From sequence record MW269952.1: a DNA stretch of 64,000 bases. One strand, 5' to 3'. Every line of letters starts with the position of its first letter. Position 1 is the first letter of the stretch. The notes beneath the pieces were generated by a model that worked only from the letters and a program-made list of their open reading frames with translations, was not told the DNA's origin and did no database searches. The DNA is from Escherichia phage P479. The position numbers were made by a program, and so were the translations under genes. This document shows, in pieces, positions 1-64,000 of the stretch.

Positions 1-2
1 TA

Positions 3-89
3 GATAAATCTGGCAAAGAAGTGGATTATTTGTTTAATCAGAAATTGGGTGATATCGCTAAACTTATGGGTCAATACTCTAAGAAATGA
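3..89 (+). CDS. 3' end of an upstream gene (partial), product not recognised
   Basis: Open frame from window edge to TGA at 87-89 (...DIAKLMGQYSKK*). Confidence 0.3.
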   Translation, partial: DKSGKEVDYLFNQKLGDIAKLMGQYSKK

Positions 90-140
90 TGTACATCTCC
101 AAATGATAGGGTTATAATGACCCTATCAACTACGGAGAAC
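90..140 (+). promoter_or_regulatory. T4-type early promoter, -10 in hairpin loop (PeSL-like)
   Basis: TGTACA 90-95, 17-bp spacer, TATAAT 113-118 flanked by inverted repeat GATAGGG/CCCTATC, then conserved ATCAACTAC..GGAG leader. Confidence 0.6.
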
Positions 141-144
141 AAAC

Positions 145-561
145 ATGACTCGCATTAATTTAACCCTGGTATCTGAACTTGCTGACCAACATCTTATGGC
201 CGAATACCGTGAGCTTCCTCGCGTTTTTGGCGCTGTTCGTAAGCATGTACAAAATGGTAAAAAGGTTTCTGACTTTAAAATCCCATCATCTTTTCTTTTA
301 GGGACTGGTCATGTCACCTTCTTTTATGATAAACTTTTGTTCCTTAAAAACCGCCATCAAGAACTTATTGCGGAATGTTTAAAGCGAGGATTTAACATAA
401 AAGATATTTCTACCCAAGATTTAAATGATATTCCTGATGAATGGAAGAATGATTATCAACCATCAATCTGGTCAATTGAAATCAGTCAAGCCAGACTGAA
501 TGAGAAAATTTCTCAAAAGCCTACCTGGTACAAATACTATGGGAAAGCTGTGTACGCTTAA
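145..561 (+). CDS. denV: Endonuclease V, pyrimidine-dimer DNA glycosylase/AP lyase
   Basis: 138 aa, N-terminus [27 protein letters not shown] matches T4 endonuclease V almost residue for residue. Confidence 0.95.
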
Positions 562-609
562 CTAAAAAGGTTGTATAATGATTTTATCAACCAAACAATG
601 GAATATAAA

Positions 610-873
610 ATGAAAACGTATCAAGAATTTATTACTGAATCTGCTAAAGCTCCTGCTGGTTCCTTTAAAGTCCGCGCGTTTGCTGGTGATGCTGAAGACT
701 TTGGCACCATGAAGCGCAATGGTTATTCTTTCTTTGGCGGCGATGGTAAAGAAATTGTCACCTATGCAAAACGTCGCGAAATCGCATTCGTGGTTGCTGG
801 TAAGAAAGTTGATGTTGACGATATTGAATGGGACTTTGAGACCTTTGGTATTGTTTCTGGCGGTAAAGCATAA
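610..873 (+). CDS. ipII: Internal protein with capsid-targeting sequence (IPII-like)
   Basis: N-terminus MKTYQEFITE matches the T4 internal-protein CTS (cleaved after I-x-E); ATG 610 chosen over the TTG at 571 because a TATAAT box lies at 574-579. Confidence 0.65.
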   Translation: MKTYQEFITESAKAPAGSFKVRAFAGDAEDFGTMKRNGYSFFGGDGKEIVTYAKRREIAFVVAGKKVDVDDIEWDFETFGIVSGGKA

Positions 874-875
874 CT

Positions 876-925
876 GTTTACTTTTTGATGGGATAGTGTA
901 TAATTATCCCATCAACTTGGAGAGA
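876..925 (+). promoter_or_regulatory. T4-type early promoter (PeSL-like)
   Basis: GTTTAC 876-881, 17-bp spacer, TATAAT 899-904 within GGGATA/TATCCC inverted repeat, GGAG Shine-Dalgarno before ATG 930. Confidence 0.65.
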
Positions 926-929
926 ATAA

Positions 930-1229
930 ATGAAAACTTATCAAGAATTTATCACAGAAGCTAAAGCTCCTAAAGCATTTCAAATTGGGGTTCAAGGCAA
1001 TTTAGACCAACAATATGTTGATGCCATTGTAGCAAGCCTCGGTAAACAGGGCGTACAAGTGGATTCGGTTGATTTTACTAAAGGCAATACTTTTAATATT
1101 GTCACATCTAAAGGTTCTTTAGCTAAAGTTAAAAAGGCCTTTGGTGTAGCACAAGCATATGAAATCGACCACTCTGAATTAGAAAATAAAGGTCGCCAGA
1201 ACACAATTAAAGGTTCTGGTTCTTTCTAA
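930..1229 (+). CDS. ipIII: Internal protein with capsid-targeting sequence (IPIII-like)
   Basis: N-terminus MKTYQEFITEAKAP; 99 aa; adjacent paralogue of the previous ORF. Confidence 0.65.
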   Translation: MKTYQEFITEAKAPKAFQIGVQGNLDQQYVDAIVASLGKQGVQVDSVDFTKGNTFNIVTSKGSLAKVKKAFGVAQAYEIDHSELENKGRQNTIKGSGSF

Positions 1230-1389
1230 TAAAGGCAAGCCGACCCTCTCCTCATGAACGTCGCGTCCTCTGAGTGATGGACCTTTCCCTACCTGTAATA
1301 AGGTCGAGCCCAAGTGCGGTAAAGGGTTTACATACGGATACATGGACGAATTATGTGCCAAGGAATGGCCCCACAACTAAGAGACAACT

Positions 1390-1917
1390 ATGAAATTTTT
1401 AACTCCCATTTATCTAACCTTAATGCACGCCTTCGCTGAACGCGCCATTGAACGCTTAGATTCAGACCAATATACCTGGTATGAACCCGCTTCAAGAATG
1501 CAAGAGTTTGGTACTCTGAGACTTGACGGTGGAAGACAAACAGGTAAAACAAGTGCCATTGCACAGTTTGCTGCGGATTGGGTTTCCAAAGGTAATGATG
1601 TGATTGTTATGTCGAGTTCTTCGCATCGCTCACGAGAAATCTGTAATATAATAAAGCGGGTTTCTAAGGCACAACCACATCTTAATGTTGAACGACCTGG
1701 ATTCGTTGTCTATGATACTGTACGCAGTTTCCTTGATGAAGATAATTTCCATAAGTACCGTGGATTGCGTTTTACGCGTCTTTTAATCATTATTGAAGAA
1801 CCTATTCGCCTCCCTGCAATGGATAAGTTCTATGAAGCTTATCAGGTAATGATGAATAAATTTATGTGTCAAGGTGATAAGCCTTTGCCACTGTTCTTTG
1901 TGATAGGAATGCAATGA
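1390..1917 (+). CDS. Hypothetical P-loop NTPase-like protein
   Basis: 175 aa; Walker-A-like GGRQTGKTS and Walker-B-like LLIIIEEP; first of five overlapping ORFs. Confidence 0.45.
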   Translation: MKFLTPIYLTLMHAFAERAIERLDSDQYTWYEPASRMQEFGTLRLDGGRQTGKTSAIAQFAADWVSKGNDVIVMSSSSHRSREICNIIKRVSKAQPHLNVERPGFVVYDTVRSFLDEDNFHKYRGLRFTRLLIIIEEPIRLPAMDKFYEAYQVMMNKFMCQGDKPLPLFFVIGMQ

Positions 1918-2210
1918 TGACTGATGAAGAACTTTTTGAGTTCTGTTATTTCTCACGTAAGGTCCGAAGAGAGGACCTTACTACAAATTTTGAATATGCT
2001 TATTTCTATCCATTAGAATATGTATTCATGTCAGGGCCCTTTAAGGGCTCTCGTTTTAGATGTCATGCTCCAAGTATCCGATTAATGAAACAGGTTCCTT
2101 ACTTTACTCTCGAGTTCATCTCTGGGCCTTGTAAGGGTATTATTACTCGTAGTCTCTTGACTTATGACCAAGAGATTCATATGATTTCTGATTGGAAAAA
2201 ATATGTCTAA
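1914..2210 (+). CDS. Hypothetical protein
   Basis: 98 aa; ATGA overlap with upstream stop; internal repeat SGPFKGSRF / SGPCKGIITRS. Confidence 0.4.
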   Translation: MMTDEELFEFCYFSRKVRREDLTTNFEYAYFYPLEYVFMSGPFKGSRFRCHAPSIRLMKQVPYFTLEFISGPCKGIITRSLLTYDQEIHMISDWKKYV

Positions 2211-2417
2211 ATTGACTATTGAAGGTTCTGACGAAGCTCTGAAAAGATTTGTTGAATGGTTTAATGGACCAGGTGAACAAGACTTTCTGGAAGTCTGGGA
2301 TGGCGGTCGGTGGAATGGTAAAGAAATGATTTACCCGACTACCTATATCTCCGTGCAAGGTTGGACTGAAGGCCTTCGTTTGGTAGAATATGATATCGCA
2401 ACTGGCGAGGAAGTGAA

Positions 2418-2421
<4 letters not shown>
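2203..2421 (+). CDS. Hypothetical protein
   Basis: 72 aa; overlaps neighbours. Confidence 0.4.
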
Positions 2422-3001
<580 letters not shown>

Positions 3002-3045
3002 TGTACAAGCAGGTTGAAATGAGTTATGATTATCCCATCAAACAA
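3002..3045 (+). promoter_or_regulatory. T4-type early promoter (PeSL-like)
   Basis: TGTACA 3002-3007, 17-bp spacer, TATGAT 3025-3030, TATCCCATCAA leader, AAGGAG Shine-Dalgarno before ATG 3058. Confidence 0.55.
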
Positions 3046-3057
3046 AAGGAGATAATC

Positions 3058-3516
3058 ATGACTACTATCGATTCAAGTGTTTACATTCGCCGCAATAAAC
3101 TTCGTCGCATTTTTGAAACGGAGTTCCTCAAAATTAATAATGCTATCAACAAGGCTTGTAAAGAAGCAGGCCTTGAGGCATTCTTCATTAAGTACAGTCC
3201 GCACCTGTTGGACCGTGCAATCCAACGTGAAATTGATGAACAATATGTTTTTGACTTGTTTGGAAAAATCACACCACATGTAAAAGAAATCGTTGAATTC
3301 CTGGAGATGAAACCACTCCCGGAAGTTGAAGCACAAATTGACCCGAATGTGAACTATCGTCCACTTCGTCTGGAAATCACAGACAAGAACCTATGGTTAG
3401 GAATGACAGTTAACCCAGCTCTTCCTGGGAAGTCTCCGACCATGTGTTGTCGTATGGCGTTTGTTAACTCTAATCGTCTGGAAGGAAAAATTAGCACAAA
3501 AGTGATTTATATCTAA
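3058..3516 (+). CDS. regB: RegB sequence-specific endoribonuclease
   Basis: 152 aa; VYIRRNKLRR..HLLDRAIQREIDE..RLEITD..NLWLG..CRMA motifs match T4 RegB. Confidence 0.9.
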   Translation: MTTIDSSVYIRRNKLRRIFETEFLKINNAINKACKEAGLEAFFIKYSPHLLDRAIQREIDEQYVFDLFGKITPHVKEIVEFLEMKPLPEVEAQIDPNVNYRPLRLEITDKNLWLGMTVNPALPGKSPTMCCRMAFVNSNRLEGKISTKVIYI

Positions 3517-3526
3517 TGGGGAATTC

Positions 3527-4069
3527 ATGAAAAAAGTAATCGCCACCTTACTATTGACAGTTAGTATGTCTGCCCATAGCGTAGAGCCTACTTTCAGTAA
3601 TGAACAAATGGGGAACCTCCAGTATGCTTATGCGTTTGGAGAACAGTTCCAGAAAAATGGTAAGTACAAAGAAAATCCGCACCAACATAATGGTTTGGGA
3701 TATATCATGGCTGGTTTAGCCTGGCAGGAAAGTTCTGCTGGGATTAATACTGGATTAAATAAAGATAAGCATCATGCATATGGTATATTCCAAAATTATC
3801 TTCCAACCGTGCGCGAACGCGTGAAACAGGTTGGGTGGACAATGACAGATAAAGAAATAATCAAGATGATAAGCAAGAGAGAGAACAGTACACGCTGGGC
3901 TTATATTGAGCTTTCATACTGGTTGAATATTCATAAGGGGGATATAAGGAAAACACTATCATCATATAACGCAGGGTGGAATGTGAAAGCTGGTAATACG
4001 TATGCTTCACAGGTCCTAGAAAAAGCTAACTACTTAAAATCACGAGGCCTATTAAAAACGGTGGATTAA
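3527..4069 (+). CDS. Secreted lytic-transglycosylase-like protein (SLT fold)
   Basis: 180 aa; N-terminal signal peptide; ES...AYGIFQ motif typical of SLT domains; lies next to regB. Confidence 0.5.
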   Translation: MKKVIATLLLTVSMSAHSVEPTFSNEQMGNLQYAYAFGEQFQKNGKYKENPHQHNGLGYIMAGLAWQESSAGINTGLNKDKHHAYGIFQNYLPTVRERVKQVGWTMTDKEIIKMISKRENSTRWAYIELSYWLNIHKGDIRKTLSSYNAGWNVKAGNTYASQVLEKANYLKSRGLLKTVD

Positions 4070-4071
4070 AA

Positions 4072-4431
4072 ATGGTAAGAGTTATCACTTTAGCCATAGG
4101 GTTAGTATTCAGCATGGGAGGAATAGCTTCAGTACAGAGCGACGACAACAACAGCATCATAGAATATGCAACGAGGACGGCTAAAGATTATTGTGCAGCA
4201 AGCAATGTGGATTGTATAATCCAGTTCAGTGCCAAGCTCACCGCAGCCTATAAAGATGGTCAAAATGATGTTGAACATACGCTTTTGAAAAAGAATGTAT
4301 TATCCAACAAATATGAAAAGAAATTATTTGAAATGGATTGCATTCTATCAAGTGCAAAATACAAGGCGGCCTGCACCAGTATGGTTGACAGGTTAGTGGA
4401 TTCATATAATAGAGGATTGAACTCTAAATGA
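4072..4431 (+). CDS. Hypothetical secreted protein
   Basis: 119 aa; hydrophobic N-terminus, several Cys. Confidence 0.4.
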   Translation: MVRVITLAIGLVFSMGGIASVQSDDNNSIIEYATRTAKDYCAASNVDCIIQFSAKLTAAYKDGQNDVEHTLLKKNVLSNKYEKKLFEMDCILSSAKYKAACTSMVDRLVDSYNRGLNSK

Positions 4432-4907
4432 TTACCCAGTATATTAAGGGCGATATCGTCGCCCTCTTTCTTCAAGGCAATATTATTGCACATGGTTGCA
4501 ACTGCTTTCACACAATGGGTTCCGGTGTAGCTGGACAGTTGGCGAAGGCTTATCCAAAAGTTTTAGAAATAGATAAAACCACTACTGAATACGGTTCTCG
4601 TGATAAATTAGGCGATATGTCTATTGTTTTTAAACATAAGCCTACAGGTTTTGGCATGTGCTATAACTTGTATACGCAATACGAACCAGGCCCTAATCTT
4701 GATTATGGTGCTTTAGTAAATTGTATGATAGAATTAAATCTACAAGCAGAAACCCTTTTGTTTAAACCGGTAATTTATATTCCTCGTATTGGTTGTGGTA
4801 TTGCAGGTGGAGATTGGGATAAGGTATCTCAATTAATTGATATGTTTACTCCTGATATTGATTTAATAGTGGTGGATTATGAAAGCACATTACCCGCATC
4901 CGTTTGA
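4428..4907 (+). CDS. Macro-domain protein (putative ADP-ribose binding/hydrolase)
   Basis: 159 aa; GDIVALFLQGNIIAHGCNC...MGSGVAGQL...IGCGIAGGDW matches the macro-domain nucleotide-binding signature. Confidence 0.65.
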   Translation: MITQYIKGDIVALFLQGNIIAHGCNCFHTMGSGVAGQLAKAYPKVLEIDKTTTEYGSRDKLGDMSIVFKHKPTGFGMCYNLYTQYEPGPNLDYGALVNCMIELNLQAETLLFKPVIYIPRIGCGIAGGDWDKVSQLIDMFTPDIDLIVVDYESTLPASV

Positions 4908-5091
4908 CCCTAAAAACAAAGCGGAAATTATTCGACGCTGGACCGAAACTCGAGTAACCAAATGTCCTATAAAAAGTCAACACAACACTGATAAATGGTA
5001 TATCGGTGAATATGTTGAATATACTTTTATAGATAAAAATAAACGCAAACAGCACGTAGAAGAATATTGCTTAAAGGTGCAATGGTTATGA
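4879..5091 (+). CDS. Hypothetical protein
   Basis: 70 aa; GGTGGA Shine-Dalgarno; overlaps the macro-domain gene 3' end. Confidence 0.3.
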   Translation: MKAHYPHPFDPKNKAEIIRRWTETRVTKCPIKSQHNTDKWYIGEYVEYTFIDKNKRKQHVEEYCLKVQWL

Positions 5092-5294
5092 GCCAAGCCC
5101 GAATTCTTAAAACGGCCAAATGTGAAAAATGTGAATGGCCGGTAATCGCAGCTTTATGCAACGATGAAATGAATTGCGAATATGATTACTGGTGGTACTG
5201 TTCTAATAAAGGATGTTCTAATCATAAGGGTGAAGGTTTTCATTCTGGTTATTGCGAACATCCTAAATTTGTGCGATATGGGGAACCGAAATGA
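5088..5294 (+). CDS. Hypothetical Cys-rich (zinc-binding?) small protein
   Basis: About 68 aa with 10 Cys (CEKCEW, CNDEMNCEYDYWWYC, CSNHKGEGFHSGYCEH); AAGGTG Shine-Dalgarno. Confidence 0.4.
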   Translation: MSQARILKTAKCEKCEWPVIAALCNDEMNCEYDYWWYCSNKGCSNHKGEGFHSGYCEHPKFVRYGEPK

Positions 5295-5476
5295 GTTTAA
5301 GCATTAGTCAGAAAAGTAGATTATTTGAGCTCATCCATGAGCTTTTGGATGAGCATACAGAAGCAAACGCCTTTTATGATGAATACGGTCCAATAGATGC
5401 CGAACATCAGGAAGAATTTGCCAATCGATTTGATGCGAAAGAAAACGAATTAATAGCTTATGTGAATACGCTTTAA
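5291..5476 (+). CDS. Hypothetical acidic protein
   Basis: 61 aa; overlapping start. Confidence 0.35.
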   Translation: MSLSISQKSRLFELIHELLDEHTEANAFYDEYGPIDAEHQEEFANRFDAKENELIAYVNTL

Positions 5477-5485
5477 GAAGGTGAT

Positions 5486-6058
5486 ATGGCGAGTTTAATT
5501 TATCATTACGCAGCAATGAATGCAGGCAAAACAGCTTCATTGCTGACTGCAGCTTATTCCTATAAAGAGCGTGGAATGAGTGTGCTTTTGCTAAAACCTG
5601 TTATTGATAATCGGGACTCGGAAGGCGAAATTAAATCACGCATCGGTATTAGCCAGGAAGCAAACCTGGTAACGGCCGACATGAACCTGTTTGAATTCTA
5701 TAAATGGGCCGAGTCTCAAAAGGATATCCATTGTGTCCTGGTCGATGAAGCTCAATTTTTGTTACCAGAGCAAATTGACCAGTTAGCTCAAGTGGTTGAT
5801 AATTACAATATCCCCGTTATGTGTTACGGGTTAAGAACAGATTTTCGGGGTCAATTATTTCCCGGTTCGGCCAGACTTCTGGCTATTTCGGATAAACTGG
5901 TTGAATTAAAGGGCGTCTGTCATTGCGGCCGGAAAGCAACCATGACCGCTCGAGTAATCGACGGTGCTGCTGTAAAGGACGGCGAGCAAGTATTGGTCGG
6001 TGGGAATGAATCGTACGTATCTTTGTGCAGAAAACATTGGCTCGAATTAACAAGCTGA
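5486..6058 (+). CDS. tk: Thymidine kinase
   Basis: 190 aa; P-loop NAGKTASLL, VDEAQF, C-terminal zinc ribbon CHCG...LCRKH; matches T4 Tk. Confidence 0.95.
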   Translation: MASLIYHYAAMNAGKTASLLTAAYSYKERGMSVLLLKPVIDNRDSEGEIKSRIGISQEANLVTADMNLFEFYKWAESQKDIHCVLVDEAQFLLPEQIDQLAQVVDNYNIPVMCYGLRTDFRGQLFPGSARLLAISDKLVELKGVCHCGRKATMTARVIDGAAVKDGEQVLVGGNESYVSLCRKHWLELTS

Positions 6059-6065
6059 GGTTCAC

Positions 6066-6341
6066 ATGGTATACAAGGTTTGGACGTATATCTCTATTTT
6101 GATATTCCTGGTTTTGGTTTTTGTTCCTATGCAACAGGACCAGGAAAGGTATGAGCGCGAAGTCGAAATCGTTGCAAGTACCTATCACTCGTTCAACAAA
6201 GAGTGCCCCAATAAAAACGGAATAAGCCTGCAACAAGCATACTATTTGTCAACGATTACCAGCCCAAAACAACGGGTCTGGGTTGAACGTAATTTTGCAG
6301 GTTTATTTTCAGAGTACTGCTTTAATTTTAAACGTCTATAA
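6066..6341 (+). CDS. Hypothetical membrane protein
   Basis: 91 aa; N-terminal transmembrane helix; GAGG Shine-Dalgarno. Confidence 0.4.
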   Translation: MVYKVWTYISILIFLVLVFVPMQQDQERYEREVEIVASTYHSFNKECPNKNGISLQQAYYLSTITSPKQRVWVERNFAGLFSEYCFNFKRL

Positions 6342-6344
6342 ATA
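6337..6344 (+). promoter_or_regulatory. T4 late promoter (TATAAATA)
   Basis: Exact TATAAATA about 70 bp upstream of the rI start. Confidence 0.45.
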
Positions 6345-6413
6345 CAGTTACTAACTAGTATTCCGCTATGTTAAGGCTGCAAAGCGTAATCATGACCAAC
6401 AATAGGAGTCCTT

Positions 6414-6707
6414 ATGGACCTTATTCGAGGACTTTCATTAAGTCTAATAATCCTGGGCTGTTTAGGCCCAAATCTGTCCTCTGCAACAGAGGGGAAGTTT
6501 ACCCAATATGCAGATAGTGCGATGAAGATTTATTCGCAATTCAAAGAACCAAGCGTGCACCAATCCGAACAGTTCTGGGCGTTTATCAAGACTGAATGGA
6601 ACAACAAAAGCCAATGCGAAACTGAAATTACCTGCAAAAGCGATGGTAAAGCTGCGGCGAGAGAGTACGCTAAATTAATGAAGGTAAAATTGGAAGATGA
6701 AATTTGA
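6414..6707 (+). CDS. rI: Lysis-inhibition regulator membrane protein RI
   Basis: 97 aa; N-terminal signal-anchor; SEQFWAFIKT...C...AREYAKLMKVKLE resembles T4 RI C-terminal domain. Confidence 0.7.
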   Translation: MDLIRGLSLSLIILGCLGPNLSSATEGKFTQYADSAMKIYSQFKEPSVHQSEQFWAFIKTEWNNKSQCETEITCKSDGKAAAREYAKLMKVKLEDEI

Positions 6708-7080
6708 TGATTTCGTAACGGGTCGTGGGTCTGAGGTGGATTCATATATTGGGTGGTTGTTAGTCTCTTTGGCTTATTTTAAGTCCGCCCATCTTGAAAC
6801 CAAAAGTTACGCCCGCCATAAAGCTTATGATTTCTACTTCACAGAAATCCAAGGTCCACTCGACCAGTTCAGTGAGCAATGGTTAGGTTACAGCGGGAAA
6901 CAATACAAAGCTGCATTACCGTCCGCCTCGGACTTGCCGAAAGATACAATTTTGTTTTTAGATGAAATGATTAAAAGCTCGGAAAGAGTCTATAAAGTTG
7001 TACCCAAGGCTATTCAATCGACTCTGGACGATATCGTTGGAGTTTTCTTTCAGACTAAGTATCTGTTAACATTAGAGTAA
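6697..7080 (+). CDS. Hypothetical protein
   Basis: 127 aa; overlaps rI stop. Confidence 0.4.
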   Translation: MKFDDFVTGRGSEVDSYIGWLLVSLAYFKSAHLETKSYARHKAYDFYFTEIQGPLDQFSEQWLGYSGKQYKAALPSASDLPKDTILFLDEMIKSSERVYKVVPKAIQSTLDDIVGVFFQTKYLLTLE

Positions 7081-7105
7081 TTCAAAAGGTCTGCCTTCGG
7101 GTGGA

Positions 7106-7174
7106 CCTTTTTTCATTTAGGGGTTTACAACACCATAAAAAGGGTGTACTATTATCCCATCAACTACTGAGGAG
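7106..7174 (+). promoter_or_regulatory. Early promoter cassette (PeSL), near-identical copy at 38369-38438
   Basis: GTTTACA..GGGTGTACTATTATCCCATCAACTACTGAGGAG, preceded by UUCG hairpin 7087-7113. Confidence 0.65.
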
Positions 7175-7180
7175 AACACA

Positions 7181-7384
7181 ATGAGAATTAAAAATATCAA
7201 GATTGATGCAGTTAATACTGGTGATGAGGTTGTTATCTATCTTAATGATTATGCAATCTTTATGGACAGTGCCACTGATGAAGAAGTGGTTGAACTCTTA
7301 CAGAAAGCTCCATTTGAACTGTGTGAAGAAGATGCTACCCATCTTTCATCAGCAATTTTCTCATTATCATATGTGGTGGAATAA
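7181..7384 (+). CDS. Hypothetical acidic protein
   Basis: 67 aa; starts just after the PeSL cassette. Confidence 0.4.
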   Translation: MRIKNIKIDAVNTGDEVVIYLNDYAIFMDSATDEEVVELLQKAPFELCEEDATHLSSAIFSLSYVVE

Positions 7385-7620
7385 TGAAACTTACAAATAC
7401 CATGGTTTCATTGGAATATGAAACCAATAATCATATTCTTGAAATTAAGATATTTGATGACGGAAGCATATTTGCTGATTACAGAGGATATAGAATCCGC
7501 CTGGAAAAGGACGAGCTCAAGGAACCATGGCTCCTTAAAGACACCTTAAAAGGTTGTGGGTGCAAGCTGAAGAACACTCAAGTCCAAGAATTAATTTCTA
7601 CCATCAAAAAATACTGGTGA
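7384..7620 (+). CDS. Hypothetical protein
   Basis: 78 aa; start overlaps upstream stop. Confidence 0.4.
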   Translation: MKLTNTMVSLEYETNNHILEIKIFDDGSIFADYRGYRIRLEKDELKEPWLLKDTLKGCGCKLKNTQVQELISTIKKYW

Positions 7621-7624
7621 TATT

Positions 7625-7807
7625 ATGTTAACTACTGAACAGATTGAAAAAATTATCAAACTCGCCTGGCACATTGAAAATGCATCCAATGACCTGGCTG
7701 TTGAATATTGTGAAGGTTATTCATATTCTGGAATAGAACAGTGTAAACGAGATTTGGCTAACTCTAAAGCAGCCTTGGTTGAGTATCTGAATGAGTTGAA
7801 AGAATAA
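7625..7807 (+). CDS. Hypothetical protein
   Basis: 60 aa. Confidence 0.35.
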   Translation: MLTTEQIEKIIKLAWHIENASNDLAVEYCEGYSYSGIEQCKRDLANSKAALVEYLNELKE

Positions 7808-8064
7808 TGGCTGTTGGATTTGCAAAAGATGGTGCTGAACAGTTAGAGATGGAAGCGGTTGTACAGGCCGCCATCACCCATGCGAGAGCACAAGTTGCAG
7901 TTGAAAGGGAGTCTGCTGAATTCTGTTTTGACTGCGACGAAAAAATTCCTGAAGCGCGGAGACAAGCGATTAAAGGCGTGATATATTGTGTTGGTTGTCA
8001 ATCAATGCATGATGAAATTTTTAAACGTGAGCCAAGAAACTGTTGGCACAGGAGCATGAGATGA
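7807..8064 (+). CDS. DksA/TraR-type C4 zinc-finger protein
   Basis: 85 aa; CFDCDEKIPEARRQAIKGVIYCVGC is a Cys-x2-Cys-x17-Cys-x2-Cys finger of the TraR/DksA type. Confidence 0.5.
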   Translation: MAVGFAKDGAEQLEMEAVVQAAITHARAQVAVERESAEFCFDCDEKIPEARRQAIKGVIYCVGCQSMHDEIFKREPRNCWHRSMR

Positions 8065-8155
8065 TTTACTATCTTGAACCTTGGGCTTGGTTAACAATGG
8101 CTGTAGGGCCTGTTTTAATTGGTTTATTCTTTTCATGGTTAGCGAGGAAACTGTA

Positions 8156-8371
8156 ATGTTATATGACCCAAGTGGTAATTCTGAAAATGGTGTGATTGTT
8201 CTGGAGCCTGAGCATCCAGTTGGTGACGTATACCGCCCAGTTGAAGTGTGCGAATGTAATTTTGTTAAAGGTAATACTGGTGGGATTTCCATTGAGCAAG
8301 ATGATGATGTTATTTACCTGGATGCAAGCCAAGTAGAAGCTCTTTATAGTATTTTAAAACATAACCGTTGA
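8156..8371 (+). CDS. Hypothetical protein
   Basis: 71 aa from ATG 8156 with GAGGAA Shine-Dalgarno. Confidence 0.35.
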   Translation: MLYDPSGNSENGVIVLEPEHPVGDVYRPVEVCECNFVKGNTGGISIEQDDDVIYLDASQVEALYSILKHNR

Positions 8372-8381
8372 GGAACAGAAA

Positions 8382-8942
8382 ATGATTATTGAAACAACTG
8401 AATTGTTTGGCGAACTGACCGCTGAAGTAGTTAATAACGCAATTGAGCTTTGTCAAGAAGACGATAAAATCGTACTGACTATCGCTGATATTAAACCGCT
8501 TTACGATTTAAAGGTTTTGGACAGACACGATTATCTTAATGGTCGTGCTAGTGCTCCTGTTGATATCAATGATGATATGTATGCCTATATCTATAAAAAT
8601 GAAAACGGGTTTAATCTGGAAAATGGTATTGAATGTCTGAGCATCAGCGATTCTGATAAATTCTTTGATTGTATTTTCAAACTCTTCCAGGAAGAATGCA
8701 AGCCAGAAGTTGAATGGAAAGTCCCTGGTCAAGACGCACTGATTCGCTCTAGCGAAACGTTTGAAGGCGATGAAGAGGAATTAGATTATAATACTGAACT
8801 GACTGTGTATCAACATAACGGCCGTGACTTGTTGTCCATTGTCCAAAGACATGACGGTGAAAGTGAAGTTGTATTTACTAAAGACGAGCTAAAAGTTTTA
8901 GTCTCTTATCTGAACTCTGTTATCCCAACTATGAACTCTTAA
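8382..8942 (+). CDS. Hypothetical strongly acidic protein
   Basis: 186 aa; Asp+Glu far exceed Lys+Arg by eye. Confidence 0.45.
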   Translation: MIIETTELFGELTAEVVNNAIELCQEDDKIVLTIADIKPLYDLKVLDRHDYLNGRASAPVDINDDMYAYIYKNENGFNLENGIECLSISDSDKFFDCIFKLFQEECKPEVEWKVPGQDALIRSSETFEGDEEELDYNTELTVYQHNGRDLLSIVQRHDGESEVVFTKDELKVLVSYLNSVIPTMNS

Positions 8943-8952
8943 GGAAAATATT

Positions 8953-9405
8953 ATGATTATCAATGCAAACTCTTGGCATGCTCGTTTCCACGATAAATTT
9001 TATGACCGCCATTCTCGTCCGCACTCATTGTGTGCTTACTTTTGGAAAATGGTTTGGGCCTGTTTTGTTTGTGCCATTTTTATCGGTAGTATGGTTTTTG
9101 GATTAACTGTCGCGGGGGCTGGTGTATTAGAGCATTTCTTTGTATTAAGTACCCCGGTTGGTTTAGGTTTAGGGTTTATTTTAGGACTAGCTACACTGGC
9201 TCTTATTCTGGCGGTAGCATTTGGTTTAATGTATGGTCTAATGAATTTATGGTCCTGGTATGATTTACGTAAAGAAGAAAAGGAATGGCAACGTATTCTA
9301 GCCAAACGTGAAGGAAAGGAAACTAAAGAAAACATCGTTATTCAATACATTAAAGCTCGTAAATCTAAGATGTGTCCTGTAATCCACTTCGAGGACAAAA
9401 AATGA
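8953..9405 (+). CDS. Hypothetical multi-pass membrane protein
   Basis: 150 aa; hydrophobic helices in residues 30-110; overlaps the next gene. Confidence 0.45.
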   Translation: MIINANSWHARFHDKFYDRHSRPHSLCAYFWKMVWACFVCAIFIGSMVFGLTVAGAGVLEHFFVLSTPVGLGLGFILGLATLALILAVAFGLMYGLMNLWSWYDLRKEEKEWQRILAKREGKETKENIVIQYIKARKSKMCPVIHFEDKK

Positions 9406-10412
9406 GAACAGTTATGAAAGGCTACTTCGGTAGCCACCTTTATGGAACAAGTACCCCAGAATCTGATGTCGATTTTAAAGAAATCTTTGTTCCACATCCT
9501 CGTGATATTCTACTTGGGACGGCGATGAACCATACCAACCTGAACACAAATAACACGGCCACCAAAAATACAAAAGATGATGTTGACCATGAACTTTATA
9601 GTCTGAAATATTTCTTTAAACTGGCAGCCGAAGGCGAAACCGTTGCTCTGGACATGATTCACACCCCGGCTGACCTGGTAGTCAAATCCGATTTACCAGA
9701 TGTATGGAAGTTTATTCAAGACAACCGTTCACGGTTTTATACAACTAACATGAAAGCCTATTTAGGGTATGTCCGTAAGCAAGCTTCTAAATATGGTGTT
9801 AAAGGTTCTCGTCTGGCTGCTCTGCGTGGTGTACTGGCTATTGTTAACCAGATTCCTGAACAGTGGGTCGATTATCAAGAAGACGGTTCGACTAAGCAAC
9901 GTCGCACTAAGGTAGAAGATATCAAACATCGACTCCCTGAAAATGAGTTCTGTGAATGGGTATTCCATAACCACGAGAAAACAGGTCCTCAAACGTTCTA
10001 TACTGTTCTTGGACGTAAGTACCAAACCACCTTGTCTTTAATCGAGCTCAAGCAATCTCTGAATAAGCTCGATGCGGAATATGGTGAACGTGCTCGTAAG
10101 GCTGAAGCCAATGAAGGTATTGACTGGAAAGCATTGAGTCATGCTTACCGAGCTGGATATCAGCTGAAGGAAATTTATATGACCGGTGACCTTCAGTATC
10201 CTTTACGAACAGCACCGTTTATCCTTGAAATCAAACAAGGGCTACATGCTTTTAAAGATGTACAGGCTGAACTTGAAGCTATCGTTGATGAAGTCGAAAC
10301 TAATGCCATCTGGGCTGCTAAGAACGGTATGCCTGCGAAGGTGGACATGAAGTTCTGGGACAAGTTTGTTGAAGAGGTATATCTTGACAACCACAATTCC
10401 TATTATCGTTAA
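9402..10412 (+). CDS. Pol-beta-superfamily nucleotidyltransferase-like protein
   Basis: 336 aa from ATG 9402 (GAGGA Shine-Dalgarno); GSHLYGTSTPESDVDF fits the G[SG]-x9-D-x-D nucleotidyltransferase motif. Confidence 0.55.
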   Translation: MRTVMKGYFGSHLYGTSTPESDVDFKEIFVPHPRDILLGTAMNHTNLNTNNTATKNTKDDVDHELYSLKYFFKLAAEGETVALDMIHTPADLVVKSDLPDVWKFIQDNRSRFYTTNMKAYLGYVRKQASKYGVKGSRLAALRGVLAIVNQIPEQWVDYQEDGSTKQRRTKVEDIKHRLPENEFCEWVFHNHEKTGPQTFYTVLGRKYQTTLSLIELKQSLNKLDAEYGERARKAEANEGIDWKALSHAYRAGYQLKEIYMTGDLQYPLRTAPFILEIKQGLHAFKDVQAELEAIVDEVETNAIWAAKNGMPAKVDMKFWDKFVEEVYLDNHNSYYR

Positions 10413-10418
10413 ATTCTA

Positions 10419-10442
10419 AGGACCCTTCGGGGTCCTTTTTTA
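10419..10442 (+). terminator. Rho-independent terminator (UUCG tetraloop)
   Basis: AAGGACCC-TTCG-GGGTCCTT followed by a T-run. Confidence 0.7.
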
Positions 10443-10455
10443 TTTTAAAAAGTAG

Positions 10456-10510
10456 TGTACAACCAGATGGTCATGAGGCATAATGTTCCCATACTGAGTT
10501 ACCAAATAAA
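10456..10510 (+). promoter_or_regulatory. T4-type early promoter (family with CCATACTGAGTTACCAAA leader)
   Basis: AAAAGTAGTGTACA, 17-bp spacer, CATAAT 10479-10484, then GTTCCCATACTGAGTTACCAAA. Confidence 0.6.
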
Positions 10511-10525
10511 CAAACGGAGAATAAA

Positions 10526-10732
10526 ATGTTAGAATTAATCAAAGCTGCTGGTGAAAAAGGTCTGATGGTTAACACTCGTGACCCAGAACAACGTCAAGCA
10601 TTTGGTGAGTTAAAAGCCAAAGGTCTGGTTAAAGCATCCCTTGGTATTGGTAATGCTTTGCGTGTGACTTTGACCCCTGCGGGTAAAGCAATGTTCTTCC
10701 CTAAACCATTACCAAAACGTCGTCGCAAGTGA
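10526..10732 (+). CDS. Hypothetical small basic protein
   Basis: 68 aa; C-terminal KRRRK tail; GGAG Shine-Dalgarno. Confidence 0.4.
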   Translation: MLELIKAAGEKGLMVNTRDPEQRQAFGELKAKGLVKASLGIGNALRVTLTPAGKAMFFPKPLPKRRRK

Positions 10733-10738
10733 GGAATT

Positions 10739-11041
10739 ATGAAGAAGTATGAACTTGACATGATTGATGCATGTCTGAAATCTGCTGACCATTTTAAGTT
10801 GAAAATGCACAAGTTAAGAGGAATGGTCAAAACTCCAGAAGAGAAGAAGCGATATGCTCTGAAGGAGAAATGTAAAGCTCTTATCATGATGGATAAGCTG
10901 CAAATGGTCGCCGCAGAAGCTCACAGGACACGTAAAGCTGAGGCCCTTGGTGTTTATATGGCAGAGCAGCTCCATCGCGCCCAGCAAGCCGTTAAGAGCG
11001 TCTGGTTCAGCGGTGAAAATACTGAAAGAACTTTTAATTAA
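10739..11041 (+). CDS. Hypothetical protein
   Basis: 100 aa; basic, helical. Confidence 0.4.
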   Translation: MKKYELDMIDACLKSADHFKLKMHKLRGMVKTPEEKKRYALKEKCKALIMMDKLQMVAAEAHRTRKAEALGVYMAEQLHRAQQAVKSVWFSGENTERTFN

Positions 11042-11044
11042 ATG

Positions 11045-11095
11045 TGTACATAGTATGGGGATAGACGTATAATGTTCCCATACTGAGTTACCAAA
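11045..11095 (+). promoter_or_regulatory. T4-type early promoter (same family as 10456)
   Basis: TGTACA 11045-11050, 17-bp spacer, TATAAT 11068-11073, GTTCCCATACTGAGTTACCAAA leader. Confidence 0.6.
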
Positions 11096-11109
11096 TACTG
11101 GAGAATAAA

Positions 11110-11634
11110 ATGGAAGCTAAATCAATCTTTAATCTGATTAATTACAATAATGGTAATTTTAAATCAGAATCGCAAAGCAAGTTCTTTAATGATGTTGCTT
11201 GTGCGGGTGAGATTACAGTATCAGGTGGTCAGACTTATAAAAACGCCTGGAACTGGATTGTGACTGTTGATTCAGTTGGTATTGTTGATGTGTATAAAAA
11301 CACCAACAAAAACCACTCTTTGTTCTGGTCAAGAGAGACTAATGCAGAATATCAAGCGGCAAGAGCGAAGAAAAATATGCCTACTGAATCTGATGTACAA
11401 AACATCAAATCAGATATCCAATATTATGATGGTCTGATTGCTGAACAACAAGCGGTGCTTGATAAGTTTAATGAAATCAAGGCATGTAAAGAGATTCCTG
11501 AATTCATGCGGGAATCAGTTAATGAACAATACAATCTCACTTCAGAGCGTATTGAAACCTATACCAAACAAAGAGCAGAGCGCCAGGTACTCCTTCAGAA
11601 GTTTGAAGAGCGTTTAAAGACGGTTCTCGCATAA
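11110..11634 (+). CDS. Hypothetical protein
   Basis: 174 aa. Confidence 0.45.
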   Translation: MEAKSIFNLINYNNGNFKSESQSKFFNDVACAGEITVSGGQTYKNAWNWIVTVDSVGIVDVYKNTNKNHSLFWSRETNAEYQAARAKKNMPTESDVQNIKSDIQYYDGLIAEQQAVLDKFNEIKACKEIPEFMRESVNEQYNLTSERIETYTKQRAERQVLLQKFEERLKTVLA

Positions 11635-11697
11635 ACGCTTTATACCAAGGATGGTATAATGGTTCTGACCTTTGATTAATCTATTGAGGAAATTATT

Positions 11698-12543
11698 ATG
11701 TCGCAAGCAATTAATGAAATTCGTTCTGAAGTTAAAAAAGTTGTTAAATTTAACAGTATTCCAAGTACTAAAGATGTGGTTTTAAAGGTTCTATATATGA
11801 TGTGGGATAAGTTCAATGTTTGTACTAATTCTGCTGAATTCACTAAAATCTTTAATAAAACAACGGGATTGCTTACATTAGAAGACCGAGTCATGAAATC
11901 TCTTCATCGTTCAGGTATGTTGTCTCGTGCTAATGCTAAAATTCTACTTAAAAATTATAACAAAGGCTATGACCTTTATGGTCGTGCGATTAGCACCATG
12001 ACATTTGATGAAGTGGTCAAAGACCTTTGGAAGAACCAACGTCGTTTACTGGCGCTTGGCGCGCGTCTTGCAAGTGGTCAAGATAAACAAATGACCTTTA
12101 AAACCAATAATTCTTTAGATTATAAACTATTTAATGTTATTAAAGGTCAAAATGAAGGTGAATACAGTATTTCTTCTTTTAGTGGATGTCAATACGAAAA
12201 CTGGAAATTCCATCTTCGTTTGGCGTTGTCTGTACTGGAATGTCATGGTGTTCTTACCTTTTATGATGTTCAAACTGGAGGCGTCCAGCGTATTAAATTA
12301 TGTCAAATTAAAGACCAAGTTGAAGTCAGTCCTTCAGAACAAGCTCCTAAAATGGAACCTGTTCCAGTGCGAAGCAATGAAAAATATTCAGAGCAAATTG
12401 AGCTTTTCACTAAACAGATTGAAGAGCTTAACATCACCATCCAGCAGCAAGATGATGAAATTTTCCGCCTGTCAGGACTGAACGGCGCGGCAAAAGCTGA
12501 ACGTCAGAAACTGATGGACGTTATTAAATTGCTTAAGGCTTAA
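11698..12543 (+). CDS. Hypothetical protein with C-terminal coiled coil
   Basis: 281 aa; heptad-like C-terminus (...EELNITIQQQDDEIFRLSGL...KLMDVIKLLKA). Confidence 0.45.
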   Translation: MSQAINEIRSEVKKVVKFNSIPSTKDVVLKVLYMMWDKFNVCTNSAEFTKIFNKTTGLLTLEDRVMKSLHRSGMLSRANAKILLKNYNKGYDLYGRAISTMTFDEVVKDLWKNQRRLLALGARLASGQDKQMTFKTNNSLDYKLFNVIKGQNEGEYSISSFSGCQYENWKFHLRLALSVLECHGVLTFYDVQTGGVQRIKLCQIKDQVEVSPSEQAPKMEPVPVRSNEKYSEQIELFTKQIEELNITIQQQDDEIFRLSGLNGAAKAERQKLMDVIKLLKA

Positions 12544-12544
12544 T

Positions 12545-12760
12545 ATGACCATTTTGATTATCAGTATTATTTTTGGTTATCTTGTGACGGGTTTTATTAC
12601 TACCCTGTTGCTTCACAAGTTTGATAGTCCCTACGAAAGTGGGGACGAGTATGATGCGGTGTTCACAACATTTTGCTGGCCTATATTCTGGGTAGTCGCT
12701 GTTATAATGTGTGTGACCTGGCCTTTTGCTAAACTCTATGAAAAATTATTTGGACTATGA
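12545..12760 (+). CDS. Hypothetical small membrane protein (CWP-motif family)
   Basis: 71 aa; two hydrophobic segments; FCWPIFWVVAV motif shared with ORF 15472-15633. Confidence 0.4.
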   Translation: MTILIISIIFGYLVTGFITTLLLHKFDSPYESGDEYDAVFTTFCWPIFWVVAVIMCVTWPFAKLYEKLFGL

Positions 12761-12761
12761 T

Positions 12762-13643
12762 ATGAACATTAAAACACGTAAAGAATATTCTCGATTTGAA
12801 CAGCGTGAAGGACGTGCAACCCGTCTTATCGCGATGAATTCTCTGGTTAACTTTGGCAAAATCAAATCAGGTTCTGCCACCCAGGGGTATGGACAACGTA
12901 TTGTAAGAATTAACTCTCTGAATGATTACTGCCGCCGCCCGGCGTTTTTGTTTGGTGCCACAGTTCGTAAGAGCATCAAGGAAATCCTGGCCGCTGGACT
13001 TCGTATTCGTAAAGCTCCAGTTAACATCAAGAACTATAATTTTACCTCCAGTAACTTGATTATCAATATCAAGAATGATGGTGTGCAGATTAAGTTCAAG
13101 CCAACCACCAAGGGTGATGTTGCTCTTTGTGATACCTTTAAAGAGGTTATGGGTATTGCGCTGTTTTATATGCGCCATGCTGTTGAAGCATACACGTTTG
13201 AAGAAGATACAAATTATATCCACCAAACGGAAAAATTCCTTAAAACTATAACCATTGATATTAAATTGACTAAAGAATATCTTTTGTCTTACGCTCCTTA
13301 TCAGGAGAAAAAGGAACCAGAAATGACAGAACGTATCCCTACCGCATCATATGGCCCAGCATTTGCAGGTCAGTTTAAATCTTACGACCAGGCTAAAATT
13401 TCACCGTTGGACGTTAAAAACATGTACAAATGGAAAGTTCAACCATCCAGCTCTCTTGAAATCTTTAACCCACCAATGAAGCCTATTGAGAGCTATCATG
13501 CTGATGCTATCCAGGAATCAGTCAACCGCTTAAATGGTCTGATTGAAGATGAGAAAAAGGGTATCCAGGATGTTCTGAATCGCATCAAGAACATGGAAAC
13601 ACAACGCAATAAATTGCAGGCGGCGATTTTAGCATTAAAATAA
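12762..13643 (+). CDS. Hypothetical protein with C-terminal coiled coil
   Basis: 293 aa from ATG 12762; C-terminus ...LNGLIEDEKKGIQDVLNRIKNMETQRNKLQAAILALK. Confidence 0.45.
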   Translation: MNIKTRKEYSRFEQREGRATRLIAMNSLVNFGKIKSGSATQGYGQRIVRINSLNDYCRRPAFLFGATVRKSIKEILAAGLRIRKAPVNIKNYNFTSSNLIINIKNDGVQIKFKPTTKGDVALCDTFKEVMGIALFYMRHAVEAYTFEEDTNYIHQTEKFLKTITIDIKLTKEYLLSYAPYQEKKEPEMTERIPTASYGPAFAGQFKSYDQAKISPLDVKNMYKWKVQPSSSLEIFNPPMKPIESYHADAIQESVNRLNGLIEDEKKGIQDVLNRIKNMETQRNKLQAAILALK

Positions 13644-13644
13644 T

Positions 13645-13690
13645 GTTTACTTCCAAGGATGGAGGGAGTATAATGAATTCCTACTTTATG
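13645..13690 (+). promoter_or_regulatory. T4-type early promoter
   Basis: GTTTAC 13645-13650, 18-bp spacer, TATAAT 13669-13674; GAGGAG Shine-Dalgarno before ATG 13702. Confidence 0.55.
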
Positions 13691-13701
13691 AGGAGAACAC
13701 T

Positions 13702-14691
13702 ATGACACGTAACGAATATATCCAGGCCTTTAACGCAACTATCGACACAAAAGTAAAACCATTGACAGGCGAATCGGCTATCCTTTTAATTATCAATTAT
13801 TGGTTAAATCAGATTGATTCGACGATTGTTGCATCTGGTCGCTTCAAGAAAGACATTGCAACTATTGCGAGTCGTGCCGGTAATGATGATATCAAGAAAA
13901 CTTTTAAAGGTTCCAGAGTCCTGGCGTACCTGGTTAATAAAGACCTTCTTCATAAGTTTGGTGTTGAATCCAACCGCGGTAAAGGTACAATTGGGTATCA
14001 TTGGTTTGGCGATGTTGAAAAATACTACCTTGATAAACAAGGCTATACTGTTTCTGAATTCGCACATTGCTGGGCTCGTGAATTCAGAGATAACAAAATG
14101 TCTATCATAAAATCAGCGACAAAATTGATGGGCGGTGATTTTCGCACTATCTCCCATTTGGCTGAGCACATGATAAAGGTTAAAGAGTCTGGTGAAAACC
14201 AGGTAATTATTACAGTTAAGCATGAGTTCTTTACGCCGGTGGCTACTCCAGAAAATGTCAAAAAGTATCTTGATGTTGCCTGTACGCTTACTCATCAGCT
14301 GGTGTGTGCCCTTAACTATATGCGCACTGTTGAAAAAATTAAAGTAGACCCTATCACCAGTGCTCATGGTTGGAAAGGTTGGAAAATTGTGGTGACATTA
14401 CGCGAAGTTAAATGTGCAAAACAACCAACTGATGCAGAAATTTATAAAAAGAAAAGTGAGGAAATTATGAATGCACCACAAGAAACCACCCTTGAAGACC
14501 TGATTGATAATCTGAATAATGAGCCAGCGGAACAAAAAGCGCCTGAAATTGTTGCTCTGGAAATGGCGTATAATAAAGCTCTTGCTGTTAATAAAAAGGC
14601 AACTGAAGACTATACTAAAGCCAAGCGACTTTGGGAAGAATCAACCAATCGTCTGGATAAACTGGAACAAGCTCTGGAGCTGCTGAAATGA
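13702..14691 (+). CDS. Hypothetical protein with C-terminal coiled coil
   Basis: 329 aa; C-terminus ...[32 protein letters not shown]. Confidence 0.45.
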   Translation: MTRNEYIQAFNATIDTKVKPLTGESAILLIINYWLNQIDSTIVASGRFKKDIATIASRAGNDDIKKTFKGSRVLAYLVNKDLLHKFGVESNRGKGTIGYHWFGDVEKYYLDKQGYTVSEFAHCWAREFRDNKMSIIKSATKLMGGDFRTISHLAEHMIKVKESGENQVIITVKHEFFTPVATPENVKKYLDVACTLTHQLVCALNYMRTVEKIKVDPITSAHGWKGWKIVVTLREVKCAKQPTDAEIYKKKSEEIMNAPQETTLEDLIDNLNNEPAEQKAPEIVALEMAYNKALAVNKKATEDYTKAKRLWEESTNRLDKLEQALELLK

Positions 14692-14981
14692 AACAACGTT
14701 TAGCTGAAGATATTGCAGAAACTGCATTTCCAGAATGGACCCCCGCAGCGGGGGTTAATAAAGGTCTTATAAACTGGACTGATGATTATAGTCAGGTTCC
14801 TGATTGGGATATGGTAATGGCTATGGTTCGCCGCCGGGAACGTGCTTCTAAGAGCGTTCCAAACTGTCCAGAATGTGGAACTGAACAGGTCCAGTTAGTC
14901 CATTGGCAGACTAGTAATCTTCGTTATAAATGCAGACATTGCAAACACAAATTTGAGCGAGAAGAAAATGGCAAAGCGTAA
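14688..14981 (+). CDS. Hypothetical zinc-ribbon protein
   Basis: 97 aa; CPECG...CRHC Cys4 pair. Confidence 0.4.
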
Positions 14982-15210
14982 AGAATATCTTGAGACTGCT
15001 GATAAGGCGGTCCGTGAATTAACTCTGGCCTATTATAAAGAACACGGTAAACTTCCGGATAGTTATTCAGTATTGAAATCTGCTTTAACTCGTTCATATA
15101 ATAATATGCGTTCAGAAGTTTATGGTATTATGGTCAAACATAAAGAACAAACCGGTCAATACCCCGATTATACTGAGACCTTCAAACAAGTATTAGGAAT
15201 TAAGGAATAA
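14968..15210 (+). CDS. Hypothetical protein
   Basis: 80 aa from ATG 14968 (alternative TTG at 14953). Confidence 0.35.
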
Positions 15211-15211
15211 T

Positions 15212-15475
15212 ATGTTTAAAGTATATGGTTACGATTCATCTATTCATCGCTGTGTTTTCTGTGATAATGCAAAACGTTTACTTGACGTTAAAAAACATCC
15301 TTATGAATTCATCAATGTTATGCCGGAAAAAGGTGTGTTTGATGATGAGAAGATTGCTCAACTCCTGGTTGCGCTTGGTCGCGAATCTCAAATTGGTTTG
15401 ACCTTGCCACAGGTATTTGCCCCTGATGGAAGTCATATTGGTGGCTTCGACCAACTGCGGGCATATTTCAAATGA
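15212..15475 (+). CDS. nrdC: Thioredoxin/glutaredoxin NrdC
   Basis: 87 aa; MFKVYGYDS.IH.CV.CDNAKRLL...PQVFAPDGSHIGGFDQLR.YFK nearly identical to T4 NrdC. Confidence 0.95.
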   Translation: MFKVYGYDSSIHRCVFCDNAKRLLDVKKHPYEFINVMPEKGVFDDEKIAQLLVALGRESQIGLTLPQVFAPDGSHIGGFDQLRAYFK

Positions 15476-15633
15476 TTGAATTAATGTTGGTTGTTTTGTA
15501 TCTTATCATCGGTATTGGTTATGCTAAGACCCTAGCTAAATTAGATGATTCCGGTGATTTTTGTTGGTGGCTGACGTCTATGATTTGTTGGCCTTTATTT
15601 CTGGTTGGTGCTTCATTCTGGAACTTTAAATGA
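15472..15633 (+). CDS. Hypothetical small membrane protein (CWP-motif family)
   Basis: 53 aa, below the ORF-track cutoff; ATGA overlap with nrdC; MICWPLFLVGAS motif paralogous to ORF 12545-12760. Confidence 0.4.
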   Translation: MIELMLVVLYLIIGIGYAKTLAKLDDSGDFCWWLTSMICWPLFLVGASFWNFK

Positions 15634-15938
15634 ACGAATTAAGTGGACAAACCATTTATCTGGGTGATGGTAAAGAAGACGACCTGGAATTTAAACTCTA
15701 CGAATATATGGTTGCATTAGCTAAAGAAGAAGGTATTGACTTCGCTGTAGCTAATCCGTATGGCGAGAACACTGTTGTAATCGGTGACACCGCTTATGAA
15801 GTCCAATGGCAATACGTTGGTCTTGAATCTGAAGAATATGACGTTACTGATGATGGTAAATGGTATCCTATAGGTCCTTGGTACTGGGACAACGGTGAAC
15901 CCGATTTTGAAGTATCGAGTTGGTGGTGTGACCGTTAA
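15630..15938 (+). CDS. Hypothetical strongly acidic protein
   Basis: 102 aa; rich in Asp/Glu and Trp/Tyr. Confidence 0.4.
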   Translation: MNELSGQTIYLGDGKEDDLEFKLYEYMVALAKEEGIDFAVANPYGENTVVIGDTAYEVQWQYVGLESEEYDVTDDGKWYPIGPWYWDNGEPDFEVSSWWCDR

Positions 15939-16069
15939 GCCATGGTATGTCGCTCGGTGGGATACGATAGAACCTACCGAGCCAGAGGAACCTGTTTACA
16001 ACGGTTCCGAAATAGAGTATAATGAACCTTCAAACAATGAGTTAATCGATATGGAGTTTGGGTTTTACT

Positions 16070-16246
16070 ATGAAAACTGGACTGATTTATACTGAAAAAC
16101 TAAATGGCACTAAGGTCTGGAAACTTCTTATCAAAGGAAGTCCAACTGACCAGTTTATGGCCACCTGTGTAGGATTATATACCCGTCCTACTAAAAAGAT
16201 GATTCGTCAATTTAAACGTTTGCATCGCTCGTTCTACGGGGTCTGA
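16070..16246 (+). CDS. Hypothetical small basic protein
   Basis: 58 aa from ATG 16070; start uncertain. Confidence 0.3.
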   Translation: MKTGLIYTEKLNGTKVWKLLIKGSPTDQFMATCVGLYTRPTKKMIRQFKRLHRSFYGV

Positions 16247-16376
16247 TATGGATGCTCTTATTACGGTATTTTGGGCCGGAGTTGCTTTATTCGGATTGTT
16301 GTTAGTGCTAAGTTGCACTGCTAAACTATTAGGATATTAATAAATACCCTTATCTAATAATGGTAAGGGTTTTATT

Positions 16377-16850
16377 ATGTTGTTGACTGGCAAATTATAC
16401 AAAGAAGAAAAACAAAAACTTTATGATGCACAAGCTGGTAAGTGTCCAATTTGCCACCGTGATTTGGACTCTGATGTTCAGGCCAACCATCTTGACCATG
16501 ACCACGAATTGAACGGACCAAAAGCCGGTAAGGTTCGCGGGTTACTATGCAATCTGTGCAATGGAACAGAAGGACAAATGAAGCATAAGTTCAGCCGTTC
16601 GGGTCTAAAAAGTCGCGATGTTGACTACCTGGAATGGTTAGAGAGTTTGCTTGTCTATCTGAAATCTGATTATACCGAAAACAATATTCACCCCAATTTT
16701 GTAACAGACAAAGCCAAAGAGTTTGGCCGCCTGGGGAAAGAAGAAATGATTCGGGAAATGCTTTTGAATGGTATGACTTATAATGAATCTGACACCAAAA
16801 CACAATTAATGGCTTCATTTAAGAAGCAGCTTAGAAAGAGTTTAAAATGA
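16377..16850 (+). CDS. 49: Endonuclease VII (Holliday-junction resolvase)
   Basis: 157 aa; MLLTGKLYKEEKQK.YDAQ.GKC.IC.R...HLDHDHELNGPKAGKVRGLLCNLCN nearly identical to T4 gp49. Confidence 0.95.
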   Translation: MLLTGKLYKEEKQKLYDAQAGKCPICHRDLDSDVQANHLDHDHELNGPKAGKVRGLLCNLCNGTEGQMKHKFSRSGLKSRDVDYLEWLESLLVYLKSDYTENNIHPNFVTDKAKEFGRLGKEEMIREMLLNGMTYNESDTKTQLMASFKKQLRKSLK

Positions 16851-18664
16851 CAATTGAAAACGAAATTGAAGGATTGATTCATAAAACTAATAAAGACCTT
16901 TTAAACGAGAATGCTAATAAAGATTCTCGTGTTTTTCCAACTCAACGTGACCTTATGGCTGGTATTGTATCTAAACACATTGCCAAAAATATGGTCGCGT
17001 CTTTTATTATGAAAGCACATGAAAGCGGAATTATTCATTTCCATGATATTGATTATTCCCCTGCTCTTCCATTTACTAATTGTTGTTTAGTAGATTTAAA
17101 AGGAATGCTTGAGAACGGATTTAAGCTCGGTAATGCGCAGATTGAAACTCCCAAATCAATCAGTGTTGCTACTGCAATTATGGCACAAATTACTGCGCAG
17201 GTTGCTTCCCATCAATATGGTGGAACGACTTTTGCGAATGTAGATAAAGTACTTTCTCCTTATGTTAAACGTACCTATGCGAAACATATTGAGGACGCGG
17301 AAAAATGGCAAATCACCGATGCATTGAATTATGCCCAATCTAAAACAGAAAAAGACGTATATGATGCATTCCAAGCTTATGAATATGAAGTAAATACTCT
17401 CTTTAGCTCAAATGGTCAGACTCCTTTTGTGACAATTACATTTGGTACCGGAACTGACTGGACCGAACGAATGATTCAGAAAGCAATTCTGAAAAATCGT
17501 ATTAAAGGGCTTGGTCGTGATGGGATAACTCCTATTTTCCCTAAACTTGTTATGTTCGTTGAAGAAGGTGTTAATCTTTATAAAGACGACCCGAACTATG
17601 ATATTAAGCAGCTTGCTTTAGAGTGTGCAAGCAAAAGAATGTATCCTGATATCATTTCAGCTAAGAATAACAAAGCTATCACTGGTTCATCTATTCCTGT
17701 TTCTCCAATGGGTTGTCGTAGTTTCTTGAGCGTATGGAAAGATTCGACTGGTAATGAAATTCTTGATGGACGTAATAATCTTGGTGTTGTAACATTAAAT
17801 CTTCCTCGTATTGCGTTAGATTCTTATATTGGAACGCAGTTCAATGAACAGAAATTTACTGAATTGTTCAATGAGCGAATGGATTTATGTTTTGAAGCTT
17901 TGATGTGTAGAATTAGTTCCTTAAAAGGAGTTAAAGCGACTGTTGCTCCTATTCTTTACCAAGAAGGTGCATTCGGGGTTCGTCTTAAACCTGATGATGA
18001 TATAATTGAGTTATTTAAAAACGGTAGAAGTTCAGTGTCCCTGGGATACATTGGTATTCACGAATTGAATATTCTTGTCGGTCGTGATATTGGACAGGAA
18101 ATTTTGACTAAAATGAATGCTCGTCTTAAGCAGTGGACCGAAAGAACCGGATTTGCTTTTAGCTTGTATTCTACTCCTGCTGAAAACCTGTGTTATCGCT
18201 TCTGTAAACTTGATACCGAAAAATATGGAAGTGTAAAAGATGTTACCGATAAAGGCTGGTACACTAATAGTTTCCATGTTTCAGTAGAAGAAAATATCAC
18301 TCCGTTTGAAAAGATTTCTCGCGAAGCACCATATCATTTCATTGCGACAGGTGGTCACATTTCTTATGTTGAACTTCCTGATATGAAAAATAACCTAAAA
18401 GGTCTTGAGGCTGCATGGGATTATGCCGCACAACATTTAGATTATTTTGGTGTTAATATGCCAGTAGATAAATGTTTTACGTGCGGAAGTACCCATGAAA
18501 TGACTCCTACTGAAAACGGATTTGTTTGTTCTATTTGTGGAGAAACTGACCCTAAAAAGATGAACACAATAAGAAGAACATGTGGCTATTTGGGGAATCC
18601 GAACGAACGTGGATTTAATCTCGGCAAAAATAAAGAAATCATGCATAGGGTTAAACACCAATGA
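16847..18664 (+). CDS. nrdD: Anaerobic ribonucleoside-triphosphate reductase
   Basis: 605 aa; glycyl-radical C-terminus and Cys4 zinc site (CFTCGS...CSICG); uninterrupted. Confidence 0.9.
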   Translation: MTIENEIEGLIHKTNKDLLNENANKDSRVFPTQRDLMAGIVSKHIAKNMVASFIMKAHESGIIHFHDIDYSPALPFTNCCLVDLKGMLENGFKLGNAQIETPKSISVATAIMAQITAQVASHQYGGTTFANVDKVLSPYVKRTYAKHIEDAEKWQITDALNYAQSKTEKDVYDAFQAYEYEVNTLFSSNGQTPFVTITFGTGTDWTERMIQKAILKNRIKGLGRDGITPIFPKLVMFVEEGVNLYKDDPNYDIKQLALECASKRMYPDIISAKNNKAITGSSIPVSPMGCRSFLSVWKDSTGNEILDGRNNLGVVTLNLPRIALDSYIGTQFNEQKFTELFNERMDLCFEALMCRISSLKGVKATVAPILYQEGAFGVRLKPDDDIIELFKNGRSSVSLGYIGIHELNILVGRDIGQEILTKMNARLKQWTERTGFAFSLYSTPAENLCYRFCKLDTEKYGSVKDVTDKGWYTNSFHVSVEENITPFEKISREAPYHFIATGGHISYVELPDMKNNLKGLEAAWDYAAQHLDYFGVNMPVDKCFTCGSTHEMTPTENGFVCSICGETDPKKMNTIRRTCGYLGNPNERGFNLGKNKEIMHRVKHQ

Positions 18665-19131
18665 ATTATGATAGATTTTATCCTTGCGATTTTGTGAATG
18701 GCCCTGGATGCAGGGTCGTTCTTTTCGTTACAGGTTGTTTGCATAAATGTGAAGGGTGTTATAATAAATCAACATGGAATGCTAGAAATGGTGTTCCATT
18801 CACTGGTGAAACACTAGAACAATTAATTGAATGTTTGAATAATGATTATATAGAAGGATTAACTATAACCGGGGGAGACCCTTTCTATCCCGATAACCGA
18901 GATGTTATTCACTCTGTGGTTCAAACTATTAAAAATCTTTATCCCAATAAAAGCATTTGGATGTGGACAGGATATAAGTTTGAAGATATTAAACAACTAG
19001 AAATGCTTAAATATGTTGATGTTATTATTGATGGGAAGTATGAGAAAAATCTTCCGACCAAAAAACTGTGGCGAGGGTCAGATAATCAGCGACTTTGGTC
19101 AAATACCGATGGGGTGTGGAAACATGATTAA
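18661..19131 (+). CDS. nrdG: Anaerobic RNR activating enzyme (radical SAM)
   Basis: 156 aa; CxxxCxxC radical-SAM cluster (CLHKCEGCYN). Confidence 0.9.
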   Translation: MNYDRFYPCDFVNGPGCRVVLFVTGCLHKCEGCYNKSTWNARNGVPFTGETLEQLIECLNNDYIEGLTITGGDPFYPDNRDVIHSVVQTIKNLYPNKSIWMWTGYKFEDIKQLEMLKYVDVIIDGKYEKNLPTKKLWRGSDNQRLWSNTDGVWKHD

Positions 19132-19245
19132 ATTGAATTACATTATGGGTACTATAAATGATATGATTTTTCATTTTGGTCCAGAATTTTATTCGCAGTA
19201 TAGTTTAGTGCTTATCAATGCTTGGTTAATCAATTAAGGGTAAAT

Positions 19246-19461
19246 ATGGATAAATTTAGAAATGCTGCAGCAGATATTCTGGCAAACATAACGCTTGTTT
19301 TGTTCATCGTTTGTCTGCTTATTCTGGCTATCCCGTTTGGTTTGCTGTTTGTTATCATCGGTTGGTTAAGCACCAATCCTGGCCTCGAAAGCTCTGAATT
19401 CAACAAACGAATCCAGGCTATCCATAGTACCATTGCAAAAATGATGAAGGTGAAAGAATGA
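19246..19461 (+). CDS. Hypothetical membrane protein
   Basis: 72 aa from ATG 19246; central transmembrane helix. Confidence 0.4.
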   Translation: MDKFRNAAADILANITLVLFIVCLLILAIPFGLLFVIIGWLSTNPGLESSEFNKRIQAIHSTIAKMMKVKE

Positions 19462-19757
19462 AACGTTTTGAAGAATATGTAACTACTAATTGGACCGCAT
19501 GGGACAAGTTCGGTGATGAATGGTACTTCCATGACTGTGACCTGAACCCGGAATTCTTTGTCGGTAAGGAAGAAGACCTTAAAGACATCTATGCTCTATC
19601 AGAGATTCATGGAATCAAACCGACGGTTTATTTCTCTTTCGATGACACGGGTTTCCTGGTACAGGTTTATGTCCCGTACGCAACTGCCAGCGATGAAGAA
19701 GTTATTAAAACCTGGAACTACCAAGGAGTGATTTCCTGTGGGCCAAAACTCGACTAA
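19458..19757 (+). CDS. Hypothetical protein
   Basis: 99 aa. Confidence 0.4.
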   Translation: MKRFEEYVTTNWTAWDKFGDEWYFHDCDLNPEFFVGKEEDLKDIYALSEIHGIKPTVYFSFDDTGFLVQVYVPYATASDEEVIKTWNYQGVISCGPKLD

Positions 19758-20055
19758 GATTGAAATCTATGGTATCCCCGAAGAAGTCGGTCGATGCCCC
19801 GGTTGTATGCACGTCAGGAGCCTTCTGGGCTCCTTAAACCTTCCTTATACATTCTATTCAGTCCTTAACAAACAAGGCTCTGAAATCGCTTATGACAGGC
19901 CTTTAATCGTGTCTCTGGCTAAGCGTGCTGGATATCCTACCCTTAACATTCGGTACCCGGTGATTTTTGTCAATGATGAAAAAATGACCAATATTCCTGC
20001 CTTTAAAACAAAACTGATATCCCTGGGGTATGACCAGGATTTAATTGAAGATTAA
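19738..20055 (+). CDS. nrdH: Glutaredoxin-like protein (NrdH-like)
   Basis: 105 aa with GTG start; CPGC active site after a beta-strand (KIEIYGIP); T4 has nrdH beside nrdG. Confidence 0.55.
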   Translation: MGQNSTKIEIYGIPEEVGRCPGCMHVRSLLGSLNLPYTFYSVLNKQGSEIAYDRPLIVSLAKRAGYPTLNIRYPVIFVNDEKMTNIPAFKTKLISLGYDQDLIED

Positions 20056-20056
20056 A

Positions 20057-20115
20057 AAAGGGGTGTACAAGCCCCTTTGAATGATGTATCATTATCCCAT
20101 CAACTACTGATGAGG
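20057..20115 (+). promoter_or_regulatory. Hairpin plus early promoter (PeSL)
   Basis: AAAGGGG-TGTACAAG-CCCCTTT hairpin carrying TGTACA (-35), TATCAT 20087-20092, leader TATCCCATCAACTACTGATGAGGAG. Confidence 0.55.
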
Positions 20116-20123
20116 AGAACATT

Positions 20124-20300
20124 ATGACTATCCAAGATAAAGAAATTAAAGTCAACCAGTATTATTCAATCAACGGCAAAGCTGTTCTAGTAACTGAAAT
20201 ATCTAGCCTGGATGTGTGGTATACCATAATTGACCTTAATATTAAAATGATTTGTGACCGTGGTGTATTTTGTTCGATAGCTAAGGAAATTAAATTATGA
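20124..20300 (+). CDS. Hypothetical small protein
   Basis: 58 aa, below ORF-track cutoff; immediately after PeSL leader. Confidence 0.35.
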   Translation: MTIQDKEIKVNQYYSINGKAVLVTEISSLDVWYTIIDLNIKMICDRGVFCSIAKEIKL

Positions 20301-20551
20301 GCCTGAAATTACATTCAATTAAAAATGTCGCCACCCTTAATCTGGATGATGAACGTTTGATTTTTATCACCGTCACTGATAAGAATATTGAAATTGCAAA
20401 TGGTCCTAAGACTTATTGTTGCCCAGTGAAGAATTGGAAACATGTAACCTTTTTGACCCTGGGTGACCGTCTGAAAGACCTTAAGTTGGATTTGGATGTC
20501 AAAGATATCCAGTACATTAAAAATCTTATTGGATATAAACTGCTGAGGTAA
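20297..20551 (+). CDS. Hypothetical protein
   Basis: 84 aa. Confidence 0.4.
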   Translation: MSLKLHSIKNVATLNLDDERLIFITVTDKNIEIANGPKTYCCPVKNWKHVTFLTLGDRLKDLKLDLDVKDIQYIKNLIGYKLLR

Positions 20552-20553
20552 CT

Positions 20554-20847
20554 ATGGGTAAAACTATTCGTCGCAAAGAATTGTCTGTAAAAGATTTTTA
20601 TTATTCAGGGCGTCGTCAGGCGCCTGATGGTGTAAGTCAGGAACAAGTTGAAGAAAATATCTTCCGTTCAGACAAATGGAAGCGTATGCGTGGTGTTGAT
20701 TCAGAAGTCAAGAATGAGATGAATCGTCAACTGCGTAAAGAAGTTCGTCAGTTGAAAAAAGATGTATACGTTGAGGATGATTTTGATTATAATACTTCTC
20801 ACCGTGTTGCAAAACGTAAATCAAACGAGTGCTATCGTTATAGCTGA
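20554..20847 (+). CDS. Hypothetical basic protein
   Basis: 97 aa; Lys/Arg-rich. Confidence 0.4.
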   Translation: MGKTIRRKELSVKDFYYSGRRQAPDGVSQEQVEENIFRSDKWKRMRGVDSEVKNEMNRQLRKEVRQLKKDVYVEDDFDYNTSHRVAKRKSNECYRYS

Positions 20848-20854
20848 GGAAAAT

Positions 20855-21052
20855 ATGAATCCTGAATCTAAATTATCACAGCGAATTGCTGAATCTCGTC
20901 GTCAGTTCTTTGAAAATATGATAGCTCAAGGTATTGATGACGAAGTTTTTCTAAACTGGTTTTGGAATCACAAATATTCAAGTTGCTCGGGTGCTTTGTT
21001 AATTTCCGCCGCAATGATGTATGAAGGCTGGAAAGCCGCTAAAGCGCAATAA
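20855..21052 (+). CDS. Hypothetical protein
   Basis: 65 aa from ATG 20855 with GAGGAAAATATG initiation context. Confidence 0.4.
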   Translation: MNPESKLSQRIAESRRQFFENMIAQGIDDEVFLNWFWNHKYSSCSGALLISAAMMYEGWKAAKAQ

Positions 21053-21110
21053 AAACCAACGGGGTCATGGTATAATGACCCCAGGATAATAAAATTTTAA
21101 TTGAATGAGA
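21048..21110 (+). promoter_or_regulatory. PeSL hairpin with -10 box in loop
   Basis: GGGGTCA-tggTATAATg-TGACCCC (21061-21081). Confidence 0.5.
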
Positions 21111-21124
21111 CTGAGGAATATATC

Positions 21125-21451
21125 ATGACTGCATCTATCACTAACACCATCGCTAATTTCGCATTTGCTAAAGTTAACACTCTGATGAAATCTGGTTTCG
21201 TCACCCCTGAGATTCTGGACCAGTGGGAAGGCGATGTACAGAAGTTGATTATTGCAGAAGGTCAGACAATGGGTAAAGCGCGTATTCGTGAAAGCCTTGT
21301 CCAGTATATCCTGAATGAATTTGATGTAGTAGCGTTTGGTCTACCGCTCCCACGTGAAAACAAAGAAGTTTCCGATAAAGCCATCAAGCGTATGAACTCC
21401 CAGCGCAAGAAAGGTTTTGTTGACCTGAAAATTATTAAGGGTGCGAAATGA
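21125..21451 (+). CDS. Hypothetical protein
   Basis: 108 aa from ATG 21125; GAGGAA Shine-Dalgarno. Confidence 0.4.
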   Translation: MTASITNTIANFAFAKVNTLMKSGFVTPEILDQWEGDVQKLIIAEGQTMGKARIRESLVQYILNEFDVVAFGLPLPRENKEVSDKAIKRMNSQRKKGFVDLKIIKGAK

Positions 21452-21711
21452 TGTGTCCCGCTATTGAATTACCTGAAGGTGTTGCGGTAATAGTATCATA
21501 CAAACATACGTATGCTAATGGAATTCGCCGAGCTCATAAAATTAGTCAAGGTTACTATTTACAAAGGACTTTAAATTATTTCATTTCAATGGGGTATGAA
21601 TTCAAAATCTATCCTATGTGTACTAAAACCAAGTACACTAAAATCGATGCTTGGGAAGCTTGGGCGGAAGGCATGACATTAGACGAATTCCTGGACTACT
21701 TAAATGATTAA
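21448..21711 (+). CDS. Hypothetical protein
   Basis: 87 aa. Confidence 0.4.
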   Translation: MMCPAIELPEGVAVIVSYKHTYANGIRRAHKISQGYYLQRTLNYFISMGYEFKIYPMCTKTKYTKIDAWEAWAEGMTLDEFLDYLND

Positions 21712-21970
21712 AATAAAACTCTCTAATTACGATAAAAACTTGGAAATGATTACTATGAAAGAAGAACTCCTGAATGATGTCCGCTTTACGGGTTATGCAG
21801 TTCAATTTAATGGTGATGGGGTTCTCCAGATTGAAGGTGACCACTTTATTATTGAATATGAATTCCATCAGTATTGGTTGTATGCCAAAGATGAAGTAGG
21901 TGGGATTGATTATGTTGACCAGTTTGATAAGCTTGACGATGTTTTAGAAGCTGCCCAGATGGTGTACTGA
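21704..21970 (+). CDS. Hypothetical acidic protein
   Basis: 88 aa; start uncertain. Confidence 0.35.
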   Translation: MIKIKLSNYDKNLEMITMKEELLNDVRFTGYAVQFNGDGVLQIEGDHFIIEYEFHQYWLYAKDEVGGIDYVDQFDKLDDVLEAAQMVY

Positions 21971-22236
21971 TGCACATCAATCATACAATGATATCCATCC
22001 AGGACCTGGGAACGTTTTGGGTGGATGAATTCATGAAAATAACATTCTTCCCACATGCAGAAGGGTATGGCTCTTGGGAGTCCCATATCGGCATGTTGAA
22101 TGAAGGGCAATACCGCAACGAGCATGACCGTCTGATGGAATTCATTAGTGATGCCGAGGTTATCCCTTATATTGATATTCACGAATTTAAGGCAATTATG
22201 GAGAAGGTCTTTCAGGCGTACTGTTTACTTCGCTAA
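21970..22236 (+). CDS. Hypothetical protein
   Basis: 88 aa. Confidence 0.4.
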   Translation: MHINHTMISIQDLGTFWVDEFMKITFFPHAEGYGSWESHIGMLNEGQYRNEHDRLMEFISDAEVIPYIDIHEFKAIMEKVFQAYCLLR

Positions 22237-22284
22237 TGCTTTGTATTAAGGATGATATAATATTCATATACTAAGTGAGGCGAT

Positions 22285-22842
22285 ATGAACGAAATTAAAT
22301 TAACCAAGAATAACTATGTAAATAATAAAGAGCTTTTGAAAGCTATTTCGGAGTGGAAACAGAAGCTGAATGCGAACACCGACCCGAACAAAATTATTCG
22401 CCAGAACGATGTTATCGGTCTGGCGATTATGCTTATAGCCGAAGGTCTTAGCAAACGTTTCAACTTCTCCGGATATACCCAATCCTGGAAGCAAGAAATG
22501 ATAGCAGACGGAATTGAGGCCGCAATAAAAGGTCTTCACAACTTCGACGAAACAAAATACGATAATCCACATGCTTACATAACAATGGCTTGCTTCAATG
22601 CTTTCGTTCAGCGTATCAAAAAAGAACGTAAAGAAATGGCAAAGAAATATAGCTACTTCGTCCATAACGTATATGATTCACGTGACGACGATATGGTGGC
22701 TCTGGCTGATGAAACATTTATCCAGGACATCTATGACAAAATGACACAGTACGAATCCTCTTTAGTTAAAGCGCCAGGGTCTGATAAGAGCGCCAAAGAT
22801 AAAGAAGGTGATTTGGATTTTTTATATGGAACATCAATTTGA
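22285..22842 (+). CDS. 55: Late-transcription sigma factor gp55
   Basis: 185 aa; NYVNNKELL...[36 protein letters not shown] matches T4 gp55. Confidence 0.95.
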
Positions 22843-23059
22843 TATTACCGATTTTTTAGATAAAATCGAGGAAGACTTTACGGCTCTCCCATATTTCATT
22901 AAACTTTATCTACGAGACATAAAAGGTCTTCCAATTGATATCGACCCTTTAAACGTCCGGAATCTGGAATTTACTTCACCGGATAATAACGTTGATTACC
23001 GTTATCATGTGGATAATGCTAATCTATATTTTACAATTGAGTTAACTCCCAAGGATTAA
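22826..23059 (+). CDS. Hypothetical protein
   Basis: 77 aa from ATG 22826; overlaps gene 55 end. Confidence 0.35.
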
Positions 23060-23060
23060 T

Positions 23061-23372
23061 ATGCAAGCTCCAGATATTTCTCAACTGACCGATAAGCAGA
23101 TTGAAGAAGCACAGGAACGTCTCGAAGAAGCGAACGCACTCGAAGCAACCAGTCAAGCCGCGAAGATTCTGAAAAAGAATGCTCGTGAAATTGCACGACT
23201 GAACAAGCATGCTCAAGGCGCAGTGCTGGAAAACAATTTTGAAGCATACAAATACGCTTTAGTTAAACTGCGTGGGATTTACCGCCAACCCGTTACGGAA
23301 GACCTGATTAAGTTGATGTGGGATTCTACTCGCAAACAAATTTGGGAAATCGTAAATGGCATTAGTAAATAA
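23061..23372 (+). CDS. Hypothetical helical protein
   Basis: 103 aa. Confidence 0.4.
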   Translation: MQAPDISQLTDKQIEEAQERLEEANALEATSQAAKILKKNAREIARLNKHAQGAVLENNFEAYKYALVKLRGIYRQPVTEDLIKLMWDSTRKQIWEIVNGISK

Positions 23373-23562
23373 ACCTTTTAAACGGCTTCTTATTGGAGCC
23401 GCTTTCAGACTTCGCTCATACGGTAATATCTGTATCAAGCAGTCCGAAACCGAATGTAAGCTCCTTGGCCCTTATGGTGTTCCAAAAGGTATTGTTAAAA
23501 TTGAGCCGACATCCAAAGTTTGGGTAGACTCACATCAACTTAAGAAATGGTGGCAACGATGA
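23356..23562 (+). CDS. Hypothetical protein
   Basis: 68 aa. Confidence 0.35.
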   Translation: MALVNKPFKRLLIGAAFRLRSYGNICIKQSETECKLLGPYGVPKGIVKIEPTSKVWVDSHQLKKWWQR

Positions 23563-23783
23563 TAACATGGACAGCAGGCTAATGAACGACGAATACGAAA
23601 AAGTTTAAGAGGTCATATGAATGACGAATTCGACGGATTTTGATAAGATTAAATCTGACAAAAATGAGATGATACTTCAATTTGAAGCCGCTCGCATTAA
23701 AGCAGAAAATGAAGGTACTATTACCTATAAGCCTATCAAGTTCAGGTCTTCTCACGAACCTCTGTACGGTGTATTAATTGGAA

Positions 23784-23808
23784 AGGAAGCCTAGCGCTTC
23801 CTTTTTTG
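23784..23808 (+). terminator. Rho-independent terminator
   Basis: AGGAAGC-ctagc-GCTTCCT followed by TTTTTT. Confidence 0.65.
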
Positions 23809-23991
23809 CTTTATATTCGGGATGATAAAATGAACCAACTGAGGAGAACATATGGAATTATTTTTAGGATATGTCGTGTTATTCATGGCATTCTACACAT
23901 TCACACGAGCTTGTTGGATAGGATTCTTTTCTACTCCTGACGGGTTCATTTCAATAATTTTATTTTGCACTGCGATAACGGCGCTTGGCTT

Positions 23992-25011
23992 ATGAAAATT
24001 TTAAATTTAGGTGATTGGCACTTGGGTGTCAAAGCTGACGACCCATGGGCTCAAAACATTCAACGCGATGGTATTTTACAGGCGATTGCATATTCCAAAG
24101 CGAATGGGATTAAAGTCTGGATTCAATATGGTGATATTTTTGACGTCCGTAAGGCCGTAACGCATAAGACGATGGAATTCAGCCGTGAGATTATGGAACT
24201 CCTTCGTGAAGCAGGAATTACTATGCACACGATAGTCGGGAATCATGACATGAATCTGAAGAATAAGATTCATCCTAATGCTATCACCGAACTCCTGAAT
24301 AAGTATGACCATGTTAAAATCTATGATAAGCCAACGACTGTTGATTTTGACGGTTGCCAGATTGATATGATTCCATGGATGTGCGACGAGAACGCAACTG
24401 ACATTCATCAACACATCAAAACTTCTGGGGCTGAATATTGCATCGGTCACTGGGAATTAACCGGGTTTTATTTCTATAAAGGATTGAAATCCCACGGGCT
24501 TGAGCCTGATTTCCTTAAGAAGTACAAGCAAGTTTGGTCTGGTCACTTCCACACAATTTCAGAAGCTGCAAACGTTAAGTACATCGGGACACCATGGACA
24601 TTAACAGCAGGTGATGAGAACGACCCGCGCGGGTTCTGGGAATTTGATACCGAAACCGAAGAGATGAAATTTATTCCGAATGAAACCACCTGGCATCGGA
24701 AGATTTTCTATCCAAACGAAACTATTAACTACGACGACTTCAAAGACTTATCAGTCCGTGTTATTGTAGAAAAAGTCGATAAAGACCTGACCAAGTTCGA
24801 ATCTGAATTAGAAAAGCGTGTGCATGAATTGCGTGTTGTCAATAAGGTTGATAACAGTGTTGATACGACTGACTCCGAAGAAGAGTTAGACATAAAACGC
24901 TTAACTGATATGATGGCAGAATATATTGATGCATTACCTGACACCAATGAGAAAGAATCAAAAGCTCTTAAAGCATTGGCCAACAAATTATATCTTGAGG
25001 TGCAACCGTGA
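23992..25011 (+). CDS. 47: Recombination endonuclease subunit gp47 (Mre11-like)
   Basis: 339 aa from ATG 23992 (MKILNLGDWHLG); phosphoesterase motifs GDIFD, GNHD, GHFH. Confidence 0.9.
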   Translation: MKILNLGDWHLGVKADDPWAQNIQRDGILQAIAYSKANGIKVWIQYGDIFDVRKAVTHKTMEFSREIMELLREAGITMHTIVGNHDMNLKNKIHPNAITELLNKYDHVKIYDKPTTVDFDGCQIDMIPWMCDENATDIHQHIKTSGAEYCIGHWELTGFYFYKGLKSHGLEPDFLKKYKQVWSGHFHTISEAANVKYIGTPWTLTAGDENDPRGFWEFDTETEEMKFIPNETTWHRKIFYPNETINYDDFKDLSVRVIVEKVDKDLTKFESELEKRVHELRVVNKVDNSVDTTDSEEELDIKRLTDMMAEYIDALPDTNEKESKALKALANKLYLEVQP

Positions 25012-25271
25012 AACTTTATGATTTTAATGAAGCGGGGCTTGAACATATCCGCGAATGTGATGTGGTTGACGACGATAATCAACCGAATACTATTAAGTAT
25101 TGGTTTGAAGCTATCACTGACCGGGAAACCGGTCAACTTATCAAAGTCTATGTAGTCACCGATTGGGCCGTAGAATTTAGCTTTAATGTAATGGAAGATG
25201 ATACCCCAGAGACATTAATTCATATGGCTGAATCATGCATCAAGGATGCTTATTATGATGAAGACTTTTGA
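25008..25271 (+). CDS. Hypothetical acidic protein
   Basis: 87 aa; between genes 47 and 46. Confidence 0.4.
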   Translation: MKLYDFNEAGLEHIRECDVVDDDNQPNTIKYWFEAITDRETGQLIKVYVVTDWAVEFSFNVMEDDTPETLIHMAESCIKDAYYDEDF

Positions 25272-25464
25272 ATTTAATCTTGATGATGAATTTGTAGCAA
25301 ATATTGATTATACCGAAGAAGATTCTAGATATGTCGGAATAATTTATATCACATCAAAAACGGCGCAGGGAGTGGTTTGCATGGCTGAATTTGATGAATG
25401 CTTTTTAGATTATGATGATATGATAGAATGGTCTAAAAGATACATTAAAAGGAATCTTTTGTGA
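25246..25464 (+). CDS. Hypothetical acidic protein
   Basis: 72 aa. Confidence 0.35.
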   Translation: MLIMMKTFEFNLDDEFVANIDYTEEDSRYVGIIYITSKTAQGVVCMAEFDECFLDYDDMIEWSKRYIKRNLL

Positions 25465-27143
25465 AGACTTTTAAGCTTAAGAAAGTTATCTATAAAAATA
25501 TTATGTCGGTTGGTGCTCAACCGATTACTGTTGAACTGGATAAAGTCCAGAAAACTCTGGTCACCGGCAAGAATGGTGCGGGTAAATCTACGTTCCTTGA
25601 AGCGGTTACCTTTGCTATGTTCGGTAAGCCTTTCCGTGATGTAAAGAAAGGCCAGTTGATTAACTCGAGCAACAAAAAAGATATGCTCGTTGAATTGTGG
25701 ATGGAATATGATGGAAAAGAATACTATATCAAACGCGGGCAAAAACCCAATGTTTTTGAAATCTCTTGTGGCGGTAAACGTCTTGATGAATCTGCCAGCA
25801 GTAAAGACTTCCAAGCGGAATTTGAACAGCTCATCGGAATGTCCTATGCAAGCTTCAAACAGATTGTCGTACTCGGCACAGCTGGATATACCCCTTTTAT
25901 GGGCCTATCCACTCCTGCAAGAAGAAAACTTGTCGAAGACCTTTTAGAGGTTTCTGTACTGGCCGATATGGATAAGCTGAACAAATCTCTTATCCGCGAA
26001 GTCAATAGTCAAATCCAGGTGATGGATGTGCAGCATGACGGGATTGTTCAACAGATTAAAATCTATCAGGACAACGAAGACCGTCAAAGAAAATTATCAG
26101 GTGATAATCTGTTGCGGCTGCAAACGATGTATGATGAACTTGCCACAGAAGCACGTGGAATCAAGACAACTATCGAAGAAGCAACGACAAGACTGACCGA
26201 GATAATCTTGGGAGAAGACCCTGAGCATGAACTCACGAAGTTAAAGCAGGAATCATTCCTGATTAAGTCGAAGATAGACGATTACCGAAAGGTTGTTGGT
26301 CTGTACGAGAAAGGTGGTTGCTGTCAGACTTGCGCCAGTCAGTTGCATCCAGGAGACCCTATTGTCGCCAGGATTGAGTCAAAGATTGAAGAATGTAATG
26401 TATCAGCTGATAACCATAAAGCTCGCCAGAACGCTGTTCAGGAGCAATTTGATGCGTATTCTGCTGCAAGACAAAAACAACGTACAATAGCTCAAGACAT
26501 TCAAACCAAGAAACAAACCTTAGTCCAGACTGTCGAAAAAGCTAAAAAGGTTAAAGCATTAATCGAGCAAGCTAAGTCAGAATTCATCGACCATGCAGCA
26601 GACATTAAAATGCTTCAAGACCAGCTTGATAAAATAGTCAAACAGAAATCCGACCTTGTGATGGAAAAATATCAACGTGGTATTCTAACGGATATGTTGA
26701 AAGATTCCGGTATCAAAGGCGCGATTATTAAGAAATATATTCCCATCTTTAATAAGCAGATAAACGCTTATCTTAAAGTTATGGAAGCTGATTATAGTTT
26801 TACGTTAGATGAAGAGTTCAACGAAACGATTAAATCTCGTGGACGTGAAGACTTCAGCTATGCATCATTTAGCCAGGGTGAAAAAGCTCGTATCGATATC
26901 GCATTGCTGTTTACATGGCGTGATATTGCTGCGAAAGTATCTGGTGTGCAAATTAGTACGTTGATTCTGGATGAGGTCATGGATTCAGCCACTGACGCCG
27001 AAGGCATCAAAGCTATCCAGGCAATTATTAATAAATTGGAAGGTCAAAACGTGTTTATCATTAGCCATCGTGAACACGACCCAGAAGCATATGGACAGCA
27101 TCTTCAAATGAAAAAAGTCGGTCGATTTACTGTTCTGGAATGA
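25461..27143 (+). CDS. 46: Recombination endonuclease subunit gp46 (Rad50/SbcC-like ATPase)
   Basis: 560 aa; Walker A GKNGAGKST, coiled-coil middle with CxxC zinc hook (CCQTCAS), signature FSQGE and Walker B LILDEV. Confidence 0.9.
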   Translation: MKTFKLKKVIYKNIMSVGAQPITVELDKVQKTLVTGKNGAGKSTFLEAVTFAMFGKPFRDVKKGQLINSSNKKDMLVELWMEYDGKEYYIKRGQKPNVFEISCGGKRLDESASSKDFQAEFEQLIGMSYASFKQIVVLGTAGYTPFMGLSTPARRKLVEDLLEVSVLADMDKLNKSLIREVNSQIQVMDVQHDGIVQQIKIYQDNEDRQRKLSGDNLLRLQTMYDELATEARGIKTTIEEATTRLTEIILGEDPEHELTKLKQESFLIKSKIDDYRKVVGLYEKGGCCQTCASQLHPGDPIVARIESKIEECNVSADNHKARQNAVQEQFDAYSAARQKQRTIAQDIQTKKQTLVQTVEKAKKVKALIEQAKSEFIDHAADIKMLQDQLDKIVKQKSDLVMEKYQRGILTDMLKDSGIKGAIIKKYIPIFNKQINAYLKVMEADYSFTLDEEFNETIKSRGREDFSYASFSQGEKARIDIALLFTWRDIAAKVSGVQISTLILDEVMDSATDAEGIKAIQAIINKLEGQNVFIISHREHDPEAYGQHLQMKKVGRFTVLE

Positions 27144-27900
27144 GCCTCTTATTGAGGCTTCATTTTGCAGTTATCAAAATGCCAACGTTTCATATTGGCT
27201 GGCGTACCGACTACATTACAATGTGGACACTGAATTTTGGGGTCCACCTTTTTCTTCCGGTTTGGATTGGATTTGCAGAATTGTTGGTGAGTGGATATAA
27301 CACACTTTTTACCTTCAAGACCACAAAATTCACAAGTTAAAATTTCATGTTTAGCTTGTTTTAATCCTACTGAAATTTTTTGCTTTTGTTTTTCTGGAAT
27401 AGTATGAACAACCTTGTTTGGACCTTTGGAACAGTTATCAAAATGCCAACGATTCATATTGCCAACGAGACCGGTTTTTCCACAGTGTGGACATTCAACT
27501 CTCGGTTTTAATTTGGCGGATTCTGACATTTTCTTTCTGGTTTCATCGGAGAAAATTTTATTTTGTTGAGCTTCCAAGTTTTTACGACGAAGCCATCCAA
27601 ATAATTTGTTTTTGCTTCTGTCGGCGTTTGGTGAGGAAACTGTCATCATGCGCGCGGCATAGACCAAAGAAGCATTATTTGGATGCATTTTGACCAACAG
27701 TTGATGACAAACGAAATGTTCCTCGGGAGTTAAATCAACAAGATTTGAAGCGTCGTCTGCCCCACCCATACAACGGGGTATAATGTGATGACTTTCAGAG
27801 TATGTGGTTAATTTGCGATTCAATGCTCTGCTAATAAGCTTTTGGTAAATGATGTTATAATTCATATCAGACCCTTGTTTGATACTGCAACGGATAATAT
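27144..27900 (-). mobile_element. Homing-endonuclease insertion between genes 46 and 45
   Basis: Only antisense gene in a co-directional replication-gene block; HNH family. Confidence 0.55.
27149..27865 (-). CDS. Free-standing HNH homing endonuclease with three zinc-ribbon repeats
   Basis: 238 aa from the internal Met (MNYNIIYQKL); HNH motif SHHIIPRCMGGADDASNLVDLTPEEHFVCH; three CPHCGKTG/NMNRWHFDNC-type repeats; AAGGG Shine-Dalgarno. Confidence 0.75.
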   Translation of the reverse strand: MNYNIIYQKLISRALNRKLTTYSESHHIIPRCMGGADDASNLVDLTPEEHFVCHQLLVKMHPNNASLVYAARMMTVSSPNADRSKNKLFGWLRRKNLEAQQNKIFSDETRKKMSESAKLKPRVECPHCGKTGLVGNMNRWHFDNCSKGPNKVVHTIPEKQKQKISVGLKQAKHEILTCEFCGLEGKKCVISTHQQFCKSNPNRKKKVDPKIQCPHCNVVGTPANMKRWHFDNCKMKPQ

Positions 27901-28121
27901 TATTTATGAGCAATTTTTTAACCGGGCAGCATTTACTGGCTGTCCCTGAAATTAAACGGTATGTGTTAGTTAATACCTTTTCGAAAGATGAACACCTTGT
28001 TACTGAACGTGACTTACAAAACGCTTTCGGTGAAGAATATGTTAAAATAATCGCGAACAGACACAATGCCTGGTTCGCATATGAATACTTTGATTAATTG
28101 ATAATGAATAGAGAGAATATT

Positions 28122-28529
28122 ATGAACAACGTAACTGCTAAAGATATCCAAGTTAAAACCATCCGCACCGACGCTAACCCACACAACCAAAACCGCATCC
28201 GCAAATCCTGGGTCCTGGCATGTGATGAAGCATCTGCTGCCCGTCTGCAGTCTCTGCCGCAAGAAGTTAAATTCATGCTGTACGGTGTGATTGATACTGA
28301 TGTATCTGATAAGTGGATTGAACTGATGCGTAATCACTACAACGATTCACTGGCTGCTGGTGCTAAACTGGTTATCGACCGTGACGGTTCCGAACGTCTT
28401 GAAGATGATTATTGTGTTAACTCTGACGACCATCTGGTGCAAGCTGGTTCTATTATTGCTGCGCAACTTCCAGAGTATATTGAATCTCTTCCAGAAGCTA
28501 TCCGCAAACAAATGGCAGTTGTTGCTTAA
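28122..28529 (+). CDS. rpbA: Hypothetical protein, RpbA-like by position
   Basis: 135 aa from ATG 28122; sits between genes 46 and 45 where T4 encodes RpbA; sequence not verified. Confidence 0.35.
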   Translation: MNNVTAKDIQVKTIRTDANPHNQNRIRKSWVLACDEASAARLQSLPQEVKFMLYGVIDTDVSDKWIELMRNHYNDSLAAGAKLVIDRDGSERLEDDYCVNSDDHLVQAGSIIAAQLPEYIESLPEAIRKQMAVVA

Positions 28530-28559
28530 TTAATTTTGATTTGAATAAAAGGTAATTAA

Positions 28560-29255
28560 ATGAAATTCTCTAAAGACACTATCGCAGTTCTGAAAAACTT
28601 CACTTCCATTTACTCTGGCATTATGCTTAAGCCAGGTAATACCATCCTGACTCGTTCTGTAACTGGAGCGTCATATGGTGAATCTGAAATCAATGATACA
28701 ATCGACTTTGAAGCTGCAATTTATGACCTGAACGGCTTCTTAAGTATCCTGGGCCTGGTAACTGACCAAGCCGAAGTATCTCTGGCTGAAGATGCATCGA
28801 ATATCATTATCAAAGACCAACGTTCAACGATTCACTGGCCAGCGGCTGACCCGAGCACTATCGTGTTCCCTGCTAAGAAGATTCCTTTCCCGGTAGCTAA
28901 GGTTATCTTCGACCTGAAAGGCAGTGACTTGCAGCAGCTTCTGCGTGTGGCTGGCGGTTTGTCTCTGGATACCTTTGCAATCACCAACAAAGACGGTAAG
29001 ATTGTTATCCATGGTTATAACCAGCTCGAAGATAAAGAATTAGCGCGCCCATTGTATTCCCTGGTGTGTGGTGATTATGAAGGCGATGCAGCGTTCAAAT
29101 TTATCATTAACAAACTGAACATGAAAATGATTCCGGCTGATTACCGTGTTATGCTTTGGGCGAAAGATGATAAATTTGCTACGAAGTTTGAAGGCACACA
29201 AGCAAGCTATGTGATTGCAATGGAACAAGGCTCTAGCCACGAATTCCAAGATTAA
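28560..29255 (+). CDS. 45: Sliding clamp gp45
   Basis: 231 aa; SGIMLK, IHWPAADPST, FPVA, LQQLLRV, KFEG match T4 gp45. Confidence 0.95.
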   Translation: MKFSKDTIAVLKNFTSIYSGIMLKPGNTILTRSVTGASYGESEINDTIDFEAAIYDLNGFLSILGLVTDQAEVSLAEDASNIIIKDQRSTIHWPAADPSTIVFPAKKIPFPVAKVIFDLKGSDLQQLLRVAGGLSLDTFAITNKDGKIVIHGYNQLEDKELARPLYSLVCGDYEGDAAFKFIINKLNMKMIPADYRVMLWAKDDKFATKFEGTQASYVIAMEQGSSHEFQD

Positions 29256-29258
29256 TAA

Positions 29259-29276
29259 ATGGGGCTTCGGCCCCAT
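29259..29276 (+). promoter_or_regulatory. UUCG-tetraloop hairpin between genes 45 and 44
   Basis: ATGGGGC-TTCG-GCCCCAT with no T-run after it. Confidence 0.45.
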
Positions 29277-29311
29277 GGAGTACAAAGTAGAAACTAATAT
29301 GAGGAAAATAT

Positions 29312-30271
29312 ATGTTAACGGTTAATGACAAAGAATTCATGTGGGAACAAAAATACCGCCCAGGTACATTATCAGAGTGTATTCTCCCGGCTCATGATAA
29401 AGAAACATTAGAGGCGATTGTTAAAAAAGGTTTGATTCCTAACTTGATTCTGGTCAGTAGTTCCCCTGGTACTGGTAAGACAACAGTTGCAAAAGCTATG
29501 TGCGCAGATACGAATTCTGATATGCTGTTTGTTAACGGCTCCGATTGTCGAATTGACTTTGTGCGTAATGAATTGACTCGCTTTGCATCATCCAAATCAA
29601 TCGAAGGTCGCCGCAAGGTAATCGTTATCGATGAGTTCGACCGTGCAGGTCTGGCTGAATCACAACGGCACCTCCGTAGCTTTATGGAAGCTTATTCGAG
29701 CAACTGTTCAATCATTATGACCGCGAACAATATCGATGGCATTATCACTCCGTTGCAGTCTCGTTGTCGCGTCATTAAGTTTGGTGAAGCAACTCCGGCT
29801 GACCAGACTACCATGATGAAAGAGATGATTCATCGTGCAGTTGCGGTATGTAAAAACGAAGGCGTTGAAATCGAAGACCTGAAAGTTGTTGCTGCTCTGG
29901 TTAAGCATAATTTCCCGGACCTGCGTAAGACAATTAACGAGCTTGACCGTTACTCTGCAAAGGGTGTTATCGATTCTGGTATTCTGAGCATCGTAACAAA
30001 CAATCGCACGCCAATTGATGATGTGATTGATGCCCTTAAGGACCGTAACTTTAAAGTTCTCCGTGGTCTGGCTCCTAAGCATGCAAATGATTATTCAAGC
30101 TTCATTGCAAAGCTGGCTGATGAAATGTATGGCAAACTGACTGGTGCAAGTATCATCCGTATGTATGAGATTGTGGGTGAGAACAATCAGTATCATGGCA
30201 TTGCGGCCAATACCGAAGTTCACTTGACTTATCTGTTTGCTCAACTGGCTGGGGAAATGAAATGGCTGTAA
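29312..30271 (+). CDS. 44: Clamp-loader large subunit gp44 (AAA+)
   Basis: 319 aa; Walker A SPGTGKTT, VIVIDEFDRAGLAESQRHLRSFMEAYSSNCSII and C-terminal EIVGENNQYHGIAANTE match T4 gp44. Confidence 0.95.
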   Translation: MLTVNDKEFMWEQKYRPGTLSECILPAHDKETLEAIVKKGLIPNLILVSSSPGTGKTTVAKAMCADTNSDMLFVNGSDCRIDFVRNELTRFASSKSIEGRRKVIVIDEFDRAGLAESQRHLRSFMEAYSSNCSIIMTANNIDGIITPLQSRCRVIKFGEATPADQTTMMKEMIHRAVAVCKNEGVEIEDLKVVAALVKHNFPDLRKTINELDRYSAKGVIDSGILSIVTNNRTPIDDVIDALKDRNFKVLRGLAPKHANDYSSFIAKLADEMYGKLTGASIIRMYEIVGENNQYHGIAANTEVHLTYLFAQLAGEMKWL

Positions 30272-30840
30272 GTCTCTTTGATGATGACGTTCAATTAAAC
30301 GAACATGAGGTTGCGTGGAAATCACGCGACTTTAACAAAATTCAGGAATTGTCCGATTCATACAAAGAGAAAGCAGAAAATGAATTGTTCGCGATTCTTA
30401 ATGACATAACCGTTAGCAAAAAACCACGGAATCTGATTCAATCGGAAAACTACAATAAATTCTGGCTGGATAACGCATTGAGTCAACATGTTGATTGCAT
30501 CATGCAGGTGAACGTGATGAACTTAATCGGTTCTGGGTTAACAGACCAACAGCATTATAATTATTTGCTGCATGCAGTTCCACAAGGCAAGCGTTATGGC
30601 AAATGGGCCAAGGCTGAACCGGATGTAGTCAACGTCCAGCTTGTGCTCAAGCTTTTAATGAAATATTATACAATTAATGCAGATGATGCTTTGATGTATA
30701 TGGAAACATTGAAAGTCAAAGGTAGTCTTAAAGATGTTTTGAAAAAGACAAAAGGTCTGGTAACGGATGAATTCTTAAAGACCGTTACCAGTAATGTGAA
30801 AGAACAAAAAGAAATTAAAAAACAAATATTGGAATGGTAA
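30262..30840 (+). CDS. 62: Clamp-loader small subunit gp62
   Basis: 192 aa; DDVQLNEH.VAW, FKEKAENE, MNLIGSGL, GKRYGKWAK, KGLVTD.FLK.VT.NVKEQK match T4 gp62. Confidence 0.9.
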   Translation: MAVSLFDDDVQLNEHEVAWKSRDFNKIQELSDSYKEKAENELFAILNDITVSKKPRNLIQSENYNKFWLDNALSQHVDCIMQVNVMNLIGSGLTDQQHYNYLLHAVPQGKRYGKWAKAEPDVVNVQLVLKLLMKYYTINADDALMYMETLKVKGSLKDVLKKTKGLVTDEFLKTVTSNVKEQKEIKKQILEW

Positions 30841-30841
30841 A

Positions 30842-31210
30842 ATGATTGAAATTACATTAAAGCAACCTGAAGACTTCCTGAAAGTTAAAGAAACTCTGAC
30901 CCGTATGGGCATCGCAAATAATAAAGACCGTGTGCTGTACCAGAGCTGCCACATCCTCCAGAAGCAAGGTCGTTATTATATTGTTCACTTCAAAGAAATG
31001 CTGCGCATGGATGGTCGTCAGGTGGATATTGACGGCGAAGACTATCAGCGCCGTGATTCCATCGCTCAACTGCTCGAAGACTGGGGCTTAATCGCTATTA
31101 AAGAAGAAGAGCATAATGAATTGTTCGCAGTAACAAATAACTTCCGTGTTATCTCCTTCAAACAAAAAGACGACTGGAAGCTCGTAGCCAAATATACAAT
31201 TGGTAATTGA
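30842..31210 (+). CDS. regA: Translational repressor RegA
   Basis: 122 aa; MIEITLK.PEDFLKVKETLTRMGIANNKD.VLYQSCHILQK nearly identical to T4 RegA. Confidence 0.95.
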   Translation: MIEITLKQPEDFLKVKETLTRMGIANNKDRVLYQSCHILQKQGRYYIVHFKEMLRMDGRQVDIDGEDYQRRDSIAQLLEDWGLIAIKEEEHNELFAVTNNFRVISFKQKDDWKLVAKYTIGN

Positions 31211-31427
31211 TATGAAGCATGAAATTGAAACATGTGAACGCCTTAAAGAAGTATACGGACTTTCCCCAACTCAAACTATTTTTGACCTTTCCGAAGAACT
31301 TCAAATAGAATTTCAAAAGGAACTCAATAAATTATTGCATCCTGGTCAGAGAGTCTTCCAGGCTATGGTTAGAACTAAAGATGAAAATGGTAATCCGACC
31401 ATCGAACGTCGTACAATAGAAATTTAA
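31200..31427 (+). CDS. Hypothetical protein
   Basis: 75 aa; between regA and gene 43. Confidence 0.4.
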   Translation: MVIDMKHEIETCERLKEVYGLSPTQTIFDLSEELQIEFQKELNKLLHPGQRVFQAMVRTKDENGNPTIERRTIEI

Positions 31428-31430
31428 AGC

Positions 31431-31452
31431 AAAGGGACTTCGGTCCCTTTTG
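31431..31452 (+). terminator. Rho-independent terminator (UUCG tetraloop)
   Basis: AAAGGGAC-TTCG-GTCCCTTT then TTG; followed by a TAGTATAAT promoter-like box. Confidence 0.65.
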
Positions 31453-31512
31453 TAGTATAATAGCGTCAAGTCATAAAACAAAAGTCAATCACTCGACTAT
31501 AAAGGAAACCAA

Positions 31513-34227
31513 ATGCAAGAATTTTATTTAACTATCGAACAAATCGGTGACAACCTACACGAACGATATATTGACAAGAATGGTCATGAACGTGTTCGTG
31601 AAATCCCTTATGCTCCATGCTTGTTTATGCACGCCCGTGAAGACCAGGCTGCAAAGTATACAGACATCTATAATAAAGGTTGTGTGAAAAAAGAATTCGA
31701 TTCCATGCGTGATGCATCCCAGTGGATGAAGCGAATGAATGACATGGGTCTCGAAGCTATGGGTATGGATGACTTTAAACTCGCATACTTGTCCGACCGT
31801 TACCCACACGAAATCAAATATGATTCAAGTAAAATCCGTGTTGCTAACTTCGATATCGAGGTGACATCTCCTGACGGGTTCCCTGAGCCGTCTGAAGCAC
31901 GTCACCCTATTGATGCCCTGACGCACTATGATTCGGTAGACGATAAATTCTATGTCTTTGACCTTTTGGGCTCACCATACGCCACTGTGGAGCAATGGTC
32001 TATTGATATTGCTGCTAAGCTGCAGGAAGACGGTGGTGATGAAGTCCCTGAAGAAATCCTGGAAAAAATTGTTTATATGGCTTTCGATTCAGAAGAAGAA
32101 ATGCTCCAGCAGTATTTGGTATTCTGGAACGAGAAAACTCCGGTTATGTTAACTGGTTGGAACATTGAGAAGTTTGATATTCCATATATCTACAACCGCC
32201 TTAAAAATGTATTTGGTGAAGCTACAGCAAAACGTCTGAGCCCACATCGTCGTACAAAAGTTAAGGTCATTAACAACGGCTTTGGTGAAGAACAAGAAAT
32301 CATTCAGATTCTGGGTATCTCTGTTCTGGATTATCTGGACCTGTATAAAAAGTTCAGCTTCACAAACCAACCGTCTTATTCGTTGGATTATGTTGCGGAA
32401 TCTGAACTGGGTGTTGGTAAACTCCCGTATGATGGCCCGATTTCTAAACTGCGCGAATCAAATCACCAGCGGTATATTTCTTATAACATCATCGACGTTT
32501 ATCGTGTTGTGCAGATTGACCGTAAGCGGCAGTTTATTAACCTGAGTCAGTCAATGGGTTATTATGCAAAGATGCAGATTCAGTCTGTATTCAGCCCAAT
32601 CAAAACTTGGGATGCGATTATCTTTAACAGCCTGAAGACTCAAAACAAAGTCATTCCGGAAACCAAATCGCATGTTCGTCAATCGTTCCCTGGTGCATTT
32701 GTTAAGGAACCGATTCCAAACGCGTACAAATATGTAATGAGCTGTGACTTAACATCTCTGTATCCGAGCATCATCCGACAGATTAACATCAGTCCAGAAA
32801 CGATTGCCGGTTCATTTGCTCCAGCCCAGATGTATGAATACATCGCAGGAACTGCTGACCGTCCATCTGATACATTTAGTTGTGCTCCAAATGGTATGAT
32901 GTATTTTAAAGATGTTGCGGGTATTATTCCGACAGAAGTCACCAAGGTGTTTAATCAGCGTAAAGAACACAAAGGCTATATGCTTGCGGCTCAACGTAAT
33001 GGTGAACTGATTAAGGAAGCTCTGCGTAATCCAGGAACTGGTACAACCGAGCCTGAAGTTGATTATCGTTATGACTTTGATGATAATATGAAAACAACCT
33101 TGCATGGTCTGAATCAAACAGTTCTGAATGGTATGTTGTACAAAGCGCAGATGGAAGAAGTTGCAGGCATGACCGCACAGATTAACCGTAAACTACTTAT
33201 CAACAGTTGTTATGGTGCTCTGGGTAATATCTGGTTCCGTTACTTTGACCTGCGAAATGCGACCGCGATTACATCTTTCGGACAACTTGCATTGCAGTGG
33301 ATTGAGCGTAAAGTTAACGAATACTTCGATAGTGTTTGTGGGACAAGCGGCGAAACTTATGTATTCTATGGCGATACTGACTCCATTTATATCCAGTGCG
33401 ATAACCTGATTAAAAAGGTTGGTGGCGAATCTAAATTCCGTGATACAAACCACCTGGTTGACTTCATGGACAAGTTTGCGAAAGACCGTCTGGAACCGGC
33501 AATCGATAAAGCTTTCCGTGAGCTGGCTGAATACATGAACAACAAACAGCACCTTATGTTTATGGACCGTGAAGCGATTGCATGTCCTCCGCTAGGTTCT
33601 AAAGGTGTGGGTGGATTCTGGACGGCGAAGAAGCGTTATGCGCTGAACGTGTACGATATGGAAGGCACACGATATGCTGTTCCGAAACTGAAAATCATGG
33701 GTCTGGAAACTCAAAAGTCGAGTACTCCAAAGGCATGTCAGAAAGCTCTGAAAGAATGTATCCGCCGTATGCTGCAAGAAGGTGAAGAATCTCTGCAGAC
33801 ATACTTCAAGGAATTCAATAAGGAATTTAATGAGCTTAACTACATGACCATCGCTGGTGTATCATCGGTTAACAACATCCAGAAATATAATGAAGGTGGT
33901 TTCCCTGGATTTAAGTGTCCGGCTCATATCAAAGGTGTGCTTGCATATATGCGTGCAACTAAAGGCCTGAAGACTGTTCCACAAATCATGGAAGGGGAAA
34001 AGGTGTATGTACTTCCTCTTAAAGTTGGCAACCCGTTTGGTGAAACCGTGATTGCATGGCCATCAGGGATTGAACTCCCGATTGAAATTCGTGACCAAGT
34101 CCTGCAGTGGATGGACTACAACACACTGTTCCAGAAGACTTTTGTTAAGCCATTAACAGGTTTCTCTGAAGCCGCAAAGGTTGATTACGAAAAGAAAGCA
34201 ACTCTTTTTGACATGTTTGACTTTTAA
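31513..34227 (+). CDS. 43: DNA polymerase gp43 (family B, with 3'-5' exonuclease)
   Basis: 904 aa; exo motifs FDIEV and YNIIDV, polymerase motifs SLYPSII, KILINSCYG and YGDTDS; no intron. Confidence 0.95.
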   Translation: MQEFYLTIEQIGDNLHERYIDKNGHERVREIPYAPCLFMHAREDQAAKYTDIYNKGCVKKEFDSMRDASQWMKRMNDMGLEAMGMDDFKLAYLSDRYPHEIKYDSSKIRVANFDIEVTSPDGFPEPSEARHPIDALTHYDSVDDKFYVFDLLGSPYATVEQWSIDIAAKLQEDGGDEVPEEILEKIVYMAFDSEEEMLQQYLVFWNEKTPVMLTGWNIEKFDIPYIYNRLKNVFGEATAKRLSPHRRTKVKVINNGFGEEQEIIQILGISVLDYLDLYKKFSFTNQPSYSLDYVAESELGVGKLPYDGPISKLRESNHQRYISYNIIDVYRVVQIDRKRQFINLSQSMGYYAKMQIQSVFSPIKTWDAIIFNSLKTQNKVIPETKSHVRQSFPGAFVKEPIPNAYKYVMSCDLTSLYPSIIRQINISPETIAGSFAPAQMYEYIAGTADRPSDTFSCAPNGMMYFKDVAGIIPTEVTKVFNQRKEHKGYMLAAQRNGELIKEALRNPGTGTTEPEVDYRYDFDDNMKTTLHGLNQTVLNGMLYKAQMEEVAGMTAQINRKLLINSCYGALGNIWFRYFDLRNATAITSFGQLALQWIERKVNEYFDSVCGTSGETYVFYGDTDSIYIQCDNLIKKVGGESKFRDTNHLVDFMDKFAKDRLEPAIDKAFRELAEYMNNKQHLMFMDREAIACPPLGSKGVGGFWTAKKRYALNVYDMEGTRYAVPKLKIMGLETQKSSTPKACQKALKECIRRMLQEGEESLQTYFKEFNKEFNELNYMTIAGVSSVNNIQKYNEGGFPGFKCPAHIKGVLAYMRATKGLKTVPQIMEGEKVYVLPLKVGNPFGETVIAWPSGIELPIEIRDQVLQWMDYNTLFQKTFVKPLTGFSEAAKVDYEKKATLFDMFDF

Positions 34228-34296
34228 GTGTTTACAACGGCAATGGATTGCCGTATGATTACCGCATCAACTGATGAATAACTTAAGGATATTAAA

Positions 34297-34539
34297 ATGG
34301 AAACATTAATTGCGGGTACTGTTGTTCTTGGGGCTGGTTCTTTCTTCCTGGCTGCACTGACATATTTTCTGCCGTGGATTATCGCGCTGCTGCGTGGTAC
34401 CAAAAGTAATTGCGGAATCTTCTTTGTTAACCTCCTGTTAGGTTGGACAATGGTCGGATGGTTTATTGCATTTATCTGGGCACTCGTTGCTGAACGTAAA
34501 TCAAACGCACAAGTAATTATCATCAAGGAAGCAAAATGA
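34297..34539 (+). CDS. imm: Small membrane protein, Imm-like by position
   Basis: 80 aa; two transmembrane helices; directly after gene 43 as in T4. Confidence 0.4.
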   Translation: METLIAGTVVLGAGSFFLAALTYFLPWIIALLRGTKSNCGIFFVNLLLGWTMVGWFIAFIWALVAERKSNAQVIIIKEAK

Positions 34540-34680
34540 AGATAATTACAATTATTGTACTGATTGCATTTTTTAGTATGTCAATCTACTGGGCAATAAT
34601 GACTCCACATATGATTCCAACTTTAATTTTGGGTTGGGTATTTTTGGGGCTCCAAGCCCGCTATGAATGTTTTAATTAGG
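34537..34680 (+). CDS. Hypothetical small membrane protein
   Basis: 47 aa (MKIITIIVLIAFFSMSIYWAIMTP...), below ORF-track cutoff. Confidence 0.3.
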
Positions 34681-34687
34681 AAGCAAA

Positions 34688-35191
34688 ATGAAAAAGTTAG
34701 CTATCGCAGCTGTTATGCTGCTATCTGGTTGTGCTTACCAGGGCGATGTTGTTAATGCCAACGAGATTGGTAAAGCGCGAATTGCTGCAGACCGTCAGGT
34801 GCACAATGGTTCCTTTGATTTCAAAGGTGGTACTGGACTTATCTACAAACGCGACAACAATCAATGTGGAAACAACTGCGCGAAATATGCTCAACAAGAA
34901 ATTGAGTACAAACGCGAGCAAGCTGCGAAGCATGACGAAATCATTGCCAAGCTGGAAGCAGAAACCAAGCGACAAAATGACCTGGATACTGTTAACCAGA
35001 TTTCACAGGTCTGCATGTCATACATCAATATGCAGATAAACATCATGCGCGCAGAAGCTTATCAGGCAGCAGAGACGGGTTCTCCAAAAGCTAATGAGTA
35101 CCGCGATATGTATCAGCGTTCTGCTCAAAACCGTCTGAGCTATATTAATAAATGTGTAGCTAAAGAGAAAGCACGCCAAGGTATTAACTAA
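34688..35191 (+). CDS. Predicted lipoprotein
   Basis: 167 aa; signal peptide with lipobox LLSGC; occupies the slot where T4 has gene 42 and beta-gt. Confidence 0.5.
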   Translation: MKKLAIAAVMLLSGCAYQGDVVNANEIGKARIAADRQVHNGSFDFKGGTGLIYKRDNNQCGNNCAKYAQQEIEYKREQAAKHDEIIAKLEAETKRQNDLDTVNQISQVCMSYINMQINIMRAEAYQAAETGSPKANEYRDMYQRSAQNRLSYINKCVAKEKARQGIN

Positions 35192-35420
35192 ACAAACTGC
35201 GAGAAGAATATTATGATTGGTATGTTATTGATTAGCCTATGGTTGTTGTCTGCATTTGGTATTGGTTTTATGTACTGGTGGGACAAACGTCAGACCCGGA
35301 AGATTGTTGAACGTGCAATTAATCGTGGATTCAATCGTTAATTGCTCTGAAAATACAGTGATATAATTATCCTATCTTAAACCTGTGAGAAAAATATAAT
35401 GGTGCCTATGGAAAAAATGA

Positions 35421-36599
35421 ATGTCTATTGCAGATTTGAAATCCCGTTTGATTAAAGCTTCTACATCCAAAATGACCGCGACTCTTACCAAGTCCAAGTT
35501 TTTTAATGATAAAGATGTAGTTCGTACAAAAATCCCGATGCTGAACATTGCAATCAGCGGTGCACTAGATGGTGGTATGCAGTCAGGTTTGACTATTTTT
35601 GCTGGTCCGTCAAAACACTTTAAATCCAATATGGGTTTAACGATGGTCTCTGCATATATGAACAAATACCCCGATGCAATCTGTTTGTTCTATGATTCAG
35701 AATTTGGTATCACAGAAGCATATCTTCGTGCAATGAAAGTTGACCCGGAACGTGTTATCCACACGCCAATCCAGTCGGTTGAACAATTGAAAGTTGATAT
35801 GGTTAACCAGCTTGAAGCAATTGAGCGTGGTGAAAAAGTCATTATCTTTATTGACTCAATCGGTAACATGGCGTCGAAAAAAGAAACAGAAGATGCGATG
35901 AACGAAAAAGTTGTTGGCGATATGACTCGTGCTAAATCCCTGAAATCTCTGTTCCGTATTGTTACTCCATATTTTAGCATCAAGGATATTCCTTGTGTCG
36001 CGGTTAACCATACAATCGAGACGATTGAGATGTACAGTAAAACCGTTATGACCGGCGGTACAGGTGTTATGTATTCCGCGGACACCGTATTCATTATCGG
36101 TAAACGTCAGATTAAAGAAACTGGTAAAGAACTTGAAGGCTTCCAATTTGTTCTGAACGCCGAAAAATCCCGTATGGTCAAAGAGAAAAGTAAATTCTTC
36201 ATTGATGTAAAATTCGATGGGGGTATTGACCCGTATTCTGGCCTGCTTGATATGGCAATGGAAATCGGATTTGTGGTGAAACCAAAAGTTGGTTGGTATA
36301 ACCGTGAATATCTTGATGTTGAGACCGGTGAAATGGTCCGCGAAGAAAAATCATGGCGTGCAAAAGATACTAACTGCACCGAATTCTGGGGCCCGCTGTT
36401 CAAACACGAACCTTTCCGTGATGCAATCAAACGCCATTACCAACTGGGTGCAATCGATAGCAATGCTGTTGTTGATGCCGAAGTTGATGCGCTTATTGCT
36501 TCCAAGGTTGAAAAATACACTGCTCCTGAAGGTAAGACAAAACCGTCCGCTGCAGATATCGAAAACGATTTAGATATGATGGAAGACCTTGATGAATGA
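35421..36599 (+). CDS. uvsX: RecA-like recombinase UvsX
   Basis: 392 aa; DLKSRLIKASTSK..., Walker A GPSKHFKS, close match to T4 UvsX along its length. Confidence 0.95.
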   Translation: MSIADLKSRLIKASTSKMTATLTKSKFFNDKDVVRTKIPMLNIAISGALDGGMQSGLTIFAGPSKHFKSNMGLTMVSAYMNKYPDAICLFYDSEFGITEAYLRAMKVDPERVIHTPIQSVEQLKVDMVNQLEAIERGEKVIIFIDSIGNMASKKETEDAMNEKVVGDMTRAKSLKSLFRIVTPYFSIKDIPCVAVNHTIETIEMYSKTVMTGGTGVMYSADTVFIIGKRQIKETGKELEGFQFVLNAEKSRMVKEKSKFFIDVKFDGGIDPYSGLLDMAMEIGFVVKPKVGWYNREYLDVETGEMVREEKSWRAKDTNCTEFWGPLFKHEPFRDAIKRHYQLGAIDSNAVVDAEVDALIASKVEKYTAPEGKTKPSAADIENDLDMMEDLDE

Positions 36600-36933
36600 T
36601 ATCGATTTATCTGATTTAGATAATTTCGAGAAAGATGCGGAGGGAGCTAAGGCTCCTTCTGTACCTTACTACGAAAAAAGTTTGGAGATTATCCGGCAAT
36701 CCATGGGAACTGTGCGACAGGAAATTCTGTTATCACTCCCTGATGGGTCCAGTCACATTGTGTACGTAACCGGAATTAAAATTGAACCATCTGGAAAAGT
36801 TTCAGTTGATTTCGGCACCCCTTCTGAAGACCGCAAAGCGGAGCTTGCAGTGCATGTAGAAAAGTGTGTTACAATGCAAATACAAGATGAAATTGATAAG
36901 ATTAAAATGAAAAAGAGGTGGTGGAAGTGGTAG
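36589..36933 (+). CDS. 40: Hypothetical protein, gp40-like by position
   Basis: 114 aa between uvsX and gene 41 as in T4; sequence not verified. Confidence 0.4.
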   Translation: MMNDIDLSDLDNFEKDAEGAKAPSVPYYEKSLEIIRQSMGTVRQEILLSLPDGSSHIVYVTGIKIEPSGKVSVDFGTPSEDRKAELAVHVEKCVTMQIQDEIDKIKMKKRWWKW

Positions 36934-38357
36934 AAACTATTTTATCCCAGCTACTCTTTAACAAGGAATATTTTGTTAAAGTCTGGCCATATCTGAATAA
37001 CACATATTTTGAAAAGGGTCCTGCAAAGACCCTTTTTAATACGATTAACGAACACGTAAAAGAATATCAAGCGGTACCAACTAAGACTGCACTTGATATC
37101 GCGCTCGACAGTTCTGACCTTTCTGAAGTCGAATATGAAGGCACAAAGAAACTCTTAGGAGTCCTGGCCGATACACCAGAAGACCAGGAATGGTTGGTTA
37201 AAGAAACCGAGAAGTATGTACAGAAGTCTGCGATGTTCAATGCCACATCCAGGATTATCGAAATCCAGAGTAATGCCGAACTTCCGAAAGACAAACGTGA
37301 TAAACGAATCCCGGATATTGGTGCCATCCCTGACATCATGCGCGATGCATTGTCTATCTGTTTTGACTCTGCTCTGGGCCATGACTGGTTAAACGATTAC
37401 GAAGCTCGATTCCAGACTTATCTGAACAAATCGAAGAAGGTTCCGTTCCGTATTAACATCCTGAATAAAATCACAAAGGGTGGGGTTGAGTACGGTACAG
37501 AGAATGTTTTACTGGCCGGGACGAACGTCGGCAAATCCCTTGGACTTTGTTCGTTAGCCGCTGACTATCTTCAGACTGGTCATAATGTGCTTTATATAAG
37601 CATGGAAATGGCTGAAGAAGTATGTGCCAAACGTATTGATGCCAACTTGCTGGATGTATCTCTGGATGATATTGATGAAGGTCATGTGTCATGGGCAGAA
37701 TACAAAAGTAAGATGGAAAAATGGCGCGCAGCAGGGACTCTTGGGACTCTGAAGATAAAACAATATCCAACTGGTGGTGCTCATGCGGATACCTTCCGCG
37801 CATTATTGAATGAATACAAACTGAAGCAAGGGTTTGTGCCGGATGTGATTATTGTTGACTACCTGGCAATCTGTGCAAGCTCAAGACTGAAAACGTTTAC
37901 CGAAAACAGTTACGGTCTGATTAAGATGGTTGCAGAAGAACTTCGTGGTCTGGCGGTCGAGAAAAATGTGGTCCTGTGGACTGCAGCACAGACAACCAGG
38001 GGTGCGAACGTTGCAGCTGAGATTGATATGGCTGACATTGCAGAATCCTTTGGTATTGCTCACACGGCCGACTTTATGTTGGGTGTTGTTGAGACCGAAG
38101 AATTCGCTCAAATGGGACTACAGTTAATCAAACAACTTAAGTCTCGTTATGGCGATAAGAACTACTATAATAAATTCAAGATGGGTGTTAAGAAAGGTAA
38201 TCAGCGCTGGTACGAGGTTGATGATGATTCAGCTCCTAAACAAGGCTCTACGGTTAAAGAAGCCACTGGTGAGATGAATCGCCAGGCTGAAATGAATAGA
38301 CAAACCAGGGTCAACAGGAGCGACCTGGACGACCTTGCTGCTCAAATGAAATTCTAA
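36918..38357 (+). CDS. 41: Replicative DNA helicase gp41 (DnaB-like)
   Basis: 479 aa with GTG start; Walker A GTNVGKSLGLCSLAADYLQ.GHNVLYISMEMAEEVCAKRIDAN matches T4 gp41. Confidence 0.95.
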   Translation: MVEVVETILSQLLFNKEYFVKVWPYLNNTYFEKGPAKTLFNTINEHVKEYQAVPTKTALDIALDSSDLSEVEYEGTKKLLGVLADTPEDQEWLVKETEKYVQKSAMFNATSRIIEIQSNAELPKDKRDKRIPDIGAIPDIMRDALSICFDSALGHDWLNDYEARFQTYLNKSKKVPFRINILNKITKGGVEYGTENVLLAGTNVGKSLGLCSLAADYLQTGHNVLYISMEMAEEVCAKRIDANLLDVSLDDIDEGHVSWAEYKSKMEKWRAAGTLGTLKIKQYPTGGAHADTFRALLNEYKLKQGFVPDVIIVDYLAICASSRLKTFTENSYGLIKMVAEELRGLAVEKNVVLWTAAQTTRGANVAAEIDMADIAESFGIAHTADFMLGVVETEEFAQMGLQLIKQLKSRYGDKNYYNKFKMGVKKGNQRWYEVDDDSAPKQGSTVKEATGEMNRQAEMNRQTRVNRSDLDDLAAQMKF

Positions 38358-38376
38358 AGACCTTCGGGTCTTTTTC
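38357..38376 (+). terminator. Rho-independent terminator (UUCG tetraloop)
   Basis: AAGACC-TTCG-GGTCTT followed by TTTTT. Confidence 0.7.
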
Positions 38377-38438
38377 ATTTTAGAGGTTTACATCACCATA
38401 AAAAGGGTGTACTATTATCCCATCAACTACTGATGAGG
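38369..38438 (+). promoter_or_regulatory. Early promoter cassette (PeSL), copy of 7106-7174
   Basis: About 92 percent identical over roughly 68 bp to 7106-7174 (GTTTACA..GGGTGTACTATTATCCCATCAACTACTGATGAGG). Confidence 0.65.
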
Positions 38439-38446
38439 ATAATAAA

Positions 38447-38695
38447 ATGTTATTAGTTAATGTGCATTACCAGTTCAAATCTGAAGAAGCTCTCCAAAAG
38501 TATGCTGATATTTGTGAGCATAATAAAAGAACAGCTGCCATTGTTGGTCTGAAGCCTTTTAAAATTTTGGATTGCTCCTTGAACAGAGCAAGGCGCTGGT
38601 GTAGTGTTGCCTGTCATGCTTCAGTTGAAGGGAATGATTATTTTTTCATTACTTTCAATGCACAAGATTTTCATTTAATTAATGAATTAAAATAG
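38447..38695 (+). CDS. Hypothetical protein
   Basis: 82 aa; first ORF of the 41-61 island. Confidence 0.4.
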   Translation: MLLVNVHYQFKSEEALQKYADICEHNKRTAAIVGLKPFKILDCSLNRARRWCSVACHASVEGNDYFFITFNAQDFHLINELK

Positions 38696-38750
38696 TGTAC
38701 AAGCCCCTTGTCTTAGGACATAATGATTTCATATTGAGTTACACAATAAA
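38696..38750 (+). promoter_or_regulatory. T4-type early promoter
   Basis: TGTACA 38696-38701, 17-bp spacer, CATAAT 38719-38724. Confidence 0.55.
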
Positions 38751-38773
38751 CCAACTGTTAAAAGGAAAACCAT

Positions 38774-39076
38774 ATGTTTAATCAAACCGACATGAATCGT
38801 TACTATTTTGGACAATTCGCTCGCCGTGATGAAAACTGTGCTGCTCTTATCGCATCAGGCATTCAAACTGGTAAATTAATAAAGCTCAAAAGCGATGTTC
38901 AACCTTCATCTGTTCGCAGCTCTCTTCGTGAATATCTGCTTGCAGGCGGTGAAGTATATGTTATCGCTGAACCTTTTGTTAATGTGTGCGATGATTACAC
39001 AATTAGTGTGACTGTTATGCACCCAACTACTGGGAAAATTCGTTGTCTGACTATGCACAACTATGAGTTGGCATAA
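38774..39076 (+). CDS. Hypothetical protein
   Basis: 100 aa. Confidence 0.4.
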   Translation: MFNQTDMNRYYFGQFARRDENCAALIASGIQTGKLIKLKSDVQPSSVRSSLREYLLAGGEVYVIAEPFVNVCDDYTISVTVMHPTTGKIRCLTMHNYELA

Positions 39077-39082
39077 GTGAAC

Positions 39083-39108
39083 AAAGGGGCTTACAGCCCC
39101 TTTTTCTT
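39083..39108 (+). terminator. Rho-independent terminator
   Basis: AAAGGGGC-ttaca-GCCCCTTT followed by TTC. Confidence 0.65.
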
Positions 39109-39144
39109 ATGTTATAATGACCCTATCAACTACTGGAGAATAAA

Positions 39145-39462
39145 ATGAAAACCATTGATTGCAAGGCAGAATACAAAGTTTATTATCATGGGTCAAGCTC
39201 TAATGCTGGAATCCAAAATATGCTTTGTCCTCCTGATGCAACTGGTGTTCTGTCAGAAGTTGGGCGTAAGAAAAATTTAGGGCGTGTGTTTTTTACTGAA
39301 GATATTGGTTTGGCGCGTATCTATGCAGGAAGAGCAGCTCGCTCATATGGAGGAGAACCCCGTCTTTATCGTGTGATTGCACCTGTTGACGTGGTTTGTT
39401 TAAATGATACTAAAGGCGCAACAGTTTATCATGCTGCCTGGGCGTTTTGTGAGGAAATCTAA
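39145..39462 (+). CDS. Hypothetical protein with H-G-S motif (possible minimal NAD-utilising/ART-like fold)
   Basis: 105 aa; YYHGSSSNAGIQNML...GRVFFTEDIGLARIYAG is reminiscent of H-G-S ... aromatic signatures of H-Y-E ADP-ribosyltransferases or Tpt1; speculative. Confidence 0.35.
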   Translation: MKTIDCKAEYKVYYHGSSSNAGIQNMLCPPDATGVLSEVGRKKNLGRVFFTEDIGLARIYAGRAARSYGGEPRLYRVIAPVDVVCLNDTKGATVYHAAWAFCEEI

Positions 39463-39666
39463 ATGTATAAATTAGAGAACGTAGTGTTTATTGGTTGGTT
39501 TGAAAATGGCAATATGTTTACCAAAGAAACTGCGCTGGATGTCAGTGACAAAAATATGATTGAATGGGTTACAGTGCAGTATGCAGAAGTGAATAATGCG
39601 CTGGTTAAAGCCTTTGTTAATGATAATAAAGTTTTTGAATATGATTATCGTTCTAACGAAAAATAA
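39463..39666 (+). CDS. Hypothetical protein
   Basis: 67 aa. Confidence 0.35.
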   Translation: MYKLENVVFIGWFENGNMFTKETALDVSDKNMIEWVTVQYAEVNNALVKAFVNDNKVFEYDYRSNEK

Positions 39667-39726
39667 CAGTTTACATCAAAGGGATAATGCTGTATATTAT
39701 CCCTATCAACTACTGAGGAGATTGAA

Positions 39727-40020
39727 ATGAAAAAGTTATTAATCGCAGCAATTCTTACCGTAGCATCATGTGGTACAGCTCCAGTTACTGCTGGACTTGA
39801 TAAAGACCTTTGTGAGTGGTCTATGACCGCCGACCAGACTGATGTTGAACATCAGATTTATGCTGATATCATGAACATTACTAAACGTGACCGTCCAGAT
39901 ATGGTTAAAGAAGTATCTGACCAACTGGCTTCTGGTGACGTTATGCAGTATAACTATGTTCTGTATTGCGATGCTTCATTTGACAACAGCAAGATTGTTC
40001 AATGGGTTACAGGTGAATAA
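39727..40020 (+). CDS. Predicted lipoprotein
   Basis: 97 aa; signal peptide with lipobox TVASC; AGGAG Shine-Dalgarno. Confidence 0.5.
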   Translation: MKKLLIAAILTVASCGTAPVTAGLDKDLCEWSMTADQTDVEHQIYADIMNITKRDRPDMVKEVSDQLASGDVMQYNYVLYCDASFDNSKIVQWVTGE

Positions 40021-40021
40021 A

Positions 40022-40459
40022 ATGATTAACAGAACTTTAGTTATCAAAAAACTTCGTTGTAAAAATCAAAATGCACAAGCATACAGGATGTTTTGGAGCG
40101 ACGAAATTCAATACCTGGGTTATTTTCTTGTTGATAGTGATAATAGAATTACGTTTGCTCATAAACTTCTTAACAAAGAATTAAACCATTGGCAAGAACT
40201 TATTGCGGTCAAGTCTAAATTATTTTCGCGCAATACAATGCACCAATTGGTTTATTTTTTCGCTGACGGTATTCCCGACAAGGTTGAGTTTGACGGGTTT
40301 GAATTTAAAGACATCAACCCTGATAATGAATTGAATGGCAGTATTGTTAATATGGGTATCCCAGGTAAGTACATCAAAAACAGTCTTTTGAAACTTCTGG
40401 AAACCCCTGTTTATTCAGTTGATGACCAGATTTTTAATGCCTTCATGAAGCGAGATTAG
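40022..40459 (+). CDS. Hypothetical protein (C-terminal DDQIFNAFMKR tag)
   Basis: 146 aa from ATG 40022; 3' end carries a 36-bp direct repeat shared with the next gene. Confidence 0.4.
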   Translation: MINRTLVIKKLRCKNQNAQAYRMFWSDEIQYLGYFLVDSDNRITFAHKLLNKELNHWQELIAVKSKLFSRNTMHQLVYFFADGIPDKVEFDGFEFKDINPDNELNGSIVNMGIPGKYIKNSLLKLLETPVYSVDDQIFNAFMKRD

Positions 40460-40460
40460 T

Positions 40461-40817
40461 ATGAGTTATTATAATTTTCTGAATTTTGAACTGGCGAGCA
40501 ATAATGATGGTAATGCCCATTATGAATTCCGTGAGCCTCGGTTTAATCAGGCGATTGGTTATATTATCGTCAAAGATGATGTTATCATAAAGGCTCGCTC
40601 ATTCATGGTAATGAATGGACCTTATGAAGATACTCGCGGCTATCCATTTGATAAAAAGAATGTGCGCGATTGTGCAGCATGGATAACCGGAAACCCTGAA
40701 ATTGGGGTCATGATATCTACTGAAGCGAATGACATTCTGGAAGGGGTCGTCAAAGCTCAAGAACCGCCTACTGATATTGATGACCAGATTTTTAATGCCT
40801 TCATGAAGCGAGGTTGA
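40461..40817 (+). CDS. Hypothetical protein (C-terminal DDQIFNAFMKR tag)
   Basis: 118 aa; last 11 codons are a near-exact DNA repeat of the previous gene's 3' end. Confidence 0.4.
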   Translation: MSYYNFLNFELASNNDGNAHYEFREPRFNQAIGYIIVKDDVIIKARSFMVMNGPYEDTRGYPFDKKNVRDCAAWITGNPEIGVMISTEANDILEGVVKAQEPPTDIDDQIFNAFMKRG

Positions 40818-40818
40818 T

Positions 40819-41040
40819 ATGTATGTTTTGACCCAATTCTCTAAAGCAATATATAGTTACTCTTGCCAGTGGGAAGTCTTTATTGATACCCCTTCGCCTA
40901 AGTATGGTGTTTTTGGGCGAGTAACTACGCAAGCTTACGTTGCGCGACCGACTAAACGTCAGATTCGTAAACTTAAAAAGGCACATCGTCAATTGATTAA
41001 AAGAAGGGAACAATATGAGTGCAATGTGTACGGGCTCTAA
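40819..41040 (+). CDS. Hypothetical basic protein
   Basis: 73 aa. Confidence 0.35.
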   Translation: MYVLTQFSKAIYSYSCQWEVFIDTPSPKYGVFGRVTTQAYVARPTKRQIRKLKKAHRQLIKRREQYECNVYGL

Positions 41041-41206
41041 GATTTCTGTCTTCCAGATTTTTGAAGAATATGAAATCGTGTCGCAAGACCAAGAAGCAAT
41101 CCATGTTATCGCTGATGATGGGGTTACCTGGATTATTCCGTTGTATCATGAAGACACTTATGAAGTGACTGATGCAAATGGTGATAAAGCTATCTTCGTT
41201 GTATAA
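41015..41206 (+). CDS. Hypothetical acidic protein
   Basis: 63 aa. Confidence 0.35.
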   Translation: MSAMCTGSKISVFQIFEEYEIVSQDQEAIHVIADDGVTWIIPLYHEDTYEVTDANGDKAIFVV

Positions 41207-41209
41207 ATA
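41202..41209 (+). promoter_or_regulatory. T4 late promoter (TATAAATA)
   Basis: Exact TATAAATA 17 bp upstream of ATG 41226, with AAGGGGG Shine-Dalgarno between. Confidence 0.6.
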
Positions 41210-41225
41210 GCGGAAAGGGGGTGTT

Positions 41226-41393
41226 ATGAAAACATTCAAAGATTTTATCAACGAAAATATGGTTGCCGGTGATGCAGGTGGAAACCCAACTAATATCGCA
41301 ACAGGTACCACTTCCGGGGCAGTTGTCAATAAAGGCCCTGAACAAATCCCATCAAAAAAGCGTAAGAACAAAGACGATAAACCTACAGTATAA
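41226..41393 (+). CDS. Small internal-protein-like peptide with capsid-targeting sequence
   Basis: 55 aa, below ORF-track cutoff; N-terminus MKTFKDFINE parallels the IP CTS MKTYQEFI(A/T)E with I-x-E cleavage motif; basic C-terminus SKKRKNKDDK. Confidence 0.5.
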   Translation: MKTFKDFINENMVAGDAGGNPTNIATGTTSGAVVNKGPEQIPSKKRKNKDDKPTV

Positions 41394-41425
41394 TGGTCCT
41401 TCGGGGCCATTGAAATGAGGAAACT

Positions 41426-42454
41426 ATGTCATATATTGATAAAGAATTTGCAGTCAGAGCTTTATCGTATCAACCACGTTATAGAGAAGTCACCGGGAGC
41501 ACATTTAAAGCAAACTGTCGTTGCAAGGTTTGTGGGGACTCCCAGAAAGATTCACACAAGGCTCGATTCTGGGCGTATACTAATCCGGCTGATGGCGCGG
41601 TTTACGTGAAATGTTTTAACTGTGACTACTCCACGCATATAAGCAAATACATAAAAGAGTTTGAGCCTGATTTACACCGGGAATATATGGTTGAGAAGTA
41701 CAAGGAGAACGCCTTCGGGCGACAACGTAATGAAGTTGCAGAAGCTCCGAAAGAACCAGAAAAAACTCCGGTTATCGAACAGCTTGCTTTTTGTGAAAGA
41801 CTCGATACTTTACCAGAAGCACATCCGATAGTTAAGTATGTAAAAAGTCGATGTATTCCAAGCAATGTTTGGAACCGACTATGGTTTACAAACCAATGGC
41901 CTGCATTAGTTAACTCCGTTAATCCTGGGACGTATAAGAATGAAACGAATGAACCACGCTTGGTTATTCCTATCTTCAACGGCAAAAAAGAAATCGAATC
42001 TTTCCAAGGACGAGCTCTTCGCAAAGATGCACCACAAAAATATATCACAATCAAAGCTCACCCAGAAGCTTCCAAAGTCTATGGCGTAGACAAGATTGAT
42101 GAGCGTAAACGCGTATGGGTAATGGAAGGTCCGATTGATAGTTTGTTTATCCCTAACAGCATTGCGATAACTGGTGGAACATTGTCATTGGAAGCCGTTC
42201 CTTATCCAGAAACCAGAGTATGGGTAATGGACAACGAACCAAGACATCCGGATACGATTAAACGTATGAAGAAGCTCGTTGAAGCTGGCGAAGCTGTTAT
42301 GTTCTGGGACAATGCACCATGGCATACGAAAGACATAAATGAGATGGTTAAATCAGAAGGAGCAACCCCTGAACAAATCGAATCATATATGGCCGATAAC
42401 GTTGCTCAAGGATTGATGGCGAGAATGCGACTTTCGAAGTACGCAAAAGTTTAG
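41426..42454 (+). CDS. 61: DNA primase gp61
   Basis: 342 aa; N-terminal zinc ribbon (CRCKVCGDS...CFNCDYS) and TOPRIM region (VMEGPIDS); matches T4 gp61 length. Confidence 0.9.
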   Translation: MSYIDKEFAVRALSYQPRYREVTGSTFKANCRCKVCGDSQKDSHKARFWAYTNPADGAVYVKCFNCDYSTHISKYIKEFEPDLHREYMVEKYKENAFGRQRNEVAEAPKEPEKTPVIEQLAFCERLDTLPEAHPIVKYVKSRCIPSNVWNRLWFTNQWPALVNSVNPGTYKNETNEPRLVIPIFNGKKEIESFQGRALRKDAPQKYITIKAHPEASKVYGVDKIDERKRVWVMEGPIDSLFIPNSIAITGGTLSLEAVPYPETRVWVMDNEPRHPDTIKRMKKLVEAGEAVMFWDNAPWHTKDINEMVKSEGATPEQIESYMADNVAQGLMARMRLSKYAKV

Positions 42455-42651
42455 GAAGGGATTCCGGTAAAGTAACCGATGATGGAATGGATATGTTCCA
42501 TTGTGACCTGGAGTAAGTGTACCCCTTGTGTTGCAGCGATAGGCACAACCAGTAAGTTCCACAGGAAAACATCAAGAGCTAAAAAGCCCATGATGAGCTT
42601 CTTGTCTTTCTTACTGGTTAATTTCCAAATCTGATAGAATAATGTTCCCAT
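42451..42651 (-). CDS. Hypothetical small membrane protein (paralogue B)
   Basis: 66 aa; AGGTGGA Shine-Dalgarno 8 nt after paralogue A stop; shares LWN(F/L)(I/L)V.P(V/I)A...GV motif with A. Confidence 0.5.
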   Translation of the reverse strand: MGTLFYQIWKLTSKKDKKLIMGFLALDVFLWNLLVVPIAATQGVHLLQVTMEHIHSIIGYFTGIPS

Positions 42652-42659
42652 AGTTCCAC

Positions 42660-42857
42660 CTATATAAGGCCGATTAATGCCAGTGAAACATCTACAACTG
42701 ATTCGAGCGCGACGACTGGTAATATAACACCATGTGCCATTGCAACTGGAGCAACAATGAAGTTCCAGAGTAGAACTAAACAGAGTACCGAAAGGACCAG
42801 AATCGTTCGCTTACGACTGCCTTTGATGGCTTGAATTAGACTAGATAGTTTTAGCAT
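42660..42857 (-). CDS. Hypothetical small membrane protein (paralogue A)
   Basis: 65 aa; AAGGGGGA Shine-Dalgarno; late-promoter-like CATAAATA upstream on the minus strand; one transmembrane helix. Confidence 0.5.
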   Translation of the reverse strand: MLKLSSLIQAIKGSRKRTILVLSVLCLVLLWNFIVAPVAMAHGVILPVVALESVVDVSLALIGLI

Positions 42858-42941
42858 ACATCCCCCTTTCTTGTATTTATGCTTTAAACCAATACGATAT
42901 AATTAACATACAAACAACATGAATTGATAAGGAAAAATATA

Positions 42942-43457
42942 ATGGCTCATTTTAATGAATGTTCTCAACTGATTGCTGGTGTTGATAAAGCTCAGGGCGC
43001 TTATGATAATGCAATTTTTGAAGGCACTGACCCACTGCAAGTTATGCTTGATATGCAGAAATCATTGCAGGTTCGTCTGGCTAATGACCGTGATTATTGC
43101 TACCATCCAGATAAATTAGCGACTGCTGGTGATGTTGTTGCTTGGATGCGCGAACAAAAAGACTGCATTGACGATGAATTCCGTGAACTGATTACTTCAT
43201 TGGGTGAAATGTCTAAAGGTGAAAAAGATGCATCTGCTGTCTGGAAAAAATGGAAGGCTCGTTATACTGAAGCGCAAGCTAAACCAATTTCAGAAATGTC
43301 CCCAGAAGACCAGCTTGAAATTAAATTTGAATTAATTGATATCATGCATTTCGTATTCAATATGGCTATTGGTTTGAATATGTCTGCGGAAGAATTGTTC
43401 AAACTGTATTATCTGAAAAATGCCGAGAACTTTGCGAGACAGGACCGTGGCTATTAA
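42942..43457 (+). CDS. 56: dCTP pyrophosphatase gp56 (MazG-like)
   Basis: 171 aa from ATG 42942; MAHFNEC...DPLQVMLDMQ...YCYHPDKL.TAGDVV.WMREQKDCIDDEFREL.TSLGEMS.GEK.ASAVWKKWKARY nearly identical to T4 gp56. Confidence 0.9.
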   Translation: MAHFNECSQLIAGVDKAQGAYDNAIFEGTDPLQVMLDMQKSLQVRLANDRDYCYHPDKLATAGDVVAWMREQKDCIDDEFRELITSLGEMSKGEKDASAVWKKWKARYTEAQAKPISEMSPEDQLEIKFELIDIMHFVFNMAIGLNMSAEELFKLYYLKNAENFARQDRGY

Positions 43458-44103
43458 GGCAAGATTTCATAGGACGTATATAATTAAAGTTAAAACGCCG
43501 AAAGGCGTTTTTTGGTATGGTGGTAAACACGAAACCAATGTACTAGACCCATATAAAGACCGATATTCAGGCTCCGGAAAAATACTCTGGAACATATATA
43601 AAAAGTATGGAGTCAAATATCAAATTCGCTGGTTTGTTGGTCACCAGAATAGGGAAATGGCGTTTGAACATGAAAGATATCTAATATCATTATTAAATTC
43701 TAAACATGGTTCAAACTGTATTAATATTTTACCTGGTGGGCAGGGCGGAGGCGGATATGAATGGACTGATGAAATGAAGTTGGCCCAAACACTACGTTTA
43801 AATAAGCCCGAAACTAAAGCTAAAATGAAAAGCGCCCAATGTGTTGCTCAAAATCGCCCTGAACGCAAATCCAGACAATCAAAAGCAATGAGCGAGTTTT
43901 ATGCAAATGGTGGAAATAAAATCGTATCAGAAGCCACATCTAAAGCGCAAAGAACTGCAGCTCATTGGCATGAACCATTGAAAAGTGAAATCTATCAGAT
44001 TTGGCTTTCATTAGGTAAACCCGGTGGAGCTTCTGCTGTGGTTAAAGCACTTAAGGGAAAATACGAAACAACCCCCAGCGCACTTAAACTTTTAATATAT
44101 TAA
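43420..44103 (+). CDS. segF: GIY-YIG-like homing endonuclease (SegF-like by position)
   Basis: About 227 aa; YIIKV...VFWYGGKH, HERYLISLL and NILPGG resemble GIY-YIG elements; between gene 56 and soc as T4 segF; start uncertain, overlaps gene 56 end. Confidence 0.5.
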   Translation: MPRTLRDRTVAIKARFHRTYIIKVKTPKGVFWYGGKHETNVLDPYKDRYSGSGKILWNIYKKYGVKYQIRWFVGHQNREMAFEHERYLISLLNSKHGSNCINILPGGQGGGGYEWTDEMKLAQTLRLNKPETKAKMKSAQCVAQNRPERKSRQSKAMSEFYANGGNKIVSEATSKAQRTAAHWHEPLKSEIYQIWLSLGKPGGASAVVKALKGKYETTPSALKLLIY

Positions 44104-44117
44104 TTTAGAGGCATTTA

Positions 44118-44345
44118 ATGAAAAATAAATTACGCTTGGTTATAGACGCAGAAATTGATGAAAACATAAATTATGATTTTCAGCAAGTCACAATTGAAAA
44201 TTTTAAATCATCTCTTATGCGCACTGGATATGAAGTCAAGGAACACGAAGGTGTATTGTCCTTTATCAAAGATGCGAAAGCAACTATTGACTTTAGCGTT
44301 AGTTTAAATGGGGTTGAAGAAAAAGAAACATTTAAAATGTATTGA
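44118..44345 (+). CDS. Hypothetical protein
   Basis: 75 aa. Confidence 0.35.
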   Translation: MKNKLRLVIDAEIDENINYDFQQVTIENFKSSLMRTGYEVKEHEGVLSFIKDAKATIDFSVSLNGVEEKETFKMY

Positions 44346-44353
44346 TATAAATA
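44346..44353 (+). promoter_or_regulatory. T4 late promoter (TATAAATA)
   Basis: Exact TATAAATA 32 bp upstream of the soc start; AAGGAG Shine-Dalgarno. Confidence 0.7.
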
Positions 44354-44384
44354 CACCTGTAATTAAACAACAAAGGAGTTAATT

Positions 44385-44618
44385 ATGGGTGGTTTCGTTA
44401 ATATCAAAACCTTTACGCATCCAGCTGGTGAAGGTAAAGAAGTTAAAGGTGTTGAAGTATCAGTTCCGTTTGAAATCTATTCGAACGAGCACCGTATTGC
44501 GGATGCACACTATCAGACTTTCCCTTCGGCCGTTGCAGCCTATACTACTGTAGTGACTGATGCAGCCGATTGGCGAACTAAGAACGCGGCGATGTTTACG
44601 CCTACCCCAGTAGTTTAA
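44385..44618 (+). CDS. soc: Small outer capsid protein Soc
   Basis: 77 aa; VNIKTF, AHYQTFPS and AAY motifs match T4 Soc; late promoter upstream. Confidence 0.85.
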   Translation: MGGFVNIKTFTHPAGEGKEVKGVEVSVPFEIYSNEHRIADAHYQTFPSAVAAYTTVVTDAADWRTKNAAMFTPTPVV

Positions 44619-44622
44619 TTAT

Positions 44623-44647
44623 AGGGAACCTTCGGGTTCCCTTTTTG
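44623..44647 (+). terminator. Rho-independent terminator (UUCG tetraloop)
   Basis: AGGGAACC-TTCG-GGTTCCCT followed by TTTTT. Confidence 0.75.
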
Positions 44648-44694
44648 CTTTTAATAGAGATGGTATAATTATCTCAACTACAGAGGAGAATACT

Positions 44695-44892
44695 ATGTTA
44701 AACCGTTGGATTAAACCAAACAAAACTTTAGACGAAGTTATTGCCCATGATGTACATTTTAAGTATGGTCTGGGTGCGTTTGATGAGGTTGTCGTACATT
44801 CATTCATGATGCACGATGATGATTCTTTAGAATTCAATATTGAAATCCGTTGTGATGATGGTAAAGTTGAATTTAAACGAGGTTTCCTATGA
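44695..44892 (+). CDS. Hypothetical protein
   Basis: 65 aa; preceded by early promoter with GAGAT/ATCTC hairpin around TATAAT. Confidence 0.4.
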   Translation: MLNRWIKPNKTLDEVIAHDVHFKYGLGAFDEVVVHSFMMHDDDSLEFNIEIRCDDGKVEFKRGFL

Positions 44893-45248
44893 TTAGTTGG
44901 CTCAAGAATTTATTCAAGACCAAAGCAGGCGAAGGTGTGGTTCCTGTTAGCCTACCAGATGTCAAGCTAAGAGAATATGTTTACATGGGCGATGGTATGA
45001 TGGAAGAAGTTCGTCGCCGACCAGAAAAAGCCGGTAATGTCGGACCAGGTGCATTGCCATTGAATTCGAAAAAGTTAAAAGAGCATCTGGATTCAAGACG
45101 TTCTACGAGTCATGTTGATACTACACCACATATCGATACTACTTCGATTGTGGTTACTGCAGCTGCAGTTAGTTCGTGGACTGGTGATTCGTCTTATTCC
45201 TCCTATGATTCAGGAAGCTGTGATTCGTCTTCCAGCTCGTGTGATTAA
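44889..45248 (+). CDS. Hypothetical protein with Ser/Cys-rich C-terminus
   Basis: 119 aa; low-complexity tail SSYSSYDSGSCDSSSSSCD and repeat HVDTTPHIDTTS. Confidence 0.4.
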   Translation: MISWLKNLFKTKAGEGVVPVSLPDVKLREYVYMGDGMMEEVRRRPEKAGNVGPGALPLNSKKLKEHLDSRRSTSHVDTTPHIDTTSIVVTAAAVSSWTGDSSYSSYDSGSCDSSSSSCD

Positions 45249-45443
45249 ATGAGAATTACAAGTTGGCTTAAAGATTGGTTGGTTACTCCAGGGATTGATG
45301 ATTCCTGGGTGGCCAGAGCCGAGGAAGAAATGCAGCGCGAAGCTGAAGAATGGGCCGCCGCAAGCGTCAAAGATATGCAGGAAAAGAAGACCGAACGAGC
45401 TGCGCTTAAACTGATGCGTGATATCTACGGAGATAAATCATGA
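45249..45443 (+). CDS. Hypothetical protein
   Basis: 64 aa. Confidence 0.35.
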
Positions 45444-45585
45444 CACAAGAAGAAGCTGAACGTCAGGCAAAAGAAGCACTGGATTTGCTTTTGAAAATTG
45501 GCAGTAAAATGATGGAAGAAAATGAAAAGTACATCAAGGAAAATAAAGTTCCTGATGGTCCATTAGTTGGTAAGAGGAAAACATT

Positions 45586-46068
45586 ATGAAAGTATATGAA
45601 TTAGAATTCTATATCCGTGATTCATCCGGCCAAACACGACCTTACGATGCAACAGCCTGTCTTATCATGGTTTACAATGGCATGGATTCGGTTACTGAGT
45701 TGGAAACAAAATTAATGAACCTGACGATGCCAGAAAATGTCACGATGAAGGTATTTCATAACAAAAACGTTAATGTGGCTGAAGGGTGTCCGTTTACTGT
45801 TTCCGAAGCTCTGCATATCAAAGGCTATCGCCACCCGGACCTTTATGGCGAAGATATCATTTTCTATAAAGATAGAGATAAAATGGCCACTGAACGCCTT
45901 AAAGGTCGCACATATCTGATTTCCACTACCGACGACCTTGCTGAAGTTGAACGTCAGATTTGGAAGCACTTTGATATCGGCTTGCGCTTTACTTTAACAG
46001 AAGAAGCTATTCAAGATACTAAAATGCGTGCTCGTATGTATGGTTACGGTCCTATCGGTGGCTACTAA
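45586..46068 (+). CDS. Hypothetical protein (Mrh-like by position)
   Basis: 160 aa; between soc and the mod-like genes where T4 encodes mrh; not verified. Confidence 0.35.
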
Positions 46069-46243
46069 TGGATTTATTTGAACTTTTTGAAGAGCCTAAA
46101 GCTCCCACAGAAGCCCGTGTGGACCTATTTGACGAACTTGATGCGATTATACAGAAGCATGGTTTTAGTCTCCCAATGGAAGTTCTACGCGACCTGGCCT
46201 CATATTACGACGACCCACCTCCATGGGCACCATGGGTGAAACG

Positions 46244-46477
46244 ATGAACTGGTTAACAAATATTCCCACATCGGCGCTGGATATCGACCGTAAACACGCT
46301 CATAAGGAAATTGAGCAACAAAAAATTAATCGCTTACAAAGGATTAAGACTGAATCCGAGACAATTAAAGTCAAACGCCCGACAGAATCGAAAAGTTCTT
46401 ACTCATCATATCAATCTCCGATTGGCATGGCCGCAGACATTGCAGTCTTTGGCGTCCCACTTGGAGTATTTAAGTAG
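46244..46477 (+). CDS. Hypothetical protein
   Basis: 77 aa from ATG 46244. Confidence 0.3.
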   Translation: MNWLTNIPTSALDIDRKHAHKEIEQQKINRLQRIKTESETIKVKRPTESKSSYSSYQSPIGMAADIAVFGVPLGVFK

Positions 46478-46533
46478 TTTACTTACTCCCCTCCTAATGA
46501 CATAATGGTCTTTCTTACAACAGAGAGGCCATT

Positions 46534-47094
46534 ATGAACATCATCAAATCTGATACCGAACCCAACCAGTTAAAATTTAGTGAAATGGAGATAGCTTCAT
46601 TATTTGAATGCCGCACATCAAAAGTCGATAAGACCTTGCATTCAAACGTTAACTCAATCATCAAGTCAAGGTTATCTGTACCTGATACAGTCTTGTATCG
46701 TGGGGTTACCCAGCAAGAGATTGATTTGTTAGATGAAGCAAAAGAATCAATGCAACCTTTTGAATTTGGAAGGATAACCTCCTTTACAGAAGACTATGGT
46801 ATTGCCAGGGATTTTGCTGCAATGGAATATGTGTCAAGGACTATCATCAGATTGAATCATACAAAAGCTTTTTGTTACCATGATGCGATGCGCAAAATCG
46901 CGCTTGATGTTCCACTGGAATTCTTCAATACAGCCTCTGGTTCCAAACAGGCAGCAACGTTAAGACGTGAAGAATACATGGACATGATTGATTCTGAGCT
47001 TGAATGGTTTGTTCCAGTTGACCAGAAATTCGTGGTGGTTGATGCTGGATTTGTTGGTGATTATTATGTTCTTGACTGTGTACAAGAGCAATAA
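46534..47094 (+). CDS. modB: Mono-ADP-ribosyltransferase, ModB-like (R-S-E class)
   Basis: 186 aa; LYRG, SFTEDYGIARDFA and ELEW fit the R, S-x-S, E-x-E triad; position matches T4 modB. Confidence 0.5.
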   Translation: MNIIKSDTEPNQLKFSEMEIASLFECRTSKVDKTLHSNVNSIIKSRLSVPDTVLYRGVTQQEIDLLDEAKESMQPFEFGRITSFTEDYGIARDFAAMEYVSRTIIRLNHTKAFCYHDAMRKIALDVPLEFFNTASGSKQAATLRREEYMDMIDSELEWFVPVDQKFVVVDAGFVGDYYVLDCVQEQ

Positions 47095-47138
47095 GACACG
47101 TTAAGATGTTCCTATCAACTACTGATGAGGATAATAAA

Positions 47139-47753
47139 ATGCTGTACGCAAGTCACCAATTAGCAGAGTACATCAATGCAGTTAAATGTGAATATTTTCG
47201 TGAAAATACCCAGATTGAAATTGATGAAATTTACTCTGAGTTGGAACAGAGTACACTCTGGCAGTGCATGGAAAATAAGCCAGACACTATCCAGGAAACT
47301 TTGAACAAAATTATTCGTAAGAATTTGACTTCTGTTGTGCCTGGTAAGTTATATCGCGGGATTTCTAAGAAAACTTTGGCATATCTTGAAACCGTAGGAT
47401 GTGTTGGTGCTACGATTGAGTTTGACCGTGTAATGAGTTTCTCCAAAGATTTCAGTGTTGCGCGTAACTTTGCTTCCTTTAGCTTCTATGGAACCAAAAA
47501 TATTTTCTGTATTAATGATGCACCATTCGCATTTGATTATCAGGAAGCGATTTTTAAAATGATTTGTGCGGCACCTCCTGAAGAGTTCAACGGACTATAT
47601 CCTGAAATAACTCGTTCTTCAAACTTGCAATTAGTAAATGATGAAGATGAGATGATGTTCCCTGCGGGAACTACGCTACGCGTGGACTCTATTGAGAGCA
47701 TTTATAGATGGGAAGACTATAAATTATGGAATCTTTCCGTTCTTTCTTACTGA
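47139..47753 (+). CDS. modA: Mono-ADP-ribosyltransferase, ModA-like (R-S-E class)
   Basis: 204 aa from ATG 47139; LYRG, SFSKDFSVARNFA and EDEMMF; paralogue of the upstream gene. Confidence 0.5.
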   Translation: MLYASHQLAEYINAVKCEYFRENTQIEIDEIYSELEQSTLWQCMENKPDTIQETLNKIIRKNLTSVVPGKLYRGISKKTLAYLETVGCVGATIEFDRVMSFSKDFSVARNFASFSFYGTKNIFCINDAPFAFDYQEAIFKMICAAPPEEFNGLYPEITRSSNLQLVNDEDEMMFPAGTTLRVDSIESIYRWEDYKLWNLSVLSY

Positions 47754-47834
47754 AGTATTCTGGGTTAACAAAAGGCCAAAGACCTTAGAACCATTATACA
47801 CAGTAAAAATAAAAGCGTTAAAGGCTAAAAAGTA

Positions 47835-47885
47835 GTGTACATAAAAGATGTATAGTGTATAATGAATCCATACTGAGTTTTCAAT
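47835..47885 (+). promoter_or_regulatory. T4-type early promoter (AAAAGTAGTGTACA family)
   Basis: TGTACA 47835-47840, 16-bp spacer, TATAAT 47857-47862, then CCATACTGAGTT. Confidence 0.55.
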
Positions 47886-47909
47886 CGTCCGTAAGATGAG
47901 AAAAATATC

Positions 47910-48653
47910 ATGAATATGTCAAAAGAAGAGTTTGAATTAAAAGTTTACAAACGTCGCGAGCATACCAAAACGTCTGCAAAACGTCGTAACAAGGATTTCA
48001 ATCTGTCTAGTAAGTATATCGCCAATCTTTTGAAACAAGAATTCTGTGCGTATTCTGGTGAACGTTTTGATGAAAATTCAACTCAAGATAAAGTTTCCTT
48101 TGAACGCTTTAACAATGATATAGGTTATATTGAAGGCAATGTTATCCCTGTCAAAACTAAGTACAACGGTTTACGTGCTGATTTATCTCTTGATGAACTT
48201 AAACGTGCGCAGACTCGTTTGGCGGTGCGTATTAATGGCGGTTCTAAGATGCCCAATAGTTTTAAAGTAACTCCTGCTGACTATTATAAAATTCGCAAAA
48301 TTGTTAAAAATATTAAAGATACCGAACGTGGAATCAAGAAACGTCAAAAACATTTAAAAGAGCTTTATAAAAGTGGCGCTAAAGATACCACCCCTTCTGT
48401 GATTGCAGTCAAGGCTCGTATCCATGGACAAATGGCTTCCATCGGAACTAGTCAACGTGGGCTGAAAATGGTTATGGGTGGTCCTGACTGGCGTCTGAAA
48501 ATGAAATCATCTGACGCTGAAACGCGTTACGATATGTATGATAAAATTATTCAAGGTCTGGAGCGTTTAGATAAGTTGTCATTCATTGACCGCCTTAAAC
48601 TGAAACGTGGTCTACCTTTGAACGCGTCAATTTTTAAACTGATTAGAGGTTAA
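47910..48653 (+). CDS. Hypothetical basic protein (Srd-like by position)
   Basis: 247 aa; Lys/Arg-rich; between the mod-like genes and dda where T4 has srd; not verified. Confidence 0.35.
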   Translation: MNMSKEEFELKVYKRREHTKTSAKRRNKDFNLSSKYIANLLKQEFCAYSGERFDENSTQDKVSFERFNNDIGYIEGNVIPVKTKYNGLRADLSLDELKRAQTRLAVRINGGSKMPNSFKVTPADYYKIRKIVKNIKDTERGIKKRQKHLKELYKSGAKDTTPSVIAVKARIHGQMASIGTSQRGLKMVMGGPDWRLKMKSSDAETRYDMYDKIIQGLERLDKLSFIDRLKLKRGLPLNASIFKLIRG

Positions 48654-48654
48654 T

Positions 48655-48954
48655 GTGATGTACTACGCATATGTGCTGGTTCACAAAGATAAAGATGGTT
48701 TTGAACGCCCATTGGAGTATGATGGAAAGGTTACCTTATACACCACAAAAGCGGGCGCAGAATATGAACTTGCCAACTATTCATATACTACAAACCGCTA
48801 TTTACGCATGGGACGTATTGAAACACGGTATACTCCCAGAAAATGGTGGTTTGATAAGCGGGAAACAAAAACTGTTTTTCCTACTGAAGAACACGCACGA
48901 GAATTGAAATTAGTTTTAGATACTTTATATGTTAAGCGAGTAAAATTGGCATGA
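48655..48954 (+). CDS. Hypothetical protein (dda.1 position)
   Basis: 99 aa. Confidence 0.4.
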   Translation: MMYYAYVLVHKDKDGFERPLEYDGKVTLYTTKAGAEYELANYSYTTNRYLRMGRIETRYTPRKWWFDKRETKTVFPTEEHARELKLVLDTLYVKRVKLA

Positions 48955-50279
48955 TTAAATTTGAAGACTTGAACACAGGACAAAAAGAAGCTTTTGATTA
49001 TATCACTGAAGCTATTCAGCGACGTTCAGGGGAATGTATCACTCTGAATGGTCCAGCTGGTACAGGTAAAACTACTCTGACAAAATTTGTCATTGACCAT
49101 TTAGTGCGTAATGGAGTTATGGGAATTGTGCTTGCTGCACCAACTCACCAGGCGAAAAAAGTTTTATCTAAATTGTCTGGTCAAACAGCGAATACAATCC
49201 ATAGTATCTTGAAGATTAACCCGACCACATATGAAGACCAAAACGTTTTTGAACAGCGCGAAATGCCTGATATGTCAAAATGTAATGTTCTGGTTTGTGA
49301 TGAAGCGAGTATGTATGACGGGTCTCTGTTTAAGATTATTCTTAACTCTGTTCCTGAATGGTGTACTATTCTTGGGATTGGTGATATGCACCAGCTGCAG
49401 CCAGTTGACCCAGGAAGCACACAACAAAAGATAAGCCCATTCTTTACGCATCCTAAGTTCAAACAGATTCATCTGACTGAGGTCATGCGAAGCAATGCTC
49501 CTATCATTGAAGTGGCGACAGAAATTCGTAATGGTGGCTGGTTCCGTGATTGTATGTATGAAGGTCATGGCGTACAGGGGTTTACCTCACAAACCGCTTT
49601 AAAGGATTTCATGATAAACTATTTCGGTATTGTAAAAGATGCTGATATGTTGATGGAAAACCGGATGTATGCTTACACGAATAAATCAGTTGAAAAACTG
49701 AACAATATTATTCGTCGCAAGCTCTATGAAACGGATAAAGCATTTTTACCGTATGAAGTCCTGGTTATGCAAGAGCCGCACATGAAAGAGCTGGAATTTG
49801 AAGGCAAGAAATTCAGCGAAACCATTTTTAATAATGGTCAGTTGGTTCGCATCAAGGATTGCAAATACACTTCCACCATTCTCCGTTGTAAAGGGGAATC
49901 ACACCAGTTAGTGATTAATTACTGGGACCTGGAAGTTGAGTCAATTGATGAAGATGAAGAATATCAGGTTGACCGCATCAAAGTTTTACCAGAAGACCAG
50001 CAACCAAAATTCCAGGCATATCTGGCTAAAGTTGCTGACACATACAAACAGATGAAAGCCGCTGGTAAACGTCCAGAGTGGAAAGACTTCTGGAAAGCTC
50101 GCCGGACCTTCTTGAAAGTTCGTGCTCTTCCGGTCAGTACAATCCACAAGGCCCAGGGCGTTTCAGTGGACAAAGCATTCATCTATACTCCATGCATCCA
50201 TATGGCCGAAGCTTCATTAGCGAGCCAGTTGGCTTATGTTGGAATCACACGAGCGAGGTACGACGCATATTATGTATAA
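48951..50279 (+). CDS. dda: DNA helicase Dda (SF1B)
   Basis: 442 aa; Walker A GPAGTGKTTL, ILAAPTH.AKK.LSKL and FHKAQG..VD.AFIYTPCIH match T4 Dda. Confidence 0.95.
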   Translation: MIKFEDLNTGQKEAFDYITEAIQRRSGECITLNGPAGTGKTTLTKFVIDHLVRNGVMGIVLAAPTHQAKKVLSKLSGQTANTIHSILKINPTTYEDQNVFEQREMPDMSKCNVLVCDEASMYDGSLFKIILNSVPEWCTILGIGDMHQLQPVDPGSTQQKISPFFTHPKFKQIHLTEVMRSNAPIIEVATEIRNGGWFRDCMYEGHGVQGFTSQTALKDFMINYFGIVKDADMLMENRMYAYTNKSVEKLNNIIRRKLYETDKAFLPYEVLVMQEPHMKELEFEGKKFSETIFNNGQLVRIKDCKYTSTILRCKGESHQLVINYWDLEVESIDEDEEYQVDRIKVLPEDQQPKFQAYLAKVADTYKQMKAAGKRPEWKDFWKARRTFLKVRALPVSTIHKAQGVSVDKAFIYTPCIHMAEASLASQLAYVGITRARYDAYYV

Positions 50280-50511
50280 GGTACATAAAGAAGATTTAGA
50301 TAATCTTATCTATGGTATTCAGGACGCGGTTGAATTTTTCGAAGATAATCCGACTATCGTCGTGCAGGGTAATTACGTTTTACTGGAACTGAATCTTATT
50401 CGGAAACGTATGGCCGCGATTGAATATTTTAACAATGAAGAGCCAGGGATTTTTATCTCCGACTATGTTGCTGGCGAAATTCAGAAATTAAAAGAGATGT
50501 GCGATGATTGA
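50272..50511 (+). CDS. Hypothetical protein
   Basis: 79 aa from ATG 50272. Confidence 0.35.
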   Translation: MYKVHKEDLDNLIYGIQDAVEFFEDNPTIVVQGNYVLLELNLIRKRMAAIEYFNNEEPGIFISDYVAGEIQKLKEMCDD

Positions 50512-51187
50512 TGCTATTATTGACTTTGAAACTCTGGGAAACGGCTCGAAGGGAGCCGTTATTGACCTGGCTCTGATTACATTCGAATCTGACCCTGCTA
50601 TTGTAGAATCATTCGAAACTCTGGTTAATCGCGGCAAACGCATTAAGTTCAGCCTTGAATATCAAAAAGGTAAGCGGCTGTTCGACACAACAACTATGGG
50701 TTGGTGGAAAAAGCAATCAGCCGAAGCACGTGTTAACCTGGTCCCTTCTGCGCAAGATGTTGATACTTTAACTGGTATCCAACAGGCGATTGACTATCTG
50801 AATGGTAATGGAATTAACAAATATGAAAGCCTTATGTGGTGTCGTGGAATGTCTTTTGACTTCCCGTTATTTGTTGACCTTATCCGTGACCTGCAGCGCA
50901 ATGAGGGCATTCCCGAGCGTGAATTGAATACCTATAACCTGGAGCCGGTTGTATTCTGGAACCAGCGAGATATCAGAACCGCAATCGAAGCCCTGTCACT
51001 CGTCCGTAAAATGTGTGAAACTCCATTACCAAAGGGGACTTTAGATGGATTCGTGGCACACGATTCGGTGCATGACTGCGCGAAAGATATTTTGATGTTG
51101 AAGTATGCCCAGCGCTATGCTCTTGGTTTAGATGAAGTTCCTTCCGAAGAAGATGCAGACCCATTATCTTTGCCGAAAAAACGATAA
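50504..51187 (+). CDS. dexA: Exonuclease A (DEDDh 3'-5' exonuclease)
   Basis: 227 aa; IIDFET.G.G.K.AVIDLA, WCRGMSFDFP and GFVAHDS.HDCAKDI match T4 DexA. Confidence 0.9.
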   Translation: MIDAIIDFETLGNGSKGAVIDLALITFESDPAIVESFETLVNRGKRIKFSLEYQKGKRLFDTTTMGWWKKQSAEARVNLVPSAQDVDTLTGIQQAIDYLNGNGINKYESLMWCRGMSFDFPLFVDLIRDLQRNEGIPERELNTYNLEPVVFWNQRDIRTAIEALSLVRKMCETPLPKGTLDGFVAHDSVHDCAKDILMLKYAQRYALGLDEVPSEEDADPLSLPKKR

Positions 51188-51194
51188 AAAGTAG

Positions 51195-51250
51195 TGTACA
51201 AGGCCAATGGAAAGAGACATAATCATCTCATCAACTACTGATGAGGATAA
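51195..51250 (+). promoter_or_regulatory. T4-type early promoter (PeSL)
   Basis: TGTACA 51195-51200, 17-bp spacer, CATAAT 51218-51223 within GAGA/TCTC hairpin, leader CATCAACTACTGATGAGGATAA. Confidence 0.6.
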
Positions 51251-51254
51251 CAAA

Positions 51255-51512
51255 ATGATTACTTCTTTTGAAATTGGCCAACAATATGAAATGTCTGCTC
51301 TTCAAGCTGCTGAAGCAGGTCTGACTAAAGCGTTTGAATGCGCATTTACAAATATTCGTGGTAAAATCTTTACTGTCAATAAAATTGCGGTATATGATAA
51401 AGAAACAGACATGAACAAAGGCATCTACCTGAACGTGTCAAATGCAAAAGGTCGTCGTGAAATTATGGTTGTACAACCTAATCAACTGGCGATGTTCAAT
51501 AAGGTTGCATAA
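51255..51512 (+). CDS. Hypothetical protein
   Basis: 85 aa from ATG 51255. Confidence 0.4.
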   Translation: MITSFEIGQQYEMSALQAAEAGLTKAFECAFTNIRGKIFTVNKIAVYDKETDMNKGIYLNVSNAKGRREIMVVQPNQLAMFNKVA

Positions 51513-52267
51513 TGAAACCAGAATTTATTGACTTTGATGTTGTAAGTATGTATGTTCGCCCAATTAAACCATTAAAACTTGAGAAACAAAATATGACTAT
51601 TGAAATTAACAAAACTTATCAACTGATTGAACCTATTATTCAAAACGCAGCTATGGTTTCTGGGTATAATACTCTGGCTGATGCTTTAGGTGAAGGTGAA
51701 TTTATTGTTGAAACTTTTGTAAAAAGTAACTGGTTTGATAAAGCATATATTCTGCATGCACGTCGCCTTGATACAAATGAAGTAGAAAAAATTATGGTTT
51801 ATGAAGCTGAGATTGAACTCTTCAAAGAAGTTGAAGAAACTCCTATCAAAGTTGGTAAAACCTACCAGCTTATTGAAGATGATAGTCAATTTGGAAAGAC
51901 TGTCGCAATGCATGCTGGTTGGCGGGTACTGAAAGGTATTTTTGGATTTACTCCATTTACCGTTAAAACAGTTAAGTACCACAATCACCAAAGCATCTTT
52001 GAATTTACTGCAGTCAATGAATCAGGTGACAATCTTGAAGCTATCCTTTATCCGCGTGAATCTGTACTGCTGGAAGAAGTTAGCGAACTGGGCGACCCTA
52101 TTGACTTGCTATGTAAACCAGTTCAAATCAAACGCCCATTTAACAGTTCCATTTGTGGTTGGGTAACAGACCAGTGGATTGAAGATGGTGTTGAACTCCT
52201 GAACGTTGTCCATGCTGGTGAATTTACTGTTGTACCACGTTCCATGGTTGTTGAAATTTTTAATTAA
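51512..52267 (+). CDS. Hypothetical protein with repeated domain
   Basis: 251 aa; C-terminus (ICGWVTDQWIEDGVELLNVVHAGEFTVVPRSMVVE) paralogous to the C-terminus of ORF 52347-52838. Confidence 0.45.
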   Translation: MKPEFIDFDVVSMYVRPIKPLKLEKQNMTIEINKTYQLIEPIIQNAAMVSGYNTLADALGEGEFIVETFVKSNWFDKAYILHARRLDTNEVEKIMVYEAEIELFKEVEETPIKVGKTYQLIEDDSQFGKTVAMHAGWRVLKGIFGFTPFTVKTVKYHNHQSIFEFTAVNESGDNLEAILYPRESVLLEEVSELGDPIDLLCKPVQIKRPFNSSICGWVTDQWIEDGVELLNVVHAGEFTVVPRSMVVEIFN

Positions 52268-52273
52268 ATTTAA

Positions 52274-52317
52274 AGTGTACAAACTCATGGGGTCAGAGTA
52301 TAATGACCCCACTGGAG
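52274..52317 (+). promoter_or_regulatory. Early promoter cassette with -10 in hairpin loop (PeSL), copy at 63304-63347
   Basis: AGTGTACAAACTCaTGGGGTCAGAGTATAATGACCCCACTGGAG; GGGGTCA/TGACCCC stem around TATAAT. Confidence 0.65.
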
Positions 52318-52346
52318 AATAAACTTATTAATCAAGAGAGAAAATT

Positions 52347-52838
52347 ATGAAAGTTGAAGAAGGTGATATTGTACGTGTTTCTAAAGAATCTCGTTCTAAA
52401 GCTGCTGGTCGTTTTGTTGAGGTTGTGAGTCTTCGCACTAATTTAGTAGGTGGAATTAAAGAAGTTAAAGTGCGTATTATTCCTAAACATGGTCATGCTG
52501 AAACTCAATTGGCTTATGTACATCCTAAATTCCTGGAATCAACTGAATTTACTGGATACATCGCTCCAGTAGTTGAAGAAGTTGAAACCATCGACCAGTC
52601 TCATGTTGGGGTTGATTTTAAATGGAAATTAGGTAAAGGTGTCTTTTTCGTTTCACCTAAACCGTTTGAATACAATTGCATGTACGGTCCGACTTATGAA
52701 ACCACTAGTATGTCCGGTTACATCACCGACCAGTGGGTTGAAGAAGGTGTTAAGCTGTATAATATCGTGTTCCTTGGAACCTTTAAAGTAGTTCCTGAGA
52801 GCTTTATCGTTGAGTATGCCGATATTCATTTTGCCTAA
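52347..52838 (+). CDS. Hypothetical protein (MotB-like by size and position)
   Basis: 163 aa; C-terminal domain shared with ORF 51512-52267; T4 has 162-aa motB near dexA; not verified. Confidence 0.35.
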   Translation: MKVEEGDIVRVSKESRSKAAGRFVEVVSLRTNLVGGIKEVKVRIIPKHGHAETQLAYVHPKFLESTEFTGYIAPVVEEVETIDQSHVGVDFKWKLGKGVFFVSPKPFEYNCMYGPTYETTSMSGYITDQWVEEGVKLYNIVFLGTFKVVPESFIVEYADIHFA

Positions 52839-52884
52839 ATTATAAAATAATGATAGGGTTTGCCCTATCATTGAGGAGAATATT

Positions 52885-53109
52885 ATGTTTAATGAAGATT
52901 GTGTGACCACTTCCCTGACCGCTGAAGAGTTTTGGGAAACCGCTGAAAGTGATAAAGTGATTGTGAAGAAAAACATCAATGAATTTCTTTGTACCACTGA
53001 TATCATTTATGTGTATGCGTATGAAGGTGCGGAATTACCTAGCTATGCATTGTTCCGCGAAGAATCAGAAGATGGTACAGATTTCTGGAAGGAGACTTAT
53101 AATGTCTAA
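52885..53109 (+). CDS. Hypothetical acidic protein
   Basis: 74 aa; GAGGAG Shine-Dalgarno. Confidence 0.4.
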   Translation: MFNEDCVTTSLTAEEFWETAESDKVIVKKNINEFLCTTDIIYVYAYEGAELPSYALFREESEDGTDFWKETYNV

Positions 53110-53473
53110 ATTTGAAACTGACAAGTGGTATTATTTTAAAGATAATGTTGCTGAAAGCAGATTCCGTTTGTTATGCACAGATAATGATAATATAGCTGAT
53201 GCTATAATCAATGGCGAGGGATTTAGACCAGTCAGAATTGAAGGCGGTGATGTGTATAAAATGGAATTATCAACTGGTGAATTTGTGAGCCTATTCATAA
53301 AGGAAGATGAATTCCGTTTCTTTGAAGAAGAAAAAGATGGCGATACTGAAGATGAATGCGAAGACGCAGCTCCATCTGAGCCAAGCGAATTCCCTTTGAC
53401 TAAAATCACCATTTCTAATAACTCTGAAGCCTGGACCGTTTACCAGATGTTGAAAGCACACTTTAAGGAATAA
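53102..53473 (+). CDS. Hypothetical acidic protein
   Basis: 123 aa from ATG 53102 overlapping upstream stop. Confidence 0.4.
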   Translation: MSKFETDKWYYFKDNVAESRFRLLCTDNDNIADAIINGEGFRPVRIEGGDVYKMELSTGEFVSLFIKEDEFRFFEEEKDGDTEDECEDAAPSEPSEFPLTKITISNNSEAWTVYQMLKAHFKE

Positions 53474-53475
53474 CA

Positions 53476-53652
53476 TGCCACTTTATGACTATAAATGCCA
53501 ATCCAATGACTGCGCGAAAGAATACGAAAAAATCAAGAAAATCTCTGAAAGAGATAATGATGTTTGCCCTGATTGCCATCGGCTGGCTGTTCGGTTAGTC
53601 TCGGCTCCTAAACATGTTAATGGTGGTTTTTACGACCTGCTGACTAAGTGAG
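53476..53652 (+). CDS. FmdB-type zinc-ribbon protein
   Basis: 58 aa, below ORF-track cutoff; MPLYDYKCQSNDC...CPDCH is the FmdB-family CxxC...CxxC ribbon. Confidence 0.45.
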
Positions 53653-53657
53653 AAATT

Positions 53658-53918
53658 ATGAAGTACATTAATCGTTCTATTGCAGCGCTGGTTCTGGCAG
53701 TTTCATTGGCTGGCTGTACTGATACAGATAATGCTATTCGTGTGTTAGATGCAAACGGCTATGAACAAATCCAAATCACCGGATATAACTGGTTCTCTTG
53801 CGGTAAAGATGATTTCCAACATACAGGCTTTACGGCCGTGGGTCCAACTGGTAAGAAAGTTGAAGGAACTGTTTGTTCTGGTTTGCTATTCAAGAACAGT
53901 ACCATCCGATTTGAATAA
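53658..53918 (+). CDS. Predicted lipoprotein
   Basis: 86 aa; signal peptide with lipobox SLAGC. Confidence 0.5.
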   Translation: MKYINRSIAALVLAVSLAGCTDTDNAIRVLDANGYEQIQITGYNWFSCGKDDFQHTGFTAVGPTGKKVEGTVCSGLLFKNSTIRFE

Positions 53919-53937
53919 GGCCTTCGGGCCTTTTTGC
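53917..53937 (+). terminator. Rho-independent terminator (UUCG tetraloop)
   Basis: AAGGCC-TTCG-GGCCTT followed by TTTTG. Confidence 0.7.
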
Positions 53938-53981
53938 TTTAAAATATGTGACTTATAATACCTCCATACACAAGAGGAAAG

Positions 53982-54782
53982 ATGATGATTAATGAAGTAT
54001 TCGGGATAATAAAAAATAAATTTCCTGATTATATTCCACCATCGAGTGGAAATAGTGGGATTTATATAATTTATAATTTAATATCTCAAAAATATTATAT
54101 AGGAAGTTCAAATGATTTTCATCGTAGAATTGCCACGCATTTTCGGAATTTATCCAAAGGTGTTGGCATAAACAGCCATTTACAGTTTGCATATGACAAA
54201 TACGGTAAAGAATCATTTGTATGCGAACTAATAGAAAATATAGAAGTTTATAATAAAAAATATTTCTTGAAAAGAGAAAGTTTCTGGATAACTGAATTAA
54301 ATTCTATCAAAAACGGTTATAATATAACGTTGGCGGATTTTGGTGGTGACACAATGTCCAATCATCCAAGAAAAGCGGAAATTAATTTACTTAAAGGCGA
54401 AGCCGTTAAAAAACGGAATAAACTGTTAGATAAAACCGAATATAATAGAATATATGGAACTGGTGTTAAAAGAAAGCCATACCCCGATGATTTTGGTTAT
54501 AATGTCTCCCTGCGTAAAGCAGGCGAAAATCATCATTTCTTTGGCAAACATCTTTCTCTTGAACACAAAGATAAATTATCAAAATTATTCTCTGGTGGTA
54601 AAAATCCCGAGGCTAAAACGTACTCTATAAATGGGGTCATATTCACAACCCGAAAAGAAGCCGCCGAAGTTCTTGGTATTAGTTATCCTACATTACGAAA
54701 ACGCTGCAAATCCGATGATGTAAAATGGTCCAGTTGGAAATGTTTAGGTTATACTAAAAATTTAGAGGTCAAAAATGATTAA
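53982..54782 (+). CDS. GIY-YIG homing endonuclease (Seg-like)
   Basis: 266 aa; GIYIIYN...YYIGSS GIY-YIG motif, catalytic R/E/N spacing like I-TevI; AT-rich coding; immediately upstream of gene 39. Confidence 0.75.
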   Translation: MMINEVFGIIKNKFPDYIPPSSGNSGIYIIYNLISQKYYIGSSNDFHRRIATHFRNLSKGVGINSHLQFAYDKYGKESFVCELIENIEVYNKKYFLKRESFWITELNSIKNGYNITLADFGGDTMSNHPRKAEINLLKGEAVKKRNKLLDKTEYNRIYGTGVKRKPYPDDFGYNVSLRKAGENHHFFGKHLSLEHKDKLSKLFSGGKNPEAKTYSINGVIFTTRKEAAEVLGISYPTLRKRCKSDDVKWSSWKCLGYTKNLEVKND

Positions 54783-56607
54783 GAATGAAATTCAAATCCT
54801 TTCTGATGTAGCTCACGTAAAAGCTCGCCCATCAATGTACATCGGTAGTGTTACCAATGAAGACAAAGAAATTTTTCTGTTTGGTGAATATAAAAAGGTT
54901 CAATACGTTCCAGGTTTAATTAAATTAATCGAAGAAATTGCAAATAACTCTATTGATGAAGCTATTCGCACCAATTTTAAATTTGCAAACAAAATTTCAT
55001 TGAATATTGATATCAAAACAAACGAAGTGACCGTTGAAGATAATGGTCGAGGCATTCCACAGGCGATTGTTGTAACCCCAGAAGGCGAAGAAATTCCTGG
55101 GCCGGTCGCTGCATGGACCAAGGTTCGTTCGGGTGGAAACTTTAGTGATGATGCAAATCGTGTTACCACTGGGATGAACGGAGTGGGGTCCAGTCTTACC
55201 AACATTTTTTCAATATTGTTCACAGGCACCACATCAGATGGGAAAAATGAATTAACCGTTAATTGTTCAAATGGACTTGATAATATTTCATGGAAATCAA
55301 AACCATCAAAGTTGCAAGGAACTAAAGTTAAATTTATTCCGGATTTTTCGAATTTTGAAACGTCTGGTTTTGACGAAACATATGTCCAAATTATGCTTGA
55401 CCAAATCCAGACTCTTGCAGTCATTTATCCGGATATCGAATTCAAGTTCAATGGTAAAAAAGTGCAAGGTCACTTTAAAAAATATGCCAAGCAATACGAT
55501 GATGAAATCATTATTCAGGAACAAGATAATTGCTCAATTGCAATTGGTCGGTCACCCGATGGTTTCCGTCATGTGACTTATGTTAACGGAATCCATACAA
55601 AAAATGGTGGTCACCATATTGAATGTGTTATGGATGAAATGTGTGATGTGTTAATCCCGGCGATTAAACGCAAGTATAAAATTGAAGTAACCAAAGCACG
55701 CGTTAAAGAATGTATTACATTGTTGATGTTTATTCGCAATATGAAGAACATGCGATTTGATTCCCAGACCAAGGAGCGATTGACTTCTCCGGCTGGCGAA
55801 ATCAAATCACATATCCAGGTTGATGGCAAAAAGTTAGCTGGTTCGTTGTTAAAATCAGAAGCTGTTCTGATGCCTATTATTGAAGCTGCATTAGCCCGTA
55901 AATTGGCTGCAGAGAAAGCAGCAGAGACTAAGGCAAATAAGAAAGCTTCAAAGGCCAAGGTACAAAAGCATATCAAGGCCAACGAATGGGGCAATGATAA
56001 GCTGGAAACGACTCTATTCCTGACCGAAGGGGATTCTGCAACTGGTCCATTTATCAAGGTTCGCGACCGTGAATTGCAAGGTGCTTATCCATTACGTGGT
56101 AAGTTTAAAAACACATGGGGTTTGAAAGCGGTTGACGTTATGAAGAACGCTGAAGCCTTTGATGTGTGTGCAATTACTGGATTAACGATTGGACAACCAG
56201 CCGAGAATATGAATTACCGAAACATTGCTATCATGACAGATGCGGATGTGGATGGCGTCGGTAGTATCTATCCATCGTTATTGGCGTTTTTCAGTAACTG
56301 GCCAGAGCTGTTCCATGAAGGGCGAATTCGCTTTGTGAAAACTCCTGTTATTATTGCACAGCTCAAAGATAAACAAGAATGGTTCTATTCTCTTCCTGAC
56401 TATGAAGAAGCTAAGGATAAACTTCCGAAGCACACCATCCGATATATCAAGGGGCTTGGTTCTCTGGAAGATTCCGAGTACAAACGCGTATTGCTCGAAC
56501 CAGTATTCGAAGTTGTTCAATTACCTGACAACTGGAAAGAACTGTTTGAAATGTTATTCGGTAAAGATTCCCAGCAGCGTAAAGACTGGATGAATGCGAC
56601 GCTATAA
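54775..56607 (+). CDS. 39: DNA topoisomerase II large subunit gp39 (ATPase plus TOPRIM in one frame)
   Basis: 610 aa; GHKL ATPase N-terminus, TOPRIM LTEGDSA and IMTDADVDG; single continuous frame with no gene-60-style split. Confidence 0.9.
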   Translation: MIKNEIQILSDVAHVKARPSMYIGSVTNEDKEIFLFGEYKKVQYVPGLIKLIEEIANNSIDEAIRTNFKFANKISLNIDIKTNEVTVEDNGRGIPQAIVVTPEGEEIPGPVAAWTKVRSGGNFSDDANRVTTGMNGVGSSLTNIFSILFTGTTSDGKNELTVNCSNGLDNISWKSKPSKLQGTKVKFIPDFSNFETSGFDETYVQIMLDQIQTLAVIYPDIEFKFNGKKVQGHFKKYAKQYDDEIIIQEQDNCSIAIGRSPDGFRHVTYVNGIHTKNGGHHIECVMDEMCDVLIPAIKRKYKIEVTKARVKECITLLMFIRNMKNMRFDSQTKERLTSPAGEIKSHIQVDGKKLAGSLLKSEAVLMPIIEAALARKLAAEKAAETKANKKASKAKVQKHIKANEWGNDKLETTLFLTEGDSATGPFIKVRDRELQGAYPLRGKFKNTWGLKAVDVMKNAEAFDVCAITGLTIGQPAENMNYRNIAIMTDADVDGVGSIYPSLLAFFSNWPELFHEGRIRFVKTPVIIAQLKDKQEWFYSLPDYEEAKDKLPKHTIRYIKGLGSLEDSEYKRVLLEPVFEVVQLPDNWKELFEMLFGKDSQQRKDWMNATL

Positions 56608-56610
56608 ATA
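56603..56610 (+). promoter_or_regulatory. T4 late promoter (TATAAATA)
   Basis: Exact TATAAATA followed by 16-bp perfect palindrome GGGAGAATATTCTCCC (56616-56631) and a small ORF. Confidence 0.5.
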
Positions 56611-56649
56611 GATGTGGGAGAATATTCTCCCGTCTTATAGGAGAAGTCC

Positions 56650-56802
56650 ATGAAAAAGTGGTGGGTTACGTTGTCAAATGGCGAATACGGTTATCTGTGG
56701 GCCGATACTAAACCTTTGTTTGCATCCTTTGTCACCATTATGTGCGAGACCTGGGATGGCGAATACTATACCGCATATGGGCAAGTCTATAAAGTTGAGT
56801 AG
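56650..56802 (+). CDS. Hypothetical small Trp/Tyr-rich protein
   Basis: 50 aa; TAGGAGAAG Shine-Dalgarno; late promoter upstream, terminator downstream. Confidence 0.4.
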   Translation: MKKWWVTLSNGEYGYLWADTKPLFASFVTIMCETWDGEYYTAYGQVYKVE

Positions 56803-56804
56803 CC

Positions 56805-56829
56805 AAAAGGACCTTCGGGTCCTTTTTTA
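56805..56829 (+). terminator. Rho-independent terminator (UUCG tetraloop)
   Basis: AAAAGGACC-TTCG-GGTCCTTTT followed by TT. Confidence 0.75.
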
Positions 56830-56878
56830 TTATGTACAAGCCATAAAAATTGTGTTAAGATGTCCTTGAGGTGAAAAT

Positions 56879-57163
56879 ATGATTATGTCCGACGGAAGTT
56901 TAGTTAATCTGCAGAATGTTGCACGTTGTATTATGGAAGCTGGTCTGAGGAAGGTGCAGGAGCTCCCAGATAGCGACAGGAAGCGAAGTTACTTGTTAGC
57001 TGTAAGAACAGCAGCCATGAGCATTAAGGCTGGCCAGAAGGTCCCTGAGGAGCGAATTGAAGCACTCCTTGCATTGATATACCATGACCAAGAACATAAA
57101 GCTACCATGCGTAGTATGAGAAAAATATTACAGGAGATTGGAAATGACGAACTTCAAAGTTAA
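56879..57163 (+). CDS. Hypothetical protein
   Basis: 94 aa; upstream of rIIA. Confidence 0.4.
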   Translation: MIMSDGSLVNLQNVARCIMEAGLRKVQELPDSDRKRSYLLAVRTAAMSIKAGQKVPEERIEALLALIYHDQEHKATMRSMRKILQEIGNDELQS

Positions 57164-57347
57164 TATGGAACTGTTTGATAAAGCTGTTCATAAAGAATAC
57201 CGCGTTATCCAACGATTTTTTGATATAAGAGAAGCTGAAGAGTTTAAAGAACGCTTCAAAGAAATCCGTATTAAAATAGCTTCAGACACCGCAACAAAGG
57301 ATGAACTTCTTGAAGTTGCAGAATTAATCAAACGTAACATAAAGTGA
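57138..57347 (+). CDS. Hypothetical protein
   Basis: 69 aa. Confidence 0.35.
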   Translation: MEMTNFKVNMELFDKAVHKEYRVIQRFFDIREAEEFKERFKEIRIKIASDTATKDELLEVAELIKRNIK

Positions 57348-57354
57348 GAAAAAC

Positions 57355-59589
57355 ATGATTTTAGAAACTGAAAAGGAAACAATCCTTGGTAATGGTGCCA
57401 AGGCATCAGCATTCACAATCCAGGCATCTCCGAAGGTGTTTAAGATTCTGACCAGCGACCTTTATACAAACAAGGTGCGCGCGGTTGTCCGTGAGCTGAT
57501 TACCAATATGATTGATGCTCATATGCTCAATGGCTGTCAGGATAAATTCATTGTGCAAGCTCCTGGTGAACTGGACCCACGTTTTGTATGTCGTGACTTT
57601 GGTCCGGGTATGAGTGATTTCCAGATTCGTGGTGATGAAAATACCCCAGGTCTGTATAACAGTTTCTTTGCATCATCCAAGGCAGAATCCAATGATTTTA
57701 TTGGTGGCTTTGGTCTGGGTTCTAAATCTCCGTTTAGTTATACAGAGACGTTTAGCCTGATTTCATATCATGATGGACAAGTTAATGGTTATGTCGCTTA
57801 TATGGACGGCGATGGTCCACAGATTAAGCCAACCTTTAGCGAACCAATGAAACCTGGTGACCGGACGGGGATTGAAGTTGTTGTCCCGGTTGATAGTAAT
57901 GATTTTGGTAAGTTCCGCCACGAGATTGCATATATCATGCGCCCATTTGCCGGACTGGCTGAAGTACAAGGCGTAGGCGAAATTAATTACTTCCCAGAAT
58001 TTGATGATTATTATGCTCCAGCGCGTATTGATTATAGCAGCCCAGAACGTTATGGACTTTATGCAATTTATGGTGGAATTGTTTATCCGATTGGTGATGG
58101 TTATACAAAGAAAACCTGGATGACTGCCAAAAATGATGTTGTCTTTATTAAGTTCCCGATGGGTTCGCTGGATATTGCACCTTCTCGCGAAGCGTTATCA
58201 CTGGACAAACGTACGGTCGCAAATATCGTTGAACGTATTGAAGCCCTTGATAAGAAAGTCATGGAAGATGATTGTAAGAAATGGCAGGAATCAGAATGTA
58301 TCCGCCATACGTATCGCGAATTGCAGAGTCTGAGTTATGAAGCTCGTAATTTTCTGAAAGCTCGTAATGCTGAAACGAAATTTACAAAATCACAATTGAC
58401 TTTTAACCAGATGTACGAAATGTTCGAGCTGGACAAAGACCTTATTAATGCCGGGGTTGTCTATGATATCTATAGCACCACCCGTCTGAAACGTCTGCGT
58501 AACTCAAGCTCGAACACGAATACTGCAAGCCTGACAAGCATGTTTGGTATTCATAATGATACCTTGAATATTGTTATTGACGATGCTAAAGGGCGAATTG
58601 CGATGATTCGTGGTATCAGTTCAATGCTGTATGACACCAGCGCGAAAGCCAAAAAGCTCAAAGCATCTGGTAAAGTCCCGACTGTACAAGGTAGCAGTCT
58701 ATTGTTCGTTGACCCAACCAGCGAAATTCAAACACGTCTGATGGTTCAACTTCAAGAACGATTTAAAGGCGATACAGTTAATATCTATCGTACGTCTGAA
58801 CTGACCGCCCTTGTAAAAGACTGGATTCCGGTTGCGGACCCGAAAGAGCGTGTTAAGTCAAAGACTCCATCGGTGATTCGTTGGACTAAAACCAATGGTC
58901 GCTGGCAGTCTGTTGAAGAATTTACATGTGCAGCTGATGCAGAGGAAATCGATGGTTATGCTGTATTCATTAACCGCAGTAGCATTTCCCCGTTGAATCA
59001 AGAATATGGCACCACGACCTTCGGGACTCAAACATTATGCAAACTGGCAAACCTGTTGGAAATCAATGAATTCTGTGTTATTCGTCCACAGCTTCAGAAA
59101 AAGGTTACCAAGCTGGCACAGTGCGATTGTCTGATTGAAGCTGCAGTCAATCGTTATGTGGAATTGATTGATGCGGTTGATGTGGACCAGTACATTGCCG
59201 CTTCAAGCCGTTCGCGTTATTATATTCCTATCCTGTCTGAATATGCAGAACTGAATTTTATGTTCAAGTATTTTTATGCAAAAGACGTTCAGAAAGATGT
59301 GAATACTGACTATGCTGAACTAATGCAGTTCAATAAGTTCTTTGCTTATAACGCATATAACAGTGGAACAGTTGATAAGACCATGCAGGAAACTCTGGTC
59401 CTTTGCAATAAGATTTATGACGACCTGACCAAAAACGCTTCGGTAACAAGCGATAAAATGGTTTTTGAATTTGAAAAGAATCACCCGATTGTTTCACACT
59501 TTTTATATAACCGTAACGCTATGTCAACTGAACAAGTACAGAACGTTGCTCAAATCATGAAGGCCGTGGAAGCGGCCAATAAGGAATAA
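57355..59589 (+). CDS. rIIA: Membrane-associated protein RIIA
   Basis: 744 aa; ETEKETILGNGAKA, KVFKIL.SDLYTNK.RAVVRELITNMIDAH, GGFGLGSKSPFSYT and GSLDIAPSREALSLD match T4 rIIA. Confidence 0.95.
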   Translation: MILETEKETILGNGAKASAFTIQASPKVFKILTSDLYTNKVRAVVRELITNMIDAHMLNGCQDKFIVQAPGELDPRFVCRDFGPGMSDFQIRGDENTPGLYNSFFASSKAESNDFIGGFGLGSKSPFSYTETFSLISYHDGQVNGYVAYMDGDGPQIKPTFSEPMKPGDRTGIEVVVPVDSNDFGKFRHEIAYIMRPFAGLAEVQGVGEINYFPEFDDYYAPARIDYSSPERYGLYAIYGGIVYPIGDGYTKKTWMTAKNDVVFIKFPMGSLDIAPSREALSLDKRTVANIVERIEALDKKVMEDDCKKWQESECIRHTYRELQSLSYEARNFLKARNAETKFTKSQLTFNQMYEMFELDKDLINAGVVYDIYSTTRLKRLRNSSSNTNTASLTSMFGIHNDTLNIVIDDAKGRIAMIRGISSMLYDTSAKAKKLKASGKVPTVQGSSLLFVDPTSEIQTRLMVQLQERFKGDTVNIYRTSELTALVKDWIPVADPKERVKSKTPSVIRWTKTNGRWQSVEEFTCAADAEEIDGYAVFINRSSISPLNQEYGTTTFGTQTLCKLANLLEINEFCVIRPQLQKKVTKLAQCDCLIEAAVNRYVELIDAVDVDQYIAASSRSRYYIPILSEYAELNFMFKYFYAKDVQKDVNTDYAELMQFNKFFAYNAYNSGTVDKTMQETLVLCNKIYDDLTKNASVTSDKMVFEFEKNHPIVSHFLYNRNAMSTEQVQNVAQIMKAVEAANKE

Positions 59590-59590
59590 T

Positions 59591-60565
59591 ATGTTTAATA
59601 TTAAAGCTTTATCCAAATTTGACCAAAACCAGGTAGTTTCTCTTTATAAAACTGGTAATTATACCCAACAGGAACTAGCAGATAATTTCGGTGTATCGGT
59701 TGACACCATTCGCCGCGTTTTGAAAAATGATAAAGAATCAAAATTAGCTAAAACCATTTCTGCATCATTGAAAGCCGCTGTCGGGGTGGCGATTAATGCT
59801 CCAGTGACAGTAACGGTTGAAGTTCCGGTTGTTGAAGATACAATCGGCGGTAGCCGTCCAGAAATCGTATGGAACGCATCAAGCAAATTCGTTTCCATCA
59901 CTGAAGGTCGTACAGTCTGGAACGCAACAAAAGACCATAAACACTTTGATGATATTATTCAGGCATTGATTGAATTCCGTTATGAAGATGCTATCGAGTT
60001 TATTTCAATCAAAGCTGCAGTACAAAAATATGTGAAAGGCGATGTGCGTATTGAAGGTGGTAGTCTGTTCTATCAGGGAATTGAACTGCGCTCCGGCCTG
60101 GTTACTCGTATCATTGATTCAATGCAAAATGGCGAAGACTTTGAATTCTATCTGCCGTTCCTTGAGAATCTCCTTGAGAACCCGAGTGAGAAAGCTGTAC
60201 AGCGTTTGTTTGACTTCCTGGTTGCAAACGATATCGAAATCACCGAAGACGGTCATTTCATCGCATGGAAAATGGTTCGTTCAACCTACAAAGATTGCCA
60301 CTCAAACACATTCGACAACAGCCCTGGCCAATATGTTAAAATGCCGCGCTCTCGTGTGAATGACAATGACGAACAGACCTGTTCAACTGGGCTGCACGTT
60401 TGTTCTAAAGGTTATATCGGAAGTGGCTTTGGCCATGGTGATGGCCGCATCGTATCCTGTAAAGTTCACCCGCGTGATGTTGTAAGTATCCCGGTGGATT
60501 ATGGGGATAGTAAGATGAGGGTCTGTGGTTACCTGGTTCTTGATGATGTAACTGAACAATTCTAA
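59591..60565 (+). CDS. rIIB: Protein RIIB
   Basis: 324 aa; GNYTQQELAD..GVSVDTIRRVLKN, IEGGSLFYQ.IELRSGLV and CSTGLHVCSKGYIG match T4 rIIB. Confidence 0.95.
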   Translation: MFNIKALSKFDQNQVVSLYKTGNYTQQELADNFGVSVDTIRRVLKNDKESKLAKTISASLKAAVGVAINAPVTVTVEVPVVEDTIGGSRPEIVWNASSKFVSITEGRTVWNATKDHKHFDDIIQALIEFRYEDAIEFISIKAAVQKYVKGDVRIEGGSLFYQGIELRSGLVTRIIDSMQNGEDFEFYLPFLENLLENPSEKAVQRLFDFLVANDIEITEDGHFIAWKMVRSTYKDCHSNTFDNSPGQYVKMPRSRVNDNDEQTCSTGLHVCSKGYIGSGFGHGDGRIVSCKVHPRDVVSIPVDYGDSKMRVCGYLVLDDVTEQF

Positions 60566-60598
60566 ATTAATCGGGGCTTCGGCCCCTAATGAGGCTTT

Positions 60599-60796
60599 AT
60601 GTTAGGTTTCCAAGCACGTGCAGTTGAAGAACATGACCAGCTGGTTTTGAAAATCAATGCTCTTGAAGAATTTATTAAGGGCGGTGTTTTTGAAACTCTC
60701 GATGCTCGTCAACAAGGTCTTTTGATTGCCCAGTTAGACGCGATGGGCGCATATGCTCATGTACTGGCAACTCGTATCTCTTATTTTGGTGAATAA
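60599..60796 (+). CDS. Hypothetical protein
   Basis: 65 aa. Confidence 0.35.
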   Translation: MLGFQARAVEEHDQLVLKINALEEFIKGGVFETLDARQQGLLIAQLDAMGAYAHVLATRISYFGE

Positions 60797-60799
60797 ATT

Positions 60800-61069
60800 A
60801 TGATTAAGCATTTCAATGTGTCAGACCGTGACATCAAAGTTTCAAATCTCCGGGGTCATCATTATGCAGGAATAGTTTACTGCGGTAAGCTCATCAAGCA
60901 TGAAGGTGATGTTCACTATGGTTGGTTGGAATGTGATGAAGTAGTTGTTGGGGAATTCCCTGACCCGGATTCTGATACATTTGATGCTCATGACCGTTTG
61001 TATTATGGCGAGCTTCACATCCGTGGAATCGTCGGTATCGATGAGGTCGTAAATGATTCAGAAGAGTAA
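60800..61069 (+). CDS. Hypothetical acidic protein
   Basis: 89 aa. Confidence 0.4.
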   Translation: MIKHFNVSDRDIKVSNLRGHHYAGIVYCGKLIKHEGDVHYGWLECDEVVVGEFPDPDSDTFDAHDRLYYGELHIRGIVGIDEVVNDSEE

Positions 61070-61646
61070 AACATGGGAGCATCTGAAAAAGATGCCCTCC
61101 TTTCTTTATACAAAGGAAGACTTAAACCCCGAATCCCTGCAGAAGATTGTAGATACTGCCAGGTATTCATTGCGTAAAGACCCAGGTCAGGACCGTGAGC
61201 AAGTCATGCAAAGATGCATGGTTGCTACAATGGCTGAACAAGCTATTGCTAAATGGACCTCCGGTTTTTTATGTGGCGGCGATGAAGATTACGATAATCC
61301 TTACTCCTTTGCATTTGATGTAGTTTCGAAGGAAGGGGTAAGAATCGAAGTCAAGACCCACCAGTCTGGTTCCAAATGGATATCCGTGCATACTGGCCAC
61401 CAGGGCGATTATCCGCATGGTTACGGGATTAATCTTGGGCCATTTATGCAGCACAAGCTTGCTGACCTTATGATTATGCTCGATGTAAAAGAGACTCACA
61501 AAGGTTATAGATTTAAACCAAAATTCCTTGCTGGGCCTGGTGCTTTCGTTCCTGAGTCTGGTCTTGTGCAGAAGTCACAAGGGGATGGTTGGTACCTCCG
61601 TTCTTGTTCAGAAGAAAAATTTCCCTATCACCGGTTTACAAGCTGA
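61053..61646 (+). CDS. denB: Hypothetical protein, DenB (endonuclease IV)-like by position
   Basis: 197 aa; lies between rIIB and ndd where T4 encodes denB; sequence identity not verified from memory. Confidence 0.4.
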   Translation: MIQKSKTWEHLKKMPSFLYTKEDLNPESLQKIVDTARYSLRKDPGQDREQVMQRCMVATMAEQAIAKWTSGFLCGGDEDYDNPYSFAFDVVSKEGVRIEVKTHQSGSKWISVHTGHQGDYPHGYGINLGPFMQHKLADLMIMLDVKETHKGYRFKPKFLAGPGAFVPESGLVQKSQGDGWYLRSCSEEKFPYHRFTS

Positions 61647-61693
61647 ACCAACTGTGTAATAATGTCCTCATACCAACAAATGAGGACATTATC

Positions 61694-61969
61694 ATGGAAC
61701 ACGTTACTACTCACAACATCAAACAAATTCTTATCCAAGCACTCAAAAACAACAACATCAATTTTCCAACTCATGAAATTTTTGATGTAACATTCAACGA
61801 AGTCCAGGGTCAAGTTGCATATTATGACGTTATTGTTTATCTTTCAGAATTTGAAGTCTACCACCTGACTGAAATTGCTTTATATCTCTATCGCGGGACT
61901 GCAGATTTTACTGGGGTTGTGAATGCGGTTGGTGCATATAAAGAAGTTAAAGAACAAATGCACAATTAA
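61694..61969 (+). CDS. Hypothetical protein
   Basis: 91 aa from ATG 61694; GAGGA Shine-Dalgarno. Confidence 0.4.
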   Translation: MEHVTTHNIKQILIQALKNNNINFPTHEIFDVTFNEVQGQVAYYDVIVYLSEFEVYHLTEIALYLYRGTADFTGVVNAVGAYKEVKEQMHN

Positions 61970-61976
61970 AAAGTAG

Positions 61977-62030
61977 TGTACATCAGTATGGAGTCAGTGC
62001 ATAATGGCTTCATACTGAGTTACCAAACAG
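61977..62030 (+). promoter_or_regulatory. T4-type early promoter (AAAAGTAGTGTACA family)
   Basis: TGTACA 61977-61982, 17-bp spacer, CATAAT 62000-62005, then CTTCATACTGAGTTACCAAA. Confidence 0.6.
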
Positions 62031-62044
62031 TCTGGAGAAACAAA

Positions 62045-62308
62045 ATGAAATTTAAATTTTACTATGTCAAGCATAAAGTTACTGGGGAATTTGTTGCATC
62101 CGCGACCTTTGTCACCGGCGAAGGCGATACATACACCACAATGTTTTTATCAAAATGGGAATCAGACCAACCATATCTGTCAACTCGCGAAGACCTTCAA
62201 CGTTTGATTGATGGGCAATATAATAATTCCTGGTCCATTGATGTGTATAAATGTATTCAACATGCAATTGTTGAAAATCAACTTGAAATCATTGAGGTGG
62301 AATTGTGA
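62045..62308 (+). CDS. Hypothetical protein
   Basis: 87 aa from ATG 62045. Confidence 0.4.
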   Translation: MKFKFYYVKHKVTGEFVASATFVTGEGDTYTTMFLSKWESDQPYLSTREDLQRLIDGQYNNSWSIDVYKCIQHAIVENQLEIIEVEL

Positions 62309-62399
62309 GCAGCAGAACCTGGTGTTTTATCTGGATGTTGTGCATCCCAGTAATTTGTGTTTGTTTTAGTTTATTATTATTGAAACTTGCATAAAAGAG

Positions 62400-62452
62400 T
62401 GTACATCTCCGGTGGTTGTAGTATAATGAACCTATCAACTACTGGAGATGAT
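62400..62452 (+). promoter_or_regulatory. T4-type early promoter
   Basis: TGTACA 62400-62405, 16-bp spacer, TATAAT 62422-62427, leader CCTATCAACTACTGGAG. Confidence 0.55.
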
Positions 62453-62563
62453 TATGAAAAAGTTACTTAAAGCCATTTGGAACATGTTTGTACTGTTTGT
62501 TGTCCTGAGCATTTTCCCAATTGTTTTTATGATTGACCATGTGCGTGTTTACTTTAACTTCTG
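62453..62563 (+). CDS. Hypothetical small membrane peptide
   Basis: 36 aa (MKKLLKAIWNMFVLFVVLSIFPIVFMI...), below ORF-track cutoff. Confidence 0.3.
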
Positions 62564-62574
62564 AGGAAAATATT

Positions 62575-62721
62575 ATGGGTAATCGAATTTATAAAGTAAA
62601 GCTGCATGGTAAAGTGATTAAAACCCTTAGCTTTAATGCTTATATCAGTGCTGATTGTGCTCGTGATATCCTCATTGAGGAAGGTTATAGCAAATACATT
62701 CAAATTGAAGAAATTCTTTAA
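62575..62721 (+). CDS. Hypothetical protein
   Basis: 48 aa; TGAGGAAAATATTATG initiation context. Confidence 0.3.
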   Translation: MGNRIYKVKLHGKVIKTLSFNAYISADCARDILIEEGYSKYIQIEEIL

Positions 62722-62738
62722 TTACTGAGGAAAATATT

Positions 62739-62942
62739 ATGAAACTTTTTAAAGATGTGGTAGTCGGTGAGAGCTTTGTATTGCATAATGGCCAACAACT
62801 GATTCGTATTTCTCCTTTGCAAGTTGGGACCGAATTACAACCTGTTAATGCTACAGACCTCAATGATTCAACTAAGCGTTTTTGCGTAGGTCCTAGTGTA
62901 CAGTGTCTTACTGTTGATGAACTGATGGCTATTTCTGAATAA
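62739..62942 (+). CDS. Hypothetical protein
   Basis: 67 aa; same GAGGAAAATATTATG context. Confidence 0.4.
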   Translation: MKLFKDVVVGESFVLHNGQQLIRISPLQVGTELQPVNATDLNDSTKRFCVGPSVQCLTVDELMAISE

Positions 62943-62952
62943 GGAAAATATT

Positions 62953-63297
62953 ATGTCTAAAGTATTTTTTGGTAATCGCAACATTATGTTCTTTAAACAG
63001 ATTAGCATATCAGAAGCATTTGATTTAAGTTATTCAGGTGGTACAAAAGCTGTTAGCCTTAAAAATTTGATGTCTGCAGAATTTGCATTCTATCAGGACC
63101 CTGAAACTGGTTTCTACAAATTTATTAAGTTCCGCATGACTATGGACCGCGATTATCGTGACGTTTATTATACAAGTTATGAAAGTGTTATCAATGCAAT
63201 TCGTGAAGCTTATGGATTGGATTCGTTGTCTCTTGACCGCCTGTACAATGCAAGCCTTTACACCAGCGGATTTATTTTAGAACAGCTTCAAAAATAG
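62953..63297 (+). CDS. Hypothetical protein
   Basis: 114 aa. Confidence 0.4.
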   Translation: MSKVFFGNRNIMFFKQISISEAFDLSYSGGTKAVSLKNLMSAEFAFYQDPETGFYKFIKFRMTMDRDYRDVYYTSYESVINAIREAYGLDSLSLDRLYNASLYTSGFILEQLQK

Positions 63298-63303
63298 TGT
63301 ACA

Positions 63304-63347
63304 AACTCTTGGGGTCAGAGTATAATGACCCCACTGGAGCACAAAAC
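63304..63347 (+). promoter_or_regulatory. Early promoter cassette (PeSL), copy of 52274-52317
   Basis: 44 bp with one mismatch relative to 52274-52317; GGGGTCA/TGACCCC hairpin around TATAAT. Confidence 0.65.
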
Positions 63348-63370
63348 TTTAACTTATTGAGGAAATTAAT

Positions 63371-63820
63371 ATGTCTACTTACATGACCCGTCGTGACGTA
63401 CTGAATGCTGGCGCTACTACTGTTGCTTACATCCATAATGGTAATTATGTTGCAGGGCGCCCAACTAAAGAAGCTGTCACTCAACCAGGTTTTTATTTCG
63501 TGGTTAAAGGCGAAGGCGAATCACGTATTGTTGCTGCACGTTTTTATGTTGGTAACCAACGTTCACAACAAGGGTTTGACACTGTATTAAGTCACATCCG
63601 CAAACAACGTTCACAACTGTCGCGCACAATGGCGAACAATGGTGTTATCTATGAAGTCCTGTTTGTTCCAGTTTCTAAAATGAAACCTTTGACAACTGGT
63701 TATGGTAAAGGTCAAATTGCGATGGCGTTCACACGCTCACATAGTTCTGATTGTCAGACCCTTTCAGAAATGAATCGCATGCTTGCTGATAACTTTAAAT
63801 TCATTCTACAGAGCTATTAA
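63371..63820 (+). CDS. ndd: Nucleoid disruption protein Ndd
   Basis: 149 aa; [39 protein letters not shown] and C-terminal [15 protein letters not shown] match T4 Ndd. Confidence 0.9.
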
Positions 63821-64000
63821 TATGAGTAATTTCCATAATGAACATGTGATGCAATGGCATCGTCATAATCTGAAATTAACTGGCGTCTTTGGACGCCTGT
63901 GAGGAAAATATGCAATCAGTTTTTACTTTTATCTGGCTTGTAGCTGTTATCGTTGCTGTGACTCTTTTTGCTACAGGTGTATGGGTCCCAAGTACTCTTT

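Follow-up and report, generated by a model that had tools for sequence, protein, structure and literature searches.

Tandem NrdC.6, NrdC.5, and NrdC.4 homologues of a T4-type phage follow a common head-linker-tail design and may be diversified counter-defence proteins

Genes and promoter-like elements of the locus

The window analysed here (the whole 64-kb stretch of Escherichia phage P479 DNA, sequence record MW269952.1) contains three mid-sized ORFs on the plus strand at 11698-12543 (281 aa), 12762-13643 (293 aa), and 13702-14691 (329 aa), in agreement with a preliminary description of this DNA. Comparison with the T4 nrdC.x ORFs, which that description had proposed, as well as VR7 and T4 annotations, identified them as NrdC.6, NrdC.5, and NrdC.4 of a Gaprivervirus-like T4-type phage, respectively. 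The NrdC.6 homologue matches phrog_2257 (E=2.6e-121) and is homologous over its full length to the T4 NrdC.6 family (47% identity, E=4e-52 by BLASTP), and all of its homologues carry PF26899. The NrdC.5 homologue is recognized by Pfam DUF7235 (PF23882; E=8.9e-117, 390 bits; gathering score 30), with residues 1-293 aligned to profile positions 9-307, and shows 27% identity to T4 NrdC.5 over 305 aa (BLASTP, E=8e-25). The NrdC.4 homologue matches phrog_1435 over residues 1-329 (E=1.5e-139) and is a full-length homologue of T4 NrdC.4 (48.6% identity over 333 aa, E=1.7e-112); all of its homologues carry PF26897, and it is also similar to T4 NrdC.3 (27% identity, E=1.8e-6, both by BLASTP). The ATG of nrdC.5 at 12762 lies inside a longer TTG/ATG ORF starting at 12726/12738, and its use as the start codon is supported by a 30-nt direct repeat shared between the 5' ends of nrdC.5 and nrdC.4.

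Between the first two genes lies a 71-aa ORF (12545-12760, plus strand; phrog_7899, E=4.7e-29), described earlier as a membrane protein, with two hydrophobic TM-like segments at about aa 2-23 and 38-61 and a TGA stop located 1 nt ahead of the NrdC.5 ATG (TGAtATG). It does not belong to the NrdC.3-6 family and distinguishes the window from the nrdC-mobD interval of T4. Its identity is 50-56% in close relatives (L004-L006) versus 93% in VR7, and its position is kept in non-T4-type phages. Directly upstream of nrdC.6 is the gene for a 174-aa NrdC.8 homologue (11110-11634, plus strand; phrog_2274). The locus had been assigned to the tk-nrdC interval; it is indeed within the tk-nrdC accessory region, and the host interval is more precisely nrdC.11-nrdC. 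PADLOC, Rfam, and tRNA scans gave nothing relevant.

Two promoter-like sites on the plus strand were identified by consensus matching: a MotA-box-like CGCTTTA 12 nt before TATAAT upstream of nrdC.6 (11634-11660), resembling T4 middle promoters, and a T4 early-promoter-like site (TTTACT, 17-nt spacer, TATAAT; 10/12 matches) at 13646-13674, within the 58-bp gap preceding nrdC.4. These upstream elements are linked by the direct repeat D4 (11634-11654 and 13642-13662, 76%), and another promoter-like cassette repeat is found at 10475/11064; overall, the region contains no more promoter-like sites than shuffled sequences do. PeSL promoter cassettes have reportedly been described in T4-type phages by Arbiol and colleagues in 2010. 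The window genes resemble the hyperplastic regions with such cassettes in that they are preceded by repeated promoter-like cassettes and undergo frequent deletion and recombination.

Head-linker-tail design of the three proteins

A globular N-terminal region followed by a C-terminal coiled coil had been proposed for all three proteins, and this design is borne out by AlphaFold2 models of two of them and by heptads in all three. The NrdC.4 homologue (pLDDT 81) is predicted to contain a folded N-domain at aa 1-235 (13702-14406), a low-confidence linker at aa 236-280 (14407-14541), and a single helix at aa 281-328 (14542-14685). In the NrdC.5 homologue (pLDDT 67), the predicted fold covers aa 1-178 (12762-13295), followed by a putatively disordered linker with pLDDT<50 at aa 179-241 (13296-13484) and a single helix at aa 242-292 (13485-13637). 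The corresponding parts of the NrdC.6 homologue, delimited from its sequence only, are an N-domain at aa ~1-210 (11698-12327), a Pro/Glu-rich linker at aa 211-229 (12328-12384), and a heptad tail at aa 230-281 (12385-12540).

The tails are 48-53 aa long, and in each protein the C-terminal 49 residues follow a single unbroken heptad register, which is identical across the three tails when counted from the C-terminus. Hydrophobic residues occupy 79-86% of the a/d positions versus 23-29% of the other positions, with heptad scores of 0.50 (NrdC.6), 0.63 (NrdC.5), and 0.57 (NrdC.4). When every window ORF with 150 aa or more was scored (45 in total), only these three, which are direct neighbours, reached the threshold of 0.5, and the next best score was 0.43; the chance that three positives among 45 would be consecutive is about 0.003. 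In the NrdC.4 and NrdC.5 models, the hydrophobic heptads lie on a predicted continuous helix, giving canonical coiled-coil periodicity, and the tail is interpreted as an amphipathic helix and, most likely, a coiled coil. There are two Gly residues in the middle of the NrdC.6 tail (SGLNG), and in the NrdC.4 tail many d positions are filled by Ala/Ser and a positions by Tyr/Trp, an unusual pattern for a parallel dimer.

In nearly all of 18 loci, NrdC.3, NrdC.4, NrdC.5, and NrdC.6 carry a flexible linker followed by a C-terminal heptad helix of some 50 residues, the exceptions being damaged or gapped copies such as NrdC.6 of the reference T4 genome, which is frameshifted and tail-less. This arrangement is absent from the neighbouring NrdC.8, NrdC.10, and NrdC.11. 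When family HMMs were used, similarity between tails of different families was no better than for heptad-preserving shuffles, except for the NrdC.4 profile against the NrdC.5 tail, so a common sequence origin of the tails is not demonstrated.

Homology of the N-domains

As had been noticed before, the three proteins are not obviously similar in sequence, and pairwise BLASTP among them gave nothing significant (E 0.12-3.7). Initial hhalign comparisons based on full-length, shallow alignments (E 0.002-0.06) were replaced by tail-free comparisons using broader alignments and negative controls. The latter clearly united NrdC.3 with NrdC.4 (E=1.4e-14) and NrdC.4 with NrdC.5 (E=2.2e-5 over 127 columns, probability 76%). 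For NrdC.6, comparisons with the other families gave E=2.7e-3 (199 collinear columns), 8.5e-4 with an NrdC.3+4 profile, and 2.5e-4 with a merged NrdC.3+4+5 profile, at hhalign probabilities of 11-43%, and the direct comparison of NrdC.5 with NrdC.6 gave E=0.15. All comparisons with the unrelated controls NrdC.8, NrdC.10, and NrdC.11 had E>=0.02. The N-domains of NrdC.3, NrdC.4, and NrdC.5 are therefore homologous on the basis of tail-free profiles, NrdC.3 being a clear NrdC.4 paralogue, and the N-domain of NrdC.6 is probably homologous to them. The previous suggestion of a diversified family thus holds for NrdC.4, NrdC.5, and T4 NrdC.3 and is only probable for NrdC.6.

Conserved local features point in the same direction. 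An N-terminal 'M(K)TR..Y' start is common to NrdC.3, NrdC.4, and NrdC.5, and a shared helix-pair motif occurs in the homologues of NrdC.6 (NQRRLLALGARLASGQDKQM, 12034-12093), NrdC.5 (VRKSIKEILAAGLRIRKAPVNI, 12963-13028), and NrdC.4 (DNKMSIIKSATKLMGGDFRTI, 14089-14151). It had been stated that unrelated N-domains and a lack of coiled coils would reduce the repeated architecture to coincidence; instead, the NrdC.4 and NrdC.5 models have a terminal helix and the same order of secondary-structure elements, with a predicted shared core of helix, beta-hairpin, two helices, beta-hairpin, long helix, and long beta-hairpin. Foldseek searches of BFVD with the two models retrieved four common targets, all distant phage proteins (Cronus A0A2S1GM98, IME523 A0A7G3KGN9, PM2 A0A0A0PZG4, and E5EYP0; E 6e-8 to 3e-4). 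The NrdC.5 model also matched an NrdC.6-family protein of Sf25 (E=8.6e-4), and the NrdC.4 model retrieved no NrdC.6-family protein in BFVD. These matches were obtained with whole chains, long terminal helix included, and have low TM-scores (0.2-0.48); they support the architecture more than a precise superposition of the N-domains. An exhaustive NrdC.4 profile search against 1.84 billion representatives yielded seven matches and reached NrdC.3-like proteins, not NrdC.5 or NrdC.6; members more distant than the NrdC.3-like proteins are detectable only via structure. PDB sequence-profile searches with the array proteins found nothing relevant.

NrdC.8 was considered as a further family member. 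Its homologue in the window has a helical tail with weaker heptads ending in KFEERLKTVLA (score 0.31), and tail-free profile comparisons with the families gave E>=0.036, which does not support membership. NrdC.8 is at best a possible distant relative of the array. The NrdC.4 model also matched a 175-aa protein of Klebsiella phage KPV15 (Foldseek E=3e-3).

Distribution, natural variants, and selection

The order NrdC.8-NrdC.6-NrdC.5-NrdC.4-(NrdC.3)-NrdC.2-NrdC.1-nrdC is kept in the 18 loci, and the window phage does not have NrdC.3, NrdC.7, or NrdC.10. Phage records are unequally distributed among NrdC.6 (741), NrdC.3 (654), NrdC.5 (577), and NrdC.4 (553). Acinetobacter phage Acj61 carries a tandem pair of the same design (p120 and p121) between nrdC.10/11 and nrdC. 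In Manna, an in-frame chimera combines an NrdC.6 head with an NrdC.4 tail. In ACG-C40 and Pinarejo, tblastn matches restricted to the tail were also considered as domain swaps, but they are out of frame and represent deletion remnants.

Estimates of dN/dS for the N-terminal part and the tail were 0.30 and 0.23 for NrdC.6, 0.26 and 0.11 for NrdC.5, and 0.31 and 0.13 for NrdC.4, compared with 0.04-0.05 for NrdC.10 and NrdC.11. Among distant orthologues, identity is 66-74% in tails versus 44-51% in N-domains. The array genes are under purifying selection, with N-domains evolving faster and tails more strongly conserved; overall dN/dS stays under 1 and gives no evidence of positive selection. Within the heptads, conservation is 0.77-0.83 at exposed positions versus 0.84-0.90 at core positions.

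A candidate counter-defence array and alternative explanations

Dsr1 is a SIR2-family NADase defence, and the early gene nrdC.5 of T4 has been reported to counteract it: according to genetic evidence, a deletion mutant regains plating on dsr1 cells when T4 nrdC.5 is expressed (Srikant et al. 2022, eLife, PMC9391042). The window NrdC.5 occupies the same array position, has the same head-linker-tail design, and has in common with T4 NrdC.5 a tail start 'KP.E..HADAI' and a tail end 'QR.KL..A..AL', but its tail is shorter than that of the T4 protein by about one heptad. The anti-Dsr1 activity was reported, genetically, for the T4 protein only, and the window copy, with only 27% identity to it, may have a different target. 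The other two window ORFs are orthologues of T4 NrdC.4 and NrdC.6 (49% and 47% identity). Because the T4 copy of one member is reported to disarm Dsr1, the array is most likely devoted to anti-immunity, and we infer a counter-defence role for the window copies and for NrdC.4 and NrdC.6 in general as the most likely one. In view of the Dsr1 phenotype, the 'effectors or adaptors' suggested in the preliminary description can be read more specifically as 'anti-defence proteins'. We favour, with a probability of roughly 60%, the hypothesis that NrdC.3-6 represent tandem paralogues built on a single bipartite design, each inhibiting a different immune protein. They would be transcribed from early/middle-type promoters ahead of virion genes; the fast-evolving alpha/beta N-domain would be the probable target-binding part, joined by the flexible linker to a coiled-coil tail through which the protein may form oligomers, probably parallel dimers, and/or dock to a partner. 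Each paralogue might then inhibit a host immune protein of its own in a stoichiometric manner, as T4 NrdC.5 may do with Dsr1.

Several other explanations were weighed. If the proteins were host-takeover or regulatory factors binding RNA polymerase, the nucleoid, or nucleotide-metabolism enzymes, the Dsr1 phenotype would be indirect. However, the genes are dispensable and often deleted in natural isolates, their N-domains evolve fast relative to neighbouring genes, and their copy number differs between lineages, all of which is typical of arms-race accessory genes rather than core takeover factors; in addition, the RNA polymerase-like match spans only about 61-67 residues at 11-15% identity. 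We consider this explanation unlikely. The paralogues might also be subunits of one hetero-oligomeric, multi-headed complex with their tails zipped together, as could be suggested by the similar tail length and identical register, the adjacency and conserved order of the genes, the tolerance of an NrdC.6 head on an NrdC.4 tail in Manna, and the conservation of exposed heptad positions, which suggests a specific partner surface. Against this stand the unequal record counts, the lack of NrdC.3 in the window, the frameshifted NrdC.6 of reference T4, and the deletion of single members in ACG-C40, Pinarejo, and Manna. Plasmid-borne T4 nrdC.5 alone was also sufficient against Dsr1 (PMC9391042), although other paralogues may have remained in the phage, and a joint complex appears quite improbable to us.

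Among the structural folds sensed by Dsr1 and Avs-type TPR sensors are those of capsid and tail-terminator proteins (PMC12803255). It could be speculated that the alpha/beta core is a derivative of the tail-terminator fold and that the paralogues are early oligomeric decoys with virion-protein shapes, which would fill immune sensor domains before late proteins appear, each tuned to a different sensor and with the tail giving avidity. The array proteins have no Pfam or PHROG match to tail terminators (gpU, SPP1 gp17-like, DUF3168) and no match in PDB sequence-profile searches, and their genes lie among early genes between nrdC.11 and nrdC, with early/middle promoter-like sites, not in the late tail module. 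We give the decoy scenario a small chance. Convergence of unrelated proteins with helical tails is the least probable explanation. It would fit the non-significant BLASTP results, the shuffle-level similarity of most tails between families, and the hhalign value for NrdC.5 against NrdC.6, but it is hardly compatible with the tail-free profile matches of NrdC.3/NrdC.4, NrdC.4/NrdC.5, and NrdC.6 relative to controls, the element order and Foldseek targets common to two models, the shared helix-pair and N-terminal motifs, and the restriction of such tails to three adjacent genes. For NrdC.3, NrdC.4, and NrdC.5, convergence is refuted.

Relation to known systems and annotation

The proposed counter-defence array can be compared with several known systems. 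DSAD1, the DSR2 inhibitor, is a phage protein neutralising a SIR2-domain NADase and thereby a functional analogue of T4 NrdC.5 in its reported role (Garb et al. 2022; structures in PMC11087589, PMC10973363), but it comes from Bacillus phages and acts on DSR2, not Dsr1. The anti-TA island dmd-tifA-adfA of T4 (PMC9391042) likewise consists of clustered, dispensable, fast-evolving early genes. Unlike anti-defence islands made of unrelated small genes, the window genes are mutual paralogues with a common tail module. A testable hypothesis is that specificity resides in the variable head and that all paralogues use the conserved tail for oligomerisation or docking, which might provide a rationale for host-range differences among therapeutic T4-like phages differing in the nrdC.3-6 block.

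T4 is the best-studied phage, and about half of its genes, including nrdC.3-nrdC.6, are without known function. Databases keep NrdC.3, NrdC.4 (PF26897), and NrdC.6 (PF26899) as separate uncharacterised families, and no description of NrdC.3-6 as one superfamily was found in the searchable literature; these families of unknown function appear to be variants, three or four in number, of a single head-linker-tail design. In the DRT1 paper, only a transcript-level change is reported for nrdC.8, which is treated as a reductase from its name. Many GenBank and UniProt records of NrdC.3-6-type proteins carry the annotation 'thioredoxin'. The three proteins have no thioredoxin-family Pfam match at E<=1 and no CxxC, and the models are not thioredoxin-like. 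This label is a widespread annotation error propagated from the locus name nrdC.x.

Gene content of the region

The window derives from a Gaprivervirus-group phage of the T4 type (91-95% DNA identity to VR7, SP18, and TH55), and two of its proteins match Escherichia phage P479 proteins with 100% identity. Identities of its ORFs were assigned from PHROG and Pfam matches, the VR7 and T4 annotations, and BLASTP searches against T4 proteins. When compared with the T4 nrdC.x ORFs, the three ORFs of interest match NrdC.6 (11698-12543; 47% identity, E=4e-52), NrdC.5 (12762-13643; Pfam DUF7235, E=8.9e-117; 27% identity to the T4 protein, E=8e-25), and NrdC.4 (13702-14691; 49% identity, E=2e-112). A 71-aa ORF with two hydrophobic, putative transmembrane segments (12545-12760) lies between the NrdC.6 and NrdC.5 homologues, its stop codon being 1 nt upstream of the NrdC.5 start. 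Its identity is only 50-56% in close relatives (loci L004-L006) versus 93% in VR7, while flanking genes exceed 90%; T4-type phages do not have this ORF, and in them NrdC.6 is preceded by NrdC.7, a membrane protein unrelated to it. NrdC.11 (nucleotidyltransferase), a 68-aa ORF (10526-10732), NrdC.9, and NrdC.8 are located upstream of the three genes, and NrdC.2, NrdC.1, NrdC, gp49, and NrdD downstream. Compared with T4, window positions 9372-15475 lack nrdC.10 (325 aa), nrdC.7, and nrdC.3, and contain the 68-aa ORF and the 71-aa transmembrane ORF in their place.

Many GenBank and UniProt records label NrdC.1-NrdC.11 homologues as "thioredoxin" or "thioredoxin, phage-associated", and nrdC.8 was treated as a nucleotide reductase in a 2026 paper. 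These proteins have neither a thioredoxin domain nor a CxxC motif, and the label has been propagated from the locus name.

Head-linker-tail architecture

AlphaFold2 models of NrdC.4 and NrdC.5, made from family alignments, each comprise a folded part (head), a linker, and a terminal helix (tail). In the NrdC.4 model (pLDDT 81), aa 1-235 are folded, 236-280 form a low-confidence linker, and 281-328 form one helix; in the NrdC.5 model (pLDDT 67), aa 1-178 are folded, 179-241 have pLDDT<50, and 242-292 form one helix. In each of the three window proteins, the C-terminal 49 residues follow a single heptad register, identical in all when counted from the C-terminus, with hydrophobic residues occupying 79-86% of a/d positions versus 23-29% of other positions. 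Coordinates, models, and register together bear out the preliminary description of three consecutive ORFs with an N-domain and a C-terminal coiled-coil-like tail.

Among the 45 window ORFs of at least 150 aa, only these three, which are mutually adjacent, have a tail score (heptad score of the C-terminus) of at least 0.5. NrdC.3, NrdC.4, NrdC.5, and NrdC.6 are tailed in nearly all of 18 loci, which represent four T4-like lineages, the exceptions being damaged or gapped copies such as the reference T4 NrdC.6. Such tails are uncommon elsewhere in these loci, with a few unrelated ORFs barely at the cut-off, e.g., the 80-aa NrdC.1, whose heptad score is moderately high (0.49). The C-terminus of NrdC.8 (11110-11634, 174 aa) is also helical and partly heptad-like, ending in KFEERLKTVLA.

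Homology of the N-terminal domains

As noticed earlier, the three window proteins are not obviously similar in sequence, and BLASTP among them gave nothing significant. T4 NrdC.3, which is absent from the window, matches window NrdC.4 with E=1.8e-6. Profiles built from broader alignments (the 18 loci plus database homologues) were compared by hhalign with tails cut off so as to avoid coiled-coil bias. The N-domains of NrdC.3 and NrdC.4 align over 209 columns (E=1.4e-14, probability 98%) and those of NrdC.4 and NrdC.5 over 127 columns (E=2.2e-5, 76%). For NrdC.6, values were E=2.7e-3 against NrdC.4 (11%; 199 columns, collinear), 8.5e-4 against NrdC.3+4 (24%; 132 columns), 2.5e-4 against merged NrdC.3+4+5 (43%; 71 columns), and 0.15 against NrdC.5 (<1%; 73 columns). 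Controls, in which any profile was compared with NrdC.8, NrdC.10, or NrdC.11, gave E>=0.02 with low probabilities over 5-72 columns; homology of NrdC.8 to these families had no profile support (E>=0.036).

The sequence alignment of NrdC.4 and NrdC.5 matches up the same secondary-structure elements as in the two models, in the common order helix, hairpin, two helices, hairpin, long helix, and long hairpin, with about 60 extra N-terminal helical residues in NrdC.4. Foldseek searches of BFVD lend independent support, although the alignments span whole chains with the long helix and their TM-scores are low. Both models match the same distant phage proteins, namely A0A2S1GM98 of Erwinia phage Cronus (E=1.7e-4 for NrdC.4 and 6e-8 for NrdC.5), A0A7G3KGN9 of Enterobacter phage IME523 (1.9e-7 and 7.7e-8), A0A0A0PZG4 of Pectobacterium phage PM2 (9.3e-8 and 4.8e-6), and E5EYP0 (5.5e-5 and 3.3e-4). 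The NrdC.4 model also matches a 175-aa protein of Klebsiella phage KPV15 (E=3e-3), and the NrdC.5 model a 378-aa protein of phage Sf25 (E=8.6e-4), which is the NrdC.6-family protein P0150 as judged by name, organism, and length.

A helix-pair motif is common to all families (IIKSATKLMGGDFRTI in window NrdC.4, LLALGARLASGQDKQM in window NrdC.6, ILAAGLRIRKAPVNI in window NrdC.5, ILSTASRLKGSDINL in T4 NrdC.5, and MLFKHSRRLFCHGDDRTI in T4 NrdC.3), and an M(K)TR..Y N-terminus, seen even in DNA, is common to NrdC.3, NrdC.4, and NrdC.5. NrdC.3, NrdC.4, and NrdC.5 are paralogues, and NrdC.6 is probably another. The earlier proposal of a diversified family of three is largely supported: it holds for NrdC.4 and NrdC.5 by both hhalign and Foldseek, and is only probable for NrdC.6 (hhalign E=2.5e-4 to 2.7e-3).

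A 30-nt motif of the nrdC.5 and nrdC.4 starts (…ACACGTAA(A/C)GAATAT, encoding TR(K/N)EY) recurs with 73% identity at the nrdC.1 start (14959-14988), where the protein begins MAKRKEY.

Tail conservation and selection

Tail HMMs score >100 bits within one family. Because they rarely outscore heptad-preserving shuffles across families, sequence homology of the tails could not be demonstrated, and what the tails have in common is length, register, position, and an R..L..A...LK-type ending; the sole clear cross-family match is that of the NrdC.4 profile to the NrdC.5 tail (7.9 bits, none of 300 shuffles scoring as high). Between distant orthologues, tails share 66-74% identity versus 44-51% for heads. 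Conservation is 0.77-0.83 at exposed heptad positions versus 0.84-0.90 in the a/d core, and so much conservation at exposed positions, more than a generic zipper would need, suggests that the tail serves as a surface for specific interactions.

Estimates of dN/dS were 0.26-0.31 for the N-domains of NrdC.3-NrdC.6, 0.11-0.13 for the tails of NrdC.4 and NrdC.5, 0.23-0.27 for those of NrdC.6 and NrdC.3, 0.15 for NrdC.8, and 0.04-0.05 for NrdC.10 and NrdC.11. By these values all are genuine genes kept by purifying selection; in NrdC.3-NrdC.6 the heads evolve fast and the tails are under tighter constraint.

Distribution, a chimera, and losses

The NrdC.4 family is narrow by sequence, with seven representatives found among 1.84 billion proteins. 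Structure searches (Foldseek) extend the design to T4-like phages infecting Yersinia, Klebsiella, Pectobacterium, Serratia, Erwinia, Enterobacter, and Acinetobacter. In Acinetobacter phage Acj61 (Twarogvirinae), the two matches are neighboring genes, p120 (330 aa) and p121 (304 aa), located between nrdC.10/nrdC.11 and nrdC and each encoding a head, linker, and heptad tail; neither was found by hhalign. Searches of phage records by tblastn returned 741 for NrdC.6, 654 for NrdC.3, 577 for NrdC.5, and 553 for NrdC.4, and copy number differs among phages.

Salmonella phage Manna (PP987310) has lost nrdC.5 and the greater part of nrdC.4, and encodes a 345-aa in-frame chimera (5131-6168 of its locus) whose aa 1-258 are an NrdC.6 head (93% identical to T4 NrdC.6) and whose aa 263-345 are the linker and tail of NrdC.4 (96% identity to aa 251-333 of T4 NrdC.4), joined at a common DDEI/CDEI stretch. 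Out-of-frame deletion remnants are present in ACG-C40 (locus positions 4290-4725; about 70 nrdC.5 codons, then the NrdC.3 tail in another frame) and Pinarejo (3420-3660; 21 nrdC.6 codons and the nrdC.6 tail in another frame), showing frequent natural loss of these genes. The reference T4 NrdC.6 (NC_000866, 52066-52893, 275 aa) ends in ...QIEELIFLFNNMMMKFSDYLD, while NrdC.6 proteins of other Tequatroviruses (295-296 aa; e.g., P0155, and the one at 6028-6915 of locus L008) run on as ...QIEELNISIQQYDDEIFRLSGLSSKAKSEREKLIKIVDLLKS. The T4 ending looks like the same DNA read after a +1 frameshift, and the NrdC.6 tail has thus apparently been lost from the laboratory reference of T4. Considering the Manna deletion and chimera, the two remnants, and the T4 tail loss, NrdC.3-NrdC.6 genes are dispensable accessory modules. 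Within P0150 of Shigella phage Sf25, a stretch of about 93 residues is duplicated in tandem (RAHSTDY...QIEEL twice), which could be real or an assembly artefact.

Possible functions

A T4 deletion mutant regains the ability to plate on E. coli with ECOR17 dsr1 when T4 nrdC.5 is expressed from a plasmid (Srikant et al. 2022, PMC9391042), which is the only experimental datum that we found on the function of these proteins; the literature searched contained no functional description of NrdC.3, NrdC.4, or NrdC.6, nor did it group these proteins into a single family. Dsr1 belongs to the SIR2-type NADases, and its TPR sensor is reported to recognise the major capsid protein (2026 preprint, PMC12803255). 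In the best explanation, held with a confidence of 0.6, the genes form a tandem array encoding diversified counter-defence proteins, the variable head of which would bind a target, while oligomerisation or docking would fall to the conserved tail.

That the proteins are host-takeover factors outside immunity is improbable, though the foremost of the alternatives. Assembly of the paralogues into a single hetero-oligomeric complex is less likely again, and their being dispensable accessory modules counts against an obligate one. Slightly below this we place a decoy reading, in which heads expressed early would mimic a virion-protein fold as bait for pattern-recognition sensors. A coincidental repetition of the architecture is already refuted for NrdC.3, NrdC.4, and NrdC.5, and seems very unlikely overall.

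The genes themselves are already known, as ORFs in existing DUF families and with a published phenotype for one paralogue. A single head-linker-tail superfamily uniting these families, and its conserved tail, are apparently undescribed, and the unexplained T4 genes of this block thereby gain a directly testable hypothesis.

Putative transcription signals and repeats

A strong terminator-like hairpin (10418-10437; 8-bp stem with 5 GC pairs, then a T-run) lies directly 3' of nrdC.11 and ahead of the first repeated promoter-like cassette, which suggests that the gene block begins at a boundary between transcription units. Two such cassettes, 94% identical over 34 nt, precede the 68-aa ORF (10475-10508) and nrdC.8 (11064-11097), and two others, 76% identical over 21 nt, precede nrdC.6 (11634-11654) and nrdC.4 (13642-13662). 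These intergenic cassettes resemble mobile early-promoter cassettes known from hyperplastic regions of T4-type phages, and could serve as recombination substrates.

Follow-up and report, generated by a model that had tools for sequence, protein, structure and literature searches.

Sporadic homing endonuclease genes (HEGs) beside essential genes are to be expected in T4-type phages; among the Mob genes of T4, we know of a demonstrated activity for MobE only. The MobE enzyme nicks nrdB of phage T2 at a distance from its own gene, and the flanking DNA is co-converted (PMC2790892). The GIY-YIG enzymes SegF and SegG, whose activity is experimentally documented and whose targets are genes 56 and 32, are described as cutting a neighbouring essential gene hundreds of base pairs off, with co-conversion and local marker exclusion (PMC2988022; PMC2790892). 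With the exception of segD, all homing endonuclease genes of T4 are co-oriented with their neighbours; the T4 mob genes are likewise co-oriented with their neighbours and mostly promoterless (PMC2988022). The exception, segD, is a free-standing GIY-YIG gene of the late region; it runs opposite to the essential genes on either side, and no promoter of its own can be recognised (PMC2988022). In the intron-encoded I-TevIII, C-terminal fingers of the form CX2CX12-13HX3C were found by experiment to bind zinc, to be required if the enzyme is to bind DNA, and to form part of the region through which it dimerises (PMC1865063). The gene analysed here lies within a stretch of 64,000 nucleotides of Escherichia phage P479 (MW269952.1), referred to below as the window, and is probably a free-standing homing endonuclease cassette of the T4 Mob class that would home as proposed below. 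It resembles segD in being free-standing and oriented against essential neighbours, and differs from it in encoding an HNH enzyme and in having a late-type promoter box just upstream; unlike the T4 mob genes, it is antisense and has such a box of its own. SegF and SegG match the model proposed for this HNH gene, which is known from its sequence.

The original prediction of a 238-aa HNH gene on the minus strand at 27149-27865 was borne out by the reading frame and by its intact motif; the ORF runs from an ATG at 27865 to a TAA at 27151-27149 through 238 codons without interruption (Table 1). Its product matches PHROG 655, "homing endonuclease" (E=8e-67), and is 100% identical to proteins of the phages DK-13 and PSD2001 that are labelled (putative) homing endonuclease. 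The plus-strand gene order around the insert is 47, 46.2, 46.1, 46, insert, 45.2, rpbA, 45, 44, 62, regA, and a gap of 5 nt separates the end of gene 46 from the endonuclease ORF. The gene had also been predicted to be the only antisense gene in the replication block, and the annotation of the near-identical DK-13 genome agrees, since the endonuclease gene is the sole opposite-strand gene in the block 47-46-45-44-62-regA-43. Small antisense ORFs occur farther off, at window positions 42451-42857.

Table 1. Features of the endonuclease locus and its flanks, in window coordinates.
Feature	Position	Strand	Basis or remark
Gene 46	25461..27143	+	
Diverged patch at the 3' end of gene 46 that goes with the endonuclease gene; encodes LILDE ... 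ISH and the gp46 C-terminus	26948..27143	+	Alignments
Stem-loop that takes in both convergent stop codons (gene 46, endonuclease gene)	27129..27171		Folding energy
Free-standing homing endonuclease gene, probable (238 aa, Mob-class HNH and three C2HC fingers)	27149..27865	-	ORF, PHROG 655, identity to annotated proteins
Zinc finger 3, aa 213-233, CX2CX12HX3C, CPHCNVVGTPANMKRWHFDNC	27167..27229	-	Counterpart of I-TevIII ZF2, family hallmark
Zinc finger 2, aa 178-197, CX2CX11HX3C, CEFCGLEGKKCVISTHQQFC	27275..27334	-	Counterpart of I-TevIII ZF1
Zinc finger 1, aa 125-145, CX2CX12HX3C, CPHCGKTGLVGNMNRWHFDNC	27431..27493	-	Motif; additional copy, closest to finger 3
N-terminal nuclease domain, aa 1-118, HNH (H26, H27, N41, H50, H54)	27512..27865	-	Mob identity, McrA alignment, model
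Right junction: 40-nt divergent intergenic region and first ~5 codons of 45.2 replaced	27866..27920		Alignments
Shine-Dalgarno-like AAGGG, 6 nt upstream of ATG	27872..27876	-	Orthologs carry AAGGA there
Box CATAAATA resembling a late promoter (7 of 8 positions of consensus TATAAATA), 36 nt before the ATG	27901..27908	-	Putative promoter
Gene 45.2	27906..28097	+	Pfam Gp45_2, E=8e-24

The N-terminal nuclease domain is of the type found in the T4 Mob enzymes. In BLASTP it was 44% identical to T4 MobB (E=2e-29) and 44% identical to MobE (E=3e-30) over about 120 aa, and further matches were found to MobD (51% over 75 aa), MobC (36%) and the MobE of phage RB3 (46%). MobE and MobB carry the same signature in this domain, MNY..IY..LI...E.HHIIP.CMGG.DD..NLV.LT..EH, and their genes are, like the one in P479, free-standing, sporadic and placed between conserved genes. 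Against the possibility of inactive HNH residues, the motif was found intact (E24-S-H26-H27-IIPRCMGG...N41-LVDLTPEE-H50-FVC-H54); E24, H26, H27, N41, H50 and H54 are invariant in a family alignment of 46 sequences, and the N-terminal segment ESHHIIPRCMGGADDASNLVDLTPEEHFVCH gives a residue-for-residue alignment with the McrA HNH core. An AlphaFold model (pLDDT 93) places the beta-beta-alpha fold of an HNH domain at aa 24-60, where two strands (24-27 and 42-45) lead into a helix (47-60). The Pfam HNH match stayed under its cut-off (16.8 vs. 21.4 bits), as did every other Pfam match of the protein relative to its gathering score. Sequence and predicted fold are those of an HNH / His-Me finger nuclease, and assignment to the Mob class is indicated by the Mob-type HNH domain, the free-standing position between conserved genes and the presence or absence of the gene among close relatives.

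The C-terminal halves, in contrast, are unrelated; MobB, MobC, MobD and MobE have no C2HC fingers, unlike the P479 protein. The triple repeat motifs that had been recognised in this half stood up to analysis, and their designation as zinc ribbons did not. Zinc ribbons are built from two CxxC knuckles on beta-hairpins within a three-stranded sheet, with C4 ligands; here the ligands are C2HC, the His and the last Cys are carried on a helix that follows two strands, and Pfam zinc-ribbon matches remained below cut-off, so that the repeats are better described, on the evidence of the model, as I-TevIII-type C2HC beta-beta-alpha fingers. Fingers 1 and 2 are modelled as two short strands followed by the helix bearing the His/Cys pair (E122-124/E131-133/H134-141 in finger 1, E175-177/E184-186/H187-196 in finger 2), and finger 3 has its helix at H222-232, ahead of which DSSP recognises short bridges only. 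Structure-library searches gave weak, qualitative matches to zinc-finger arrays and to HNH domains. Homology to the tandem finger domain of I-TevIII, at about aa 205-266 of that enzyme, is indicated by the alignments, the spacing here being 11-12 residues: residues 154-236, comprising fingers 2 and 3 and an NPNR linker also found in the RB3 enzyme, are 37% identical to the C-terminal domain of RB3 I-TevIII over 93 aa (E=9e-12); finger 2 falls, linker included, within the BLASTP alignment to aa 180-266 of that protein; and the truncated I-TevIII remnant of T4 also matches (E=2e-11). The region of finger 1 (aa 106-155) matches that of finger 3 within the same protein, at 44% over 50 aa.

The ligands of finger 3 (C213, C216, H229, C233) are invariant in all 46 aligned homologs, and distant family members in the same alignment have NUMOD3-like repeats in place of fingers 1 and 2. 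Searching 5.8 billion proteins yielded 3683 relatives; among the best 120 of these, one finger was counted in 71 proteins, two in 14, three in 32 and four in 2, and by this count the finger module really does vary in copy number across relatives. Membership of the protein as a whole in the I-TevIII family was considered and rejected. I-TevIII is encoded in the nrdB intron and has two fingers rather than three, and no similarity was detected between its HNH catalytic domain and the N-terminal domain of the P479 protein; since the P479 gene is intergenic and free-standing, not intron-encoded, and specifies a different nuclease domain, it falls outside that family. An Rfam search of positions 26000-29000 found no RNA family. 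I-TevIII makes a double-strand break as a dimer; the P479 enzyme may either nick or cut. The protein reads as a natural chimera: its Mob-type nuclease is combined with two fingers of the I-TevIII type and a third, additional one.

The window comes from a Gaprivervirus, and its 5-kb region that contains the gene is 98% identical to that of the Gapriverviruses Escherichia phage DK-13 and PSD2001 (Tevenvirinae). Among the roughly 28 close Gapriverviruses with megablast matches of at least 90% identity, only five carry the gene (DK-13, PSD2001, MN01, Yersinia phage P8 and TH15), and it is absent from about 23, including UPEC07, SP18, VR20, VR7, VR25, VR26 and RZ. T4 was rightly said to have no gene here, as gene 46 and gene 45.2 are separated by a 55-nt spacer only, and an independent sample of 41 gp46 loci from IMG/VR contained the gene once, in IME281, and lacked it in the other 40; the gene is far from being present in all T4-like relatives. 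At the same time it is not peculiar to P479. Copies of at least 60% identity were found by tblastn in 128 phage records, and among the top 60 of these, all annotated records show the copy adjoining gene 46. Orthologs at the same site, with 60-77% amino acid identity, occur in four genera; those of RB32 (Tequatrovirus), Bp7 and FB (Dhakavirus) and G2285 (Mosigvirus) agree with the P479 gene in site, antisense orientation and length. The idea of a mobile insertion itself is upheld by the sporadic distribution, the clean boundaries and the linked patch of gene 46 described below.

The closest known system is represented by ORF054w of RB32 and its orthologs in RB33, Bp7, MX01, FB, IME281, G2285, ST0 and other phages, which share with the P479 gene the insertion site and antisense orientation, a length of 237-239 aa, the set of three fingers and a late-promoter box upstream of the gene, and which differ from it in being diverged to synonymous saturation. 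Where the window has a 5-nt gap, the RB32 and G2285 ORFs run 4-8 nt into the end of gene 46. The 2006 GenBank record of RB32 describes ORF054w as "similar to mobB", and two mob-like HNH genes were counted in RB32 in a 2010 review of T4-related genomes (PMC2993671). From genus to genus, the endonuclease gene has diverged to about the same depth as its flanking genes, a pattern that also fits long residence at this site with repeated loss. The literature searched contained no paper describing or characterising this gene or any of its orthologs, and no cleavage, expression or cross results for them, which counts against the main reading.

Anchored alignments of five Gapriverviruses with the gene (HEG+) and three without it (HEG-) delimit a cassette of about 970 bp, extending roughly from 26948 to 27920, which contains the 717-nt ORF, a 5' leader with the late-type promoter box, a shared stem-loop and a gene-46 patch of about 195 nt. 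All five HEG+ phages switch together near 26948, where gp46 reads GVQIS shortly before LILDE; the switched sequence takes in the rest of gene 46 and continues through the ORF, the 40-nt leader and the start of 45.2, where the N-terminus reads MSNF in HEG+ and MADF in HEG- phages and beyond which about 100% identity resumes. The boundaries of the insertion are clean, and the HEG- spacer is replaced entirely. The stretch of gp46 from LILDE to ISH we take to comprise the Walker B, D-loop and H-loop motifs. Between the window and SP18, gene 46 upstream of the patch is 94-100% identical (pS 0.06, pN 0.001), and its last 195 nt are 62-84% identical (pS 0.84, pN 0.12). The same one-sided pattern was seen by BLAST and ungapped identity profiles in each of four HEG+/HEG- comparisons (window/SP18, IME281/JS98-like, FB/L047 and RB32/T4-like): identity is 52-88% over the final 200-300 nt of gene 46 vs. 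96-100% elsewhere, and on the side of 45.2 identity is at least 88% in the first 50 nt and 98-100% after that, the sequences becoming near-identical within about 15 nt. The endonuclease gene is always linked to a diverged gene-46 tail; in MN01 the patch contains a small internal mosaic.

A diverged tract on one side of the insertion points to a footprint of co-conversion or immunity, and to a target that lies towards the 3' terminus of gene 46. Because the tract is one-sided, a break inside the gene-46 tail may be favoured over one in the spacer; that it would fall within the last ~200 nt of the gene we put at about an even chance. Comparing the junction with relatives that lack the insert, as had been suggested, delimited the replaced segment and did not pin down the target site, since the search for sites kept in 39 HEG-less tails and altered in every HEG+ tail gave no clean discriminating block; a difference in each within-genus HEG+/HEG- pair was seen at the VFDSAT (D-loop) codons only. 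For none of the HEG+ lineages did the approximately 50 sampled gene-46 tails include a patch donor more than 80% identical, so that a recent transfer cannot be traced to any source among them.

The cassette has putative expression signals of its own. TATAAATA is the established consensus of T4 late promoters, which are transcribed in dependence on gp55, and in T4-type genomes the antisense orientation at this locus is the usual direction of late transcription. The one-mismatch box of the window overlaps the ATG of 45.2 on the other strand, its deviant C complementing the G of the start codon, and the same variant CATAAATA is found in the other Gapriverviruses; in contrast, RB32, Bp7, FB and G2285 have a perfect TATAAATA at the homologous position, 35-45 nt upstream of the ATG. 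An exact TATAAATA was found nowhere on the minus strand of the window. Downstream of the box, a leader of the form GCTGTATCAAA..AAGGA is conserved in these four orthologs, and no hairpin sequestering the ribosome-binding site was predicted in the 5' leader (z = 0.01). The stem-loop across the stop codons is predicted to be stable on either strand, with a free energy of -18.9 kcal/mol for the plus strand (z -4.3) and of -14.1 kcal/mol for the minus strand (z -3.4). Since its core, AGCCTC..GAGGCT, is kept in Bp7, FB and G2285 and is absent from HEG-less relatives, the stem-loop belongs to the cassette, where it presumably serves as a bidirectional terminator or as a stabiliser of RNA 3' ends. 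An operator of the I-TevI type was also considered and rejected; the leader and the HEG-less target, at -166 to -185, share 12-14 of 18 positions in three lineages, which does not exceed shuffled controls. The leader segment GCTGTATCAAA bears a loose resemblance to the antisense of the gene-46 VFDSAT codons, not above shuffled controls and at most a weak lead.

The product of gene 46 is the Rad50-like nuclease subunit used in double-strand-break repair by T4-type phages. In the model that we consider probable, the endonuclease gene would be transcribed late, from the strand opposite the early and middle replication genes, and its product would bind DNA through the three I-TevIII-type C2HC fingers. 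The Mob-type HNH domain would then act on a co-infecting relative without the cassette, breaking its gene 46 / 45.2 region, most likely in the last ~200 nt of gene 46, either by a nick as in MobE (PMC2790892) or by a dimeric cut as in I-TevIII (PMC1865063). Recombination-dependent repair would copy the cassette from the HEG+ genome and co-convert the gene-46 tail, and nearby markers of the HEG-less parent would be locally excluded as a result; the HEG+ genome would be protected by its own heavily substituted gene-46 tail. We infer cleavage, homing and marker exclusion by this endonuclease from the features of the locus set out above.

The same mechanism could operate with recognition and cleavage at the 46/45.2 junction, a target that the insertion would destroy, the gene-46 tail then being hitch-hiking donor DNA. 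Such a target would suit the I-TevIII-type finger domain, as I-TevIII cuts 14-16 bp from its own insertion site (PMC1865063), and it is consistent with the replacement of the whole spacer of HEG-less relatives and with the lack of a discriminating position within gene 46. A cut at the junction should, however, co-convert both sides, and in all four comparisons the tract measures 200-300 nt on the gene-46 side vs. at most about 15-50 nt on the side of 45.2; gene 45.2 is not unusually conserved between genera, and a tract there would thus have been visible. We regard a junction target as unlikely. Alternatively, the gene could be an inactive or decaying relic that no longer homes and is kept by its linkage to gene 46 and the 45.2 start. 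T4 offers precedents for defunct HNH genes in mobA and the truncated I-TevIII, the late-promoter box of the window is imperfect by one mismatch, and precise loss of the cassette may be costly, since 45.2 takes its start codon from it and gene 46 its terminal stem-loop. Decay is nevertheless not what the copies look like: none of the nine that were examined is shortened or interrupted by a stop or frameshift, the ligands for catalysis and for zinc do not vary, and dN/dS relative to the window copy is 0.05 for P8, 0.07 for MN01 and 0.24 for TH15, with values of about 0.08-0.12 for the Dhakavirus and Mosigvirus copies. These ratios indicate an ORF under purifying selection, and together with the nine full-length copies they argue for a functional protein; a relic is accordingly given as very unlikely.

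Domestication by the phage, with the endonuclease excluding competitors, driving amplification or recombination near anti-defence or replication genes, or controlling 46 and 45.2 as an antisense or operator element, we rate as lower still in probability. A late antisense transcript would oppose the transcripts of gene 46 and 45.2, autorepression of the I-TevI type is known (PMC2988022), amplification driven by SegB has been reported (PMC13096335), and the leader GCTGTATCAAA has its weak likeness to the antisense of the VFDSAT codons; yet this likeness is no better than in shuffled controls, and most close relatives grow without the gene. A reading that goes beyond the probable homing model is that the cassette is at once a self-contained late antisense unit directed against the presumed ATPase core of gp46 and the carrier of a lineage-specific, hyper-diverged allele of that segment. 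Promoter, leader, ORF and shared bidirectional stem-loop could be the parts of such a unit, and we consider the two roles in conjunction quite doubtful. If this were true, traffic of homing endonuclease genes would be the main driver of gp46 C-terminal diversification across the genera of the Tevenvirinae, and gain or loss of I-TevIII-type fingers, from one to four copies, would retune target specificity.

The general picture is unchanged by this gene, which is a real but ordinary sporadic insertion already called (putative) homing endonuclease in the records of close relatives. Three aspects are modestly unusual: the combination of Mob and I-TevIII domains with a third finger, the antisense cassette with its own putative late promoter, and the close linkage to a hyper-diverged part of a recombination gene that is essential. 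With it, the small group of free-standing HNH endonucleases of T-even phages gains a well-delimited member. Gapriverviruses that are near-identical in this region exist naturally with the gene (DK-13, PSD2001) and without it (SP18, VR20, UPEC07), which makes marker exclusion at gene 46 and the co-conversion tract directly testable. The joining of a Mob nuclease to I-TevIII fingers, in variable number, could inform the understanding of how HNH enzymes change their specificity, as well as nuclease engineering.

In the DK-13 record the endonuclease encoded antisense between genes 46 and 45.2 is annotated as a protein of 206 amino acids that starts at the internal Met33 (L001:3150-3770), a start that would leave the HNH motif without its His-His pair; the P8 and MN01 records instead use the 238-aa start. 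The longer form is favored over Met33 because its N-terminus is conserved across the family.

Gene 46.1 and a 210-aa ORF of VR26 are also distributed unevenly among the relatives (coordinates in the table). Gene 46.1 is present in the window, DK-13, P8, MN01 and UPEC07; SP18, the VR phages and TH15 lack it, with a gap that corresponds to window positions 25259-25461. The 210-aa ORF of VR26, which had no match in a Pfam search, is sporadic and distinct from the endonuclease gene at the 46/45.2 junction; the window lacks it, and there gene 45 (at 28560) comes immediately after rpbA (28098-28529). Since this ORF is 99% identical in TH15, that phage carries two insertions, one on either side of 45.2-rpbA.

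Coordinates of additional genes and insertions in the window and in related phages
Feature	Location	Strand	Context
Gene 46.1	window 25246-25464	+	present in some relatives, missing in others
Antisense ORF pair, 65-66 aa	window 42451-42651 and 42660-42857	-	neighboring; flanked by primase gene (41426-42454) and ORF 42924-43457
227-aa ORF	window 43420-44103	+	overlaps end of the upstream ORF, 42924-43457
210-aa ORF, annotated "putative DNA endonuclease"	VR26, L009:3850-4482	+	between rpbA and gene 45
Counterpart of the VR26 ORF	TH15, L008:4578-5207		99% identical

The paired antisense ORFs near the primase gene encode hydrophobic products that look similar by eye and had no match in Pfam; the corresponding region of DK-13 has one annotated antisense gene of 65 aa, and an additional, co-oriented homing endonuclease gene that adjoins the primase gene and is missing from the window. 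ORF 42924-43457 is taken here as the gene 56 (dCTPase) homolog, and the 227-aa ORF presumably occupies the same position as the T4 segF site; by eye, the N-terminal sequence of the 227-aa product (YIIKVKTPKGVFWYGGKH...YSGSGK) resembles a GIY-YIG domain, but a Pfam search returned no match.

Within the diverged gene-46 patch, MN01 (L011) has a short run of bases of the endonuclease-less type around the ISHRDHD codons (equivalent of window about 27060-27085), a small recombination mosaic inside the cassette. In the Bp7 record (HQ829472, L005:3400-4900) gene 46 is annotated as two CDSs, and its translation shows frameshifts and stops near the LILDE (Walker B) codons, within the endonuclease-adjacent diverged patch; these disruptions could be sequencing error or true damage at the presumed target region. 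FB (L006) is a Dhakavirus, yet its gp46 C-terminus (FDGSFDAEGIKGVSNIINS...ISHKDHDPQ) is T4-like and unlike that of Dhakavirus, and the top nucleotide matches of its gene-46 tail are Tequatrovirus tails, at 80%; this affinity suggests that the donor of the FB cassette was a Tequatrovirus-like phage.

Follow-up and report, generated by a model that had tools for sequence, protein, structure and literature searches.

We propose that Escherichia phage P479 probably replaces the cytosine of its DNA by 5-methylcytosine, a reading based on comparative sequence evidence and on published work. The stretch analysed here (the window, 64,000 nucleotides of record MW269952.1) comes from a Gaprivervirus, a T4-like coliphage of the VR7/SP18/DK-13 type. 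In Gaprivervirus, the whole cytosine-modification cassette found in relatives is cleanly lost and not relocated, and the only gene with a thymidylate synthase (TS) fold, td, encodes Asp instead of Asn at position 177 (E. coli numbering). We consider it reasonably likely that a route based on td(Asp177) took over cytosine replacement after the loss of the cassette, with 5-methylcytosine as the base. The mismatch between gene content and biology of the Gapriverviruses appeared in print in 2021 and 2025 as an unsolved puzzle; as far as the literature was searched, the td(Asp177) lead is new. For genes outside the window, close relatives with 94-98% identity stood in for P479, and the complete genome of one of them, DK-13, was used for whole-genome searches.

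The interval 34228-35420 is bordered on the left by gene 43 (DNA polymerase, 31513-34227) and on the right by uvsX (recombinase, 35421-36599); all P479 features given here and below are located on the + strand. It contains imm, encoding a superinfection-immunity membrane protein (34297-34539; 52% identity to T4 Imm, E 1e-23, and 68% to JS98 Imm), a 47-aa membrane ORF (34536-34679) homologous to JS98 orf44 (53-56% identity) and RB69 ORF054c, the gene for a 167-aa lipoprotein (34688-35191; 52% identity to JS98 orf43, E 3e-44), and a 42-aa membrane ORF (35213-35341) immediately 5' of the conserved uvsX promoter region. Nothing else is present, in agreement with the preliminary description of this DNA. 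The 47-aa ORF is annotated as '42.1' in VR7. The lipoprotein has an Imm.1-like N-terminus with a lipobox (LLSGC), which matched the N-terminus of T4 Imm.1 with E 0.002 by tblastn, and its dN/dS relative to VR7 is 0.05. An unannotated homologue of the 42-aa ORF was found in the spacer between orf38 and uvsX of JS98 (tblastn E 2e-05, JS98 21947-22015), and P479 and JS98 share 86% DNA identity across 114 bases spanning the uvsX start. The same short 43-uvsX interval occurs in at least 32 GenBank phage records.

At the corresponding junction, T4 carries gene 42 and beta-gt. JS98, which belongs to the nearest genus, Dhakavirus, has a five-gene arabinosyl-5-hydroxycytosine cassette between the lipoprotein gene and uvsX (orf42-orf38, positions 22069-26243 of its record, 4.2 kb according to the JS98 annotation). 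It provides a 5-hydroxy-dCMP synthase, a TMK-like kinase, functions for arabinose activation and an arabinosyltransferase. The flanks of the cassette are conserved between P479 and JS98, and the junction where relatives carry their cytosine-modification genes (35192-35212 in P479) holds no remnant. None of the five proteins encoded by orf38-42 matched the window or DK-13 by tblastn. This includes orf39, the 5-hydroxy-dCMP synthase and counterpart of RB69 gp48, as well as orf38, orf41 and orf42, which were used to search for arabinosyltransferase and UDP-arabinose genes. The interval between gene 39 and rIIA contains only ORFs of less than 100 aa and no arabinosyltransferase. The ancestor of Gaprivervirus would have been a T4-like phage with cytosine-modification genes arranged as a cassette in the 43-uvsX interval. 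A replacement cassette was also considered and rejected after comparing all ORFs of DK-13 and the window with the full JS98 genome: apart from homing endonucleases, nrdD/nrdG, internal head proteins, a collagen-like protein, and several small ORFs, every DK-13 ORF of at least 70 aa has a counterpart in JS98.

Canonical modification genes were then sought by three approaches. With T4 gp42, alpha-gt or beta-gt as the query, tblastn gave nothing better than E 0.4 in either the window or complete DK-13, and T4 dam gave no match. The Pfam scan included the ORFs of the window with a length of 50 aa or more (upstream of 16.3 kb also shorter ones), which were submitted as concatenated chunks, while 16 long genes (nrdD, nrdG, 43, 44, 45, 46, 47, 62, regA, uvsX, 41, 61, dda, 39, rIIA, and rIIB) were instead named by position and T4-like gene order. 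Among the scanned ORFs, no Thymidylat_synt, glycosyltransferase or DNA methyltransferase family was detected; matches to 'Serglycin' were discarded as artefacts of the Gly-Ser linkers between the chunks. An hmmsearch with a TS profile against six-frame ORFs (at least 45 aa in the window, at least 70 aa in DK-13) had a single hit, the td of DK-13 (E 2.7e-115; runner-up E 1.8). Together, the three approaches uphold the earlier statement that TS-fold and glycosyltransferase features are absent from the ORFs of the window. The same is true for the interval between genes 55 and 47 (22843-23964), which had been described as containing small ORFs only: based on the collinear VR7 annotation, these are the small homologues of a-gt.5, a-gt.4, a-gt.3, and a-gt.2, and alpha-glucosyltransferase is absent as judged by tblastn with T4 alpha-gt and by the Pfam scan, which gave no glycosyltransferase family. 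The whole-genome homologue search suggested in the preliminary description was run on DK-13, where homologues of gene 42 and of glucosyl- and arabinosyltransferases are absent, and the same absence has been stated for the whole genus (PMC8056088, PMC12115623). According to a 2019 report (PMC6326788), VR7 DNA 'has modified cytosines' but no glycosylation, as judged by its restriction in the presence or absence of T4 beta-glucosyltransferase. Together with the Asn177Asp exchange in the sole TS-fold gene, this favours a different cytosine modification pathway, one of two options that had been put forward.

The td gene is located outside the window, next to frd, and td of P479 is taken from the close relatives mentioned above. 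DK-13 td reads GLPFDIGSY, compared to GLPFNIASY in JS98 td and E. coli ThyA. Asp177 is present in all four Gaprivervirus td clusters, including the SP18 cluster with 73 member sequences, as opposed to Asn177 in every other T4-like td (114/114). T4 gp42 and JS98 orf39, which are both dCMP-specific, have Asp at column 177, too. Apart from residue 177, Gaprivervirus td keeps the whole set of TS catalytic residues, with R21, E58, W80, Y94, R126/127, catalytic C146, H147, R166, S167, D169, H207, and Y209 conserved, and also the C-terminus, as in a full TS. Its sequence identity is ~48% with E. coli ThyA and 65-69% with T4-type td; the nearest solved structure is that of T4 td (1TIS, E 5.7e-128), and for the TS fold of td in close relatives, PF00303 is precomputed for P0001. 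Four further changes (Q162L, A179G, A182G, and F149L) co-vary with Asp177. Position 165 is still Gln, as opposed to Met in gp42 and the enzymes of phages 133 and ZZ1, so the specificity switch may be partial or the enzyme bifunctional. Exchange of Asn177 for Asp shifts TS from dUMP to dCMP with 5-methyl-dCMP as the product, and Asp177 is enriched among modified-cytosine viral contigs (PMC8670742). In combination with T4 gp1, formation of 5mdC in vivo was observed for the Xp12 enzyme and for five out of seven naturally occurring TS homologues with Asp177, and where a second TS is missing, dTTP is supplied by 5mC-selective deaminases (bioRxiv 10.1101/2024.12.05.627091).

According to PMC8056088, no known cytosine-modifying enzyme is encoded by Acinetobacter phages 133 and ZZ1 or by Morganella phage MP1. 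All three have a td with Asp177, and the td of the control Acj9, where a gp42-type cluster is present, has Asn177. With the absence in 133, ZZ1 and MP1 taken from that publication, Asp177 goes together with the lack of a gp42-type enzyme in each of the four lineages tested and in 0 of 116 controls. Based on td similarity, Asp177 occurs in at least two groups, Gaprivervirus with the metagenomic relative P0060 and Acinetobacter 133 with ZZ1 (MP1 was not placed). We would give an even chance to the broader view that several T4-like lineages lost a gp42-type cassette, independently turned their own TS into a dCMP methylase by Asn177Asp, carry DNA fully substituted with 5-methylcytosine, and obtain thymidylate by deamination of 5-methyl-dC nucleotides. 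Alternatively, an unrecognised enzyme encoded elsewhere, by a small ORF or as a protein common to T4-like phages, might make another cytosine derivative, with Asp177 of td being incidental or relevant for salvage only. Roughly half of the genes are without functional assignment, the Pfam scan covered only the window, and the base was left 'unknown' in two papers, all of which leaves room for such an enzyme. But the comparison of the DK-13 and window ORFs with JS98 did not reveal any enzyme-sized genus-specific gene, and the match between Asp177 and the absence of a gp42-type enzyme is hardly a coincidence. Therefore, we regard this explanation as unlikely.

We judge it quite unlikely that the Asp177 enzyme uses dCMP as its substrate and then, like gp42, adds water to the intermediate, which would result in non-glycosylated 5-hydroxymethylcytosine. 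Asp177 is indeed common to td and T4 gp42, and VR7 resembles the hmC-only mutant T4147 in its behaviour towards BREX (PMC6326788). However, none of the TS residues missing from gp42 is lost in td, which also retains His147 and the folate-binding C-terminus. Moreover, DK-13 still has frd (DHFR), overlapping td, as would be expected for an enzyme that produces dihydrofolate. The engineered Asn-to-Asp TS yields 5-methyl-dCMP (PMC8670742), and the wording in the T4 beta-glucosyltransferase study differs, with T4147 being termed 'hydroxymethylated' and VR7 only 'modified' (PMC6326788).

Gene 56 (42942-43457) encodes a dCTPase/dUTPase homologue that shares 77% identity with T4 gp56 (E 1.5e-90). This protein is a clear orthologue, as had been recognised, but calling it near-identical to the T4 protein was an overstatement. 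The denB candidate, previously proposed by position, was substantiated as an endonuclease IV homologue (61053-61646) by its 49% identity to JS98 DenB (E 1e-46) and by the DK-13 annotation 'DNA endonuclease IV'; its counterpart, T4 DenB, is a cytosine-DNA-specific nuclease. The host-DNA shut-off set also includes ndd, encoding the nucleoid disruption protein (63371-63820; Pfam Phage_T4_Ndd, E 1.6e-67). Both gp56 (dN/dS = 0.07 vs DK-13) and denB (dN/dS = 0.04 within the genus) are under strong purifying selection, in line with the earlier argument that a dCTPase and DenB make sense only if cytosine is replaced. In T4, a dCTPase is lethal without modified dCTP, which likewise argues against ordinary cytosine in the DNA of P479. 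Such ordinary DNA, with gp56, DenB and Alc being kept for other roles (dUTPase, host shut-off) and altered in their specificity, is very improbable. It is favoured by the observation that, among the relevant proteins, Alc, DenB and gp1 have diverged furthest from JS98 (47-49% identity), and it is opposed by the selection on gp56 and denB and by the modified cytosines reported for VR7 (PMC6326788). In addition, Asp177 would leave no obvious dTMP synthase, a change that would be pointless unless dCMP is the substrate. Finally, a simple rearrangement with canonical gene 42 and glucosyltransferases elsewhere in the genome, the other option put forward initially, is hardly conceivable for P479 and is already refuted for its close relatives, since neither tblastn nor the TS-profile search found these genes in complete DK-13, the literature agrees for the genus, and VR7 DNA is reported as unglycosylated (PMC6326788).

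For the preferred 5-methylcytosine pathway, we suggest the following sequence of steps. The gp56 dCTPase would destroy dCTP and deliver dCMP, which td(Asp177) would convert to 5-methyl-dCMP by reductive methylation. The gp1 dNMP kinase and host Ndk would then generate the triphosphate, and gp43 would incorporate 5-methyl-dCTP. A possible source of dTMP is the cd deaminase acting on 5-methyl-dC nucleotides, host ThyA, or both. Non-glycosylated 5-methylcytosine DNA would restrict the action of Alc, DenA and DenB to host cytosine DNA. We infer all three central elements of this scheme, that is, td(Asp177) as the responsible enzyme, 5-methylcytosine as the base, and the origin of dTMP. Fully 5mC-substituted DNA is an expected target of McrBC, McrA and Mrr, yet K-12 hosts are listed for some Gapriverviruses, so that anti-restriction functions would be needed.

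Gapriverviruses are common among sewage isolates and in phage-therapy candidate panels, and in two papers, no verdict is given on their safety or transduction risk, with the unknown nature of their DNA as the explicit reason. Should td(Asp177) make 5-methyl-dC, a cheaply testable prediction, this question would be closed. The published BREX sensitivity of VR7 would be explained, as would possible trouble with bisulfite-, nanopore- and restriction-based handling of Gaprivervirus genomes, and defences that depend on 5mC, among them McrBC and those of the MspJI type, would be predicted to act on these phages. For annotation, residue 177 should then be inspected before a phage gene is named 'thymidylate synthase'. 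Cassette loss combined with a changed specificity of a housekeeping enzyme would represent a route for swapping cytosine modifications. Under the broader view given above, the nucleotide economy of an entire genus of coliphages considered for therapy would resemble that of Xp12, but in a T4 chassis.

The 5-methylcytosine pathway of Xp12 (Xanthomonas) and PaMx74 (Pseudomonas) consists of a TS-homologue dCMP methyltransferase and a 5mC-selective deaminase. Gapriverviruses share with these phages a sole TS-fold enzyme in which Asp takes the place of Asn177, a gene of the dCMP deaminase family and a dNMP kinase, and the proposed replacement of cytosine likewise takes place at the nucleotide level without any sugar. 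In contrast, their genome is T4-like, the enzyme is derived from T4-type td (65-69% identity) and encoded at the td locus beside frd, and it is proposed to act alongside gp56 dCTPase, Alc, DenA and DenB, with both its product and the origin of dTMP being predicted. The glucosyl-hmC system of T4 is similar with respect to gp56, gp1, alc, denA, denB and ndd and to the gene order in the 43-uvsX and 55-47 regions, but Gaprivervirus lacks gp42 and the glucosyltransferases, and VR7 DNA is reported as unglycosylated in PMC6326788. The arabosyl-5-hydroxycytosine cassette of RB69 and JS98 combines 5-hydroxy-dCMP synthase, TMK-like kinase, UDP-arabinose genes and arabinosyltransferases (NAR 2026, PMC13326640). 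In the sister genus Dhakavirus, it is found at this very locus, bounded by the lipoprotein gene and uvsX and with homologous flanking genes, whereas P479 has none of its five genes and no arabinosyltransferase between rIIA and gene 39. The dCMP methylases engineered from TS, N177D of E. coli and N229D of L. casei, carry the identical substitution in an otherwise complete TS scaffold. Unlike these variants, the Gaprivervirus substitution is natural, fixed throughout the genus, accompanied by co-varying changes, and located in the only TS of the phage.

Over the 43-uvsX region (31513-36599), the DNA matches Escherichia phage DK-13 with 98.3% identity; for SP18, VR20, VR26, VR7, and further phages of the genus Gaprivervirus (Tevenvirinae), identity is 94-98%. 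At least 32 GenBank records span at least 80% of this region in one piece and therefore share the same short interval. The first 25 kb of the window show the same pattern of relatedness, and its G+C content is ∼39-40%. For comparison, we fetched the complete genomes of DK-13 and of JS98, whose genus Dhakavirus is grouped with Gaprivervirus (PMC8056088).

Four ORFs lie between gene 43 (31513-34227) and uvsX (35421-36599): imm (34297-34539), whose product shares 52% identity with T4 Imm; a membrane ORF of 47 aa (34536-34679) that has JS98 orf44 as its homologue; a 167-aa lipoprotein (34688-35191; 52% identity to JS98 orf43, N-terminus Imm.1-like); and a 42-aa membrane ORF (35213-35341). The preliminary description had listed the same content, and its view that the 55-47 interval holds only small ORFs also applies, as these are homologues of a-gt.2 to a-gt.5. 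Gene 42, encoding the dCMP hydroxymethylase, and both glucosyltransferase genes are indeed missing from their T4 positions: no tblastn match to T4 gp42, alpha-gt, beta-gt, or Dam was obtained within the window. Likewise, as had been proposed, no thymidylate synthase (TS) or glycosyltransferase family was found by a Pfam scan that covered window ORFs from 50 aa upwards, and shorter ones too upstream of 16.3 kb, from which 16 long genes named from position and T4-like gene order were excluded (nrdD, nrdG, 43, 44, 45, 46, 47, 62, regA, uvsX, 41, 61, dda, 39, rIIA, and rIIB). The positional denB candidate (61053-61646) shares 49% identity with JS98 DenB. A gp56 orthologue is present as well (42942-43457), but with 77% identity to T4 gp56 it was overstated as nearly identical.

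The gene order in JS98 is 43, imm, orf44, orf43 (lipoprotein), orf42, orf41, orf40, orf39, orf38, uvsX. The five inner genes, orf42-orf38, correspond by homology to the arabinosyl-5-hydroxycytosine genes of RB69, which function in UDP-arabinose formation and as phosphatase, TMK-like kinase, TS-homologue 5-hydroxy-dCMP synthase, and arabinosyltransferase 1 (PMC13326640). None of the five proteins has a match in the window or in the whole DK-13 genome, and the flanks are kept on both sides, with 86% identity between window and JS98 over 114 bases across the uvsX start. Thus, the 4.2-kb cassette (JS98 22069-26243) is absent with clean edges, the junction being window 35192-35212. Since T4, RB69, and JS98 all retain a TS homologue at this locus, parsimony favours a loss in the Gaprivervirus lineage. 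The orf38-uvsX spacer of the JS98 record (21947-22060) also contains an unannotated small membrane ORF homologous to window 35213-35341 (tblastn E 2e-05).

The suggestion that the modification genes sit elsewhere in the genome is contradicted by an unfiltered search of six-frame ORFs (DK-13, ≥70 aa; window, ≥45 aa) with a TS profile of 94 sequences including gp42 and JS98 orf39, which returned td alone (E 2.7e-115; next match E 1.8). Apart from a few ORFs of at most 168 aa, the DK-13 ORFs of at least 70 aa without a JS98 homologue encode homing endonucleases, NrdD/NrdG, internal head proteins, and a collagen-like protein. In the complete DK-13 genome, the cassette has been neither relocated nor replaced by a new one. 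DK-13 retains cd, gp1, alc, denA, denB, and ndd.

A dCTPase and DenB without modification genes thus pose a real puzzle, already published as unsolved: Gapriverviruses carry no known enzyme for non-canonical bases, yet keep DenA, DenB, Alc, and dCTPase, and 'an unknown protein' was suggested (PMC8056088, 2021). In PMC6326788 (2019), VR7 DNA was probed with restriction enzymes sensitive to base modification, either after or without T4 beta-glucosyltransferase treatment; VR5 and T4 were judged glycosylated and the T4 mutant T4147 hydroxymethylated, whereas the DNA of VR7 was called unglycosylated, with the statement that 'VR7 has modified cytosines'. The same paper reports that BREX blocks VR7 fully, as it does T4147. 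Hence both the absence of modification genes and the modified cytosines of VR7 are published, the latter without naming the base.

Our lead is td, which lies outside the window; no window gene makes the modified base. The DK-13 enzyme reads GLPFDIGSY where JS98 td and E. coli ThyA read GLPFNIASY, so that Asn177 is replaced by Asp (ThyA numbering checked at Cys146 and Asn177). Among the 120 closest proteins in a 5.8-billion-protein collection, Asp177 occurs in all four Gaprivervirus td clusters (86-99% identity to DK-13 td; 73 member sequences in the SP18 cluster alone) and Asn in all 114 other T4-like td proteins (64-70% identity; those named mostly Tequatrovirus, plus Bp7). In a set of 149 diverse TS representatives, Asn predominates at this position (125, against 7 with Asp). 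T4 gp42 (Asp179) and JS98 orf39 also carry Asp in this column. Gaprivervirus td keeps R21, E58, W80, Y94, R126/127, C146, H147, R166, S167, D169, H207, and Y209, all remaining TS catalytic residues, and the C-terminal tail; its closest solved structure is T4 td (1TIS). Position 162 changes from Gln/Ser to Leu/Met in every td-type Asp protein.

Residue 177 dictates TS substrate specificity, and Asp177 is the top residue marking modified-cytosine viral contigs (PMC8670742). On co-expression with T4 gp1, the Xp12 enzyme and five out of seven natural TS homologues with Asp177 introduced 5mdC into DNA; in Xp12 and PaMx74, C is wholly replaced by 5mC (bioRxiv 10.1101/2024.12.05.627091).

The Acinetobacter phages 133 and ZZ1 and Morganella phage MP1 also lack a known cytosine-modifying enzyme, and 133 and ZZ1 carry DenB, Alc, and dCTPase (PMC8056088). 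Their td proteins all have Asp (133, GKPFDIASY; ZZ1, GMPFDIASY; MP1, GLNFDLIQAY), and those of 133 and ZZ1 have Met at position 165, like gp42. As a control, Acinetobacter phage Acj9 has a gp42-type cluster and a td with Asn. Asp177 is also found in P0060, a td protein from the same 120 that is encoded on a metagenomic T4-like contig, and many lineage-specific residues common to P0060 and the Gaprivervirus enzyme suggest a deeper Asp177 clade among enterobacterial T4-like phages. The P0060 gene (SRR24146912_91236, 3953-4831) lies in a frd.2-frd-td context, and its product is 67% identical to DK-13 td. Pairwise identity separates the enterobacterial Asp forms from the 133/ZZ1 pair; as identities between the two groups, and of each to Asn forms, are ≤69%, these pairwise values suggest repeated origins of the switch.

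In the pathway that we propose, gp56 would destroy dCTP and yield dCMP, which Td(Asp177) would methylate with release of dihydrofolate; frd, overlapping td, is retained. gp1 and host Ndk would make 5-methyl-dCTP, gp43 would build it into DNA, and dTMP would come from cd and/or host ThyA. Alc, DenA, and DenB would thereby hit host cytosine DNA alone. Because Gaprivervirus td keeps Gln165, the enzyme may act on both dUMP and dCMP. In a comparison of the window with DK-13, neither of which has the cassette, dN/dS is 0.07 for gp56 and 0.04 for denB, indicating that both genes are in use. gp1, Alc, and DenB, which must recognise the base, are most diverged from JS98 (47-49% identity versus 66-76% for td, cd, gp56, and denA), which fits a base change but is only suggestive. 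The mechanism is of a known type, the Xp12-type TS-homologue dCMP methylase; neither this td(Asp177) explanation nor the four-lineage correlation was found in the literature searched. The base would probably be 5-methylcytosine. The main alternative, 5-hydroxymethylcytosine without sugar, is less likely given the complete TS scaffold of td, the retained frd, and the wording of the beta-glucosyltransferase test on VR7 in PMC6326788.

McrBC, McrA, and Mrr would be expected to restrict fully methylated DNA, yet some Gapriverviruses are listed with K-12 hosts; candidate factors against these enzymes are the many internal head proteins. Small genus-specific ORFs with a common MKTYQEFITE-type N-terminus (window 571-873 and 930-1229; DK-13 161.8-163.3 kb) resemble the internal head proteins of T4 that carry a capsid-targeting sequence. 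Their products may be injected to counter restriction, a role that would matter for non-glycosylated modified-cytosine DNA.

The anaerobic ribonucleotide reductase genes nrdD (605 aa) and nrdG (156 aa; 16847-19131, between 49 and 55.8) have no JS98 homologue and are missing from the VR7 annotation of the collinear stretch, which suggests that they are variably present both within these genera and from one genus to the other. JS98 lacks counterparts of three probable homing endonuclease genes: an HNH-type ORF (305 aa; 27149-28066, minus strand) between 46 and 45.2/rpbA, a 227-aa ORF (43420-44103, plus strand) that overlaps gene 56 at its end and corresponds in position to VR7 segF, and a GIY-YIG/NUMOD3/I-TevI-type ORF (266 aa; 53982-54782, plus strand; Pfam E 2e-10) abutting gene 39. 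A collagen-like Gly-X-Y repeat marks a 248-aa ORF of DK-13 (139144-139890, plus strand) that lies outside the gene set shared with the window and runs against the surrounding early genes; no homologue of it occurs in JS98, and the window has just a short gap at the corresponding place (∼10.4-10.5 kb). At the JS98 vs.4 position, a 92-aa ORF (2418-2696) with a Pfam Acb2/Tad1 hairpin domain (E 1.5e-13) is likely an anti-CBASS/anti-Thoeris sponge. A Macro-domain protein (4428-4907; Pfam E 1e-06) occupies the JS98 tk.4 position, and an RlaP/pol-beta family nucleotidyltransferase (9372-10412; Pfam E 6e-10) corresponds to nrdC.11 in the VR7 annotation.
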